NCBI GenBank assembly: GCA_004431415.1
Contig: QPMI01000058.1
Coordinates: 186,001 to 250,000, forward strand
DNA: 64,000 nucleotides
DNA from: Cyanophora paradoxa CCMP329
Lineage: Eukaryota; Plantae; Glaucophyta
Direction of reading: 5' to 3'
Notes under the pieces: model-generated
What the model was told of the DNA's origin: nothing
Database searches by the model: none
What the model saw: only the letters and a program-made list of their open reading frames with translations
In this document: piece after piece, positions 1-64,000 of the stretch
Layout: every line of letters starts with the position of its first letter
Position numbering within the stretch: position 1 is the first letter of the stretch
Program-made: the position numbers and the translations under genes

Positions 1-910
1 CTGCCCGAGGTGCGACCGCCTCCGACCGCGCCACCTGCGCGCGTCGCTCCGGCGCCGACAGCGGCGGCGCCGCGCGCGCAGGCGTTCGCACTTGCGCGCG
101 AGGTCTCGCGTCAGGTTCTGGGCCTCCGCCACTTTGATGTGCAGCTCATCGGTGGCATGGTCCTCCACGAGGCGAGCCGCCCGCGCTCCAGCGCCCAGCG
201 CCGGAACCCGCTGACGCCGCCGGCAGCGCCGCATCGCCGAGATGAAGACCGGCGAGGGCAAGACCCTCGTCGCCACGCTCCCCGCGTACCTCAACGCCCT
301 CTCCGGCCGGTACCCCCCTCCTCTCTCCGCCTGCCGCGCCCCGCCCGCCCCGCCCCGCCGCCGACGCCGCGCGCCCGCGCGCCTCCCAGCGGCGTCCACA
401 TCGTTACTGTGAACGACTACCTCGCCCGCCGGTTCGCCCCCCCCCCTCCCCCACAACAGCTTTGCTCCAGTACCCCGGCCGAGCGCGCCCCCCCCGCAGC
501 GACCAGGAGATCATGGGGCAGGTCTTCCGCGGCCTCGGCCTCACCGTCGGCCTCATCCAGGTCCGCGGCGTACCCCCGAGCGGCGCGCTTCGTACCCCCC
601 TGACTATGGTACCCCCCAGAACGGGATGGAGTCGGCCGAGCGCCGGAGCGCGTACGCCTGCGACATCACCTACTGCACTAACAGGTGATAGATCGCGTAC
701 CCCGCTCGGGTACTCGTCCCCTCTCCCTCAAGCTCCGGTACCCCCCAGCGAGCTCGGGTTCGATTACCTGCGCGACAACATGGCGCTGGAGCAGAAGGAC
801 CTCGTGCAGGTTCGAACCCCGAGGGGCCCCGAAACGCTCGCCCGCGGCGCCTGGCCCGCGCCGATCGAACGGCGTACCCCCCGCAGCGCCCCTTCAACTT
901 CTGCATCGTG

Positions 911-942
<32 letters not shown>

Positions 943-3900
943 GCGTACCTGTACCCCCTTCGAGCCCGCCCCCTCCCTCCTCACTTTCGCCCGCCACTCC
1001 TTTTGTGCAGGCGCGGACGCCGCTCATCATCTCGGGCCAGGGCGACCTCAACGTCGACCGCTACAAGGCGCGTACCCCCCCCCCTCTGCTCCCCCCCTCT
1101 CCTCCCCCCCCCCCCTCTCCTCTTAAAGTTTTCTGCGAAGGTTGCGGCATACGTGGCGGACCAGCTCCGGAAGGGGGTCGACTACGAGGTACCCCCCGCC
1201 TAAGCTAAGCTCCTGAGCTTCCGTTCTCATCTTCCGCCCGACAGGTGAACGAGAAGCAGAAGAGCGCCCAGCTGACGGACGGCGGCTGGCGCGCCATCGA
1301 GGGCATGCTCGGCGTCTCCGCCGACGTGCGTTCCCGTGCCCGCGCCAGCCCTTGAGAAGAAGAAAGAAGCTCACAGGAGCTTTTAGAGGCTTATGAAAGA
1401 AGACCTTCTAGCTCATCTCATCTAAGCCCGCATGCCTGCCTTCCTGCCTTCAAATTCGTTCGCAGGCGGACATGCAGGCGCGCGCCAACTTCATCTCGGA
1501 GTGGTCCGACTACTGCAACGCCGCCATCCGGTAGGGCCCTCTCCTCCCTCCCCCTCCCGCCCTCCCTGCTCTCCCTCCCGCCGCCCCCGCGCCGCTGCTC
1601 TGACCAGCCGGCGCGGCGCAACAGCGCGAAGGAGATCTTCCTGAAGGACAAGCAGTACATCGTCAAGGCAAGCGCGCGAGCGAGCGCGGGACCCCGCCCC
1701 CATCCCTCACACCTCACTCACCCTTATCCCCCTCTTCCCCCGCCAGGACGGGGAGGTGGTGATCGTGGACGAGTTCACGGGGCGCGTGATGCCGGGCCGC
1801 CGCTGGTCCGACGGCCTCCACCAGGCCATCGAGGCCAAGGGTCCGTCCGCCCGTGAAGTTGACGAGGCTAGGCTCATAGCTTATATAAGCTTCTTTAAGC
1901 TCCCTAAGCTTCTTTAAGCATATACAAGCGCTTATTTAAGCTTCTTTAAGCGGCCTCCACCAGGCCATCGAGGCAAAAATAGAAATAAGCTTCTTTGAGA
2001 TTCTTTAGGCTTCTTTAAGCTCGCTCGCGGCGCCCGCCCGCTCGCTCGGTCGCCCGCTGATCGAGGGGCGGCGGGGCAGAGGGCGTCAAGATCCAGCCCG
2101 AGTCGAAGACCATCGCCTCCATCTCGTACCAGGTCCGCTGGGAAAGCCGCGGCAGAAGCAACGAGCCGATCGGCGTAACCAAAATCTGACTTCTAGTCAA
2201 GTAATCTCACACTCGCCCCGCCCACCTCCCGCCCCGCCCCCGAACCGCAGGCGCTGTTCAAGCTCTTCCCGCGGCTCTCGGGGATGACGGGCACGGCCCT
2301 CACCGAGGAGGCCGAGTTCCTCAAGATCTACGACCTCCCGGTCCGACCTTAATTATATAACGCCCTTAGAGAAGCTCAGACGAACTTAAGAAGGCCTAAG
2401 AAAGCAAGAGCTCGCGGCGGTCGACTGACGCCTTCGCGGCGCCCCGTCCCGCCCGCCCCCGCAGGTCGTGGCCGTGCCGACGAACAAGCCCCTTGCCCGC
2501 GCCGACGAGCCGGACCAGGCCCGCCCGCCCCGCCCCGCCCGCCCTCCCCAAGCCTTCCCCCTAGGCCTCTACCCGTGCCTGCGGGACGGGCGGTGTCCCC
2601 TCTAGCTAGCCGTCCCGGAGAGCGCGCAGCGCGCCTAGACACGGACGGTGGCCTTGCCGTCATGCCTTCCCCCAAGCTCAAGCTCGCCCTCGGCCCTCCC
2701 TAGGCCTCCCGGGGAAACCGGGGCCTCGCTAGGCCCTCCCGAAGCCTTCCCTAGGCCCTCCCCCCCGAGCTCAAGCTCGCCCCCGCAGGTGTACGTGACG
2801 CAGGAGGCGAAGTGGAACGCGGTCGTCGAGGAGTGCGAGGCCCAGTACCGCGTGCGTCCCGTCGCGTCGCTAAAGCTTCATCCACGCTAGCCTAGCCTAG
2901 CTTAGCCTAGTTGCCAAAAAGCCTTAGCTATAGCCTTCCATAGGCTAGTTGCCTAGTAGGCGGGGCGCAGTACCGCGTGCGTCGCTTGCTAAAGCTTCAT
3001 CCACGCTAGCCTAGCCTAGCCTAGCCGGGCTTCGCCGCTCCACGCCGCTCTACGCTAGCCTATACTATCCACGCCTCACGCCGCTCGCTCGCCCGCGCGC
3101 GCGCAGGCGGGGCGGCCGGTGCTGATCGGCACGACGAACGTGGCCTTCTCCGAGCTCCTCGCCGCCCGCTTCGACGAGCGCGGTCCGCCCGGCCCGCCCG
3201 CCCGCCCGCCCGCCCTGCCCGCAGGAGAGCCCGGGCGCCTCCCTAAGAGATTTGGGGCCGGCAGGGATCCCGCACCAGGTCCTGAACGCGCGGCCGGAGG
3301 TCCTCGAGCGCGAGTCAGAGATCATCGCCCAGGCGCGCCGCGCTTTGCTTTCCCTGCCTGTCTATCTTATCCATCTCGTCTAAGCATCTCTATTTCTCTC
3401 TGTCTTTCGGCAGGCGGGGCGGGTGGGGCAGCTGACGATCGCGACGAACATGGCGGGGCGCGGCACGGACATCATCCTGGGCGGCAACCCCACTTTCATG
3501 GTCCGCTTCTAGGAGAAGCTTAAAGAAGCTTAGAGAAGCAAAGAGAAGCTTTCCTTTTTTTGATTTGACTTGACCTGACCCGCCTCCTCTCTTTCTTCTC
3601 GCACGCGTGCAGGCGCGGCTTCGGATCCGTGAGGAGCTCTTCCCCGCGATCGTCAAGCAGCACGAGTCCGTCGGCCTCGGCCGCGTCAAGGACTGGAAGG
3701 TCCGCCGCGCCTTCCCCGCGCGCCTGCCTCCGAGGGCAAGACAGAGCCAGCCAGCCAGAGCCTCTTCCCTGTCTTCCCTGTGGCGCCTGTCTGAACTGAC
3801 TGACTGACGGCCCGCCCCTTCCTGCTCCCCCTCCCCCGCAGGTCTCGGTGGAGGGCTTCTACCCGACGGAGCTCTCCGCCGGCGTGCAGAAGCTCGTCGC

Positions 3901-4544
3901 CGACGCCGTCGCCGCCGCCAAGCGGGTGCCCCCATTCTCTAGACTTCCTCTCTCGTTATCGCGCCCCGCGCTCACGGGCGGGGCTTCGCTTCTCGTTGTC
4001 CGCAGGCGTACCCCGAGGGGCTGGACGAGCTGGCGGCCGAGGAGCTCCTCGCCATCTGCGGCGAGAAGGCGAGCGAGCGCCCGCCCGCCCGGCCCGCAGC
4101 GCAGCGCGCTCCGGCGGGGCGCTCACTGGGCGGCCGAACGCTGGCAGATCGAGGGGGCGACGGAGCTGGTGAAGGCCCTCCAGTCCGCCTTCGACGCCGT
4201 CCGCGCCGTGCGCCCTTCAGAAGAAACTTAAAAGGCTATGGGAAGCCTTTAGAAGCTTGATGAAGCCTTTAGAAGCTTAAGAGGTTAGGCCATGCGGCTT
4301 AGAGATAGCTTGTTGAAGCCCGCCCGCCCCCCTCCCGCCCGCCCGAGGCAGAGAGAGCAGAGGCCGCCACGGGCAGCCGCGCTGGGCCGCGCCTGTCTGT
4401 CTGTCCCTTCTTCCCGCCCCTCTGACCGACCCCCCTCCGCCCCCTTCCCCGCAGGAGTACGCGGTGTACACGGACCAGGAGAAGGCGCGGGTGGTGGAGC
4501 TGGGCGGGCTCTACATCCTGGGCACCGAGCGGCACGAGTCCCGC

Positions 4545-4579
<35 letters not shown>

Positions 4580-7500
4580 CCAGGTCCGCCCCGCCCCGCC
4601 CCGCCCCGCCTTCAATCTGGCTCCTCGCCCCTCGCCCCCGCCCCTCTCCTCGTCCCTCGCCCCGCCCCGCCCCTCTCACTTCCCCCCCCCCCCCCCCCCC
4701 CCCTCCAGGGCGACCCGGGCAAGTCGCGCTTCTTCCTCTCGCTCGAGGACGACCTCCTCCGCGTCTTCGGCGGTCCGCGCCGCCCCCGCCCCCGCCCTTC
4801 TGAATATAAATAAAACCAAAAAGGTTCCCCTTAATAAGTTTTAAGTCCTTCCCAAAAAGGCGGTTCACATGGCCCCCGCCCCTCCCCCTCCCCCTCCCCC
4901 GGCCCCCGCCGCCCCTTCTTAGAGGATCTCGATGATGGGAAACCGAGAGCGTGATCGAACCGCACCGCTCCCCTTCCTCTCTCTTCTTCTCTTCTCTTCG
5001 CTCGCCGCCGTCCTCAACGCCGTCTCTTCGCAGGGCCGAAGATGCAGCAGATGTTCCGCTCGCTGCGCATCGACGAGACGCTCCCCATCGCCTCCAAGAC
5101 CCTCACCGCCTCCCTCGACAACGCCCAGAAGAAGGCACGCGGAGCGGAGTAGCGGGCGCCTTCTTCTACGCCTCCCCTGACCCGTCTGACCCTTTAGGTT
5201 GAGAACTACTACTTCGACTCGCGCGAGCAGCTCTTCAAGTTCGACGAGCCGATGACCTCCATGCGCTCCTCCTTCTACGAGATGCGCCGCAAGGTGCGAG
5301 AGCGGGGGAGCAGGGGACGCCGCGCGGCCCTGGGCTCGGCCGAACTCGAGCCGGACCGGCCGAGACGGAGCCGGCCCGGCCCGGCCCGGCCGGGCCAGCG
5401 AGCCGTCGAGCCGTCGAGACTAGCACTAGTACTCCGCCCCGAGAAGATGAGGAGGAGGAAGCTGTAGAAGCTGACCCCGCCCCCGCGCGCCCGGCCTCCC
5501 CCGCAGATCCTGACGGCGGACGAGGACGCGATGGCGGACGTCGTGTGCGACTGGATCGACGACGTCGTCCACTTCGCCGTCGCCGAGATCTGCGGCCGGC
5601 GCGTCCCCGCCCCTGTTCCCGCCCCCCGCCACGCGCCGCGCGCTTTCTAGGCCGGAGGCGGCTGGCCCCGGCTACGGGGCGGCTCGGCTCGGCTAGGCTG
5701 GGGGGGACGCCGCCCGCCCGCCCGCCCGCCCTAGAATCGACTACGCCGACCGTCCGCCTCCGACTCCACTGCGTGGCCAGAGCTAGCGCCTTCCGCTGCC
5801 TTGCTCACATCGTCCTTTCGCGATCGCCCCGCTGACCTCGCCCCTTCCCCCGCGAGCAGGAAGGTGGGGGAGGGCGCCGACGCGGAGGTGGTGTACGCGG
5901 GGCGGGAGGCGTGGGAGCCCGAGCGCCTCATCAACGTCCTCCGCTACTTCACAGCTGACCTCCTCGTCGCCACCAAGGTCCGGAATACGTACTTATCTAG
6001 TTCGTTGCTGGGTCAAGCAGCGATAAATAACATGTTTGGTGTCTAGAGCTTCTAGAGATCCTTCCTTCTGGAGCGTATAAGACCGTACATATGATCCTTC
6101 TAGAGCGTTAGTTGCTGGGTTAATTACTCGCCACATAACTCGCCTCGCCCGCCCGCCCGCTGACGGACGGGGCCGCTCTTCGACGCGGGCGCAGGAGGAG
6201 CTGGCGGCGTGCGGGGACGTGGAGGAGCTCGAGGACCTCCTCTGCGCCAAGGCCCGCCCCCCGCCCCGCCCCGGCCCTTAGGAGCGGCCCTTAAGAGCGG
6301 CCCTTGGAGCCCGGTCCTTGGAGCCCGGCCCGCCCTAGTAGCGGCCTCTGCCCCGGCCCCCGGCCCCCTGCCCCCGCCCTTAAGAACCGCGCTCGAGATC
6401 GGCCCTTGGGAGCGCTCCCTCCCTCCGGCCTGACGCGGGGTGACCGCAGTGCGAGGAGGCGTACGACGCCAAGTTCGTGCAGGTCGAGAAGATCCGCCCG
6501 GGCCTTATGAAGGCGAGCAAGTCCGAGGCCGAGGCCGCTCTGCGCGTCTCTAGGCTCTCTAGCTTCTTTCTCAAAGCTTCTCTCTAGGCTCTATAGATCC
6601 GCCCGGGCCTCATGAAGGCATGCGCGCATGCAGCTACTCCGCCCGGGGTTGAGAAGCTAACTCTTAAGACCCGCCATGAGCCAGCCAGCTGACCCGGGCC
6701 CGCCCCGCGCAGGAGCTGGAGCGCTACGTGCTCCTCACCAACTGCGACGAGAAGTGGCAGAAGCACCTCCGGTGCGCACGCGCCCCCGCGGCCCCCTCTA
6801 AGCTTCCCCCCTCTAAGGCCCGGCCGCCCCGCTTCCTCCTTGAAGACTCCATATTAGCGTCTTCCTCAAAGCTTAAAGCTTAAAAAGCTTAGAAGAGCTT
6901 AGAGCTTCCTTAGAAGAAGAAGGAGAAGAAGTTCCTCCCGTGCGGCCGGTCGGGCGGCCTCGCGGCCCGCGGCCCGCGCTCCCCCCCGCCCCGGGCTCCT
7001 CTCCTCCTCCCCCTCTTCTCACGCGCCGCCTCTTCGTCTCCGCGCAGGGACATGCGGAGCCTGCAGGAGCGGAACCGGCTGGCGTACTACCGCCAGCGGG
7101 ACCCCCTCATCGAGTACCGCTCCCAGAGCCAGGTCGTCTTCAACACCATGGTGCGCCCCCGCCCCGCCCCGCCCCGCCGCTGTCCAGCCCCGCCCCGCCC
7201 TCGCCCCGCCTTGCGCCGCCCTCCGCATCTCTTTATTGACCTTTAAGCCCCTTTTGAGCCTCCTTTAGTCGGCGGCTAGTTCCGCGCCCCGGAGGCTAGC
7301 TAGGCGGCTAGTCCGTCCGGCCCCGCCTCGCCCCGCCCCGCCCCGCCCCGCCCCGCCCCGATTCCTTCTTTGGGGACTACTTTTTTCTGTCTTGTCTCCC
7401 TTCCAACTCTGGTCGGCGCCCTTGCGCAGATCGAGAACATCAAGAAGGAGTCGATCTGGCAGCTCTTCAACGTGCGCGAGAGCGGTCCCGTCCAGCAGGC

Positions 7501-7866
7501 CGTCCCCTCTTCCCCCTCCTCCTCCGCCCCCGTACCCGTCCCCGTCCCCGCCGCCGCCATCAGCGGCAACGGCAACGGCAACGGGAGCTCCAACGGCGCC
7601 GTCAGCGCCGTGCCGGAGGTCCGCCGCCGCCCCCCCCACCCCCCTTCCCCCGCCCGTTTGGAACCCTCCGCGTGACTCACGCTTTGATTTCTTCCCCCCC
7701 CCCCCTTCGTTCGCAGGTCGGATTCGAGTCGGACGCCGCGTCGGCAGCAGAGGAGAAGCGGCCCGCGGCGGCCGCGGCGGCCGCGGCGTCGGCGGCGTCC
7801 CCCAAGCCGGCCAAAAAGGGGAACGCCAAGGGGGGCAAGAAGGGCAAGGGCAAGGGCAAGAAGTGA
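1..7866 (+). CDS. secA: Plastid-type preprotein translocase subunit SecA, about 36 introns in the window, 5' end upstream of the window
   Basis: Spliced exons give the SecA motifs [18 protein letters not shown]|[47 protein letters not shown]|[82 protein letters not shown]|[20 protein letters not shown] and [10 protein letters not shown]. The insertion after GGN (FM|[15 protein letters not shown]...FYPTELS) is of the cyanobacterial/plastid type. The Lys-rich tail ends at TGA 7864-7866. Confidence 0.97.
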
Positions 7867-8714
7867 GGACGGCCCGCGGCCGGCCGGGCCCCACACGTTG
7901 ATTTTGCCGTAGTTTCACCTTGTAGACCGCAATTGCATTTCGGTTAACTTTTGATTGGCGTTCTCCGAGTCCTGCTTCGCATGCAATCAAGGGTACCGGG
8001 TGAGGCCGAGGCCTAGGGTGGTTTCGGGCTTCTCGCGAGCGGCGGGGAGGGGCGGGGGCGAGGGGGGGGGGGGGGGGGGTCCGGGTTCGAGCTCGCGATT
8101 GGCGGGGGGCGGGGGTACGGGGCGCCTCGACGGAAGGGGACAGGCCCCCGACGTACAGCGCGTACAGCGCCAGCCTGTACTCGAGCTCCGGGTCCGACGG
8201 TCCAGCCAAGCCAAGTCAGGCCAGCTGCAGGCCCGCCGCGCCGATGAAGTGGCCATATGCATGGTACCATGGCCAGGCCTATATAGCTAGGCGAGAGCAC
8301 TGCGAGGCTAGTGCTCGCTCGCGGTCGCGAGCTCGACTGCGAGGCCTAAGATGCTCGTCGCTGCTGCCCCTTCCTAACTAACTTGCAATTAACTGCAACG
8401 CTGACTCTAAATTCGAGTGGCCACACATGCTTGTCATTTATGAATCGGCTTGTACATAATATTGAAATCGAGTTTCGCGGATCGCGATCGCCCTTTCGTC
8501 AGTTAACGCATGTATACGATTTTCTTCTTCTTAGCGAGATTTAGATCTTCCAAGGAATCGGAATTGGACAATCCTTCGAATTCGAATTCGAATCAAGCCT
8601 TGAAGAGAGATCTAGAATGAATTTGGAATTTAAATGGCCGGCCGCTGGCCGGCGCCGGGGGACCCGCTGGCGCCGGCCGCTGGCCGGCGCCTGACCGAAG
8701 AACCGCGGCCGCGA

Positions 8715-10170
8715 TCACGGTCGAGACCCGTGGGCTGTGCAGGCGAAGCCGCTCGCGACGCGCTGGACGCGGCACTCCTCGAGCCCCTTCCCGCCGGCCC
8801 ACGCGCGCATCTCGCCCTCGTCCCCGAAGAAGAAGCCAGCGACGCCGGGGCGCGCGCGGCCGTAGTCCGGGCGCTCCAGGCTCCCCTCGTAGAGCGCCGG
8901 GCAGCCGGCGAAGTGGAACTTCCTCCCAGACGAAGTCACGAAGCACGCCGCCCGGTTGTTCTTGAAGGCATCGATCTGAACAGGCGCACGCGCGATCGGT
9001 TTTTCGTCCAGCTCGAATAAAATCTAGATCTCAAGAGTCTCGCACCAGGTGCGCATCCACATGGGCGGTATCAATCACGTGCGGCGGTCGCGGGCTCGGC
9101 GCGGCGGCGGCGCTATCCCGATGCGTGCTCTGCGCATGCATATGCCGCGGCAGTCCTGCGCCGAGGTTCAAATTCGAAGTCGTTAATTCGATATCGATCG
9201 AAGATCAATTTGATCATTAATTTCTCGTGAACTCGATTTTCTCGCGCACGCAGGCCGAGAGCATCGCCCGCGTTGTTGAGGCAGCTGTCCGTCGAATTCT
9301 GGTGGCCGTCGATGTGCGTCAGCATTGTCCGCATCGCGCGCTCGTCCGCCGCGACGCGAGCCTTCAGCTCCAGAAATTCCTACGCGCCCCGAAATTCAGC
9401 GGGGATTCGCGGCTGCCGGATGAGATCTTAACGCGCCGAAGAATTATGCGAACAGCAGCTGGATCTAGATCTAAAGCACCTCGTATTCGATCTGGTGCTT
9501 GGGGCGGCGCGGTGGCTGATTTTCCTGCGTGTACGAGAGCCTCGTCGGCGATGAGCGCCGGCGCATATGCATGCAGCGCGCCTGTTCGAGCTGAAATCTG
9601 CCCTCCGCGAGGGCGCCGGCGCCGGTAACGCGATTGTCATCGAACTCCGCATTCTGCGATCGCGAGCGCCGATGAGATTAAATCTAGAGAGCCCCCGCAG
9701 TGAGCTCCGGGCCCAGATCGATCCAGAGGCCTATACCTCGCGGGCTTCGTCCCACATTTCGATCGTTGATATCGATGCTATAGCGCGTCGCTCGATGAAT
9801 TTCAGTGCGATGTTGAATTTCGCCTCGTCTTCTCCGTCTCGAGCTCGATCTCCCCACCAAGCATCTCCCTCTTTCCTCTTCCCCCCTTCAAAAGGCTTCC
9901 CCCTTCAAAAGGCTTCCCCCTTTCAATCCAATGCTTCTCCCCCCTCCTCCCGGTTCCGATCGACCTGACCTGCGCACCAGACCTGCTCGCCCGGCCGTCA
10001 GCCGCGGGACGGCCGCGGGCGCTGCCAGGCCTAGGCCTAGGCTGCGGCGCGAGGCTCTTGCCGATGATCTCAACGGAGCTGAGAAGCGCGCTGAGAAGCC
10101 GAGAACGATCTTCGGGCGCGCGCTTGCACCGCACAAGCGCGCTCCGAGGCTCGGTGTCCGGTTGAGATCG
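8715..10170 (-). CDS. Hypothetical multi-exon protein with a C-terminal small Cys/His (Ada-like metal-binding) motif
   Basis: The last exon (acceptor TTCAG near 8976, stop 8715) reads IDAFKNNRAACFVTSSGRKFHFAGCPAL...GLEECRV. Protein-like segments lie upstream at about 9250-9380, 9740-9825 and 10045-10140. The exon joins and start codon are uncertain. Confidence 0.35.
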
Positions 10171-10689
10171 GCATGCGCGTGCGCATTAATATTAATATTA
10201 ATATTGCTCGTTGTGCTTATATAAGAGTTGCTGTATCCCCCTCAATGTGGGACCCGCCAACTTGACCCCGCCCTTTAACTCCCACCGATTTCGAAAATTG
10301 ATCTCGCGCTAGGATGACGATCGGGTGGCGTGGCCCTGGTTCCGGGTGTGGGCCAAAAGCGTGCATTCTTGCAATTGAGTGGTTCCTGGCAAGGTGGCGG
10401 CGCACGCTGGCCAACGGGCCACGCCATTTTCTTTTCAGCTGCAGGTTGCATGCTGCATCGGCTCTAGGCTGCATGCGCACATCACATCCCTCAAGCTTTC
10501 GAAGTCAATTGCAAGCTGCTCATGATCAATATCGATGAATAAAATTTTTATGCGCTGCGTTGCGTCCGACGGTCTCGATCGCGATCGAGCTAGCGCTCGA
10601 GCTCTCCCCACTCAGCCTCTCCGGGGATCCCTCTCTCCCCTTACCATCCAATCCAATCCAATGCACTGGGGACATGGCGAGGGCCGCGC

Positions 10690-12074
10690 CTAGCGCTTGC
10701 GGGGCGGGTTCTCTCGGCGGACGGCCGGCGGGGGCGCGGGGCGCCCTGCGGTGACGGGCACCGGGCGGGAGGCGGGCACTCCTGCCGAGACCAGCGGGGG
10801 CCTCCCCGTCGCCGGCGCCGACTTGGGGATGGGGGGTATGGATCCGGAGCGGGGAGGGGGGCCCGAGCCGTTCGGGCGCCCAAGGGCGGTGGAGGGCGGG
10901 CTCGAGGTGGGGGAGGGTTTGGAGAGGATACCGGTGGCGCCGGCGGCGCCCGGGATGGGCCCGCTTACGGCGCCGTAGGGGGTGTTGGGCGGGGAGGAGC
11001 GGGTGCCCGCGCGGGGTGCCACACCGTACGCGGCCGACGCCGCCGTGACGCTCTTGGCGCCGCCGCCGGGCGGGGGCCCCGCGCCGGCCGCGCCGGTCGC
11101 GCCTGCACGCGAGGTCAGCGGTGCTGGCGCGGCTGGGGCGCGCGGGAGGAGGGGTTCGGGGCGCACTGGTGCGGGGGAGGCGAAGAGGGAGGAGGAGGCG
11201 CCGGAGGCGGAGGCGGCGGCGGCGGCGGCGGCGGCGACCGACGGCGTGATGCTGCCCGGGGCGCGGGGGCGGCCGGCGGCAGGCACGGCGGGGCGGGCGG
11301 CGGAGGAGGGCAGGGCGGAGGGGCGGGCCCGGCCGCGGCGGGCGGGCGGGAGGCGGCGGCGGCGGAGGCGGAGGCGAGGGACGAGGCGGCGGGGGCGGAG
11401 GCGTACCCGTTGGAGGGGGGTACGGCGGCGCCGGCGGTGCTGCCGGACGGGGGCGGCGCGGGGCGGCGGAGGCGGCGGCCGCCGCGCGGGCGTTCGCGGC
11501 GGCGGAGGCCGTCGAGAGGGAGGCGGAGGCGGAGAGGGGTACGGTGGAGGAGCCGGAGGCGGAGGGGAAGGAGGGGCGGGGGCGGTGGGGCGCGAGGCCC
11601 CGCGGCGGCGGCGGCGGCGCCGGCGAGGGCCGAGGGGCGGAGGCCGAGACCCGCGGCGGCGGAGGCGGAGGCGACGGCGGCGGCGGAGGTGGCGGCGCCG
11701 GCGCCGGGGCGGGCGTACCCCGCGGAGCCTGACCCGCCCTTCTGGGGTTCGACGGTGTAGCGCCGGCGCCCGTACTCGGGCTTGCCCTTGTCCGCAGCCA
11801 TCTCGCTCTCCTCCTGGACAGGACGTCAGCGCGGGGCGGGGCGGGGCGCCGGGAGCGGCGGCGGAGGCGGCGGGGGCGCACGTCGGCGATCATCTGGTCC
11901 TCCTCGGCGGCGCGCTGGGCGTCGACGGCGTCGTCGGCGCTGTCGAGCGGGCTCGGCAGCGGCTGCCCGTCCTTGCCCAGGATATCAATCGTCGTCCGCA
12001 CGGGGATCTTGCACATCCGCTCCTCGGCCGCCGCTGCCGCTGCCGCCACGTCCCGGTCCTTGTCGCCGCGCAGC
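10690..12074 (-). pseudogene. Partial duplicate (3' ~1.4 kb) of the PPP4R4 gene; direct repeat of 33103-34473
   Basis: It is near-identical to 33079-34473 (LRGDKDRDV...PPRKR*), including the introns, with scattered substitutions and indels. There is no upstream PPP4R4 sequence, and an in-frame TAG lies a few codons upstream of the boundary. Confidence 0.85.
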
Positions 12075-12590
12075 TGGGGCGAGGAGCAGATCTAGAGGCC
12101 CTGCCGACCGGTACCCCGCCGGCCGCGCTGGTCGCGCCTGGTCGGCGACCGGCCGCTGATGCACCGACCGCAGACCTAGATCTAGAGGGCTGATCGTGAT
12201 CGTGATGCGGTTCAAAATCATTATATTGAATCGATTTCGAATTCGACATCGAAATAGATGCGAAATAGATGCGAATAGGCAGCTGAAGGACATGTACAGG
12301 CGCATTCATGAAATATTAAATATTCACTCGAAAATGAAGCCAGGTAGGCCCAGGTAGGCCCAAAACGAACTTTTGAATCTCAAGATCTGACTCATGATCA
12401 GTGAAGAGGAAACAAACGACGAAGAAAAGCACCCGTCTAAGACACAAGTATCTAAGACTCAATCCTCGCGACCACAGAAGAGGGCCACAAGCAACGCTGA
12501 GGTCCCTAATGGCGTGCTAATATTAATTAGGCTATAACGATACTTAAGAAACGGGACTAAGAAACAGTATTAACAGTAACTCGAGTAGCC

Positions 12591-15500
12591 TCAAGAAAAC
12601 TTTTTCTTCGTATTCTTCGGCCGCTGCGCCCCGAGAAGGGGTGCCGCTGCGTCTGCTAGCGCAGAGGTCGCAGGGCGCGTGCCGGCGGCGGGCAGCAGGC
12701 CGGCGGCCATGCGCGCCGCGCTGGCGCTCGTGCACGCGAGGGCCGCGGCGGCCGCCGCTGCCGCGGGCCTCACCCCCAGCACCACGCGCTGCAAAATGCG
12801 TCAATTATATATCAACGCGCAACGAAGCGCGAAAAAGACGAGGCCGCACGTTGTAGAGGGCTTGCAAGGCCTTGTAGAGGTGGTACGTGTGGGCGCAGGT
12901 GAGGTCCGAGTGGAGGCAGGCCTTGAGGGCCGCGTCGGGCGGGGCGCTGCCGCCGGCGCGGCGCCAGAGGTCCTCCCGCTTGAGGTGCTCGGCCAGCGGC
13001 TGCTTCACCGCCGCCGCGTCGGCGCCCGTCCCCGCCAGGTACCGGAAGATGAAACGCCGCAGGGCCACGCGCAGGTCCTCCAGCCGCACTCGCGGCGGTG
13101 CGCTTTCAGAAGACGATGCCGCAGCGGGCGCGGCAGCGGTGTCGAGGCCCTCGTGGAGGGTCCGCTCGGCGCCCTTGGGCAGCGGCTCCTTAAACTGGTC
13201 CGCCACGCCCTCCACAACCGCCTGCGCGGGCGTGAGTGCAGCAATCTTCTCGAAAAAGCAAGCGGCGGGCCTCGCAGCAGATGCCCTCGAGCTCCTCGTA
13301 GAGGGCGCAGACGTGCTTCAGCGCGAGGCCGCGGACCGAGGGTAGCGTCAGGAGCCACTCCTCCAGGGAATACCGCTCAAACTGCTGCGCGAACTCGCTC
13401 AGCAGCTGCTCCTCCGGCCACCGGCCCGGCACCCGGTTCAGCTGCGGCGGCGTCAGAAGCGCTCTAAAAGAGTTGAGCGGTGAGGGCGGACCGTGGAAAG
13501 GATGACGTCCATCGCGGACATGAGCCGCTGGCGCTGCTTCTTTAGCTCCTTGTCGGCCTGCACGCCGCTTCAGAGCAGAGCAGCGAAACGGAAGAGTGAA
13601 GGCGCGCCTCGAGGGCGGCGACGCTCTCGCGCGCGAGCGGCTCCTGCGGCACTTTCCCGTGGATCTCCTCCATTATCATACCGGCGCTGCGCGGCACGTG
13701 AGCCGCAGGAACAAAACAGCACTGGAGGAAGGTAGCGCCTGGGGAAGAGCTCGAGGTGGTAGACGAAGGGGCGGACGAGGGCGCGGGAACGGTCCTCAGG
13801 GTCTGCCTGCAGCAGCCGCCGCCCCGCGAAGGCGCGCGCGGCCAGCGCCGCCTCCGCCGCGCCGAAGTCGTAGGCGACGGCCCCGCGGCCGGCGCGGGCG
13901 AGGGCCAGGGATGGTAGCGCGTGCCGCTGCGCGAATTCGTCGTCCAGGTCGAACGTGCAGAGGTCCGCCTCCGTTGCATCCTGCAGATTCCTAAGCTCCT
14001 CAGACCATCACGCAAGCGCACACGACAGTGCACCTGAATGGCGACCTCGCCGAAGGCGGCGGCGGAGGTGGCGAGGAAGGCGACGGCGGGGTGGCCCCGC
14101 CGCGCGAGCGCCGCCGCCTCAGTCAGGAGGAAGTTCTGCACGCACGCGACCTGGTCCAGCCCGATGCAAAGGAAGAGCCTGCGGGCAGATCAGATGAAAT
14201 CGGGCGGCGAGCAGTAGGGCGCAAACCCGCTGTCCTTGCGCTCCGGGAGGCAGAGCGCGAGGGCGGCGTGCCGCGTCATCTCAGGCATCGTCAGCTCCGT
14301 GCACTCAAAGCGCGTGACCTCGGGCCGCAGCTCGTTCCACGCCGCTGCAAAAGCCTCGAAGGAGGCCTCCAGAAACTGACGGTCCTCCGGCAATCGCGGG
14401 CGCTTTTGCTCAGGATCGCGATCTTCGTAATCGATGAAGTCCCCGATCGTACGTGCGCCCGCATTTGCGCGCGTGACACTGTGCTCGAGTCGCCGCGACA
14501 CCTCGCACGACCACCTCGCGAGCGCCCACATGCGCCGCAGCGCCCCAACGCTGCCCTCGTGCTCGAGCAGCAGCGCCAGGACGGGGTTGCGCCTTGCGTT
14601 CTCGGGGCGCAGGCGGAAGGCGGCGCGGAGACCGTCGGCAGAGCCGGCGTGGACAGTGGAAAAGATGCGTGGGAGGAACCGTGGTGCGTAGTTGGCGTTT
14701 TGCAGCAGCGGCCCGAAGTCCTCTAGCACCTCGGCCTCGAGCGCGGCGGTTTGGTCCGCGTCGCTGGGCCGGCACGCCTCGCGCACGCGCGCCGCCTCTG
14801 CCGTGGCGCCGTTCTCGATGAGCGGCTGAACATACCGCCGCGCAAAGGCCTGCTCGAAGTCGCGCCGGGCCTTCGGCGATGCCATTGCGGCATGCGGGAA
14901 GGCGGCGCGCCCGCCCTCCAGCTCCGCCGCAAAGCGTCGGAGGACACCGTGCACCGCGAGGCAGATGGACGCGTAGTCGGCCGAGAGGATGCGCGACAGC
15001 GCGCCGACGTCGCCAGCGACGATGTCGAGGCAGTGTTTCGCGTCGCCGTTGAAGAAAAGAGCGCGGCCAGCGTCCTCGGGCAGCACGCCCGTGCGGGCGG
15101 CGGCCGCCAGCGAGAGGTACGTCAGGAGGTGCAGGACGCGGAAGGCAGCGGGGTGCAGCTCGCGCTCCGTGTGCCCCGCGGCGCGCAGCGTCTCAGGGTT
15201 CTCAGGGATGATGCCAGGACGGTCGGGGTCGACCGCTGGCTGGGCGGCTTCGTTGCCGGTCGCCGGCACGTGGTCCATGCCCCCCAGCGTCAGCCCACAG
15301 TTTGGGCACCGCACCGTCTGCATCGGTCGCCCGCATGCGCCGACCGAGTACCTGCACAATGGTCAGACAGCCAGAACAGTCGCAAAAACGCGGAGGCATT
15401 GCAAAAAGGCGCACCAGAAGCCGCAGGAGTGCCGGTACCACTGGTTCCTTTCTCCGTTGACACTCCTCAAGGCGCGGGCAAGCATCGCCTGGTCGTTGGA

Positions 15501-18500
15501 GGGGGCGGCCGGGACAAATAGCTGCGAGATGCGGCCGGGGTCCGCAAGAATGGCGTGGAACGGGGACGCGTCGGGCCCGTCGACCGTGAAGACGGAGGCC
15601 GCGTGGGCGAAAAGGGCGGCGAGGTGGAGGTCAAAGAGGTCACAGCCCGGTGCAACATCGATCCAGCTAGGCCGGGGCAGCGCGAGAGCGCCCGATGCTG
15701 GCGCGGCCTCGGGGGCGAGGAGTGTCCGGAGGATGCAGGCGGCTTGGCCACGAGGCGGGCGGGCCTCCAGCAGGTCGACGAGGACAGTGCGCGCGGTGGT
15801 TTCACGGTCCGTGAGTGCAGCAGAGCCACGGGAAAGGTAGAAGCGGGCGAGTGCGGCCTGCAGAAGGGCGCGATTGGCGGCGGCGTCGCCGTCGTGCGCT
15901 GCAATGACAAGCTCCTCGACTCCCTCGCGGGCCTGATTGAAGTTTAGAGGATTTACATTTAGAGGATTCCCAATCGCTTTCCAGTGCGGAGCCGCGTGCG
16001 CACCTCGCGAATTACGAAAGCGTCGAGCGCGCGATCCGCCGCGTCGTATTGCTCGTCGCCGGCGAAGGGGTCGACGTCAAGGCGGGAGGTGGCCGCGCGC
16101 CGCCACGGGAGGCGGCCCATCCAGGGCAGGCGCTTGTCCAGCACCTCGCCGCAGTGGGCACGCAGCTCCTTGAGCGGGAGGCCGTCCGCCTGCTGCCGCA
16201 CGGCCCGCAGGAGCGCCACTTTGGCCGCCTCCACGCGCGGCGCATTGGAGTCCAGCGCCTCCTCAAGCGCCTTTTCGAGATGCTCACACAGGTCGAAGCG
16301 GCCGCTGTTGGGCGTAAGGAAGGCTGCCACGGCGCGGACCAGCGCCCGCACAAATGCCGCGGCCATCGCCAGGCGGAGCGGTCTGCTGCTTGAAATGGCG
16401 GGATCAATAGCAAGGGTGCGGCAGGCCGAGCGGAGGCAGTTGGCAAGCTCGCGCGATGTGCGACTGCCTGCCGCGCAGGCGTCCGGCCCGATCCGAGAGT
16501 AATGCGATAGGAGGAGGACGTCGCAGACGAATGCCCATGCCTCGCTGTCGGCGGGGTGAGCGGCTTCATGCAGGGCGCCCTCTACGGCGGACAGGGCAAG
16601 CGACTCGGCGACGAGGGTAGGGCGAATGACGGCGTCGCCGAAGAGACCCAGCAGGCTCGATCGCGAGTCGTCCGCGTAGTCCTCAGCAGCCAGCGTGAGG
16701 AAGTTGCGGAGGACGACGGCGGCGCCCGCCGTCAGGTGCGGGCGGGCGCCGAGCAGCCGCCCCGCCACGAGGCGCAGCAGTTCGCGGTACCGGTCCATCG
16801 CAGCCTCCGAGTCCAACGCCACGTGGTTGGCCGTCTCGATGCAGCGAACGAAAAGGGCGCTCTCGAAGCGGTCGAGTGCGACCTCGTCCATGTGCTTCGC
16901 GTGGCCGTCGATGGCGCGCAATAGACCGGAGACGAAGGGTGGCGAGGCGAGCAGCGGGGCTCCGGTAGCGTCAGCCTCCGCCTCCTGCCCAAGGTCAACG
17001 ACCGCCCGCAGGATATCAGCGTGACACGGGTGCTGCTGCTGCGGCTGCTTGAAGCAGCCCGCCAGCTCTGTGCAGAGACGCAGGAGCTGGATCGGCGCTG
17101 TCGGCGGAACCTCGAAGGGGCCACCCGCCGAGATCTGTGCGATGACGAAGCGGGAGGCTTGGAGCCAGTCGGGCGAGGCGCCCGCGCGCGCCAGCACCAA
17201 TTTGCAGACGCGGTCTGCGATGAAGACGCGCGTCGCCTCCGCGCCATTAGCCACGCTGTCGCCAATGACTTCCTGCATGCCGACGATGCGAGAGCACGCA
17301 GCGAGGAGGGCCGTGCACGAAGAAGCCTCCTTGGCGCGACGCCACCAGAACGTGTGCACCTCCACAAAGCTGGCGAACGGCTCCGGGTGCAGAGAGCGCA
17401 GGAGCCACGCGACGACGTTGGCGGCTGTTCGCAGCTCCTGCGGAGACCTGCCATCGAACGTGGCACCATCATGAAACTGATGCCGGAAAGTGTCCGACAT
17501 CAAAGTCGCGGCGACCTGCGTCGCTTCAGCACTAAGAAAGCAAGCGGATCGCCGATTGCAAGACGACGCACGCTGATTACAAAGTCGGCGACGTAGTCTT
17601 CCACATTGCCGTAGGCCTCGGACTGCAAGACGGACGGCGCGGCGGCCGCGATCGCCGCCTGCAGATCCCGCAGGCAGTCGGCCTCGGCCGCCGCCTCCGC
17701 GGCCTCCTCGTCCGCCCCGTCTTCGGTGTGCCGCTGGCGCAGCGCCTCCATTTTCAGGCGGCAGCTCTCGCGAAACTCTTCGACCCGCGCTAAAACAGCG
17801 CGCGAAAGGGGCAGGCGGCGCGGCGGGAACGGCCCCTGCACCGCGTAGCCCTCGACCTTTGGGGCTGGAATGGCGGACAGGTCCTCCAGGTCCAGCTTCA
17901 GGTCGGTGACGATGGGATACCACGCGGCGGCAAACGTGTCCGGGCGCTCGACAAGGGTTGCGAGGGCCTCCTCCCGCTCGAGGGCAAAAACAATTTTGGC
18001 GAGCGGCGTCCGGATCTGGCGGCGCAAGAACTCCAGGATGGCGGCCCCCAGCGTCGTGGACATCGCCAGGTCCTGCAAAGTAACCAGAGCTATTGTAAGC
18101 AAGGCAAAGGCAAGACAGCTCTCTCTGAATGGCAAAGCAAACCTGGAAACTGGATGCCAGGCGCTGAGCCCAGAAGGCGTCGGATTCAGCGTCGCTCTTC
18201 AGACTCGACACGATGAGGCTTTTCAGGAACGTGCGCACAGAAGGCGAAGTGCGAATGCCCGAGATGATTCCCTTCACGTGGTCGATGGCGAGGTCTGACC
18301 GCTTGTAACGGACAGCTGAGAAGGCCCACTGCAGCACCTCGCCGAACAGCACGTCCAGGAGCCCACCCTCCTGCCCACCCTCGCGCTGCAGCAGCTCCGC
18401 CACCGAAGACTCGAGGAGGGGCGCGATGACCAGCGGCACGCGCCCCTCGGCGTCAACGGTGACGGGATCGAGAGAGTCGACAGTAGTCTGGCGCCACTGG

Positions 18501-21500
18501 CCGAGGTGGCTGAAGTCGGCCTTGCAAGCAGAGGACCGGTCGAGGTGAACAATGATGAGCGCGTGCTTTGGCGTCAGTGCTTTGCCCGTCTTTTCTGCCA
18601 CCGCAATGTACTCGTCACGGTGCTGATCCAGCAGGTACTTAGCGAGCGGAATGGTGGCACGGTCAAGCTGGGCCGAGCACTGCACGACCAGCAGGTCCTC
18701 GCCGGACTCTGCGCTCCAAAACGCCTTCATTCGAGACACGAAGTCCGACTCGCGCTTGATGGCGCCAAGGATGACGACCGACGGCTGCAGGGCGCCGGCG
18801 TTGACCGTGGGCGTCGGCTGCGAGAAAGTGTACACGATGGAGGTGATGCCGACTGCCCCGCCCCGCTTGGCGGGCTGCTCGCTCCATTTCGCGACAGCGC
18901 TTGACACGAACGCCGCCAGCGATCCATGCTCCTGTTCTCTGCGGTAGATCTCCGTGATGCGCCGGGCAGCATCGGGATCAGAGCCGAGTCGAGTCAGCGT
19001 CAGCCGGACGACGCAATCCTCAGTCATTGTGTCGATGAGATCCGCCTTGCATCGTTCCAGGACAATTTCGCGAGATTCAATGCGCTCGCCAGCGTAAAGT
19101 CGCACAAGAGAAGGCAATGTGTCCTGATTAAAACCGCAGAACGAGCGCTCCGGATGCTCAGAGACAAAGCTGCTCCCCTGCACAGTGCATGTCGATATAT
19201 CGTTGACCCAGTGCTTGAGAGTGCGAATGAGGCTCTGCTGTTCCTCCGTCAAGATGTCTTCGTAAGAAATCACCTGCTTCTCAAAGCGGTTGAGGAAAGG
19301 CGGATCTGCACACGAGGGCGGCGTTCAGAGGAGCAACAGCAGCAGCGCTGCAGCAGCAACCGACCTTGCTTCTCAACGTCATCGCGGTCTATGACGACGA
19401 TGCAACGGAACGATTCGTCGACGTGACACATGGGGTTCGAGTAAGCGCCCAGCGCAACGCGGCAATTGCGCTTATTATTGACGATGGAGTAGTTCTGATT
19501 GAGGGCGTCGTAAAGCGAGCCATACACGTTGAGGTCCTTCAAGATGACGCAGTTGCCCGCCTCCATCGACAAGATGATGCGACTAAGCGTCCGATACATA
19601 TAGTCTTCCGATCCGATGTCGTCGGGGAAGGAGGATCCTGGACGGCAAGTCAGTTATTGAACGGGAAAAGACATGCACCAAAATGCACCAACGATGATTA
19701 CAAGGCTACGGTTGCGCAAGGTGAGGACGGGCGCGAGCTCCTTCTGCAGGATGCCCATCGTGGCATCGCAGCCGGACGCAACGAGCAGATGCCGCGCCTC
19801 CGTGTCGAGCCAGTTCTCGCGAATCAGCTCCAGCACAGAAGGGCGTGCACGAACGTAGCCTGGAATTGCGCTTGCTTCGAGGTCAAGGTGCTTGACGAAC
19901 AGATCGACCATCTGCTGCGAGAGCTCCCATGATCCTCCCCCACGCAGCTTTGAAGTGGGAAGAGCCGACAGGCCACCGAAATTGCGGTGGAGGGCGCGCA
20001 GGACAGTTTCGAGCGTCTGCATGGGCGTGCCCGGCGGCTCTCGGGCCAGGCGCTTTACCAGGCTGAGTGTGCGTAAGCGAAACAATTCAAGCGACAGCAA
20101 CGATGCGCCCACCAGTAGTAATCGCGCAGGCCGTGGAAGTTTTCGAACTGGTTCTCCTTCATCCTCGTCTGGTGCTCGTGGTACGCCTTGGCGAGGCCAT
20201 GAAGCCGGGCGTCGTCGAGGATCGTCGCCCGCTCAACAGTGCCCCCGAAATAACTGTTCTCGGCTGCTGCTTGAGCGGACTCACGCCAGCCCTCCACAAT
20301 CGCCTTGGCAGTGTTGTAGAGATCATCGACGTCCGGCTCTGGGCGCGAGAGATGGATAGCCCGGTTCATTTTCGCGGGGTCGAGCTGCCAGTTCGAGATT
20401 CCGACGACGGCCACGTCTGGAAACACCTTTGGGTACCTGTGCCCAACGTCAGCTCTCTAAATAGACAGAAGCAACGTGCAGCGCACCCAGGCTCAAGCAG
20501 GGCGTGCAGAACCTTCAGCGGGTTGAAGCGGGAGATCTCCGCAAGCCCGACCTCATCCAGCAGCACGACCGGAATCGTCGCCGGGCGCTCCCGGTCGCCA
20601 TCGGCTCCCTGCTCGGACGGGTGTGACCCGTACTTGCGCGCCTTCTCGAAGACCTTAAGGATGCCGTCCGACGTCGACTGCTCGGAGCCCTGGAACGAGA
20701 CGAAGTACAGCTGCAACAGCGCAGACCTCAGAAAGGCGCGGCGAACGGAGATATCGATTCCGAATTACAGACCTGTGGCAGGGTGCGGAAGAACGGGTCC
20801 TTGCTGTCGGGCCCGCGAAGATTCGAGTAGATGAGGCGCATTGAGAGCGACTTGCTGCAGCCGGGCTGGAAAAATGTAAGTGCACAAAGAAAGCGCTCGA
20901 AAGAGGATGCAGGCCCCACCTTGCCAACGAGGAAGACGGGGATGCAGTGGATGATGCAAACAAGCAGGACGAAAACGTTCTCGAGAAGCGCCTCATTCAT
21001 CGCTGTTCCGGGAGGGAGCTCCATCCTCCGCAGGTAGTCCCACTGCTCCCACTGGATGATGTGCATCAGATGGTCCGCGGTTGTGTTCGGCTTGAACAAT
21101 CTTGCGAGGAGCTCGCGATACTTTTCGCGCGCGCTGCGCCCTGCCAGGCGGCTGTGGTAGCAGTGTGCCAGCGCCAAGACAACCGCCCGCACGCGAATCG
21201 ATGCAGTGGGCGGTTTCGTGTGATCATGATCTGCAGCACCCGCCCCGACTTTTGCGAATAACCATCGCACTCCCGCAGTCAGCGCGTCGACAGCTGTCGA
21301 CATCGTGTTTGCCTTGTCGATGTGCTCCCGAAGGGCCAGCAGACCAAGGAATTTTCCCATCAGGAAGATGCAGCGACGGACGTCACGCAGGCTGATGCTA
21401 GAGATCCCTTCAACGTCGGCCATAAAGTGCTGCGATGCCACGAGAAGACTCACAACCAGGCCTGCCGTCACGTTCGAGTCTCGGTGGCGCGGATCGGTAA

Positions 21501-24500
21501 AGAACTCGCTCGTCTCGACCATCGCGCAAATGTACTGCTCCTCGTCCGCGCGCGTCAGCGACCCGAAGTCCCACACGTAGTCCGCCAGCTTCTCGGGCAA
21601 AGGGTGCACGCGGTAGACGAGCTTCGACATCGGATCGTCACGTTGCTTTAGCTTCAGGCCGGCCTGCTGCTGCTTTGCCAGCTCCGCGGGAGTGCGCTTC
21701 TTGTACGGGTTGCATGCTGCAAGAAAGGCGATGTTGCGGGAGATGGGCCGGCCCTTGATGGTGTGCTGGCAAATGATCTCTCCCACAAGGCCAATCGAGT
21801 CGCTTGTATTAATCTCGTCCAGAAAGACCCAGACGGGCTGCCCAGTGGACGCTTGCTCCTCGGCTGCCTCAATTACTTTCTCAATATGCCAATCCGTGAC
21901 GCCAGCGTGGAAGTTCAATACCTCAAATCGAACTCCTGCGACCTTTGCCAGGAACCGGACCTGAGGCGGTCCGGGTCAAATCAAGAAGGCATGGCCGCGC
22001 CGAAGGACAATAGCGCACCAGGCTCGTCTTGCCGCAGCCAGTCTCGCCCATGACGACCACGGGCACGCGGGCGCGCACACGGGTCAGAATGAGGCCCATC
22101 TTGAGGAGGTTGTCGAGCGTCATCACGTAACCATCCGTTTCAATGTCGGTTGCGCGCGTGCTGGAAGACAACAGCCGAAGGAGGTGATCCAGCAGCTCGA
22201 TCGGCTTTAGCTTGCTATAGTCAAGAAGGCCGCGATCCTTGCCGAATGACTGCGTGCCAGCGTGAGTAAATTCAAACACGAGTCACAGGAAGGCAGCGCT
22301 GACCTGGCTCTCGAGGAGAAGCCTGACAGACTCAGGCACGCGCGCCGGGTCTCGGTAGAGGGCCGTGCAAGAGCCGACGGGGTGAAAGAGGACAAGCAGA
22401 TGGTTGTTCTCGTCGGCCGACCACTGAACCATGCGCGAAAATCGGTCCACGCAACGATCGATGTCGTCTTCGGCTGCCCCAAGACCAGGCACTGGTGCCG
22501 GCGTCTGAGCTTGCTTGAGGCTGGCGAATTCGGCCGCCATGTCGACGAGGGAGTCGAGCAGGAGCACGCGGACGTCGCTTGAAGCGCCGTGCATCGCGTA
22601 CGCGAGGTTCCGCACCCTGAAGAACGGGCTCTTGGAAAAGGAGACGAGCTGGCATGCGAGCACGTGGATGAAAGTTCGTAGGGCCGAGAAAGACGCGTTC
22701 CTTGAGACCCTAGGATGCTCAAAGAAGTACTTCCGCAGAAGAGCGCGGCATTCTTTCAGCGGAACAGCGCGGGCGCCGGATCCAGCGAGCTGAATGTCTT
22801 CAACCTGCAGCCGACCGCTGTCCAAAGCCTGCAGGTACCTGCAAAAACGATGAACGAGTGCTCAAGGGCTTCGAAACACTAAACAACGTTCGCACCTGCA
22901 GACGACCTGATCGGGGCTCGACGGAGCGATGCTGACCACGACGCGATCGACTGACCATTGGATGTGCTGTCGCTGCAGGCATCCGCAGAACGATAGGGCT
23001 GGAAGGAGAGAGCCGCTCGCTGTGTTGCTAATCTCGATGAACACGGGCAGATTCGGGAGGTGGAAGGTTTCGTCTCCTGCAGAAACGGAACGGAGGAAGA
23101 GCAGCTCGAGGAGAAAGAGGTTCAGCGCCTGAGGCGAGTCCACTTGGCCGATGTCGATGTGCAGAGCGTGTCTGGAAGCATTTAAAGTCAGCTCATTCAG
23201 ACGAACAGCGAGCGATTCGGAGCTGATGTGTCCGCAGATGGTAATGACAACCCTCTCGCGCCCCTGTCGAAGGCACTGCAGCCGAATCTCCTCGGACTTG
23301 CCGAGGCCAGCCGCCGCCGAAGTGTAGATAAAGATATTAGATAGTAGCTGCTCGGCAATCTCGCACAGAGATTCTTGACCGAGACCAGCCGTCGGAATAA
23401 CGGATGATGTAAAATCGGTGAGAATCTGCGACTGCTCGCCGGTTGCACCGCGGCGACAACAGATGACGGCGAGTCGGTACGGGTTGAATGCAGCTTCGTG
23501 CTGCAGCTGACGAACGCGGTCCGAGAGCTGGATCTGCAGCTGGTAGTCGAGCAGCTCGGCATTGACGATACAGAAGAGACGATCGTGGAACCCATTCTTC
23601 CACGCATTGCGGCAGCGATCGAGGAACAGCAACAAGTCCTCTAGAGTTGTTGCAGGCGAGCAGAAAAGCACCTGGCTGCGAGAGGGAATGCAGCCATCGT
23701 TCATGCAGAGCGAGAAGACAACGTTGACAACGTGCTCCGGACGGTCAACTGCCGCGATGAAGAGGCGGGCCCGCTCCGCGTGCTCTGCATGGTTTGCAGC
23801 GCCGGACTGCGGCCGGGGGAGGGGCGTCGATGCGGACGCTTGCTTGCTCTCTAAGCAGCGGAATACAAAGTCGGCAACTAGTTCGAAACAGGCCTCGGGC
23901 GTCTCCGTGTCCCGCAGCAGGTGCGCAGCTCTGCATTGCAAACGTGCCGACTTGACGCTCTGCACTGCGATGCTGGGCTCAAACTTCCGGACAAGGTTGG
24001 AGATCCGCACTGAGTCTTCTTCTGTCACGGTGCCGTCAGCTGCGTCGATGTAGTCGAAGATTGACCAGATTTGACGAGCTCTAAAGAAGAGAAGGGAGTA
24101 GTTGCGAGCGCGGGCTGAAGTCAGATCCGCCAAACACTTCTTCAAATGGTGCTTGAGCTGCGCGAGCATGCCCTTCAGATCTTTCATCCCGCGGGCAGTC
24201 TTTAACCACTCCCGGTAGTTTCCTGAGAGGCTCTGTAAATCGACAAGCACTCCGAGAACCTAGGATTGGGAGGTTTTAGAATTAGGAAGAAGACAGAAAA
24301 ATAATTAGAGCACCTCTTCGGCAAGAGAGCTTTCGTCGATGAACTGCTGCGAGAGAGCCTTCGATTCGAGCTGCTCCCCCTGCTCGCCACCTTGCCCGCT
24401 GTCACGATTGCGCGAGCTTAAAATGAGCAGTGCCCGGCTGCGAGTGTCCTGCAACTCGTTGAAGTCGATGATGCGGCTCGCCACGCCAGGGCGCTCAGAA

Positions 24501-27500
24501 GGGATTTCCAGATCGAGACGAGCAGAGCCGGCCGTCGCCGAAAAGCGGTACACGCCGCGATCGACTGCGTCCTTCACCGCACTCTTCGTCACTTCACTGC
24601 GGTTTGCGACGGCATCATACAGGCGCTGCAAGCCGTACAGGTTGACGCTGCAGCCGTGCACTTTTATCGCCATGCCCTTCTTGCCAGGCCGATCAAGCAG
24701 GGCCTTAACGAAGTCCGCCGCTGATGCATTTGAAAGCTTGAGTAGAGGCTGCAGGAATCGTCGGACATCGATTAGGTCCTTGAAATTCTCCTGCGAAAAA
24801 GCTCAGCTCTAATGTTTCACACGAGTTGCGTGGTTATAATCAGGCCAGATATCCGATCAGCTTACCGCATGGGAGAACATGTCGTTGTGCTCTTCAACTG
24901 CATCGATGAGATGGCGCAGCTCCTCGTTTTCACGACCAACTCGGTTCAAGAACCCGACAAGCTCTCGTCCATCCTTGGTTGCGATGGTCTTGATAATGGC
25001 AGCCGAGTCGGGACAGACATCTCGAAGGATCTGATCCGTTGAGCACTTCGCTTGCAAGGCTTCCCGAACGGTCAAGATTTCTGAGGAAAGCAGAGCCTCG
25101 GTGCGGCGGAGAGCTTCAGACTCGCGCTGGCTGGCAGCACAAGAAAACGTGTCGAAGCAGTGAAGCAGGTCCCGGCAAAGACTTGAAACCGATGACAATT
25201 TGAGGCAGACGTCGATGTTGCGCACAATCTCCTCACGGCGACGCTGCTGTTGTACTTTGTCAATTGAAGACAACTCGTACATGTGAGAACTTGCGCTCAA
25301 AACTGGAAGCAACGACTGGGCAATCTCCAGTTCGCGAGCAATGAAGTTGGCGTCTGTTACGAGCTGCCAATAACGCAGTAAGACGTGGACGTTGACAGGC
25401 ATGCAGTCCCGCATGAGAGCCGTCATATGATCCTTGTAACGCAGCCACGACGCAACGGTAGAACCTGCCATTCGTGTTTCAAAAGAATCATGCGACTGAT
25501 GCTCATTACGAGAGGCATCGATGTAGGAAGACTGAAGAATGTTGCGGAAGACGGTGGATGCGAAGAGCTGTGATACTGGCTTGGGAAGTTGTCCCAGAGC
25601 TGAATTGAAGGCCGAGACAACTGCATTCAAATTGCTGGAATTCGTGTCGGAAAGCTCGGCAAGAGACCGGTCGGGAAAATGGTGATGCTCCTCTGAAAGC
25701 GTTGTGCGCCAAACGCTGTATTGCGCTCCGTCTTCTTGGGACAACATTACGACTTGCCACGCAGCAAAAATCTCTCCCAACTCGTTGAGCTCATTACGAC
25801 GGCGCTGTGTGATGACTATCGCACTGTCCAGCTCCCCGCGGTCCATGCCAATACCTGCGGCTTCCAAGCACACTACAAAGCTGTCGATGTTGGAGGCTGC
25901 GAGTGTTTCGATAATTTGAACCGGGACCGTTTGCTGAACGACAGAGTGGCGAAGCGCGCTCAGGGCTTTGATGGCAGTTGCAACAATCTTGCTCGAGGAA
26001 ACAGCTGGATTTCCGCGAAGCTGCAGGGCAGCAGCCCAGAATTTACGTGCTCTGATGAGCGCCACGACAGTGTCCTCTTTCTCGAAATCGAGGAAGCGGA
26101 TGGAGTCAAACAGACAAGTAAGACACTCGTCCCGGATTCTGGAACGTAGAAAGGTAAGGAACGTAGCGCGCAACATTAAACAGTTAGACGCACCGCTGAT
26201 CGTAAAAGTCGGTTGATTGGAAGTGCGCTAGCACCAGGGCCGCTGTGTCTGGAATCTCGGCAGCCTTTGCGATGATGGCCGAGCAGCCTTTGACGAAAGC
26301 CGCACGGATCTCGTCGCACCAGCGCAAATTTGTTGCGTCACTACGGCCAGCGAACCGGACCGAACGTAGTATAGCGTCATCGGTATGCTTCCGGCAAGCC
26401 TCCCATGCATAATCGAGAATAGCAGGATGGCGGCGAGCCTGAGGAGGCAGTTGGTCGATAGCGTTGAAGACTGAGAGAGGATTCGCATCTGCAACAAAAG
26501 CGTGTCATAAGTGTTATCAAAACGGAGAATAGAAAATTTTCGACAAAACGAAACGCACGTGCGCTGAATGCTTCAACACCAAATGCCTTTTTGAGGAATT
26601 TACGAGTGCACTCGATCAGCCGTGAAATCGACTTGTCTCCAGACCGAGCAGCAGTGAGCTCCAAGAGAGGAAGATGGCGTTTGAGGTCGGCTCGATCACA
26701 ATACTCGATTACAAGCTCCAGTGGCCGCCAGATGATATTATCAGGCAGCAAGGAAGCATACAGATCATTCCGCATCAAGGAAGGCAGCACGTCCTGAATG
26801 CTCAAGAATGCGCCGGAGCTTCGAACGGAGAGCTTTTCGAGGAGAAACTCTTGCACTGCATCCGCAACAATGGGGTCGAGCCCGCGGGGAAGCCGTGCAT
26901 AGCAATCGAGCACAGCTTGAAGTCGAGCAGCACCACGAAGAGCAGACAGAATGACGAATTTACGGTTTGGAAACACGCTCTGAAGCTGGGCGAGTAGCTG
27001 AGTGGTTGATGTCTGCTTTTCCCAGAGACTTCTCTCCACTGCAGGCCACCACAGATTAGCGACGTCGACCAGCGAGTTGATCGATGGAGCGTGAACGAAG
27101 AGCGCTTTCAGAACACTGAGGAAGCCGGTGAAGCTCAAATGTGCGAGATGAGGTTGAACGGCCTTGGCGGTTTCGACGAAGTGCCCGTGGAAACCTTGAC
27201 GATCGCGATCGGTGTGCGAGTAAGTCTGCGGCAGATCGAGAAGAAATGACAAGTCGAGGCCCAGGGCTGATTGGGCAGCAATGGAGAACATCCAAGAAGC
27301 CGGATCCAGAGCGGAAGCCGTACGAACGAGAAAGAGCAGAGTTTGTTGTGCAACTGCCTTGTTGCGCTCGTCCGTGAGCTGCAGGTCTCGGAATGCACTC
27401 GAGCCATGGTACAGGGATGACAGAAGCATGAGAGCCAGAGGCCCGCGGACCGTATACTGCAATTGCACATTTGGCGTGTCCAGCATCTGCACGCATTATA

Positions 27501-28973
27501 ATAGCAATAAGTTTAAATAAAAAGCATAATGGATATGATGTCAAGGCAAACCATCTGCCAAGATGCAGCAAGGAACAAAGCAGTGTCTGCGCGAAGCTCT
27601 TGCCTGGGAAAAGAGGCTGCGAAGGATTCTTAATAATTGCTAAATACTCTCATTGAGTTTCAGTGATCATGGGCGCACCATTCATTCCATTCAGACTCTC
27701 GGGAAGCCGGAGAACGTGACCGCAGACGAACGATAAGAAATTCTGGATCTTGTTTCCGAACCTCACGTAATTGTAAGGAGATCCAGAACGCCAGACTTCA
27801 AACTGCGCGAGCATCACTAAATGCTGAAAGGCTTACGACAGAAGTTGAAACGCTCACGTGATCGCGCAGTGACTGCAAGAGTACAACTCGCGCCATGATA
27901 CGATCAGAGAGAAGAGAGAAGAAGGACTCTGGGATCCATTTATCCCACTCCTCCAAATACATAATGTGGCGCAGGTACAGAACAGTGGGATCTTCGGACG
28001 TGTTGGAGATGTTCAGGTCGGTTAGATTGGACTGGAAATTCATATCGAATTGGAGCGGTCCGGGGCGTGTCACACGATTGATGCCCGGCGGATCCTCCCA
28101 GACATGAACAACAGAACCAGAATCGGACTTGAAGCCAAAAAACTTTGCTGCGGACTTGACGAACTTGGCCCCGACAGACTGGCTGCGCTCAGGATGCGGA
28201 AGGGAGATATACTTGTACTCGACTGGCTGATCCGCAGGAAGTTCGACAGCATCAGAGATCCAAAGCGACTTGCGGACATGGTGCAGCTGCACGACACGAT
28301 CTTCGTCCTTGCCCCAGTCGCCGAGGGAGAGCGTGTTTCCAGTAACGAAAAAGGTTCCTTTCTCTTCCGCCTTGATTGGAAGAAGAAGCAGGAAGCACGT
28401 CTTGCGCGTTTTGGGGAGGACTGGAGCTGCAGTTGCAGCTGCAAGGCTGCATGTGCAAGTTCGTCAGATGCCAAAAAAAAGAAATCGTTGAGACTTGACT
28501 CACGTGCAGCTGACAGTCGACGTGGGAACAGGAAGTGCGGCTTCGGCCGTTTCGTGTTGGACATCCGTCAAGGGCGTGGCGCCGGCGTCACTGCAACACA
28601 GAAAATAGTTGATTAGAGGCGACTTTGAGCTTGATCATGAGATTTGAAGTAATATAACCACCTTGAGCTTGAGCTTGAACTTGAATCTCCCGTTTCGGAT
28701 TCCGACGTGCTGGTTCATCGATGCAGAAGAAATTAGAACAGAGAACAAAAATTAATCGAAATATTAATCAAGCAGAAAGAGCGCACTCCGAGTCGATTGC
28801 AGGCACACTGGTACCGGCAAGCCGAGATCTAGAGGCAGATGACCTGAATATTGATCAGTCGACAAATTCAATTGGCCACGATTACAGAGTTTTATTATTT
28901 CTCACCCATCAGATGGAGGCCTCGTAGTGCTCTTCTTCTTGACCTTGGGCTTCTTCTTCGATCTCTTTCCCAT
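12591..28973 (-). CDS. RNF213/mysterin-like giant AAA+ ATPase E3 ligase (CBM20, stalk, dynein-like AAA core, E3 module with RZ finger, C-terminal domain)
   Basis: CBM20-like segment FFVTGNTLSLGDW...LWISDAVELPADQPVEYKY...WE at about 28060-28400. RNF213-type AAA motifs: SAAAGLGKS, PVVVMGETGCGKT, WVFLDEINT, YRVHPLP, SLRDVRR, PVFLVGK|PGCSKSLS, SFQGSEQSTSDGI, VVLLDEVGLAE...PLKVLHALLE, GISNWQLDPAKMNR, FHGLRDYY, YGSLYDALNQNY. RZ finger at 15270-15440. The probable first exon is MGKRSKKKPKVKKK (ATG 28973, less certain), and the last exon ends ...TKKKFS* at 12591. Confidence 0.93.
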
Positions 28974-29179
28974 TGCTGGCCTTCGCGTGATTTCAGTTGG
29001 AGTCAGTCAGAGCTCGGCGTGCAAAAAAAGGGAAGGAAGGAAGCGAAGAATGATCGAAGATCTAGAAATTGAGAAGTGCGACGACATCTTGCAATTGGCA
29101 TACACCGGAGAGAGAGAAGCGGACGTCGGGGGAAGGGGAAGGAGGAAGGGGAGGAAGCGGACGTCTATATTTGATTTAA

Positions 29180-29720
29180 AATGTCTGGGGGAGGGGGAGA
29201 TGAGGGGAGGAGAGCGGGGTGGCAGGAGAACGAGAGTGGTACAGCGAGAGGGGGTGGGGGAGCTCGAGGGTGGGCGAGAGAGAAAATCGACTCCGGGTAA
29301 CGAGGGGAGGAGGGGGGTACGAAGGGGGAATGTGGTAAGGGTACAGCCGGGGAAGAGGGGTTCAGAGGTAAAAGGAGGATCCGGGGAGGTAAAGGGGTTC
29401 AGAGGTAAAGGGGTTCAGCTACAGCGGGGAGGGAGAGGGGGTACGGTAGGGGGAGGGGGGTACAGTGGGGGAGAATAGGGAACAGGTACAGCCGGGAAGG
29501 GGGCCACGGAGGAAAAGGGAGGAGAGGCGGCAGAGAGGGAGAGGGGGTACGGCGGGGAGGGAGGGGGATACAGTGGGGGAAAGAGAGGTACGGAGGAAAG
29601 GGGAGGAGATGGGGTACGGCGGAGGAGGGAAGGGGGTACGGGGGGAAGGGGAGTGGTGCGGCGGGGGAGGTGTACGGCGGGTGCGCATTAAGGGGAAGAC
29701 TTACGAAGAGAGGAGGACTT
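29180..29720 (+). repeat. Purine-rich (G/A) low-complexity tract with repeated GG(G)TAC motifs in the divergent intergenic region
   Basis: The + strand is strongly G/A-biased, with many G-runs and repeated ggtac/gggtac motifs. Confidence 0.7.
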
Positions 29721-30784
29721 GAAGGACTTGTGAGAGAGGAGGAAAGACAGTACGCTTGTACAATCACGACCGACCTGACAGCAGTGTCATCATTATCGCG
29801 ACATTATCATCATCATGAGAGTATGTACCTCGAGCTAACAAACAGAAATCTGCCGGTGGTGCGAGGCCGGCCTCCGGATCCAGTCGGTCTGACTTCCTGA
29901 TGATAACGTCAGCTAATGATTAGGGCGATTTGACTGGACAGGTCAAGTGACCCGACGTGCCTTCCAAGGCCTTGGCCTTGTTTCGTCGGGCGTGATCTGT
30001 GCCGCGCATCACTTGTATCAGCATGCGCGGCCGCTGGAGCGAGGCGAATGTGGATGCACACCGGGACCGCGCGCGTTCGGCCGCGCTCGCGTGCACCTCG
30101 AGCTCCAGTCGCCTGCAAGCGCGCGTTCGCGTCAGCCTTGTTTGCGTTCGGGTCCCGAGCTCGAGCTTGGAGCGGTCACATCGTCTGCCGGCCGCGGACG
30201 GAGCCGCTGAGCCTAGACCTGACGCGGGCACCTGACGAAACCTTGAGAAGCAGAAAGTCTTAAACCTGCAAGATTTGCGTCAAGCGCGCTCAGAAAACGA
30301 GATGGCGGGCCCGGACAGGCCGCCGGATGCGTCGGCCGCGGCCGACCGCGCCGAGCGGTCAAGTAAAGCGGACCTCGTTCGACGAAGCAGTAAACCTTCT
30401 GGTCACAAGATCTGCGCAGCGCGCGCTCAGCGGGCGGGCGTCCAGCGAAGGACGGGCGGGCTAGACGGCAAATGGGGCGTGCTCCTGACGGGCGCTGGCT
30501 TGCTGGAGGCGTCCCTTGCAAGCAAATACGATGGCTAAAGCACCTTTCCGAAGATCGAAGACAGAGGGAGCGAGCTGCGCGCCTTACTTCTGCGGTCGCC
30601 TTCGCCTGACCTACAATCTCAGCTGCCGCCCCCGCCCCCCCCTTCCCCCCCCCCCCCCCCCCCCCCCCCCCCTTAAGCTTTTCGGTCGAAGTTCAGCGGT
30701 CAGGAGGCGTCCCACAGCGGTCAGGCGGCGTCCCCGGCATCGGCCACCGGTCGCGCAGTCTCGTCCGGGAATCCAGCGATATCG

Positions 30785-32753
30785 ATGGAATGCAGCCGGT
30801 GCAAGCAAGAGCGACCATCGGGCGATTACGTTCTCCGCAGGCTGAACTGCGGTCATATCCCTATCGCATGCGTCCAGGTTCGTAAGCGCGCTCAACCTGG
30901 ACCGGATCGAATCTGACCGGACCTGACCACGCGCTCCCGCAGTGCCTGGCCAAGGCGAAGCACTGTTCTCTGTGCACGGCCGGTTTCAGCGAGGACGACC
31001 GCGCGTCGCTGGAGGAGAAGTTGCGCGAGCTGGACGCGGTGGCGCTCTTCAGCAGCGCCCCGGCGGCCCGCGCCGCGCCCAGCGAGCCCGGCTACGTGTT
31101 CCATGTCATGTCAATGGACGGTGGCATGCAGCACGTTCAACTTGGCGACGCCGCGTCGTGCCTGGACCTCAAGCGCGCGGTGGAAAGAGTCTTCCGCGTG
31201 AAACCGGAGCACCAGCGGCTCTTTCTCGCGGATGACAGCAACGTTGAGATCAAGGTGCGCCCCGCGTGCTCGAAAGCTCTGCGTGTCTCGCTCATACGCG
31301 CGCTTGCTCCGCAGGCGCTCAAGAACGGGACGCCTGCGCCGATTGCCGGCTCGCCCCTGACATCCGGCGACACGCTTCTGCTGCTGCGCGTCTACTCGGA
31401 GCACGCCGGCCAGACCGACATCGCAGGCGCGGCGCGGGACAAGCACGGGAACGCGCTCGGCAGCAGCTACGACCTGGGCGTGGACAGCGCGTTCCGCGGC
31501 ATGACCATCGCGGTGCTGCACGAGTTCATCGGAACTCGTAAAGACTTCGACTTCGCTTTGCCTGAGGCGGCGCTTCGGGAGAAGGGCTTCACCGTCCACC
31601 GCTGGTCGGACCGCATCCCCGCGCTCGAGGAGTTCAGCGCCGTCCTCGACCGCTCCTGCCAGCTCTGGATCACGTCGGACAGCCGTGATCGCGGCCTCTC
31701 GGACGCCCACATCCAGCGTATCCGCCGATTTTTCAGCGAGGGCAGAGGGGTGTACATATGGTGGGCTGCCTCTCATTCGGGGTCGCTCTTTGTTCTTTGT
31801 TTGCTCTGACTCTTCTTCCAGGGGCGACAACGATCCGTGGTACTTCGATGCGAATCGGATCGCGAAGGCTCTCTTTGGCGGCAGCATGTCCGGCTGCCTG
31901 CCGGGTATGAAGGTGGTACAGCAAGGTACTTCGAATTCATTTCAGCCCATACCCCCCTCTCCCTTGCCACCCCATTCGAATCCCCCCTCCCCCTCCCCCC
32001 CCCCCCCCCCCTATGTCCTCCGAAACAGTATCCCCCTTCCCCTCTAGATCTTCTTTCTGCCTTTCTCGATCGATCGCGACCTCATTGCCATCCGACACCG
32101 TACCCCCTCTCGTTTGCCATGACCCCGCTCCGCACCCGTACTCCACCGTGCTCCCTCGCATCGTAAAATGGCGCTGGCTAGCCCCCCCCCCCCCCCCCCC
32201 CGGTCCCCGCCCCCCCTCTCTAGCACACTGTACCCCTCGTTTTAGCGCAATCTACCCCTTTTCTCTCCCCGCTCCTTTGAACCCTTGCTTTTGCCTCGTC
32301 CCCTAGTTCTAACTTCGATTTTCGCAGCTCCGAAAGGGACGCCAACGTCGGGAGCAGCCCCTGGGGCTGGCGGCTTCGTTCCACACTTCATCACAACAGG
32401 TACTGTTTTGCCACTTTTTCTACTTTTTCGTTCTTGCCTCATCGTGCCCGACGTAGGTGTCGCGCGTCTCTACGAGGGCAATACAATTGCGACGATCGCG
32501 CCACACCCGCACCTCCACGCCCTCGTCCGAGGCTCCGAGGGGAACGTCGTGACGGCTATCTACGATCGCGACGGCCGCCGGGCCGTTCTCGACGGAGGCT
32601 TCACGCGCATGTATGCCGACTACTGGGATGAGGCGGGCATCGCGCGGTACGCACCGCTGCCCCCACGTCCATCTTGCTTCTGCCCTGACCTCTTCCCGCA
32701 GATATGTAAAGAATGCGGCAGTGTGGCTCGTCAACATTGAAAACGATTACTAG
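30785..32753 (+). CDS. RING finger - ubiquitin-like domain - class I GATase-like (ThuA/GldG-like fold) domain protein, 7 exons
   Basis: Exons are 30785-30877, 30943-31254, 31315-31760, 31822-31925, 32328-32399, 32457-32646 and 32702-32753, all joined by GT-AG introns in frame. RING: MECSRC-x15-CGHIPIACVQ|CLAKAKHCSLC. Ubl: FHVMSMDGG...DLKRAVERVFRVKPEHQRLF...GDTLLLLR. C-terminal domain: GSSYDLGVDSAFRG...QLWITS...IRRFFSEGRGVYIW|GDNDPWY...LYEGNTIA...LDGGFTRMY...RYVKNAAVWL. Confidence 0.85.
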
Positions 32754-33102
32754 AATCGTTTTCAAAACCTTGGTTTCAGGTTGCATGCTTGCATACTTGG
32801 TTTCATGTTTGCATCAGTTCTAGCTAAAGGCTGCACTTCCCTTTCGAACTCCAACGTTAACCCTCCCAGTTTCTTATTAATTTAAGTCGACGTCAGAAGT
32901 CCAATCGACATTTTGTTGCAATTGATCATGATGTGCTGCGCTCGAGCTCGAGCTCCCCTCTCTCCCCTTATAATTACCCTCTTCCTCCTTCCCCGACCCT
33001 CTTCAATTTAATGCTTGTCCCCCTCCGCGCGGCTCCGAGCTCAACGGGATGTGCTCTGATTCCCTGGATATTGGGGGACTGGGGACGGGGCGGGGGCCGC
33101 GG

Positions 33103-36100
33103 CTAGCGCTTGCGGGGCGGGGTCTCTCGGCGGACGGCCGGCGGGGGCGCGGGGCGCCCTGCGGTGACGGGCACCGGGCGGGAGGCGGGCACTCCGGCCG
33201 AGACCAGCGGGGGCCTCCCCGTCGCCGGCGCTGACTTGGGGATGGGGGGTATGGATCCGGAGCGGGGAGGGGGGCCCGAGCCGTTCGGGCGCCCAGGGGC
33301 GGTGGAGGGCGGGCTCGAGGTGGGGGAGGGCTTGGAGAGGATACTGGCGGCGCCGGCGGCGCCCGCGATGGGCCCGCTCACGGCGCCGTAGGGGGTGTTG
33401 GGCGGGGAGGAGCGCGCGCCCGCGCGGGGCGCCACGCCGTACGCGGCCGACGCCGCCGTGACGCTCTTGGCGCCGCCGCCGGGCGGGGGCCCCGCGCCGG
33501 CCGCGCCGGCCGCGCCTGCGCGAGGTCAGCGGTGCTGGCGCGGCTGGAGCGCGCGGGGAGCAGAGGGCCGGGCGCACTGGTGCGGGGGGAGGCGAAGAGG
33601 GAGGAGGAGGCGCCGGAGGCGGAGGCGGCGGCGGCGGCGGCGGCGGCGGCGACTGACGGGGTGATGCTGCCTGGGCCCGGGGCGGCCGGCGGCAGGCACG
33701 GCGGGGCGGGCGGCGGAGGAGGGCAGGGCGGAGGGGCCGGCCCGGCGGGCGGGCGGGAGGCGGCGGATGCGGAGGCGGAGGCGAGGGACGAGGCGGCGGG
33801 GCGGAGGCGTACCCGTTGGAGGGGGTACGGCGGCGCCGGCGGTGCTGCCGGACGGGGGGCGGCGCGGGGCGGCGGAGGCGGCGGCCGCCGCGCGGGCGTT
33901 CGCGGCGGCGGAGGCCGTCGAGAGGGAGGCGGAGGCGGAGAGGGTACGGCGGAGGAGCCGGAGGCGGAGGGGAAGGAGGGGGCGGGGCGGTGGGCCGCGA
34001 GGCCCCGCGGCAGCGGCGGCGGCGCCGGCGAGGGCCGACGGGCGGAGGCCGAGACCCGCGGCGGCGGAGGCGGAGGCGGCGGCGGCGGCGGAGGTGGCGG
34101 CGCCGGCGCCGGGGCGGGCGTACCCCGCGGAGCCTGACCCGCCCTTCTGGGGTTCGACGGTGTAGCGCCGGCGCCCGTACTCGGGCTTGCCCTTGTCCGC
34201 AGCCATCTCGCTCTCCTCCTGGACAGGACGTCAGCGCGGGGCGGGGCGGGGCGCCGGGAGCGGCGGCGGAGGCGGCGGGGTCGCACGTCGGCGATCATCT
34301 GGTCCTCCTCGGCGGCGCGCTGGGCGTCGACGGCGTCGTCGGCGCTGTCGAGCGGGCTCGGCAGCGGCTGCCCGTCCTTGCCCAGGATCGTCGTCCGCAC
34401 GGGGATCTTGCACATCCGCTCCTCGGCCGCCGCCGCCGCCGCCGCCACGTCCCGGTCCTTGTCCCCGCGCAGCCGCGACGCGCAGTCCTTGAGGCGGTTC
34501 AGGAGCGCCGAGTCCCCCGGGAGGCGCAGCACGCCCTTGAAGGTGGCGAGGAGGCCGCAGGCGCGGAGGCGGACGTTGGGGACGGGGTCCCCGCAGAGGT
34601 CCAGGGCGGGCTCCAGGAACGACTCCTTGAAGAAGCGCCGCGAGAAGACGGCGAGGACGGAGGAGCAGAGGTCGAGGAAGGTGGAGCGGAGCCAGTAGGA
34701 GCGGCCCCGCGCGAAGTCGCGGACGAGCCGCTGCACGAGCTCGGCCCGCTGCAGCCGCCACCGGTTCTTGCGGACGAGCACGCAGACGGTGCGCGTGGCG
34801 GCGACCTTGACGGGGTTCGCCCCCGTCGACATGTAGCGGAAGAGCAGCGGCATGATGTGGTCGTAGATCGTCTCCGAGGCGTAGAAGGCGGGGAGCTTGT
34901 CGAGGTGGGAGAGGAGCTTGACCTGCCGCCGCCAGCTGAGCGCCGTCGCCTGCTCCAGGGCCAGCACGGCGGGGAGGATCTCGCCGTAGGCCTGCTTCTT
35001 GAGCTCCTCGGAGGAGACGGCGAAGAGCGGGAGCGTGGCGTCGAGGGTCTCCATGATGGCGTCCTGCACGTCGACGCTGTCGTCCTGGAGGAGCCGGAGG
35101 AACGGTTCCCTGAGGTACTTGGCGACCCGCTCCTTGCCCAGCATCGAGGCGATCTCGTGGAAGCCGGCCGCCGCCGTCCGCCGCACCAGCGGGTTCGGGT
35201 CCGTGCAGAAGTTCACGAAGTGCGGGTGGAACCTGGCGGCCGCGGGGTGAGGGGGGGGCGGGGGCGGGGGAGGTGGGGGTACGAGGGGGAGGGGGGGGAG
35301 GAAGCACGCACGTGTTGGTGTACCAGACGTACTTCTTCGCGCCGAGGCTCTTTAGGACGGCCTGCGGGGGCGCCGGGCGCCGGGCGTCAGGCGCCGGACG
35401 GGTACGGGCCCCACGCGAGCCGGTCCGGTCGGTCGCACCGGAAAGTTCCACGCGCAGAGCCGCCGGGACTCGGCGTCCAGCCGCTGCACCCGCCGCGTAA
35501 GAAGGAAGAAGAAGAAGGAGAGAAGGAGAAGAGGCAGAGGGAAAGAGAGAGAGAAGCGAGGGCGGGGCGGGGCGGGGCGGGCGGGCCTGGGACATGATCT
35601 TGAAGAAGTCGTAGAGGAGCTGCCCCTCCTCGTCCCCCTCCAGGTCCGGCCCCGCCTTCGTCAGGATCTCCCCGATCGAGCCGACGACGACGCGCGCCAT
35701 GTCGTCCCCGCCCAGCGACGCGAACGAGGCCGACAGGCTCGCCTGCTGCTGCTGCGTCGGCGCCGCCGCGATCCCCGCCGCGCAGTGCTGCTTGATCAGG
35801 GGCAGGATCTGCTGCTTCCTCGTGTCCTTGTCCAAGAAGTCGAGCAGCGCGACCACAGCCTGCGGAGATCCCACCGTCAGCCGAGCGGAGAAGAGCGGGG
35901 GCGGGCGGGCTCGAAGGCGGGCGGGCGGGCCTGGAAGGCTGCTTCCTTGACCTCGGCCTCCTCGTCTCTCAGAAGCTCCATCAGCTCGTTCAGCAGCGGT
36001 CCCTTGGTCCTCTCCAGCCTGCCGCCCCACGCCCCGCGCCCCGCATCAGCCGCCGCCGCCCTGCCCGGCCCGGCCCGGCCCGCCCCGGCGCACCCGACGC

Positions 36101-37130
36101 TCCGCGCGATGGCGCTCAGCTGCTGGCACATGCAGATGCGGACCTCGTAATCCGTGTCCTGCCTCGGGGCTCGAATCCGCGCGGGGCTGGGCGCCGGCGG
36201 GGAGACAGGGGCGGGGGTGGGAACCTGGCACAGGGTCATCGCCTTCGAAAAGAAAGCGTCGTCGATGGTCTCTCCCTCCAGCACGGCCGCGAGCTTTCCC
36301 AGGATCTGGCAGCACATCGTTCGGTTTTGCACGCTCTCCGTGATGTCTCCTTTCGCCAGCGCCATCTTCACGATCTGGGCGCGCCCTGGTCGGCGTCGCC
36401 GCGCGCGCCGCGGGCGCGCAAAACAAACCTGCTGCTTCAAGATGCGTTTCGGCAGGGATTCCATGATAGAGAACAGCACTGGGAGCCAGGCCTGCTCGTT
36501 GCAGGGCCGGGCGCGTTAGCGGAGGGGCCGAGCGGTCTGGCAAAGGCGCAGAACGCAGCACACCTCCGCCACATCGAAGTCCCGCTTGTCCAGCATTGCC
36601 AGACAGGTCCGCAGCACCGCCTCTTCGACGGCCTTGGTGGGGACCAGCTTCTCGCTGAGAACTGTGTTGAAGCTCTGGGCCGCCGCGATCTGCAGATCCG
36701 ATTCCGCCCCATTCAAGAACTCCTGCGTGGCGTTCAGCGCGGGCACAAGCGCCTGCGCGAGCTGCGTAGCTAAAGCGGGAGGCCGCACCAAGGCCGGGTT
36801 CAGCACTTCGTTGACTCTATCGGGGAACTTGCGGAACAGCCGGGCGAGGTCGTTGATCACAGCTAGGATTTGCACCGGCTGTCCGCCGCTGAAGAAGCTC
36901 AGGGCGCGTTCAATCTCTCCGAGGGTCTCATCGATCAGGAAGCGCTCTATCTCCTCCTCAGACTGCGGTAAGAGAAGCGCAATTAGGTTCAGCAACACGG
37001 GGCGGCGGGGCAAGCGGCAACGCTAGCCCGCCAGGGCGCGTGGGGCGCGGGAGCCGAGTTTGCGGAGCACCTTCAGCCCGCCTTTGACGGAGAACTCTCC
37101 TCCTCCCTCTCCGCCCTCGTAGAGGTCCAT
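33103..37130 (-). CDS. PPP4R4: Serine/threonine-protein phosphatase 4 regulatory subunit 4 (HEAT repeats, low-complexity C-terminal tail)
   Basis: MDLYEGG...LK|SEEEIERFLIDETLGEIERAL...GQPVQ and LCQ|DTDYEVRICMCQQL...LLNELMELLRDEEAEVKEAAF match the PP4R4 family. HEAT repeats DPNPLVRR and DPVPNVRL are present. The stop follows PPRKR at 33103. Apparent frameshifts in the GC-homopolymer-rich tail may be sequence errors. Confidence 0.9.
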
Positions 37131-37218
37131 GCCTCTGGCGCGCTGCGCCGCTGAGGGGGGGTTCTTTGTACCTCTATCCTGTACCCGGATAGATACAAGA
37201 TCGAATCGGAGAAAGAAG
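37131..37218. promoter_or_regulatory. Compact bidirectional promoter between PPP4R4 and the ABM-domain gene
   Basis: Only 88 bp separate the two divergent ATGs (37130 and 37219). Confidence 0.6.
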
Positions 37219-38003
37219 ATGGCCGCCTTCGTCGCTCTCGCCCCCGCAGTCGCCCCCAGCCGGACCCAGCCGACGGCTAGCGCGTCCCTCTGCACTTTAG
37301 ACCGGGACGTACGCGTCCGGCCGCGGCTGTTCTTCGCCGGAGCCGCGGCTCCGGTCAGCCGGGCGATGCGGGCCGCCCCGACCCGCACGTTCGAATTCTC
37401 GGTCTCTGCGAGCGGGATGGACCTCCCGACGGTGCCGTACGCGCCCGACAGTGCCAGCAAGGACGAGGTTCGGAAGTACACCGGCGCGAGGTGGGACAAG
37501 GGCGAGATTGACCTGGAGTTCTACGCCTTCCGCAATGCCCTCTCCCTCGTCACGGAGGCCGTGGCGAAGGACGAGCACGCCGACGCCGTGTCGAAGATGC
37601 TGTCGGAGTACGCGGCCTGGAATCGGAAGGTCGAGATCCCGGCCGGGCGCATGGAGACCTTCGAGCTGGAGCGGGACGCCTCCAATCCCGCCCGCTTCGT
37701 CTTCTTCGAGCGCTACGCCGACGAAGAGGCCGTCGACGCTCACCAGGAGATGAGCGAGGTCCAGACCTTCATGCAGAAGCTGCAGCCGCTCCTCGCTCGG
37801 CCCCTGGGGCTCTCTTTGTACAGCGAGATGCAGCGCGAGGAGGACCGCGCCCCCATCCTCTCCCACGCCATGTATCCGTGCGTCCGCCGCGCTGCAGCCG
37901 TGTCCCGCGCCGCGATTGTCCCGTCTGAGTTTTGAGTTTGCTCTTGCACTGCAGGTACGGCCCCATCGGCGAGGGCGGCGCTGACGATCAGCCCATGCGC
38001 TAG
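37219..38003 (+). CDS. Plastid-targeted ABM (antibiotic biosynthesis monooxygenase-like, dimeric alpha-beta barrel) protein
   Basis: The N-terminus MAAFVALAPAVAPSRT...FEFSVSA is transit-peptide-like (Ser/Ala/Arg-rich, Phe near the N-terminus). ABM motif: FELERDASNPARFVFFERYADEEAVDAHQ...F...L.PLLA. One intron at 37878-37954; stop TAG at 38001-38003. Confidence 0.8.
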
Positions 38004-38444
38004 GCCTCTTCCTCGCTTGCAGTCCAGCATGCAGAACCCTTTTCAATTTGATGCAGATAGCGCGTATACAGCTCTAGATTCAGTACTTCATTCATGCACC
38101 AGTCCCACGGGGAGGCAACGCCCGTTCCCTAGCCTAGTAGCTGTCGTCTTGCACAGATCTATAGCTATTCGACTCCTTAAGCTTTGTTCAGATCTTTTCA
38201 ACCCTTCTGTCCAGTGCGTTCATCAGTATAAGCACTGAACAAGCAAGCTGAATGAACTCCTTCTGCCTTCCGAATGCGCGCCGCGAATGCTGGCGGCATG
38301 CCACTAGGACTCGCGGGGACGGTGAATATTTACAGCGAGTTACAGGGCCCGGCAGGACATGGTAGCGCAGGGCAGACGCGCTGGGCGCGGCCCGCGGCCG
38401 GCGGGGGCGTTCGAGGCTCGTCTTTAGACGTCGCCGCCTTCCAG

Positions 38445-39941
38445 TTAGTACGTGTACTGGGGCCGGGGCGGCTGCGGCTGCGGAGCGCGCAATGAGAAGA
38501 GGCGCGCTTCGAACGGTCGGGAGCAAGCCGGGGCGAAGCGCGGACCGCTGCGGAAGGAGGGCGGGTCGGATAGGAAAGGACGGCGCCGGAGGCGGGCCGG
38601 GGGGACGAGCGCGGGCGCGGACGCACGGGGGGGCGGCGGCGGGGCGTAGGCGGTAGCGTATGCGGTGGCGTATGCGGTGGCGTAGGCGGTTGCCGTGACG
38701 TACGGCGTCGCGGTCGGCGTCGGCGTCTGCGGGGCCGTGGCGAAGTAATTATAAGCCGCGGCCGAGACTGCGGGGGCGTCCTCCTAGACCTCGAGCTCGA
38801 ATTCGAATGCGATCGGACCGGCGGGGGCGTGCAGGGCGGGGTGCGGTACAGGGTGACGGGCGGGCACGCTGCGGGGGGCCCGGTCAGCGCCCTTCGCAAT
38901 TGCGGGGCGCCGCGGCCGCAGGAGCCCCGCGGGCGGGCCGGGAGCGCACTCGGGTAAGCCGTGGGGTAGGTCGTTGGGTAGGTCGAGGGATAGGCTGCGC
39001 TCGGATCAATCAGACGACGCCGCTGTCCGCAACCGCAACGACGCGAGATCGAGCTTCAAGGTGCGCACTCGTCGGGTAGATCGAGGCGACGTAGGTCACG
39101 GTGGGGCTCGGCACGTACGTGGTGACTGTCGTCGGGACCTGCGCACCAGCAGGTTGAACATTGAGGCTTTGAGAGGCTCAAGCCTCGGAAAGCCCAGCTA
39201 CGCGGACAGCTCCGAAATGTCGCGCACATTGGTCGGCAGGACGGAAGGATACGTCGACTGTTTCGATCGATGGGAGTCAGCAGAAGAACCGCCGAAGCCG
39301 CGGCGGCTTCCGCGCGACGCGGGCGCGAGCGCAGGCGTATGCGTACGGGGACGAGACTCGGGTAGCACCTGCGAAGGTGCAGACAGCGCCTCAGATGCGC
39401 GAGATCTAGATGGGGGCGCGACCGCGCATGCGGGATCGCACGTTACGTATGCAACGGGCGGCGGGCACTTCGTGGGCGTCGGTGTCGGCGTAGCCTTGTA
39501 GGTCGGCGTCGCGTACACAGGCGGCGGCGGCGGGGGCGGAGCAGAATAGACGGGAGGCGGTGGCGGAGCAGAATAGGCGGGAGGCGGGGGCGGCGCAGAA
39601 TAGACGGGAGCCGGTGGCGCGGGAGCGTAGGGATCCGCCGCCCCGCGAAGGTCTGCGCGCGCGGAAGCGACGCGCGGGGGCTTCAAACCGATGCCGCCTC
39701 CACCGCGCAGCGAAGGGCCTTTCTTAAATGCGGCAAATGAGCCGGAGGCGCACCGCGACGACCCCAGCGGGCCCGCGCTTCGTCGGGCGCCTGCAGACCT
39801 GCGTCCCGGGCCCGGGGCGGTGAGCGCGCGGCGCGTCGCCCGATGGCCCAGGAGGGGCGCACCGCCCTGCCCGTGCACGAGAGGTGCAGCGAGCACCGCC
39901 AGAGCGAGCGCCAGGCAGAAGGCAAGCTTCGCGGCGTTCAT
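38445..39941 (-). CDS. Secreted Pro/Thr/Tyr-rich extensin-like (HRGP-like) surface protein
   Basis: Signal peptide MNAAKLAFCLALALAVLAAPLVHG, followed by repeats (V/A)YSAPPPPP x3, ATPTPTPT, TYPTTYPTAYP and (YATA)n across several exons. It ends PQPPRPQYTY* at 38445. Internal exon boundaries are approximate. Confidence 0.75.
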
Positions 39942-40360
39942 CGCTGCCGATCAATTCAAGTCTCAGGAGCGGTACCCGGGCTAGAGTTTCACGGAACTTT
40001 CACCAACTTTCACGCTGCAGCTTGCCACGCCCTTCGCAGCTTTTGAACGGCCGCAGACCCTGAGAGACGTGTAGAGCAGCTCCAAGCCACCACCAACCGC
40101 CCGCGGACGCCAGCCTGGCCACCTGACCTGGCCTGGCCACCTGACCTCGCCTGAACCGCGCACAACACCGCCGGAGCCGGCCCTCGCTGCTGCATCTAGC
40201 TGTAAGTGAGCCATCGGGGCATCGCCCAGCTGTGCACTCCTGAGGTCAAGTCCGCACTGCCGTCGGGCGCTCCGGGCAACTGCAAGGGCGGCGCGCGCAC
40301 AGCACAGGCCCGCCATCCGTCAAATCCGCAACAGGACATCAGAGGGGGTCCGCTCGGACG

Positions 40361-42185
40361 ATGGCGGCGGCCTCTCCGCAGTCCCTCCACGCGCAGGCGC
40401 TCGCCCTGGCGAAGAGCGGGGCGGACGCTGCGGAGCTGGGCTTGCTGCAGGCCGCCGTCGACTCCTTCGCGGAGGCCATCGAGCTCTTCATGAGGGAGAC
40501 GGATCGTGCGCGCGGCTCCTGCGGCTCGCCTTTAACTTGCCATCGCCGATGAGCGCGCCGCCGCAGTTCTGAAGCGGGCGGGGCGCGCTGAGGAGGCGGA
40601 GCGGGCGAGGCGGCTGGCGGCCGGCTGCCTGCAGACCGCCGAGAACCTAAAGGCTCAGATGCAGGCGCCGGCCTTGCCGTACGCTTCGTCGTACCCGTCC
40701 GCCCAGCCGGCCTCCCACCACTCGGCTCTCTCTGGCTCCGGCTTCTACGCCTCGGGTCCGTCCGTCCGCCCTCCCGCCCGCCCGCCCGCCAGACCGGGCG
40801 CCCCACACGCCACCGCCCGCCGCGCAGCGCCGCCCCTGCCGCCCTCCGCCCCCGCCATGCCGCCGCCGCCCTCGACGCCGCCGCCGCCGCCCGCGGCGAC
40901 TCCCGACGAGGCCCGGAGGCGGATGCTGCAGGGCGTCGTCCAGCTCCGCTGCGGCCGCAGCAGCGGTTCCGGTGCGGCTGTACCCCCCGCCCGAACTCGG
41001 ACGTACCCCCGACCCCGGCGCCTCCCTCATTCTCCAGGCTCCGTAATCTCGTCAAGAGGCCACATTCTCACCAACGCGCACGTGATCGAGGGGGACGGCC
41101 CCATATTCGTCGCCTGCAACATGGACCTCAAGAGCGAGCCGATCGTGCGCCGTACCCCCCCGCCGTTTGTTCCCCCTGACCCCGTCCCCTCTCTCCCCTC
41201 CCCCCTCCCCCCACCATTCCAGGTCCGGTACATCGCGAAGCCTCTGCAAGTCGACAAGGATTTAGACCTCGCCCTCCTGCACGTCGTCGGTACCCCCGCC
41301 CCGCGTTCCTTTGATCCTGTACCCCGCTTAGCCCCCGTTTTAGCGAACTACCACGACCAACAAGCCAGGTCCTTCGACATCGACCTCGTGCGCCGCGTAC
41401 CCCCTCGCCGACCCCCTCCCTATCACGCCGCCTTTCCGACCTTCGCGTCGTACCCCCCTCCCCCAGGAGCCCGTACCCCTCGGCGACTCGCGCGACCTGT
41501 CGATTGGGGATACTTTGTGGATCGTCGGTACCCCGGATTTCGTTCTCGCCCGCGGCCCCCGCCGAGTTTGCCCGCGCAGGTTTCCCGGGGCTTGGCGGGG
41601 GTACCGTGACGCTCACGCAAGGGATCGTGAGCGGGTTCCTCGACGAGGGCCAGTGGATCAAGACCGACGCGGGTGCGCTGTACCCCGCCCCAGACGAGCC
41701 CCGTACCCCCCCCCCCCGAAAAGACCGTTCGTTCCTGATGACGTCGCCCCCTCCGGCAGAGATCAACCCGGGCAACAGGTGCGGTGGCCTCGCCCAGGGC
41801 CCGGGGTGGCAGCGGATAGTGGGCACGCGTTCGTCTAGAACTGACGCCCGGCCGGCTCCGCGCCGTACCACGGTACCCCCAGCGGCGGCGGGGCGTTCCG
41901 GGACGGGCGCCTTGTTGCGGTGGCCTCGGCCGCGGCCTCCGAGCGCTCGACCTCCCAGGAGGGAGCCAAGGTGCGCCTAACGGAGTCTGTGCCTGTTCGG
42001 TCGGCGGTGGCTATGTTCAGGCTGACGTCGATGCGCCCCGCCCTGCCCCGCCCTGCCCCGCCGGCCGGCAGGTCCTGGGCAAGCTAGGCCTGCTCAGGCC
42101 CCTCCACCTCGCCCGGCCCCTCGTCACCAGGGCGCGGGAGGTCGGCGGCACCGGGGGTGCCCCCTGCGCCCCAATCCCCGGCTAG
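40361..42185 (+). CDS. Trypsin-like (Trypsin_2/HtrA-type, no PDZ) serine protease with an N-terminal MIT-like helical domain and Pro-rich linker
   Basis: Catalytic triad motifs are SGSG|SVISSRGHILTNAHVI, DLDLALL and IKTDA|EINPGN(S)|GG. The N-terminus LHAQALALAKSGADAAELGLLQAAVDSFAEAIELF resembles MIT helices 1-2. Stop TAG at 42183-42185. Confidence 0.85.
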
Positions 42186-42782
42186 CTAGGCCCGAGGGAC
42201 TCTCAGAATCTGTGTTTTCGGCATGCGCATCGGCGTCCTGGGCCGGGCCCGGGGGATCTCCTGCGTTCTGATCTTGCACTCCGTGCGGCGGGTTGGCCCA
42301 GTGCAGTTCATTGCAGGCACTGCGGCAGCTGCGGGCCAAACCTACTAACTAGGAACGAAGGCTAGAAAGCCTAACAGAGAGTGACGTCGACAGCCTGGCA
42401 GCGTCCACACTGCCCCCTAGTAGCCTAGTAGTAGTTGGCCCCTACCGGTACCTGCCCGGCCAGGCTGCCAGGCTGGTTCGTATACTAGGCTAGTAGGCTG
42501 TGGTAGCTGCGCATGTAGCCCCCACTGGCCCCCCAGGCGGCGGGGCCAGGCCCCCCAGTGGGCGGCAGTGGCCCCCAGTGGCCCCCGGGGCCGGACCGCC
42601 CCCGGCCCAGTGGGCCCCCAGGCCCCCCACTGCCCCCCCCAGGGAATTCGAAGGCTGAGCTCGAGGCTCCTGCGGGGGAGTCCTGCCAGGCTGAGTCCTG
42701 ACTCCTGAGCAGGCCCGCGCGCGCGCGCGCGGCCCGCGGGATTAGGCCGGATTCCCGCGGGAATGCCGGGAACTTCGGAATG

Positions 42783-42787
<5 letters not shown>

Positions 42788-42813
<26 letters not shown>
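42788..42813. repeat. (TA)n microsatellite
   Basis: Perfect ATATAT run. Confidence 0.9.
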
Positions 42814-43264
42814 CCGGACTCGGGACGGCAAATGGTCGGGCACAGTGATGGCATTTTTTCTAGAAACTTTTCTATAAACAATTTCGAAATCAATTTCGAA
42901 ATTGTTTCCGAAAAGGTCCCGAGAGACCCCCCTAATTAGGAATTGTTTCTATTTAAGGGGGGTACTTTCGTTTTGCCACATTCTGCGCGAAACACGGCGA
43001 AACAACGCATTAGAATGATAGGAAACGTGATAGAAAGGTTAAACAACACGATAGGAGTCTATCGTAGACGTCTAGAACCGGAACTCAGCCGCCAACAAGG
43101 CTCAGCGGCTGGCAGGGGGTACGAGGTGTGAATTTCCCTTTCGTACTGTCGCATGTTCTGATGATCAGGAAGACACGAAACTGGACAGTTACCAATAGGG
43201 AAAGCATAAGAAGGTTAAAGGGAGCGTCAGGCATCAGCAGAAGGGCCCTCGGGAGGGGCCCCTG

Positions 43265-43319
43265 ATTTCGGAAATATTTCGGAAATATTTCCGAAATATT
43301 TCGGAAACGTTTCCGAAAT
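43265..43319. repeat. Five tandem 11-bp near-palindromic units (ATTTCSGAAAT)
   Basis: The units are ATTTCGGAAAT, ATTTCGGAAAT, ATTTCCGAAAT, ATTTCGGAAAC and GTTTCCGAAAT. Related ATTTCGAAAT units lie at 42881-42912. Confidence 0.85.
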
Positions 43320-44029
43320 GGTCCATTTTTGGGTTAATTCGGAATACCATCACTGGTCGGGCAATGACTCGCCAATGTCGCATAAGGAGAAGGTTGATTT
43401 AAACCCCATTGATGTCGCTTGAATGGGCCTCGTGTCGGATTCAAGATGGGGGTACTGCGGCTACGACTGCCGCACAGTCCCGCACTGCGCATGCGCCGCG
43501 GCGAGTCTGCAGCAGCAGCGCGCATCCGCAGCCGTGCAATCGATCGATCGACGTCGACGGATCGCTCGTCGTTCGCTTGCCCTAGGCCTGCATGCAGCTC
43601 CCGCTAGCGCTGGGTCTACAGCCTACTAGTACAGGCTAGCTGAGGCTACAGGCTACAGCTGCGCGCGCATGCAGCTACCGCGGCCGGAAGAGGCGATCGA
43701 CCGTCGGACACTTCTCATCGCATGCGCATGTATCGCGCCGCAGCCTCGCCGAATCGGTGCTACTAGACTGGACGACTTGCTGCCGTAGCACGCCGATATC
43801 GATCGCCCACCGTACCGGTACCTCTGATCGATTCGACTCGTTCTCACCGTTAGCACCGAGTAGACCGTCTTTCGCGGGAGCCTGCTGCTGCTGTTCGAAC
43901 GCGCTTAGTTATCGGGGTCCGCCAGCCTCCCAGCCAGGCGTGCCACGCCTTGCCCTCGTACGTCGTAAGACGGACTTGCTCGGTAGAGCGTCCCTGTGCG
44001 GCGGCAGCAGCACAGGGGAGCGAGAAGCG

Positions 44030-47000
44030 ATGTGGGAGACCAGCTTGCTTCGCGCTGTCTCGCGTGTCCAGAGCCTCTACATCGCGCGGGCTGAGCAGCA
44101 GGAGCTCTTCGGTGCGCGGCGCCGCCGCGTCCTGAGCGCGCAAGTGTAACGCGACGGCAGCCGAGCTGCTCAGCGCGTTCCTAGACACTCTCGAAAGGTC
44201 CGCCGCCATGCAGCGCTTCGTTGCGCCGCGCGCCCCATCCAACTCTGGGTTATGCTCGACTCACACGGGCTCCGCGCGTGGATGCGTGCGTCCCTTTCCT
44301 CTACGCAGCGAGTATGGATTCATCGGGGAAATTTTTGAGGAGGAGGGACACCCGTTCCTGCGGACGCACGCCCTCACAAACGCGCGCCGCTCTGCACATG
44401 TGTGCTTGAGTTTTCCGGCCGGCTGAAGCCCGCCTGGTCCGCGATTAGATCTCGTGGGACGAGGACACGAGGCGCCTGTACGAGGAGAGCAAGCGCACCG
44501 GACTCGAATTCCGCAATCTCAACGTGCGCCGTACCCCCCTCAGCCCCTCCCTCACCCCGGCGCCTCACCCGCCCATGTACCCCGCAGTCGCTCTTCGGGC
44601 GCGTCATCGTCACGGGCGAGCCCTTCGTTTGTAATGGTGCGGTACCCCCCTTCAGCTCCCGCCCGAGTTCCGAACCGCGTACCCCAGATCCTGCAAACCA
44701 CCCGGCTCGGGCGGGACTTCCGAAGGGCCACCCCGCCCTGAACTCGTTCTTGGTGCGCCGTACCCCTCCCCGAACCCCGCGTTTCCTCCCGCGCTGAAAT
44801 TCTCGGGGGGTAGGGCATGCCTCTCAAGCTGGGGGACACCCTGATTGGCATGGTCGGCGTTGCGAACCGCCCAGGGGGGTACGAGATGGAGCACGCAACA
44901 CGGCTCCAGGCGCGTGCATGCCGCCCCTTCTGTCTCTGTACCCCTCCGCCTTGCGAACCGGGGGGCGCAGCCGCTGCTGGGTACCTGCGCGCAGCTCATC
45001 GCCGCGTACGGGATCGAGCAGGCGAGCGGCCGTACCCCCCGCACTCCCCCCCCCCCTCCCATCTGAAAGCGGTCTCCCCCCCACTTCCCACTCCACGCCC
45101 TCGCCCCCGCAGAGGCGACGGGAGGCGGAGGAGAAGCTCGTGGCTGCCCGCGAGGCCGCCGAGGCGGCGGTCAAAGTCAAGTCGCAGTTCCTCGCGAACA
45201 TGTACCCCCTTTTCCTCTTTTTTTAGCTCCGATCGGCCCCCGACCTCACGCCGCAGGTCCCACGAGATGCGGTGGGCCGTACCCCCCCCCCCTCTGCTGA
45301 CCTAAGCGAAACCGTCACGCTGAACTGTCGCGCCCCTTTTGGGGGGTACTACGCCGCGCCAATGGATCCAGGACGCCGCTGAACGGTGCGCGCGCGCGGG
45401 GGTCCCGCCCGCCCGCCCGCCCCCGGTCCGCCTCGAGCTGAGCGCCCGATCATGACCCCCTCGCGCGCGCAGGAATCCTGGTGCCCCTGCTCCCTGCTCC
45501 CCCCCCCCCCCCCAACACCAGCGCCTGACCTCACCCCCCCCAGGGCGTGACGGACCTGATCGCTCAGACGCCGCTCTCGGACGAGCAGGGCGAATACGTC
45601 ACGTGCGCCCGCCTCCCTCAGACTCAGCGGAAGACTGGCCGGCCGGTGGAGAGTGGGCAGGCCTACCTAGAGGGACGGCCCGCCTCCACGCAGGGCCGCT
45701 GACCCCCGCCTCCCCCCCTCTCCCCCGCAGGACGATCCGGCAGTCGGGCGAGGCGCTCCTCGCGGTCATCAACGTGCGCTCGCCCCGCCCGACCCCGGTC
45801 CCCGGGCCCCCGGCCTCCTTAGCTTCGGCTAGAGCTCAAGGGTTGCAACCAGCTAGCTTGCAGCTAGCTAAAATCCATCTATCTAGAAGAAGGGTTAGGG
45901 GTTGCTAGTGCGGGCCCGGCCCCGCCCGGCCCCCGGCCCCCGGCCCCCGGCCCCCGGCCCCCGGCCTGGCCTCCTCCTTGCTGGCTTGGGCTAGAGCCTA
46001 ATCTTGAAGGGCCGGAGCTAGCTAGCTAGCTCGCCCCTCCCGAGCCGCCGCCGCCTCCTTCTGCTCGGGCGGGGCGCTCGAATGCTAATTTGATCTACTT
46101 TGATCCTAATTTGATCTCGAGTAGTAATTTGATCTGGACCGCAGGACATCCTGGAGTTCAGCAAGAACGAGCACCTCAAGCTCGTCCTCGAGGAACGGCC
46201 CTTCGACCTCCTACCCCTCCTAGAGGAGGTCGGCCGTACCCCGCGCCGCGCCGCGCCGGACCTGCGGGATCGGTGGCTAGAAGGGCTCCAGATAGATGGA
46301 AAGCTGCGACTTGGCCATCTGTCTATCTTGTCTAGCTTTCTATCTAGCGTCCCTCGGGCTTCAGAGGAGGGGGGCTCTGGGGGAAGTCCGGGCCCGGGCT
46401 GCCCGCGCGCCGGCGCGCGCAGCAGCTCTGACGCCATGCCGCCTGCGCGCTCCCGCCGCCCGCGCCCGCGCCCGCGAGATAGATAGATAGATAGATAGAT
46501 AGACAGATCTGTCTATCTTGTCTAGATTCCTATCTAGAGCCCGTCGAGCTTTCTATCTAGCGTCCCTCCGGCTTCCAGGCTGCCCAGGCTGCCCGCGCCC
46601 AGGCTGCCCGCGCGCCGGCGCCCGCGCGCAGGTCTGACCCCTCGCCGCCTGTGCGCAGGTCTGCGACGAGTGCTCGGTCACCGCCCACGGCAAGGCGAGC
46701 TCGCCCTCCTAGATAGATAGAAAGCTGCGAATTAGCCATCTGTCTATCTATCTATCTACGTACCTATGTAGCTAGATAGATTTCTATCTAGAGCCCTTCA
46801 AGCTTTCTATTATAGTGCTCGGTGACCGCCCACTGCAAGGCGAGCGAGCAACCCCCGCGCCCGGCACCCATCCCCCCCCTCCCCGCCCTTGACCTAGCTT
46901 GCGCTTTGCTCTCCCCTCCCCTCCTCTGAGCGGGCGAGCGCGGCCGCCCTCGCCTTCCCCTTTGCCCCGCCTCTGAGCCCCTCCTCTCCTCCTCCTCCTC

Positions 47001-48264
47001 CTCTCGGGGCTGCGTGGCTCTGCCCTCTCGTCCTCTGATCTTCTCTTCTTCCTCTCGGGGCGCAAAGGAAGAAGCTGTCCTCTGTCCTCTGAGCTTCTCT
47101 TCTTCCTTTCGGGGCGCAGGGGATCGAGCTCTCGCTGCACGTCGACCGCCGCGTTCCCCTCCGCGTCGACGGCGACCGCTTCCGCCTGTGCGCCGGCCCC
47201 GCCCCGCCCCGCCCCGCCCCGCCGAGAAGCTTACTGCGCCCTACAATATAATGCGGTGGCGCCCTTCGAAGCTTCTTACAAATGAAGCGCCCTATAACGT
47301 CTTCTAAGACGGCGACCGCTCCCCCTGCCTGCCTGACGGGCCCGCGTTTCGGGGGGCGCGCCGCAGTCGGCAGGTCCTCGTTAACCTCGTCGGGAACGGT
47401 GAGCGGGGCTCCCCCGGGGCCCAGCTTTCTAGGCCGGGGCAACAGCAGGATCAAGGGGCCGGGGCCAGCCTCACCGTTTCAAATGAGGCCCCCTGCTTTC
47501 TAGGCCGGGGCCAGCCTCACCGTTTCAAATGAGGTCCTAGTGAGCCGACGCTTCTCGAGGCACCGCCCAGCTTTCTAGGCCGGGGAAGGAGCTGTCGCCC
47601 CTTGGGGGGGAGGGGGGGGGGGGGGGGGGGGGGGGGGCTGGAGAATGCTCCCTCAGCTGTCAGCTGTCGCCCCCCAGCCGCTCGCTAAGCCGACGCTTCT
47701 CCGCCCCGCCCGCTTCGACCCCCCCGCGCCACCACAGCCCTCGCCGGCCTTCCCCCCGCCCTCACTTCCGCTTTCGCCGCAGCGGTCAAGTTCACGGCGG
47801 AGGGCCACGTGACTGTGATGGTGTACCCCGAGGAGGAGGGTCCCGCCGAGGGCGCCGGGGGCCCGGCCGCCACTGCCGCCGCCGCCGTTGCGCAGCCTGC
47901 GCTGCCGACGCCGCCGCCGCGGCCCCGGCACGCCCGCCCGCACATCCACCGGCCCTCCGTCTCCCCCGCCGGACCATGCCCCTTCCAGCGCCCGGCCATG
48001 AGCCCGTGCCCCTCGCCCCCGCCCGTCTCCTGCTACCCCTTCTCGGCGCCGGCCCCTGGCCACTCCTCGCACTCCCCGCCCCCGCCCGAGCTTCGCACCC
48101 TCTCCCTCCGATTCGTCGTCGAGGCGAGCGCGCGAGCGAGCATGGGGTACCCCCCACCACCTCCGCCCCGCTGACGTCTACCACGCCCGGGGGGGGTACA
48201 GGACTCGGGCCCGGGCATCCCGGAGGAATCGCGCTCGAAGCTCTTCCAGCCCTTTAGCCAGGCG

Positions 48265-48295
<31 letters not shown>

Positions 48296-51200
48296 GGCGG
48301 GCGTGACTCACGCCCCCTTTGCGCAGGTCGACTCGTCGGCGACGCGCCGCTTCGGCGGCACGGGCCTCGTGCGCCCTGTACCCCGCGCCCGCCTTCTTCG
48401 ATTAGATCGAGTTCTATCCTCCAGCATTATAGCCCATAGCGAAGCGGCTTCCCTGCTCCGCCCCGAGATACGGACGCTCCAGCCCGGCCCCTTCTCCGCC
48501 GTACCCCGCCGCCCCCTAACCGTACCCCCCCAGGGTCTGGCCATCGCGCGGCAGATCGTGGGCAGCATGGCCGGCTCCATCTGGTGCGTACCCCCCTCTC
48601 TTCCTCCCCCCATCACCCTGACGACGCGCCGTACCCCGGCAGGTGTGAGGGGATGCCCGGCGGGGCCCGATTCGTCTTCACGGCGCGCTTCCGCCCCGCT
48701 GAGGCGCCCCCCGCCCCGGGCCCCCAGTGCGTACCCCTCCCCCCCCCCTCCCTTCCCCCGCTACTCCTTTGACTCCCCCACGCCCCCGCAGGCGGGTGCT
48801 GGCGGTGTCGCCGCGCCCCGGGGCGCGGCTGCTGACGTTCGGCCTTGCGGAGCGGAGCCGCGCCGCCCTCGCCGAGCTCCTCGCCGTGCGCCCCCCCCCC
48901 CCCCCCCCCCCCGCCCCCTTTCCTGGGGCCGGGGGTACGGCTAGCTTCCGATAAGAGTAGCGGGGCACGGCTTTGGGCTCCGACGAGCCGCCCGGCCCGC
49001 CCACCTGCCCCGCGGCGGCCAGAGAGAGGGGCAAAGCCTTCAAGCCTTCAGAGAGCCACGGCTCTTTAGATCCAAAGGCTTCAAGCGAGCTTCCAAAGGC
49101 TCTTTGGAGATCTAAGCGAGCGAGCTCCAAAGAGCGAGCGAGCGCGCCGTGCCGCGTCGCCCCTCACCCGCGTCCCCCTCGGCAGGTGCAGGAGGGGTCG
49201 GGGGCCGGCTCTGAGGTCGTCGCCGCCGCCTCGGACGACGAGGCCGCCGCGCTCCTTCAGGAGGTCCGCGGGCGCCCGCGCTCGAGCTAGCCAGCTAGCC
49301 GGCCGGCCAGCTAGCCGGGAAGCCGCGCCCTGGCCCCCCCCGTCCCCGCCTCCTAGGGCAGCCTGCGCTAGCTCGGTTAGCCCGGGCGCACCCGCCCCGC
49401 CCCGCCCCGTCTCGGCCTAGCCTAGCTAGCCTAGCCTGGCGCCATGACGCCGAAGCCGCCTAGCCGTCTGGGCGGCCTGGAGGCTAGCCAAGCGGCTAGT
49501 CCGTCCACGCCCCGCCCTGTCCGCCCGCTAGCTAGCTAGCCTAGCCTGGCGGCATGAGATCGCGCCGCGCCCCCGTCCCCCCTCTCCTCCCTTCCCCGAC
49601 TCGCCTGGGGGCGCCCCTCGCGCAGGGGTCGCCCTTTGCGGCCTTCCTCGTGCAGTTCGAGGGCGAGGCGGCGCTGCCCGCCGCCGCCCTCGCCGCCGCC
49701 GCCCGCCGCGTGCGCTCCTCCGCTCCGCTCCGCTTCGCTTCCGCTGTTCGTCTCAGATCGGATCGGATCTGAGCCGAGGGGGCGCGCAGGGGGTACAGCG
49801 GGTGCTGGCGCTGCGCGTCCCCGAGCGCCGCCTCGCCGCCCGCCTCCTCGAGGTCAGCCCCCGCCCCGCCCCGCCCGCCCCGCCCCGCCCCCAGCGCGTG
49901 TATCCATCGAGTGTCGTCGTCTATCTACGCCTCCCCTATGATTCTCGAGATCGGCTAGATTTATTTAAAGAGGGTCTAGACTGGATTAGAACTCTCGAAG
50001 ACCGCACCGTCTCTCCTGGCGGCTCGAGCTTGGCGCCGGCTCCGCTCACGGGTCGGGGCGGGGCGTCCGTCAAACGCAGGGCGGCCTGTTCGAGGGGCAC
50101 CTGGTGCGGCCCATCAAGGCGGCGCGCCTCGCCGCCGCTCTCCGCAGCAGCAGCAGCCGCGCCCCGGGCTCGGGCCCCGCGCCCCCCTCCGCCTCCTCCT
50201 CCGAAGGAGATCTGCAGGCGGCCGCGCGCTGCCCGCAAGGAGGCAAGCGCAAGCGCTCCTCGCCCCCGGGGGGGGACGAGGCCGGCCCGGGGGCCCGGCC
50301 CCCGCGCGCCCCGCCGGCCCCCAACGGCCTCGTCCGCGCCGCCGCCGCCTCCGCCTCCGCCGCCGCCTCCGCTGCCGCCGTCGTGCCCGACGCGCCGGTC
50401 CCGCCCCAGCCGCGCATCCTCGTGGCCGAGGACCACCCGGTACCCCCCTCCTTCCCCCCCCCCCCGGCCGCCTCCGCGGCTAAGCTCCGGCTCAGGTGAA
50501 CCGCGCTGTCGTCCTCAAGATGCTCTCCAAGCTCGGGTGCGCCCTCCCGCCCCCGCGTCCCGAGAGAAGAGGAAGCTTGGAGACGAGTTTCGTGTTCTCT
50601 CTCCGGCCCCGTAGCGGAGAACGCCGTGACGGCCTCGCCTGGCGGCCTCGCCAGTGCACTCTAGATATCTGCCAGAGCCCAGACGGTTGCGATCAAAAGC
50701 CATCTGACGGTCTCGGTGGCCTCGCAGGTACGGGGCGGTGGAGCACGCGGAGGACGGGCAGGAGGCGGTCGCGCTGTGCGCCGCCGCCCACTACGACATC
50801 GTCTTCATGGACGTCTGCATGCCCCGCATGTGCGTCGACCCGAGAAGAAGATCTCTTCGGCTCGATTATATAGCTTCAGAGGCGAGAGGCGATAAATATA
50901 TATATAAGAGGCGAGAGGGCGTCTCGCCCCGCATGTGCGCTGAGGAAGACGCGGTGTATAATTGCATTAGAACGATACAAATCGCATAAGGAGATTAAAG
51001 ACGAGAGCGATAATCAAATGCCCCGCATGTGCGTCCGAGAGGCGATAATTGCACGAGAGCGATAAGGCGCTCCTTAAAGGCTCGGCATGTGCGCCTAAGT
51101 ACATAATTATATAGAGGCAGAGGCGATAATTCTTTAAGAGGCGGGATGTCTTTCATGCATGTGCGCGCGGGCGAGCTCTAGAGGCGATAATTGCATGAGA

Positions 51201-52088
51201 ACGACACGAATTACACACCGAGACTATATACGAAGGCGAAACATAATCAACGCGCCCTCCGAGCCCCGCCCCGCCCCGCCCCGCCCCGCCCCGCCCCGCC
51301 CGACGCCGAGCCGCGTCCGACGCCCGCGCGGCAGGGACGGGCTGCAGGCGACGCGGGCGATCCGGGGGCTGGCGGGCGAGGGCCGGCCCCCTCCTTCATC
51401 TGCGCAATGGTCCGCCCCTCGCCCCGCCGGAAATGGTTCTTTATATAATTATATAGATTCTCTTGTATCAGCAATAGCTAAAGACCCAATCATAAGACCT
51501 AAGCTAGGACTGCCGTCCTCCGATCCGCGCCTCCTTCATCTGCGCCATGGCGCGCCCCCCGCCCCGCCCCGCCCGACCTGTCGTTATATATACATCAGAG
51601 TCAGATAAGCTAACGGCCTCTACCACATAAATTCCGTCCCCCGCGCCCCCTCCGCTGACCGGCCGGCCGGCCGAAGACGGCGGAGGCGCTGACGGGCGAC
51701 CGCGAACGGTGCCTCGCCGCCGGCATGGACCACTACATCGCCAGTGCGTACCCCCCTCCCCAATCCCCCTCCCCCTCCCCCTCCGCGCCCTTGGGATGTC
51801 TAGGACTAGGGGGCTTTGCCCCAGTTTCAAGCCGGGACAGGCCTATAATTACACAAATACACAATAAAACATCCCCCAGACTTGGACATCCAATTAGACT
51901 CACTTGCGCGGGCGCGCGCGCGGGCAGAGCCGGTGCGGCAGGCGGACCTGGTGGCGGCGATCCGGCAGGCGCTGCGCCCCGCGGCGCCGGCGAGCCCCGC
52001 GAACTCCAGTGCCGCCGACAGCGAGGAGGCCGCCCCCGCCGGCCCCGGCCCCGCCGGCCCCGCCGGGCCCGTCACCGCCGCCGCCTGA
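44030..52088 (+). CDS. Hybrid sensor histidine kinase: GAF, HisKA, HATPase_c, degenerate receiver, receiver
   Basis: GAF: SEYGFIGEI...LRTHALTN|ISWDE...SLFGRVIVTG...GLPKGHPALNSFL|GMP...GMVGVANRPGGY. H-box KSQFLANMSHEMRTPLNGILG; N-box RQVLVNLVGN|AVKFT; G1 DSGPGI; F-box LFQPFSQ; G2 RFGGTGL|GLAI. Receiver: ILVAEDHP|VNR...DIVFMDVCMPRM|DGL...GMDHYIA|KPV. Stop at 52086-52088. Confidence 0.95.
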
Positions 52089-52883
52089 TCATGACTGATC
52101 ATGAACGGAGGGCGCGAGTGAGTGGGGGGGGGGTGGACCTGGGCGGTGGCTGCTCTGCGGGGCAGTCCAGTCCCCCCCCCCTCTCCCTCCCCCCCACCCC
52201 CTCCCCCCTCCCCCAGTCCCACGCCCTTCGTTTTATAGCTAGCCTTAAGCTTAGAAGCCCGTGCCAACGATTTACTGTGATCGTGCCAGTTCTCATGCCG
52301 ATGCATATGGTTTTTTTTAGTCAGGACAGAGATATGTGTTTTTTGTTTGTAGGCGCTTCCGATGGGATGCCTTGTGCACGTCTTTCAGGCTTGCGGCTGC
52401 AGCCGCAAACATAGGAAACAGCAGGTTGCCTTCGAATTTTGAGCTTGTTCGAATTTCTAAACCGTACGAGATACGAGTACTTCCTGTTCCGATTTCATTC
52501 CTTTCTTCACCGAGTACTGAATGATACTAGAAGCTATATTAATGATGACAGTTCCCCTCGTGCTTAGGCATTCTTCCTACGCAGTGACATTGTCGTTTTC
52601 TCGGTATTAATCTGTATTGATATCAACATCAACATCAGTGGCTTCACTGGGGCCCGCCCTCGCAGGCTTGCAATTCCGCGGGGAGGCGGGGCGGGCTGCC
52701 CGCGCCATAAGAAAAATAAGTTGAAAGTCGCCGCAGGAAAGGGCATAATTCGGGGGAGGCCTAGCTAGCGCTGTTTGATGTCTTCGAATTCGTGTCCTTT
52801 AAATTTCGTGATGTCATTTACTAAGTTAATTATTCAACGTTCAACAAATATGCATATGTATACGTAGGTATACTTAGCGTTAC

Positions 52884-55124
52884 TTGTACATGTTTGTGGC
52901 CCTTCGTGCCTTTCCTATGCTGTGGCTCGATGTCCTCTTCCGTCTCCGATATAAGGCTTTCCCATCTTTACAACGGCCGCCGGTCGCGGCTATTTTTTGC
53001 CGCGCTTGTAATGATGGGCAGCATCGTTCAGTGCGGCACGTTTTCTTTGATTGCCCTGTGGTGCAGGGTTTTTGGCGGGCCATGCATGCTGAGCTCACAT
53101 CCTTAGCAGAGGCTTTGCCCGAGGACGTGCAGCCCTCTTTACCATTGCCTCCTATTACGTTCTCCGCTATTCTAGATCCACAAGTTCCCGGTGTTGCGGG
53201 GACATTGATCACATCTTCTGTGGATGCCGATTTCTGTGTTCGGTATCTCGGTTATATTTTGGCGGGCATTTACGCAATTTTTCAGCTGTCCCGTGCATAT
53301 CTCTCACCCGATAATTTACTTGCTGAGCGGGTACCAGTGTACTCCGTTAATGCTCTGCTAAACCTGTGGAAACGTTTTCTGGATATTCTCGAGATTACGT
53401 TGCCTCCTGCTGTCGAGCGCATTGAGCTTCTTCGTTTACGGCATTTAGGGAGGGCTCTGATTACGATGGTTCAAACCCTGAGTCACGTGACCGCCCTAGC
53501 CCCCTCAATCTATTTTTGATGCGAGCTTCTTTTCTGTGCGCGGAGCTATCCCTCTACAGCGCTCGGGCCCCCCAGCAGTCGCGGTCCCGGGCCCCCCTGC
53601 AGTCGCTACCCCTAGGCCTGCTACTACAGTTAATGGCGTCGGCGTGAATCCTCAAGTTCAGCACATTGCGAGGCCATCTGCTAGCGCTGATACAGCTTCG
53701 GTCCCGGCTCCCTCGAGTTCTCGTTTGAGCTCGTCTGCCGATGCTAGCGCTAGCGCCGCTTCTGCCTCCACATTAATATGCCCTATTTGTGGGAAGAACT
53801 TTCAGTCTTCTGCTGATCGTGACCGTCATGTTCATATGCCGAGCCCCGTCAGCCTATTCCGACTTTGCGACGGATTCGCTCCCCTGCACCCTCACCGTCG
53901 CCACCTGCTCAGCGGCTCCGTACTTCCCTGCCCCCCCCTAGTCCTTCTCTGATACCTTCCGTTTCACGAATCCGCCGCCCCCGGTCTCCGTCGAATTCAA
54001 CCTTGCCTCCCGATGCCGATCCGTCCCCTGTCCATGTGTCTCGGCGCCTGCGGCTTTCCTCTCCTGTACCTTCGGCTTCCCCTCTGGCTGTCCCGCCAGA
54101 TCCACCTCGCCGCCGGTTCCTGCATGGCCCCTTTGATTCATGATAGTCTTGTATCAATCTTCGCTTCACCTCAACTTAGTTTACCCTCAGTTGTTTTGCC
54201 GTCACCTCCATCAGATGCTTCATCGATGTTAGTTAGGAGCACTGGCCCCCTCCACCTTCCAGTTCCTCGTGTATTCCATGCCTTCCCTGTACCTTTGATT
54301 CCGTTCCCTTTGTCGTTAGCTCTGCCTCTTCCTCCTCCATCTCTCACTGTTAGCCCTCAGGCAGTTCCGCCTCTTTATCTTCAGCGACCGTCAGACCGTA
54401 TAGTTTTGGCAGCGAGTATTTTGTGTATGGTGACGTTCCTCGTGTGTACCTTCTCTCTCTTCTACTTCGCTATATTTGCCTCTCCCGCCTGGTTCAGCCC
54501 CATCGTCTGCCTTCCCTGTCACTACTGGCTTGCGTTTCGCCCCTCCTCTTATACTGCCGATTCCGAGTCTGCACCCGAGCTCTGCCCCTTTCCTCGTGTC
54601 GTCCCCAGTTCCTCAGATTAGTCTTCAGCCGTCCATTGTTTTACCAACTCTACAATCTCGATTCCGTTTAGACACTCCGCCAGCTTCGACTTTCCCCTCT
54701 AGTGGTGTCCTACGTTTCGCCTCTCCTACTGTTCTACCGCCTTTGCCTCCTGCGACTACGTCTTCTAGTTCTGCTGTTAGCTCTGTCTTGTCGTCTTCGT
54801 CTAGATCTTCGTCTTCGACTGTAGTTCCTCGTGCTCGTTCTCCTTATTTGCTGCGTCCCCGTGCTCCTCGTCGTTCTAGTGTGACTAGTACTTCTGCATC
54901 GACGCCCTTGAGCTCTTCTACTCCTTCTCCTCGTGCTCGTTCTCCTTATCTTTTGCGTTCTTCTGATCGTGTCCTTTCTCGTGATCCCTCTTGATTCTGT
55001 ATATATTTTGTGCTAGTTTACTGTATCTTTGATTTGTGATTGCTTTGTTGTCTTTAATATCACTACCTACGGGGGGTTCGCCCCACCGTAGTCTCTCAAA
55101 AAAAAAAAATTGTACATGTTTGTG
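52884..55124 (+). mobile_element. 5'-truncated non-LTR retrotransposon (L1/Tx1-like), body 52899-55109, with poly(A) tail and 15-bp target-site duplication
   Basis: TTGTACATGTTTGTG occurs at 52884-52898 and again at 55110-55124, directly after a poly(A) run at 55098-55109. The 5' ORF carries the zf-RVT-type CCHC knuckle CRAC-x8-HVFFDC...FW. The segment is intronless, with lower GC and a T/C-rich + strand unlike its flanks. Confidence 0.92.
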
Positions 55125-55291
55125 TATACAGTTAGCCTAAATTAAAAAAAAATTTGGAACTTCGGGAAACGCGGGCTAATATGCGGGCCGGAAAGCGGCT
55201 TCACTTCTAAGCTGAACACGAATGGACTGAATGCAGAATGGACTATTCCGAACCGTTGATCTCGAAAAAGTAGTCATTATGATGAACCGCA

Positions 55292-57920
55292 TCAGCCTTC
55301 CGGGGCCGGCCGCGGTGTTTCGATATCGGCTCCTGGAAAAGCGGAGTAGAGGCGCTGCCGTGCGAGTTGCAGCGCGCGCACCCGCGCCTCGCCCTGCAGG
55401 CCGGCGCCGGGCCGGAGGCTGAAGTAGCAGCGGTGGCCGACGAAGGGGCGGGCGGCCGCGAGGCGCAGGAGGGGCTCCAGTCCCTCCGCCGCCTCCTGCT
55501 CGCTCTCGAGGGGTACGATGAGGCCCGAGACCCGCTCGAGCGCGGGGCACGCGGTGAGCGCGTCCGCGGCCTGGGCGACGGGGACGGGCTCCCAGGGTTG
55601 ATCGGGTACCCCGGGCTCGAGCAGGACGAGGCCCCGCAGGCGCGGGCAGGCGGCGAGCGCGGCGGCGGCCTCCCCGCGCAGCACCGCCGCGCCGACGCCG
55701 AGCTCGAGGAGGGCGGGCGCAACGGCCCTCAGCAACTCCGCGAGCGCCTCGTCGACGCCCGGCTCCTCGTCCGTAACTGCAGGCGGGTGCGGCGGGCGGG
55801 GTCAGACATGTACAGATCAAACCTCGAATTCGAAGCGGGCGGCGCTCGGATCGAATTTGGACACGCGCGCACATATTTTGAGCTTGAGGACGGAGAGGGA
55901 GTGCGCGCAGAGCTCGGAGAAGGCGCGGGCGAGGCAGCGGAGGTGGCCCGGCTCCAGGTGCGCCGAGTAGTAGAAGTCGAAGTCGAGCCGGCGGAGCCGA
56001 TGGAGCCCCGCGAGGACGCGGCGGTCGCCCTGCGCGAGCCAGTCCGGCGGCGCCGGCTTCCAGCGCGAGTCGACCCGCCGGGGGCGCCCCGGCATGTCCA
56101 CGAGGTGCAGATCCTCGAGGCGGGGGCAGGCGGCCAGGGCGGCGAACGCGCGCCCGCGGGCGAGCAGCGGGCAGGCGTCGAGGGCGACGAGGGCGGGGCC
56201 GGCCGCGCCGAGCAGCTCCGCCAGCGCCTCGTCCGCGTCCGGCGTGTACTCGCACTGCAGCGCTGCACGGGAAGTGTGAGAGAGCGCGCCTTTCGGGATC
56301 GACGGCCCGTCGATCCCGACGTAGGGCCGTTCGGGATCGACGGCGCGCACGGATGCGGAGGCGGGCGGTGGTGGCGTAGCGCTCGCGGAGGGCCGGGAAG
56401 ACCCGCGCGAGGCCGCGCAGGTGCTCCGCGCGGCAGACGGTCTGGACCATCCGCGCGAACTGGGCGCCCGGCGTCACTTGGAACAGGCTCAGGCTGTTGA
56501 AGGTGAAGTCCAGGTGGAGCCGGCGGAGTGCCTTCAGGCCCGCGAGGCTCTCGTCAAGGCGGGGGACCGCTCGCCTGGCCGCGGCCGCGCCCGGCCCCGG
56601 CCCCGGGCCCTCGGCAGGGCCCTCAGCGGCCCCCTCGGCGGCCCCCGTGCCGCCTTCTTCCTGCTCCTGCTCCTGCTCCTGCGAGTCGTCGTCGTCGTCC
56701 GCGTCTATCTGCGAGAAGCTTCAGCTGCAGTGTGCGCAAATGCAGGTAGGAAGGACTGCTGAAACGCAGCTGCCGCAGTGCAGGTAGCTATTGATCATGA
56801 TATCATAGGCCTAGGTTGCATGGAGAGCAGATTTAGCAACTCAATCAGAAGGGAAATGCGCACGTTAAAATCGACGTTGAGCTCCAGAGACTCGAGCGAG
56901 GCGAGCCGCCCCAGAGAAGGGAGGTCCGCCGCATCGAACTTGGGGCCGAACGCGTTGCAGCGCTAGCTGCAGGCGGCGCGCGCGAAGCGTCAGCTGCAGA
57001 TCGCGGGCGGCGGCCGGGGCGCACAATCCGATGCGGAGCCTGCGCAGGCGGCTGCCGGCGGAACCCGCGGCGAAGCGGTCGAAGCCGCGCTGCGGAACGC
57101 GGTCGTCGCCCTCGCCGCCCTCCATGACGGAGACGTCCAGCTCCTCGAGCGCCGGGTGCGATGCCAGCGCCGCGAGGCCGTCGCCCGCGTCGCTGTAGAA
57201 GCGGAGGACGGCGGAGCGCAGCGCGGGAAGCGCGGCAGAGAAGGCGGGGGCCTGGTCGTCCACCACGGACGGCTGCTCCAGCCGCTCGAGGCGCGGGAAG
57301 CGGGACAGCACCTGCACGAAGCTTCCGGACATGGGGCAGGTCAACGGCCCCCATTCGAGCTGGAAGTCGAGGTTCTTCAAGCTGTGGCTGCTGCCGCCCT
57401 CCGATTCTGGGCGCTCGAGGGGTTCGAGTATCGCCAACATGAGGCGCCCGATCTCCTTGTTCACCATCATGCGCGTCTCGGGAATGCAGAGAGAGAACTC
57501 CTTCTTCATCTTGCTGCTCATGTCAACATGCACGGCGACGCTGCCGATGCCTCCGCTCGAAGCCGAGCAAGCTGAGAACAGGGCCGAGATTGCCTGGAAA
57601 CGCTCCTCGCGTGCCGCCTGCTCCTCGTCGAGGATAGTGATGAACTCGAGACGCGTCGCCTTGGCAAGCCTGATTCGAGGAGCCACGCCCGCGGCCGCTG
57701 GAGCGAAGCACGCTGTTGCTTTGCGGATCGTCGCACAGGTGCGCGCCTCGAGCTGCAGCGACTGCCACGCCACGCGGTCGACCGCCTCCCGCATCTTCTT
57801 GCTGACCGGCCGCAGGCGCGATGCCTCTGCATGCCCGAGCTGCAGCAGCACCGTCTCCATGGCATCCGGGTGCAGTGCTTCGAGCGCCGACAGCTTTCTC
57901 GCATCGCCCGAGCCCGCCAT
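55292..57920 (-). CDS. F-box-like / RNI-like leucine-rich repeat protein
   Basis: F-box-like N-terminus LEALHPDAMETVLLQLGHAEASRLRPVSKKMREAV (ATG 57920). Repeated LRR-like units include FPRLERL, LPALRSAVL, HPALEELDV, ACPRLEDLHL, ACPRLRGLVL and ACPALERV. Multi-exon; stop at 55292. Confidence 0.75.
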
Positions 57921-58340
57921 GTTCTGCAGAAAACGCGTACGTTTAATGAGACGACTCACTTGACAGGTGCGAGTGCGGGAAGGGAGAATGACATGTCGCG
58001 GGGCGCACACGTTTTAGATCTCCGCCGCTGCTGCGGCCACTGCTCCTAGCGCTACGCGCTTGTTGGCATGTCTCTCCGCGGGGCCGGCCGAACGCGAGGC
58101 GCGCGCTGTCAACACGTGGTGCCGAACCGAGGGGGGTAGAAGCTGTTGGGCGCGCTCGGAAGTGCCAGGCAGGCAGGAGTTGAATTTGGCGCGCTGCTTT
58201 GCGGGCTCGGGTAACCAGCTTCGCAGCACCAGCACCGTCGCAGCGATCAGTGTCGCATCAGCAGCACCAGCTAGCTAGCCCGTCGGAGCCTTTAGGAGTC
58301 ACGTCGACAGACTTGGTCTCCGCGCCCACTCATCAGCTCG

Positions 58341-59649
58341 ATGCCCAGCCCACAACCGCCGCCAACAACGCCACCCTTGCGGGAGGGCCTGACTGTACCG
58401 CGGCCCCCGGAGAATCCACGCTCGGCGCGGTCGTCAGACCCAGGGGAGCGGAACCCTTTCACAAGGAAGGTCAATATCGTATCCACAGTAGCTAGCGCGA
58501 CGAACGCCATGCAGATGCAGAGGAAGCAGCAACCGCTGCCCAGGCCACCCAGGTGCTCCGAGCTTCCCCGCGCAATCGTCGCTCGTCGCCCGTCCCGATC
58601 GCGCTCGCAGCTCTGCCGGCTTTAGCGATCTCCCTGTAGCATGCATAAACGGAGTTAGAATCCAGGTTCGCCCGCCCAGCTGCGTGCTTGACGACATGTT
58701 GCCAGTGAACTTGCCACGTCCGCATCGCTTGACACCTCCGCGGCAGATGATCACGCACGGCCTCCCGCAAACTGTGATCAATCAGAAGGGACCCGCCATT
58801 CGCTACGAGTACGGCACGATCGAGGTACGATTGTTCCGGCGGCCCTGCGCTGCAGCGCGTCGCGCACTCGCCCGCATTGTAGCTGAGTCGCCTTCCAGGT
58901 GGATCACCACGCTGTGCGCATCATACCGCTCAACCCAGCGCTCGCGAACGCGATCAGCCCGCAAAAGCCAGCGAGCCACGTCGACGCGCGCCTCCCGCCC
59001 ATCTCCGGCTTCAGGAGAACGAGCGTCACGGGGGCGGTCCCGCCCTCGTCCGTGCCGAACCTGCAGAGCGCGTCGAGCGCGTCGAGCCAGCCGTACGCGC
59101 ACATCGAGATCCCGTTCACGGCGGTGAGCGGGGGGCGGGCGGGCGGGCGGGCGCCCCGCGCCGCGCGCGCCTTCCGCGGCGCCCGACGCGGCCCGTCCCA
59201 TCGTTCGCAGATCGAGGAGGAGGACCACGCGTGGGCGGAGGACGGCGAGTACCCCCAGGACCGCGTCTCCTTCTGGGTGCGGAGCGGGCAGTACCCCGTC
59301 GAGTACATCCTGTGCGCGCGCACCCCCCTTTCCTCCTTCCCCTTCCGCCGCCCGCCCGCCCGCCCGTAACGCGCGCCCCCCCCCGCGCAGCTCCTTCAAC
59401 GCGTTCATCGCGCCGGAGGTCGAAGTGCCGCTGCTCGAGGGCCTGCTCAAGCTCCGAAGAAGGCAGCTGGAGAACGGGGACGACGAGGACGACGAGGCGG
59501 GCGTGCCGCACCAGCTCCGGGCCGCCCAGAGCGAGTTCCGCCGCTCGCTCGTCGCCGCCACCGAGGCGGCGCTGGACGAGGCGCAGCGCCGGCGCAACCA
59601 GGCCCGCATCAAGCGCGCCCGCTCCCGCCGCTTCTCCGCCCCCGGCTAG
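58341..59649 (+). CDS. Hypothetical protein (Pro-rich N-terminus, possible beta-rich domain, C-terminal coiled coil)
   Basis: GT-AG-joined exons give ...IRYEYGTIE|VDHHAVRIIPL...IEIPFTA|IEEEDHAW...RVSFWVRSG...|...RRRNQARIKRARSRRFSAPG* (stop 59647-59649). The start is uncertain. Confidence 0.55.
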
Positions 59650-60293
59650 GCTTAGGCCTAGGTGTAGGCCCCGGCTCGGCTCGGTCCGGCGCGCGCGCGC
59701 GCGCGCGAGCCCCGCCCGCCGCCGCATGTATGTATGTTATGTATGCATCCGCGCTTCTTTCTTTTTCAGGTAGCCGTGCTTTAGGTCGGTCGATGCTAGC
59801 TCGCTCGGTATCCTAGCTATAGCTCTCGTAGCTTGGAAAGCTTTTTTCGTAGTGCATAAATCTAGCGCATATTTCGTATTGCAGAAGGTAGAACGCGAGA
59901 ATCGTCAGGCCCCGCCTTTTTCAGGGGCCATACTGATGCATTCGTTTCGATTCCGCAATCGATATCGAGTCTGCGAGCGTCCGCTGTCGCCGAGTCGGTG
60001 CCCATGTTGTCCCGCTGCAGCAGGAGATGTTATAATTACGCAGCAACCCTGAAAGTAGGGCTAACGAGAACTAGTCGCCTACAATGAACGGCTACGAGCT
60101 GAAGCATTCAAAGCGGGGCCGAGCGCGCACGCCGCCCAGCGGGCCCAGACACCGGCGAGGACAGGGGGAAAGGTAGAGAAAAGGAGAGGCAGGGGGAGGG
60201 GGAGTGGCAAATCTCAAAGGCGAATCGAACCGCCCCAAGCGGGGGGCGGGCGGCGCGCGGCTCTGGGGGGGGTAGGGTAGCGGGGCCCAGCCC

Positions 60294-62545
60294 TCAGTTC
60301 CCGCGCTCGAGCTCGGTCCAGTTGTGCATTTCCATGCCGTTGGGGGCGCTTCCTTCCACCTGTCCCAAGGAGGCGCGTGGGCGGCGGGCGGCGGGCCGCG
60401 GGCGGAGGCGGGGCGCGGCGCAGGCGCACCCTCTTCTTGCCGACGTCCTTCCAGTTCGTGGAGAGGACCGTGCCCCCGGATTCGACCTGGGGCGGGGGCG
60501 CGCCGGGTCAGGCGCCGGCTCGCGCTTGGCTGGCGTTAGAAGAAGGTGCCGGCCCGGTTCTGAGCAAGATAGGAAGATCTAGATCAAGGTCTAAAGCCCG
60601 GAAACCCAAGGGCGGCGGCGCCCCGTCGCTACGCGGCGCCGGGCGACCGCACTCAATCCTTGTTCCACTGTTTCATGTCCATACCGGCCGGGGCGCTGCC
60701 CTCCACCTGCGGGGTACGGCATCGCTCGCACGGGGTACTGGTGCGATGGGGACGGGGGGGGTACGCGGCGCACCGGCTTCTTGCCGACGTCCTTCCAGTT
60801 CGTGGAGAGAACGGTACCCCCGGACTCGACCTACCGCCGGCGAAGCCAAGCGGGGCGAGGGAGGAACGGGGGAGGGAGGGAGGGAAAGGCCGAGGCCGCG
60901 TGAACGGGCGCGGCGGGGAGGCTGGGGGTGCGTGCTAGCCCCGGCGTGACGAGACCCGCTTCCAATCGCCCCAAGACAACACAGGCAAGCCAGAGAGAAA
61001 GGGCGCACGAAGGACTTGTTCATGGCGCGGCGCGTCTCCTCGTTGCCCTTCGAGTAAATGTCCTGTAGCAGCTTCGTGAGGCTGTCCTCGCCCGTTGGCT
61101 TCTCCTTCCCCAGCTCCTGCGCGGAGTAAGAGAGGCGAAAAGAAAAGGGAGGGGAAGGGGGAAGGGGCGCGCCTCCTCGATCTCGCGGTCGATTGCGCCC
61201 CAGTCCCGCTTCACTTTGCTAGAGGAGGGGTACGACGGCGGCTTGGCGGGCGCGGATCCGGTGGCGGCGGCCGGGGCGGCGGCGGCGACGGCGGCCGGGG
61301 CGGGCGCGGCGGCGGCGGGCGCCGGCGGGGGCGAGGCGAGCTTTTTCCCCTCCGGGGGCTCCTCCAGGGCGTCCCACTTCCTCGCGTGCCGCTTCTTCAG
61401 TTTCATTTCGATCTTGTACGGCCTGCGCGCTTTGGTGTGGGCCCCCGCGCCCGACCCGGCGCCCTTGTTAAGCAGCGCACGAGAACGAAGTGGTGGACTC
61501 GGCGGGGTCGATCGGGTCCCAGAGCGGCTCGAGCTCCCACTGATACTCCGCGCTCGTGCTAAGCTTGGCCATCACGTGCACCTGGCGCCGGGATTCGAAC
61601 GGGCGACGCCGAGGCGAAGCGGGGCGGAGCGAGGCGGACCGACTGCTCGCCGTACTCCACCTTCGTCTTCTCCTTGTCCACGTTCTTTACAAAGAGCGTC
61701 ACGAACACGTGCGTGTTGTTCTGGTACCACTCGTGCCTACCCGGCGCGCGGGAGAAGGCAGGAAAGGTCAGGTGGTGGAGGGGCCGGCTCGCTCGGCGCG
61801 AGAGCGCACCGGATCTTCTGCTCGGCGGGTGCGACAGGAGGAGCGGGCGCGGGGGCGGCGGCCGGAGCCGGGGCCGGCGCCGCCGCGGGCTTCGCGGCCG
61901 CGCGGCTCTCCTGTTCATCTGACCGACCATGTCAGAGCCGGCGGCGGGGCAGCGCGCGCGGCGGCAAGGAGCGCAAACACGAACCCTGAAGCTCGGCATC
62001 GCACTTGCGGATCCAGGTCTTAAACTGCGAGTTAGACGGCTGGAGCGCAAGACCCTTCTCGAACGCCGTCTTGGCGCTCTCGTACTCGCTGAGCTCGAAG
62101 CAGGCCACGCTGCGCACGCCGCATCCGCCTTTAGTCTCAACGTACAGCCGCACACGAAGCTGCGGCGCTGACCCCTTGCGCATGAAGTTGGTCGCGTTGC
62201 TGGGGTCCAGTTCGATGGCCTTGTTGGCGTCAGCGACGGCGTCTGCGCGAGACATTGAGCGCTCTGTGCGCACTATCGCTGCTTCCAAGCGCGCGGCACC
62301 TGTGTAGTTGGCGAGCTTGATGTGAGTATGTGCGCGGTGGCGGTAAAAGTCGGCGTTGGAGGCGTCCAGCTGGATGGCGGTGTTGAAGTGGACCAGGCTA
62401 TCCTCGAAGTTCTCGTCCACGAACGCGCTGCACCCCGCCGCAAAGGCTGACAGCGGAGCGACGTGTGAGCGGCCGACAGCAGCTGACGGCGCTGGAGGCC
62501 TCGAGGGCTGCGCGACGCACCGCTTTCAGGCGTGGTAATCGACAT
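60294..62545 (-). CDS. SGT1: SGT1 co-chaperone (TPR-CS-SGS) with two alternative sets of terminal exons
   Basis: TPR: AFVDENFED...AIQLD...[10 protein letters not shown]...KG|[13 protein letters not shown]...WIRKC. CS: RHEWYQ...KIEMKLKK...W..LE. SGS: YPSSS...DW...[21 protein letters not shown]|[17 protein letters not shown]...P.GM. Stops at 60653 (proximal set) and 60294 (distal set). Confidence 0.96.
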
Positions 62546-62648
62546 CTCTCCGGCTCGCCTGCAGACACACGGAATGGAAGAGGTTCAGGAATGTTCCTTG
62601 AACTCGGGCGCGAACGAAGTCAGGCTCTACCCGCCCCCATCAACCACC
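62546..62648. promoter_or_regulatory. Compact bidirectional promoter between SGT1 and the SDR gene
   Basis: 103 bp separate the divergent ATGs (62545 and 62649). Confidence 0.6.
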
Positions 62649-64000
62649 ATGGCCAGCTCCAAGCCCCTCGCGAACAAGATCGCCGTTATCACTGGTGCGC
62701 ATATGACGCGTTGACATCGCGTACGCCGGTTCCCGACGCCCCGGGCGCAGGTGCCGGGAGCGGGATAGGCAAAGCCGCCGCGGTGCTCTTTGCCGAGCAA
62801 GGAGCGAAGGTCGCCATCTGCGCGCGGCGCGAAGAGCGTGCGTGCCGGGCCCGCGTCGCCCAAGCCGCGATGCGCTCTCGCGCGCGTTCTCCCGTCGGCC
62901 GCGGTTCGAATTCGTGCGACCCGCGGCTGCCCCCATCCTGCCTGCAGGCTTGGAGGAAACTTCAAAGGACATCGCGAAGCTCGGCGGAGAGGTGCGCGCT
63001 CTGCTGAGACCGCAGAGCTCAAGCCCTCAGTTGAACGAGAGCTCGCGCGGGCAGGTCCTTATCCACGCCTGCGACGTGTCCAAGCCGGAGGATGTGAGCT
63101 CTTTCTTCGAGGCTGGTGCGCCGGCCCAAGCTCAGTCGCGACCGCTCAGCGGCTTAAGCTTGTCGGGCCTTCGCGCGTGGCAACCGCGGCGCCGGCATGC
63201 TTGCGGCGCCGGCGCGGGCAACGTTGACCGCGCCCCGTGCGCCTGCCCGTGCGGCAGTGACGGAGAAGTGGGGCAAGCGCATCGACATCCTCTGCGCGCA
63301 TGCCGGCGTGAACGGCGTCTGGGCGCCGATCGAGGAGCTTCAGCCCGACGAGTTCGGTGCGCTTAAGCTTGACCTCGAAGTCGAATCCAGATCTAAATCT
63401 AGATCTAAATATGGCCCTCGCCCCTCGTTCTCGGACCATTCGGGGCCTCGCAGATCACACGGTGGCCATCAACATGCGCGGCACCTTTCTCACCGTCCGC
63501 GCGGCTGTCCCGTACATGAAGCAGCACGGCGGGTGAGTCGACTCTTACGTTTGCTCTCTGGATTCGCCGCCCCATCGTCCAGACTCGTCCTGCGATCTCA
63601 CCGGCGATGTCAGCGTCATCCTCGTCACGTCGAGCATCAACGGGACGCGGCAGTTCGGCAAGCCCGGCGCCGCGATCTACGGCGCCACAAAGGGCGCCGT
63701 CCTCGCCTTCGCCAAGGCGCGATCGAATTCGAATTCGAATTCAAATTCGAATGCAAAAAGCGAGCCGGATATCGATTTGATCGCGCAGGTGCTGGCGGTG
63801 GAGTTGGGGAAGCACCGCATCCGCGTCAACGCCGTGTGCCCGGGCCTCATCGGCCAGGACACCCTCATCATGCAGGTCCGCCGGCCTAGATTCTGAGACC
63901 TCGGAGTCTCCCCGTACCGCCGCTGCCGCCGCTGCCGCGTGACGCCCGCGGCAGGAGCAGACGGAGCAGCGCCACATAGAGCACATCCAAATCAAGAAGG
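62649..64000 (+). CDS. Classical short-chain dehydrogenase/reductase, 3' end beyond the window
   Basis: LANKIAVITG|AGSGIGKA (TGxxxGIG), CDVS, IDILCAHAGVNG, N.RGTF, TSSING, YGATK (YxxxK) and IRVNAVCPG. Confidence 0.95.

Follow-up and report, generated by a model that had tools for sequence, protein, structure and literature searches.

RNF213 is known almost entirely from work on mammals, in which it coats intracellular pathogens and ubiquitylates them, and ligases of the Ubl-plus-RING type, such as parkin, carry a ubiquitin-like (Ubl) domain and RING-type zinc fingers in one polypeptide. Our literature search for RNF213 in Cyanophora, or for RNF213 relatives outside animals, found nothing. Here, we describe a locus of the glaucophyte alga Cyanophora paradoxa at which a giant RNF213-like gene on the minus strand lies head to head with a small gene on the plus strand encoding a RING-like finger, a Ubl domain, and a domain with a glutamine amidotransferase (GATase) fold. 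The window analyzed is a stretch of 64,000 nucleotides, and all positions refer to it (Table 1). An earlier note, made from the sequence alone, had proposed a divergent gene pair within a repeat-bounded block, and so it is: both genes are real, lie on opposite strands, and are transcribed, each being found in RNA runs X1 and X5 (as contigs, which carry no expression levels), and the block is bounded by a direct repeat whose copies are 95.3% identical over 1416 nt by blastn.

Our reading of the locus is that a RING-less giant of the RNF213 family and a fused RING-like/Ubl/GIFT neighbor are co-regulated and were duplicated once, and that the neighbor does not act as a RING supplier; we give this whole account a probability of about 0.65.

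Table 1. Features of the locus, in window positions
Feature	Position	Strand	Basis
Direct repeat, 1.41 kb, left copy (block boundary)	10665-12074	.	blastn
RNF213-like giant, coding span	12594-28973	-	EukProt model P0001 and collinear upstream pieces; exons unresolved at ~28790-28463
Giant, stop	12594, or possibly 12805-12807	-	12594 from EukProt model
RZ finger, split by 63-nt intron (15414-15352)	15270-15446	-	Pfam PF20173
Site where animal RNF213 carries its RING; uninterrupted helical stretch in the alga	16808-16930	-	alignment A1, columns around RING of P0110/P0091
Dynein-like AAA core motifs	20537-23317	-	Pfam AAA, AAA_5, AAA_7
Second Walker B, LLDEVG	20569-20537	-	
Second Walker A, PGCSKS	20865-20842	-	
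Walker B, FLDEIN	21834-21805	-	
Walker A, GETGCGKT	22048-22025	-	
GLGKSE motif, AAA core	23317-23288	-	
CBM20, partial profile match (positions 17-69 of 97)	28197-28355	-	Pfam PF00686
Giant, candidate ATG (MGKRSKKK...)	28973	-	
Spliced leader exons, probably 5' UTR of giant	28700-30583	-	eight joints in RNA-run contigs X1/X5; none in DNA run X16
Leader exon positions	<=28843, 28906-28980, 29705-29774, 29829-29895, 29960-29996, 30062-30112, 30232-30265, 30374-30411, 30544->=30583	-	
Presumed shared bidirectional promoter region	30584-30684	.	lies between contig ends of the two strands
Poly-C tract, 44 nt	30629-30672	.	inside presumed promoter region
Neighbor CDS, 422 aa, 7 exons	30785-32753	+	six GT..AG joints in three RNA runs, none in DNA run; open frame
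Neighbor exons	30785-30877, 30943-31254, 31315-31760, 31822-31925, 32328-32399, 32457-32646, 32702-32753	+	
Neighbor UTR extents	<=30685 and >=33023	+	
RING-like C3HC4 finger, aa 1-45	30785-30984	+	pattern; split by intron 30878-30942
Ubl domain, aa ~80-162, spans intron 31255-31314	31087-31395	+	Pfam ubiquitin, PDB profile match
C-terminal domain, aa ~175-422, class-I glutamine-amidotransferase-like (GIFT/ThuA-like) fold	31432-32750	+	AlphaFold, Foldseek
Direct repeat, 1.41 kb, right copy	33078-34473	.	overlaps minus-strand ORF with HEAT repeats

The giant gene and the site of the animal RING

The coding sequence of the giant is spliced from multiple exons. EukProt model P0001 (tig00000219_g19493) maps to 24790-12594 and is missing the gene's 5' third, and minus-strand pieces collinear with full-length relatives, including the paralogue P0145, extend from 28.4 kb down to 12.8 kb. 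A 1104-aa ORF at 15962-19273 was rejected as a single exon, its middle being out-of-frame read-through and the true coding sequence there (18198-17503) lying in another frame. Judged by its sequence, the giant is a member of the RNF213 family, and the earlier description of an RNF213-like gene of ~16.4 kb with CBM20, AAA core, and RZ finger has held up. The CBM20 match (PF00686, query 27801-28463 of the minus strand) has an E value of 1.5e-6 and, at 28.4 bits, exceeds the gathering cut-off of 23.3; the AAA core is 40-69% identical to that of relatives, with Walker A/B pairs in two AAA units; and the profile of the RNF213-type E3 module with its E3-back, shell, and core (A1, positions 23-1237) matches human and mouse RNF213 structures in the PDB at E=1e-101, the best seven Foldseek matches of the E3 module likewise all being RNF213. 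The RZ finger is found by PF20173 at E=1e-13 in P0001, and its sequence (HSC...ACGRP...CPNC...GGMDH) contains the zinc ligands H-x-C...C-x2-C, the Cys of ACGRP, and the His of GGMDH, the roles of nucleophile Cys, general-base His, and zinc ligands being assigned after PMC11549300.

The earlier note had seen no C3HC4 RING between the AAA core and the RZ finger, and Pfam, motif counts, alignment, and structure prediction all agree with it. P0001 has no Pfam match to a RING family at E<0.1, the related models P0145, P0002, and P0003 have none either, and the 810-residue stretch linking the AAA core to the RZ finger holds no CxxC and at most 6 Cys plus His in any 60 residues. At the alignment columns of the animal RING (16930-16808), the alga has no insertion and its reading frame is continuous and homologous, and the AlphaFold model of the E3 region (mean pLDDT 79) is all-helical from ~90 to 1000. 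It might be argued that a RING or a U-box-like E2-binding element was missed, hidden in an unannotated exon or too degenerate for profiles, as the gene models have their faults in this genome (P0001 is missing its 5' third, P0137 includes a false exon), but the continuous frame, the missing CxxC, the Pfam results, and the helical model all speak against it, as do 32 other relatives likewise without a RING by Pfam, and we consider it extremely improbable.

Among 34 RZ-bearing relatives, Pfam places a RING within the 1000 residues before the RZ finger in two, both hemichordates, and in none of the remaining 32; the alignment shows a RING-like insertion at the same site in two mollusc relatives. 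The RING-less relatives include Glomeromycota and Endogone fungi, the fern Ceratopteris, Cyanophora, and metagenomic, possibly protist, proteins. On this comparison of sequences, the RING-less form is the commonest among relatives outside animals, and the RING, although the family takes its name from it, is best read as an insertion that marks the animal branch rather than the wider RNF213 family. Biochemistry agrees with this reading in that the RING proves dispensable, as auto-ubiquitination by RING-deleted mouse RNF213 stays at the wild-type level (PMC7311170). Since the relatives are mostly RING-less and the mouse enzyme is active without its RING, there is no need for a RING supplied in trans; the neighbor is not the source of a "missing" RING, and the earlier suggestion that the absence is special and made good by the neighbor finds no support.

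The neighboring gene and its domains

EukProt model P0137 (g19494) of the neighbor includes an exon (32047-32148, residues 312-343) that has no RNA support and is false, and the searches and the fold prediction used the database proteins P0137, P0138, and P0139, not the RNA-supported 422-aa model. Pfam matches nothing in the single ORF pieces, and the domains become visible only in database and RNA-based models. The model of P0138, from a second locus in Cyanophora, is garbled in the middle, and P0139, the only other fusion protein, is encoded on 1.9-kb contigs that carry solely this one intron-free gene.

The N-terminal RING split by an intron that the earlier note proposed is sustained as to the intron, which interrupts the finger after codon 31, and the C3HC4 pattern; as a RING it is recognized by pattern only, with Pfam RING profiles at E values of 0.2-0.9 (zf-RING_5, E=0.33 over the full profile; zf-C3HC4_3, E=0.22). 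Residues C3, C6, C22, H24, C29, C32, C39, and C42 are the same in all three known fusion proteins, their spacing (C-x2-C-x15-C-x-H-x4-C-x2-C-x6-C-x2-C) has an H-to-C distance of 4 that exceeds the usual 2-3 by one, and pLDDT over the finger is only 55-67. The Ubl domain and the GATase-like domain after it were correctly anticipated. Pfam PF00240 matches the Ubl of P0139 at E=1.5e-5 with 25.1 bits (cut-off 25.4) and that of P0138 at 9e-4, and positions 81-128 of profile A4 match ubiquitin 1-48 in the PDB, NEDD8 also being matched; the Ubl has no C-terminal Gly-Gly.

The C-terminal domain is modeled at a pLDDT of 80-96, and Foldseek relates it to the GIFT domain of IFT52 (5FMS/5FMR, E=6e-7, TMt 0.65-0.70) as well as to the ThuA-like protein 1T0B and to TrpG. 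The nucleophile Cys is absent, no Cys being invariant among 66 aligned members, and WGDN, part of a WGDNxP motif, follows strand 280-285, where the nucleophile elbow would probably be; the other invariant polar motifs are DLxVD, DAN, EGxTIA, DGGxTR, and VKN. Pfam IFT52_GIFT, ABC_transp_aux, and ThuA do not match the neighbor at E<=1. As modeled, the domain therefore has a class-I amidotransferase fold without the catalytic Cys of an active class-I enzyme, and it resembles GIFT domains in fold and features only and not by sequence membership. Its relatives number at least 1,700 proteins, mostly of ~300 aa, bacterial where named, and 51-62% identical, and no gene context is shared by the Persicimonas and Fluviicola neighborhoods. 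The domain thus points to a large, strongly conserved family with many invariant polar residues, nameless in Pfam and NCBIfam, that was taken up into a eukaryotic ubiquitin-system protein; its likeliest source is a bacterial gene, which would have joined a RING-Ubl module to give the neighbor protein.

Apparently close transcript starts, duplication, and the meaning of the pair

The distance of ~1.8 kb between the two genes reported earlier is correct as the spacing of their start codons, but the gap is not empty and holds spliced minus-strand leader exons. Seven of the eight leader joints have CT..AC ends on the plus strand, the joint 29895/29960 lacks canonical ends, and the sequence before the ATG at 28973 contains no long ORF. 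The mRNA of the giant thus seems to have a leader of ~1.7 kb of short exons reaching at least 30583; the junction from the leader to the CBM20 exon is spanned by no RNA contig (~28160-28790 is uncovered), and the leader exons could instead be a separate divergent noncoding transcript. Minus-strand contigs extend to at least 30583 and plus-strand contigs start at 30685-30701, so that the two transcripts appear to begin ~100 bp apart around the poly-C tract, at which the contigs break, their ends being only bounds. With the mRNA of the giant seeming to open with these leader exons, both transcripts would start around the tract, probably from a common bidirectional promoter.

The pair is found adjacent a second time in Cyanophora, as the consecutive gene models g14919 and g14920, with orientation and spacing read from the consecutive gene numbers only. 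Identity between P0145 (tig00020892_g14920) and P0001 is 71% over 3426 aa, that between P0138 (tig00020892_g14919) and P0137 is 70%, and the sequences indicate that both pairs trace to one block duplication within Cyanophora, in which the whole pair would have been copied once, each copy keeping both genes. Since both derive from one block duplication, the two adjacent pairs amount to a single independent association. P0002, the third paralogue of the giant, lies on another contig (tig00000093) and has no known partner. The linkage that the earlier note wished to see repeated is thus found twice in Cyanophora; four RNF213-like genes of other origin have no relative of the neighbor within 7-10 kb, and a scan of metagenome contigs with the RING-Ubl part gave no further fusion locus or relative. 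The head-to-head arrangement, the close starts, and the keeping of both genes in both copies suggest co-regulation, and we regard the two genes as a real, probably co-regulated pair; of the co-regulated pair proposed earlier, close starts and duplication stand, but conserved linkage in independent lineages does not.

What the pairing means is less certain. It is possible, though unlikely, that the adjacency is incidental and that unrelated neighbors in a gene-dense region were copied together by segmental duplication: all linkage evidence comes from one duplication event, the 1.41-kb direct repeat suggests local rearrangement, and no linkage was found elsewhere. Starts this close usually share regulatory DNA, however, and both genes are intact in both copies after ~30% protein divergence, although with its garbled model the intactness of P0138 is uncertain. 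That each copy has kept the two genes at such divergence would also be expected of a true functional partnership. The partnership could take the form of a dedicated two-component ubiquitin system in which the neighbor serves the giant as adaptor, ligand receptor, or E2 recruiter and the two act together, for instance on bacteria, viruses, or targets that bear glycans. Such a system would agree with head-to-head starts within ~100 bp, with both known Cyanophora members of the small fusion family adjoining an RNF213-like gene, with the matching divergence of the copies (71% and 70%), with the place of both proteins in ubiquitin biology, and with a CBM20 in one protein and a fold often found in sugar-handling proteins in the other. 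Against it stand the single independent association, the partnerless P0002, the four loci and the metagenome contigs that show no such neighbor, and the RING-less fungal and fern relatives, for which no such RING-Ubl partner is known; moreover, the GIFT domain of IFT52 itself does not bind sugars (PMC4818760). We therefore find a dedicated system rather doubtful and, in the same measure, would back only tentatively a functional coupling of the small protein to the giant.

Under our preferred account of a co-regulated pair, the giant may work much as mammalian RNF213 does, an E2 loading ubiquitin onto the conserved RZ-finger Cys, activity being governed by ATP binding in the AAA core, and the CBM20 module possibly contacting glycans; by the same analogy, this ubiquitin-transfer chemistry would run without a RING. 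We think it quite improbable, yet worth stating, that the pair is an ancient two-component, ubiquitin-based, cell-autonomous defense in which the bacterial-derived domain recognizes a glycan or other microbial molecule and the Ubl or RING couples it to the RZ chemistry of the giant. If the neighbor does work with the giant, it would be the first cofactor candidate to emerge from genome context, and a 422-aa protein would offer a tractable handle on the roles of RNF213-type ligases in unicellular eukaryotes. The locus adds to the evidence that the RNF213 family is old and widespread and that its RING is an animal-branch insertion.

Comparison with known systems

The giant shares with mammalian RNF213 (mysterin; PDB 6TAX, 7OIK, 8S24) a CBM20 at the N terminus, a dynein-like core of six AAA units that include two Walker A/B pairs, ~1200 residues of homologous E3 module, and an RZ finger in which the catalytic Cys and His are present. 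In contrast to the mammalian protein, it has no RING insertion, the first zinc ligands of its RZ finger are H-x-C rather than C-x3-H, it is shorter, and identity in the E3 region is below 25%. Relatives from Glomeromycota and Endogone fungi, the fern Ceratopteris, and metagenomes (e.g., A0A9N8W8Z4 and A0A8T2VM01) have the same layout with an RZ finger and no RING, and some also carry a CBM20 (P0146, P0244); these proteins are uncharacterized, annotated only as hypothetical or "RZ-type domain-containing," and none is known to have a RING-like/Ubl/GIFT-fold neighbor.

The C-terminal domain of the neighbor shares with the N-terminal GIFT domain of IFT52 (5FMS, 5FMR) and the ThuA-like protein 1T0B a class-I GATase-like fold without the catalytic Cys (TMt 0.58-0.70), but it is only 12-16% identical to them and has invariant polar motifs of its own. 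The neighbor as a whole resembles parkin in domain makeup, but the order is reversed, with the RING before the Ubl, a single C3HC4-like finger takes the place of an RBR module, and, unlike in parkin, a bacterial-type GATase-fold domain is attached.

Domain content and splicing of the two genes

Minus-strand frame pieces align collinearly, from ~28.4 kb down to 12.8 kb, with relatives whose full length is 4000-5000 residues, and Pfam, a profile of the E3 region and Foldseek all agree with the proposal, made from the sequence in an earlier note, of an RNF213-like giant with a CBM20 domain, an AAA core and an RZ finger. The profile, built from 34 relatives and covering the last ~1100 residues up to and including the RZ finger, matched the human and mouse RNF213 structures with E=1e-101 over ~1200 profile positions, and the seven best Foldseek matches of the AlphaFold model of this region (mean pLDDT 79) were RNF213 structures. 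The public model, P0001, begins at 24790 and misses the N-terminal third (CBM20 and stalk); a paralogue's model and other relatives show that the coding sequence extends upstream of this point. A single 1104-aa ORF within the giant was rejected as GC-rich read-through over two introns.

At the divergent neighbor, contigs from three RNA-type runs contain six plus-strand GT..AG joints, none of which occurs in the DNA-type run, and the open frame that the supported exons form has exactly the extent that had been assigned to this gene. The public model P0137 includes an exon without RNA support (32047-32148) and overlooks a small intron (32400-32456). The predicted protein opens with a finger of spacing C-x2-C-x15-C-x-H-x4-C-x2-C-x6-C-x2-C, whose eight ligand positions are invariant across this protein, P0138 (its paralogue in Cyanophora) and P0139, the one foreign fusion protein. 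Of the intron-split RING postulated here, the C3HC4 pattern and the splitting intron stand, and because RING profile matches are weak (E 0.2-0.9), we name the finger RING-like. Pfam (E=1.5e-5 on P0139) and matches to ubiquitin and NEDD8 in the PDB bear out the ubiquitin-like domain said to follow it; this domain is internal and lacks a Gly-Gly end.

Coordinates of the features discussed, on the forward strand of the window
Feature	Position	Strand	Evidence or remark
Giant	~28973-12594	minus	EukProt model g19493 = P0001, contig tig00000219
CBM20	28355-28197	minus	Pfam E=1.5e-6, score above gathering cut-off
AAA, AAA_5, AAA_7 around Walker A GETGCGKT	22048-22025	minus	Pfam
Second Walker A/B pair	20865-20537	minus	Sequence motifs
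Site of RING insertion in other proteins	16930-16808	minus	Continuous, without insertion
RZ finger	15446-15270	minus	Pfam PF20173 E=1e-13; interrupted by 63-nt intron
First RZ zinc ligands	15446-15414	minus	H-x-C
Poly-C tract, 44 nt	30629-30672		Between apparent transcript starts, in the presumed shared promoter region
Neighbor	30785-32753	plus	EukProt model g19494 = P0137; RNA-supported open frame, 422 aa
First intron of neighbor	30878-30942	plus	RNA contigs; cuts C3HC4 pattern
C-terminal domain of neighbor	31432-32750	plus	~250 residues
Further poly-C/C-rich tracts	31958-32020, 32180-32215		Within 402-nt intron of neighbor
Direct repeat, 1.41 kb	10665-12074, 33078-34473		95% identical
HEAT-repeat ORF	33381-35216	minus	Overlapped by right repeat copy

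Transcription, close starts and a duplicated adjacency

Both genes are transcribed. Eight minus-strand joints between 28841 and 30544 are present in the same RNA contigs, seven of them with splice-site ends (29895/29960 lacks canonical ends), and the short exons so joined reach at least 30583 and hold no long ORF before an ATG at 28973 (MGKRSKKK...). Most simply, these exons would form a spliced 5' leader on the giant's mRNA; we infer its connection to the CBM20 exon, because ~28160-28790 is free of contigs and none spans it. Plus-strand contigs have their first positions at 30685-30701, so that the two starts flank the poly-C tract. RNA contigs are broken at poly-C and C-rich tracts, of which the neighbor's 402-nt intron holds more, and the two transcripts apparently start ~100 bp apart or less, with contigs ending at the poly-C tract. 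Co-regulation of the giant and its neighbor is likely, judged by transcript structure and gene order.

The pair occurs a second time in Cyanophora. A paralogue of the giant (P0145, tig00020892_g14920, 3666 aa) shares 71% identity with P0001 across 3426 residues, P0138 (tig00020892_g14919) is 70% identical to the neighbor, and the consecutive numbers g14919/g14920, like g19493/g19494 in the window, place the two families side by side twice with matching divergence. The best explanation is that the block was duplicated once, long ago, and that both copies retained both genes, which is suggestive as a single event in favor of linkage. A third paralogue of the giant (P0002, tig00000093, 47% identical) is without a known partner, and searches in Cyanophora gave only two members of the neighbor family. 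The 1.41-kb direct repeats lie on both sides of the block, 22.4 kb apart, as the description of a repeat-bounded block had it, and could be the trace of a segmental duplication or rearrangement in this region.

The missing RING and a possible functional module

Pfam found no RING family at E<0.1 in P0001, either Cyanophora paralogue or the closest foreign relative. No CxxC motif occurs across the 810 residues from the AAA core to the RZ finger, where any 60-residue window holds at most 6 Cys plus His, against 11 in a hemichordate RING. A Cys-rich insertion is present at one alignment site in the hemichordate relatives P0091 and P0110 and in two mollusc proteins; the alga and all remaining aligned relatives are continuous there, and the AlphaFold model has helices all through this region. 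Pfam, CxxC count, alignment and model concur that, as suspected, the giant has no C3HC4 RING between AAA core and RZ finger.

The earlier note took this to mean that the neighbor might supply the RING in trans, or act as an adaptor or receptor, within a two-gene defense module. Pfam identified the RZ finger in 32 of 34 RZ-bearing relatives and a RING within the 1000 residues before it in only 2 of the 34, both hemichordate "rnf213-alpha-like" proteins, leaving 32 that are RING-less by Pfam. Fungi (Glomeromycota, Endogone) and a fern, Ceratopteris, are among the latter, and a RING-less giant is not very unusual among its relatives. Moreover, mouse RNF213 with residues 3941-3999 swapped for a linker shows wild-type auto-ubiquitination (PMC7311170). 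Since the RING-less state is common and the mouse deletion is still active, the premise of an externally supplied RING fails. The expected repetition of the adjacency in other genomes also did not materialize: no relative of the neighbor lies within 7-10 kb at four RNF213-like loci from other sources (0/4), a metagenome scan gave no match to the RING-Ubl part, and the two Cyanophora pairs count as one event. Both genes, their layout and the RING-less giant stand, and any role of the neighbor together with the giant is speculative; we put the probability that the two form a functional module at roughly one in four.

At two of the loci from other sources, L009 (1-402 and 10001-22579) and L010 (10001-22585), lie genes without introns for RNF213-like AAA proteins of ~4200 aa (P0151, P0171, with many similar clusters in ENA/Logan). 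These intron-free genes sit on 386-741-kb contigs with GC 0.39-0.41, and since a gene for a Pox_A32 packaging ATPase occurs on one of them, the contigs may be giant-virus genomes. No RZ finger was found in P0151 and P0171 by a local model, which matched only 11 of 108 other listed proteins, mostly weakly.

Relation to known systems

The C-terminal domain of the neighbor is predicted with pLDDT 80-96 to adopt a class-I glutamine-amidotransferase-like fold, in agreement with the domain first proposed; the structures closest to it are those of the IFT52 GIFT domain, of ThuA-like proteins and of true amidotransferases, and a feature search, which also returned a rotifer cluster, is concordant. The family, for which neither Pfam nor NCBIfam has a name, comprises at least 1700 members. 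Among the best 120 of these almost all have ~300 aa, and the few organism-labelled relatives are all bacterial (Myxococcota, Persicimonas, Fluviicola); standalone members inspected start with a hydrophobic leader. The 51-62% identity between these relatives and the eukaryotic fusion P0139 suggests gene transfer. Conservation within the family is strong: across 66 aligned members many polar residues are invariant, in the motifs DLxVD, WGDNxP, DAN, EGxTIA, DGGxTR and VKN, and no Cys is conserved, so that a Cys nucleophile is missing. The GIFT domain of IFT52 binds protein and shows no sugar binding (PMC4818760), and by analogy we speculate that the neighbor's domain might bind protein; also speculatively, it might instead have a small ligand or a glycan as its binding partner or substrate.

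In the giant, ubiquitin chemistry would proceed, by extension from mammalian work, through RZ-finger transthiolation under control of the AAA core. The Cys in ACGRP and the His in GGMDH are both present and correspond to the proposed nucleophile and general base of the human RNF213 RZ finger (PMC11549300). The first RZ zinc ligands are H-x-C in Cyanophora, whereas most fungal, fern and metagenomic relatives have C-x-C and animal RNF213 has C-x3-H, a difference that marks lineages within this finger.
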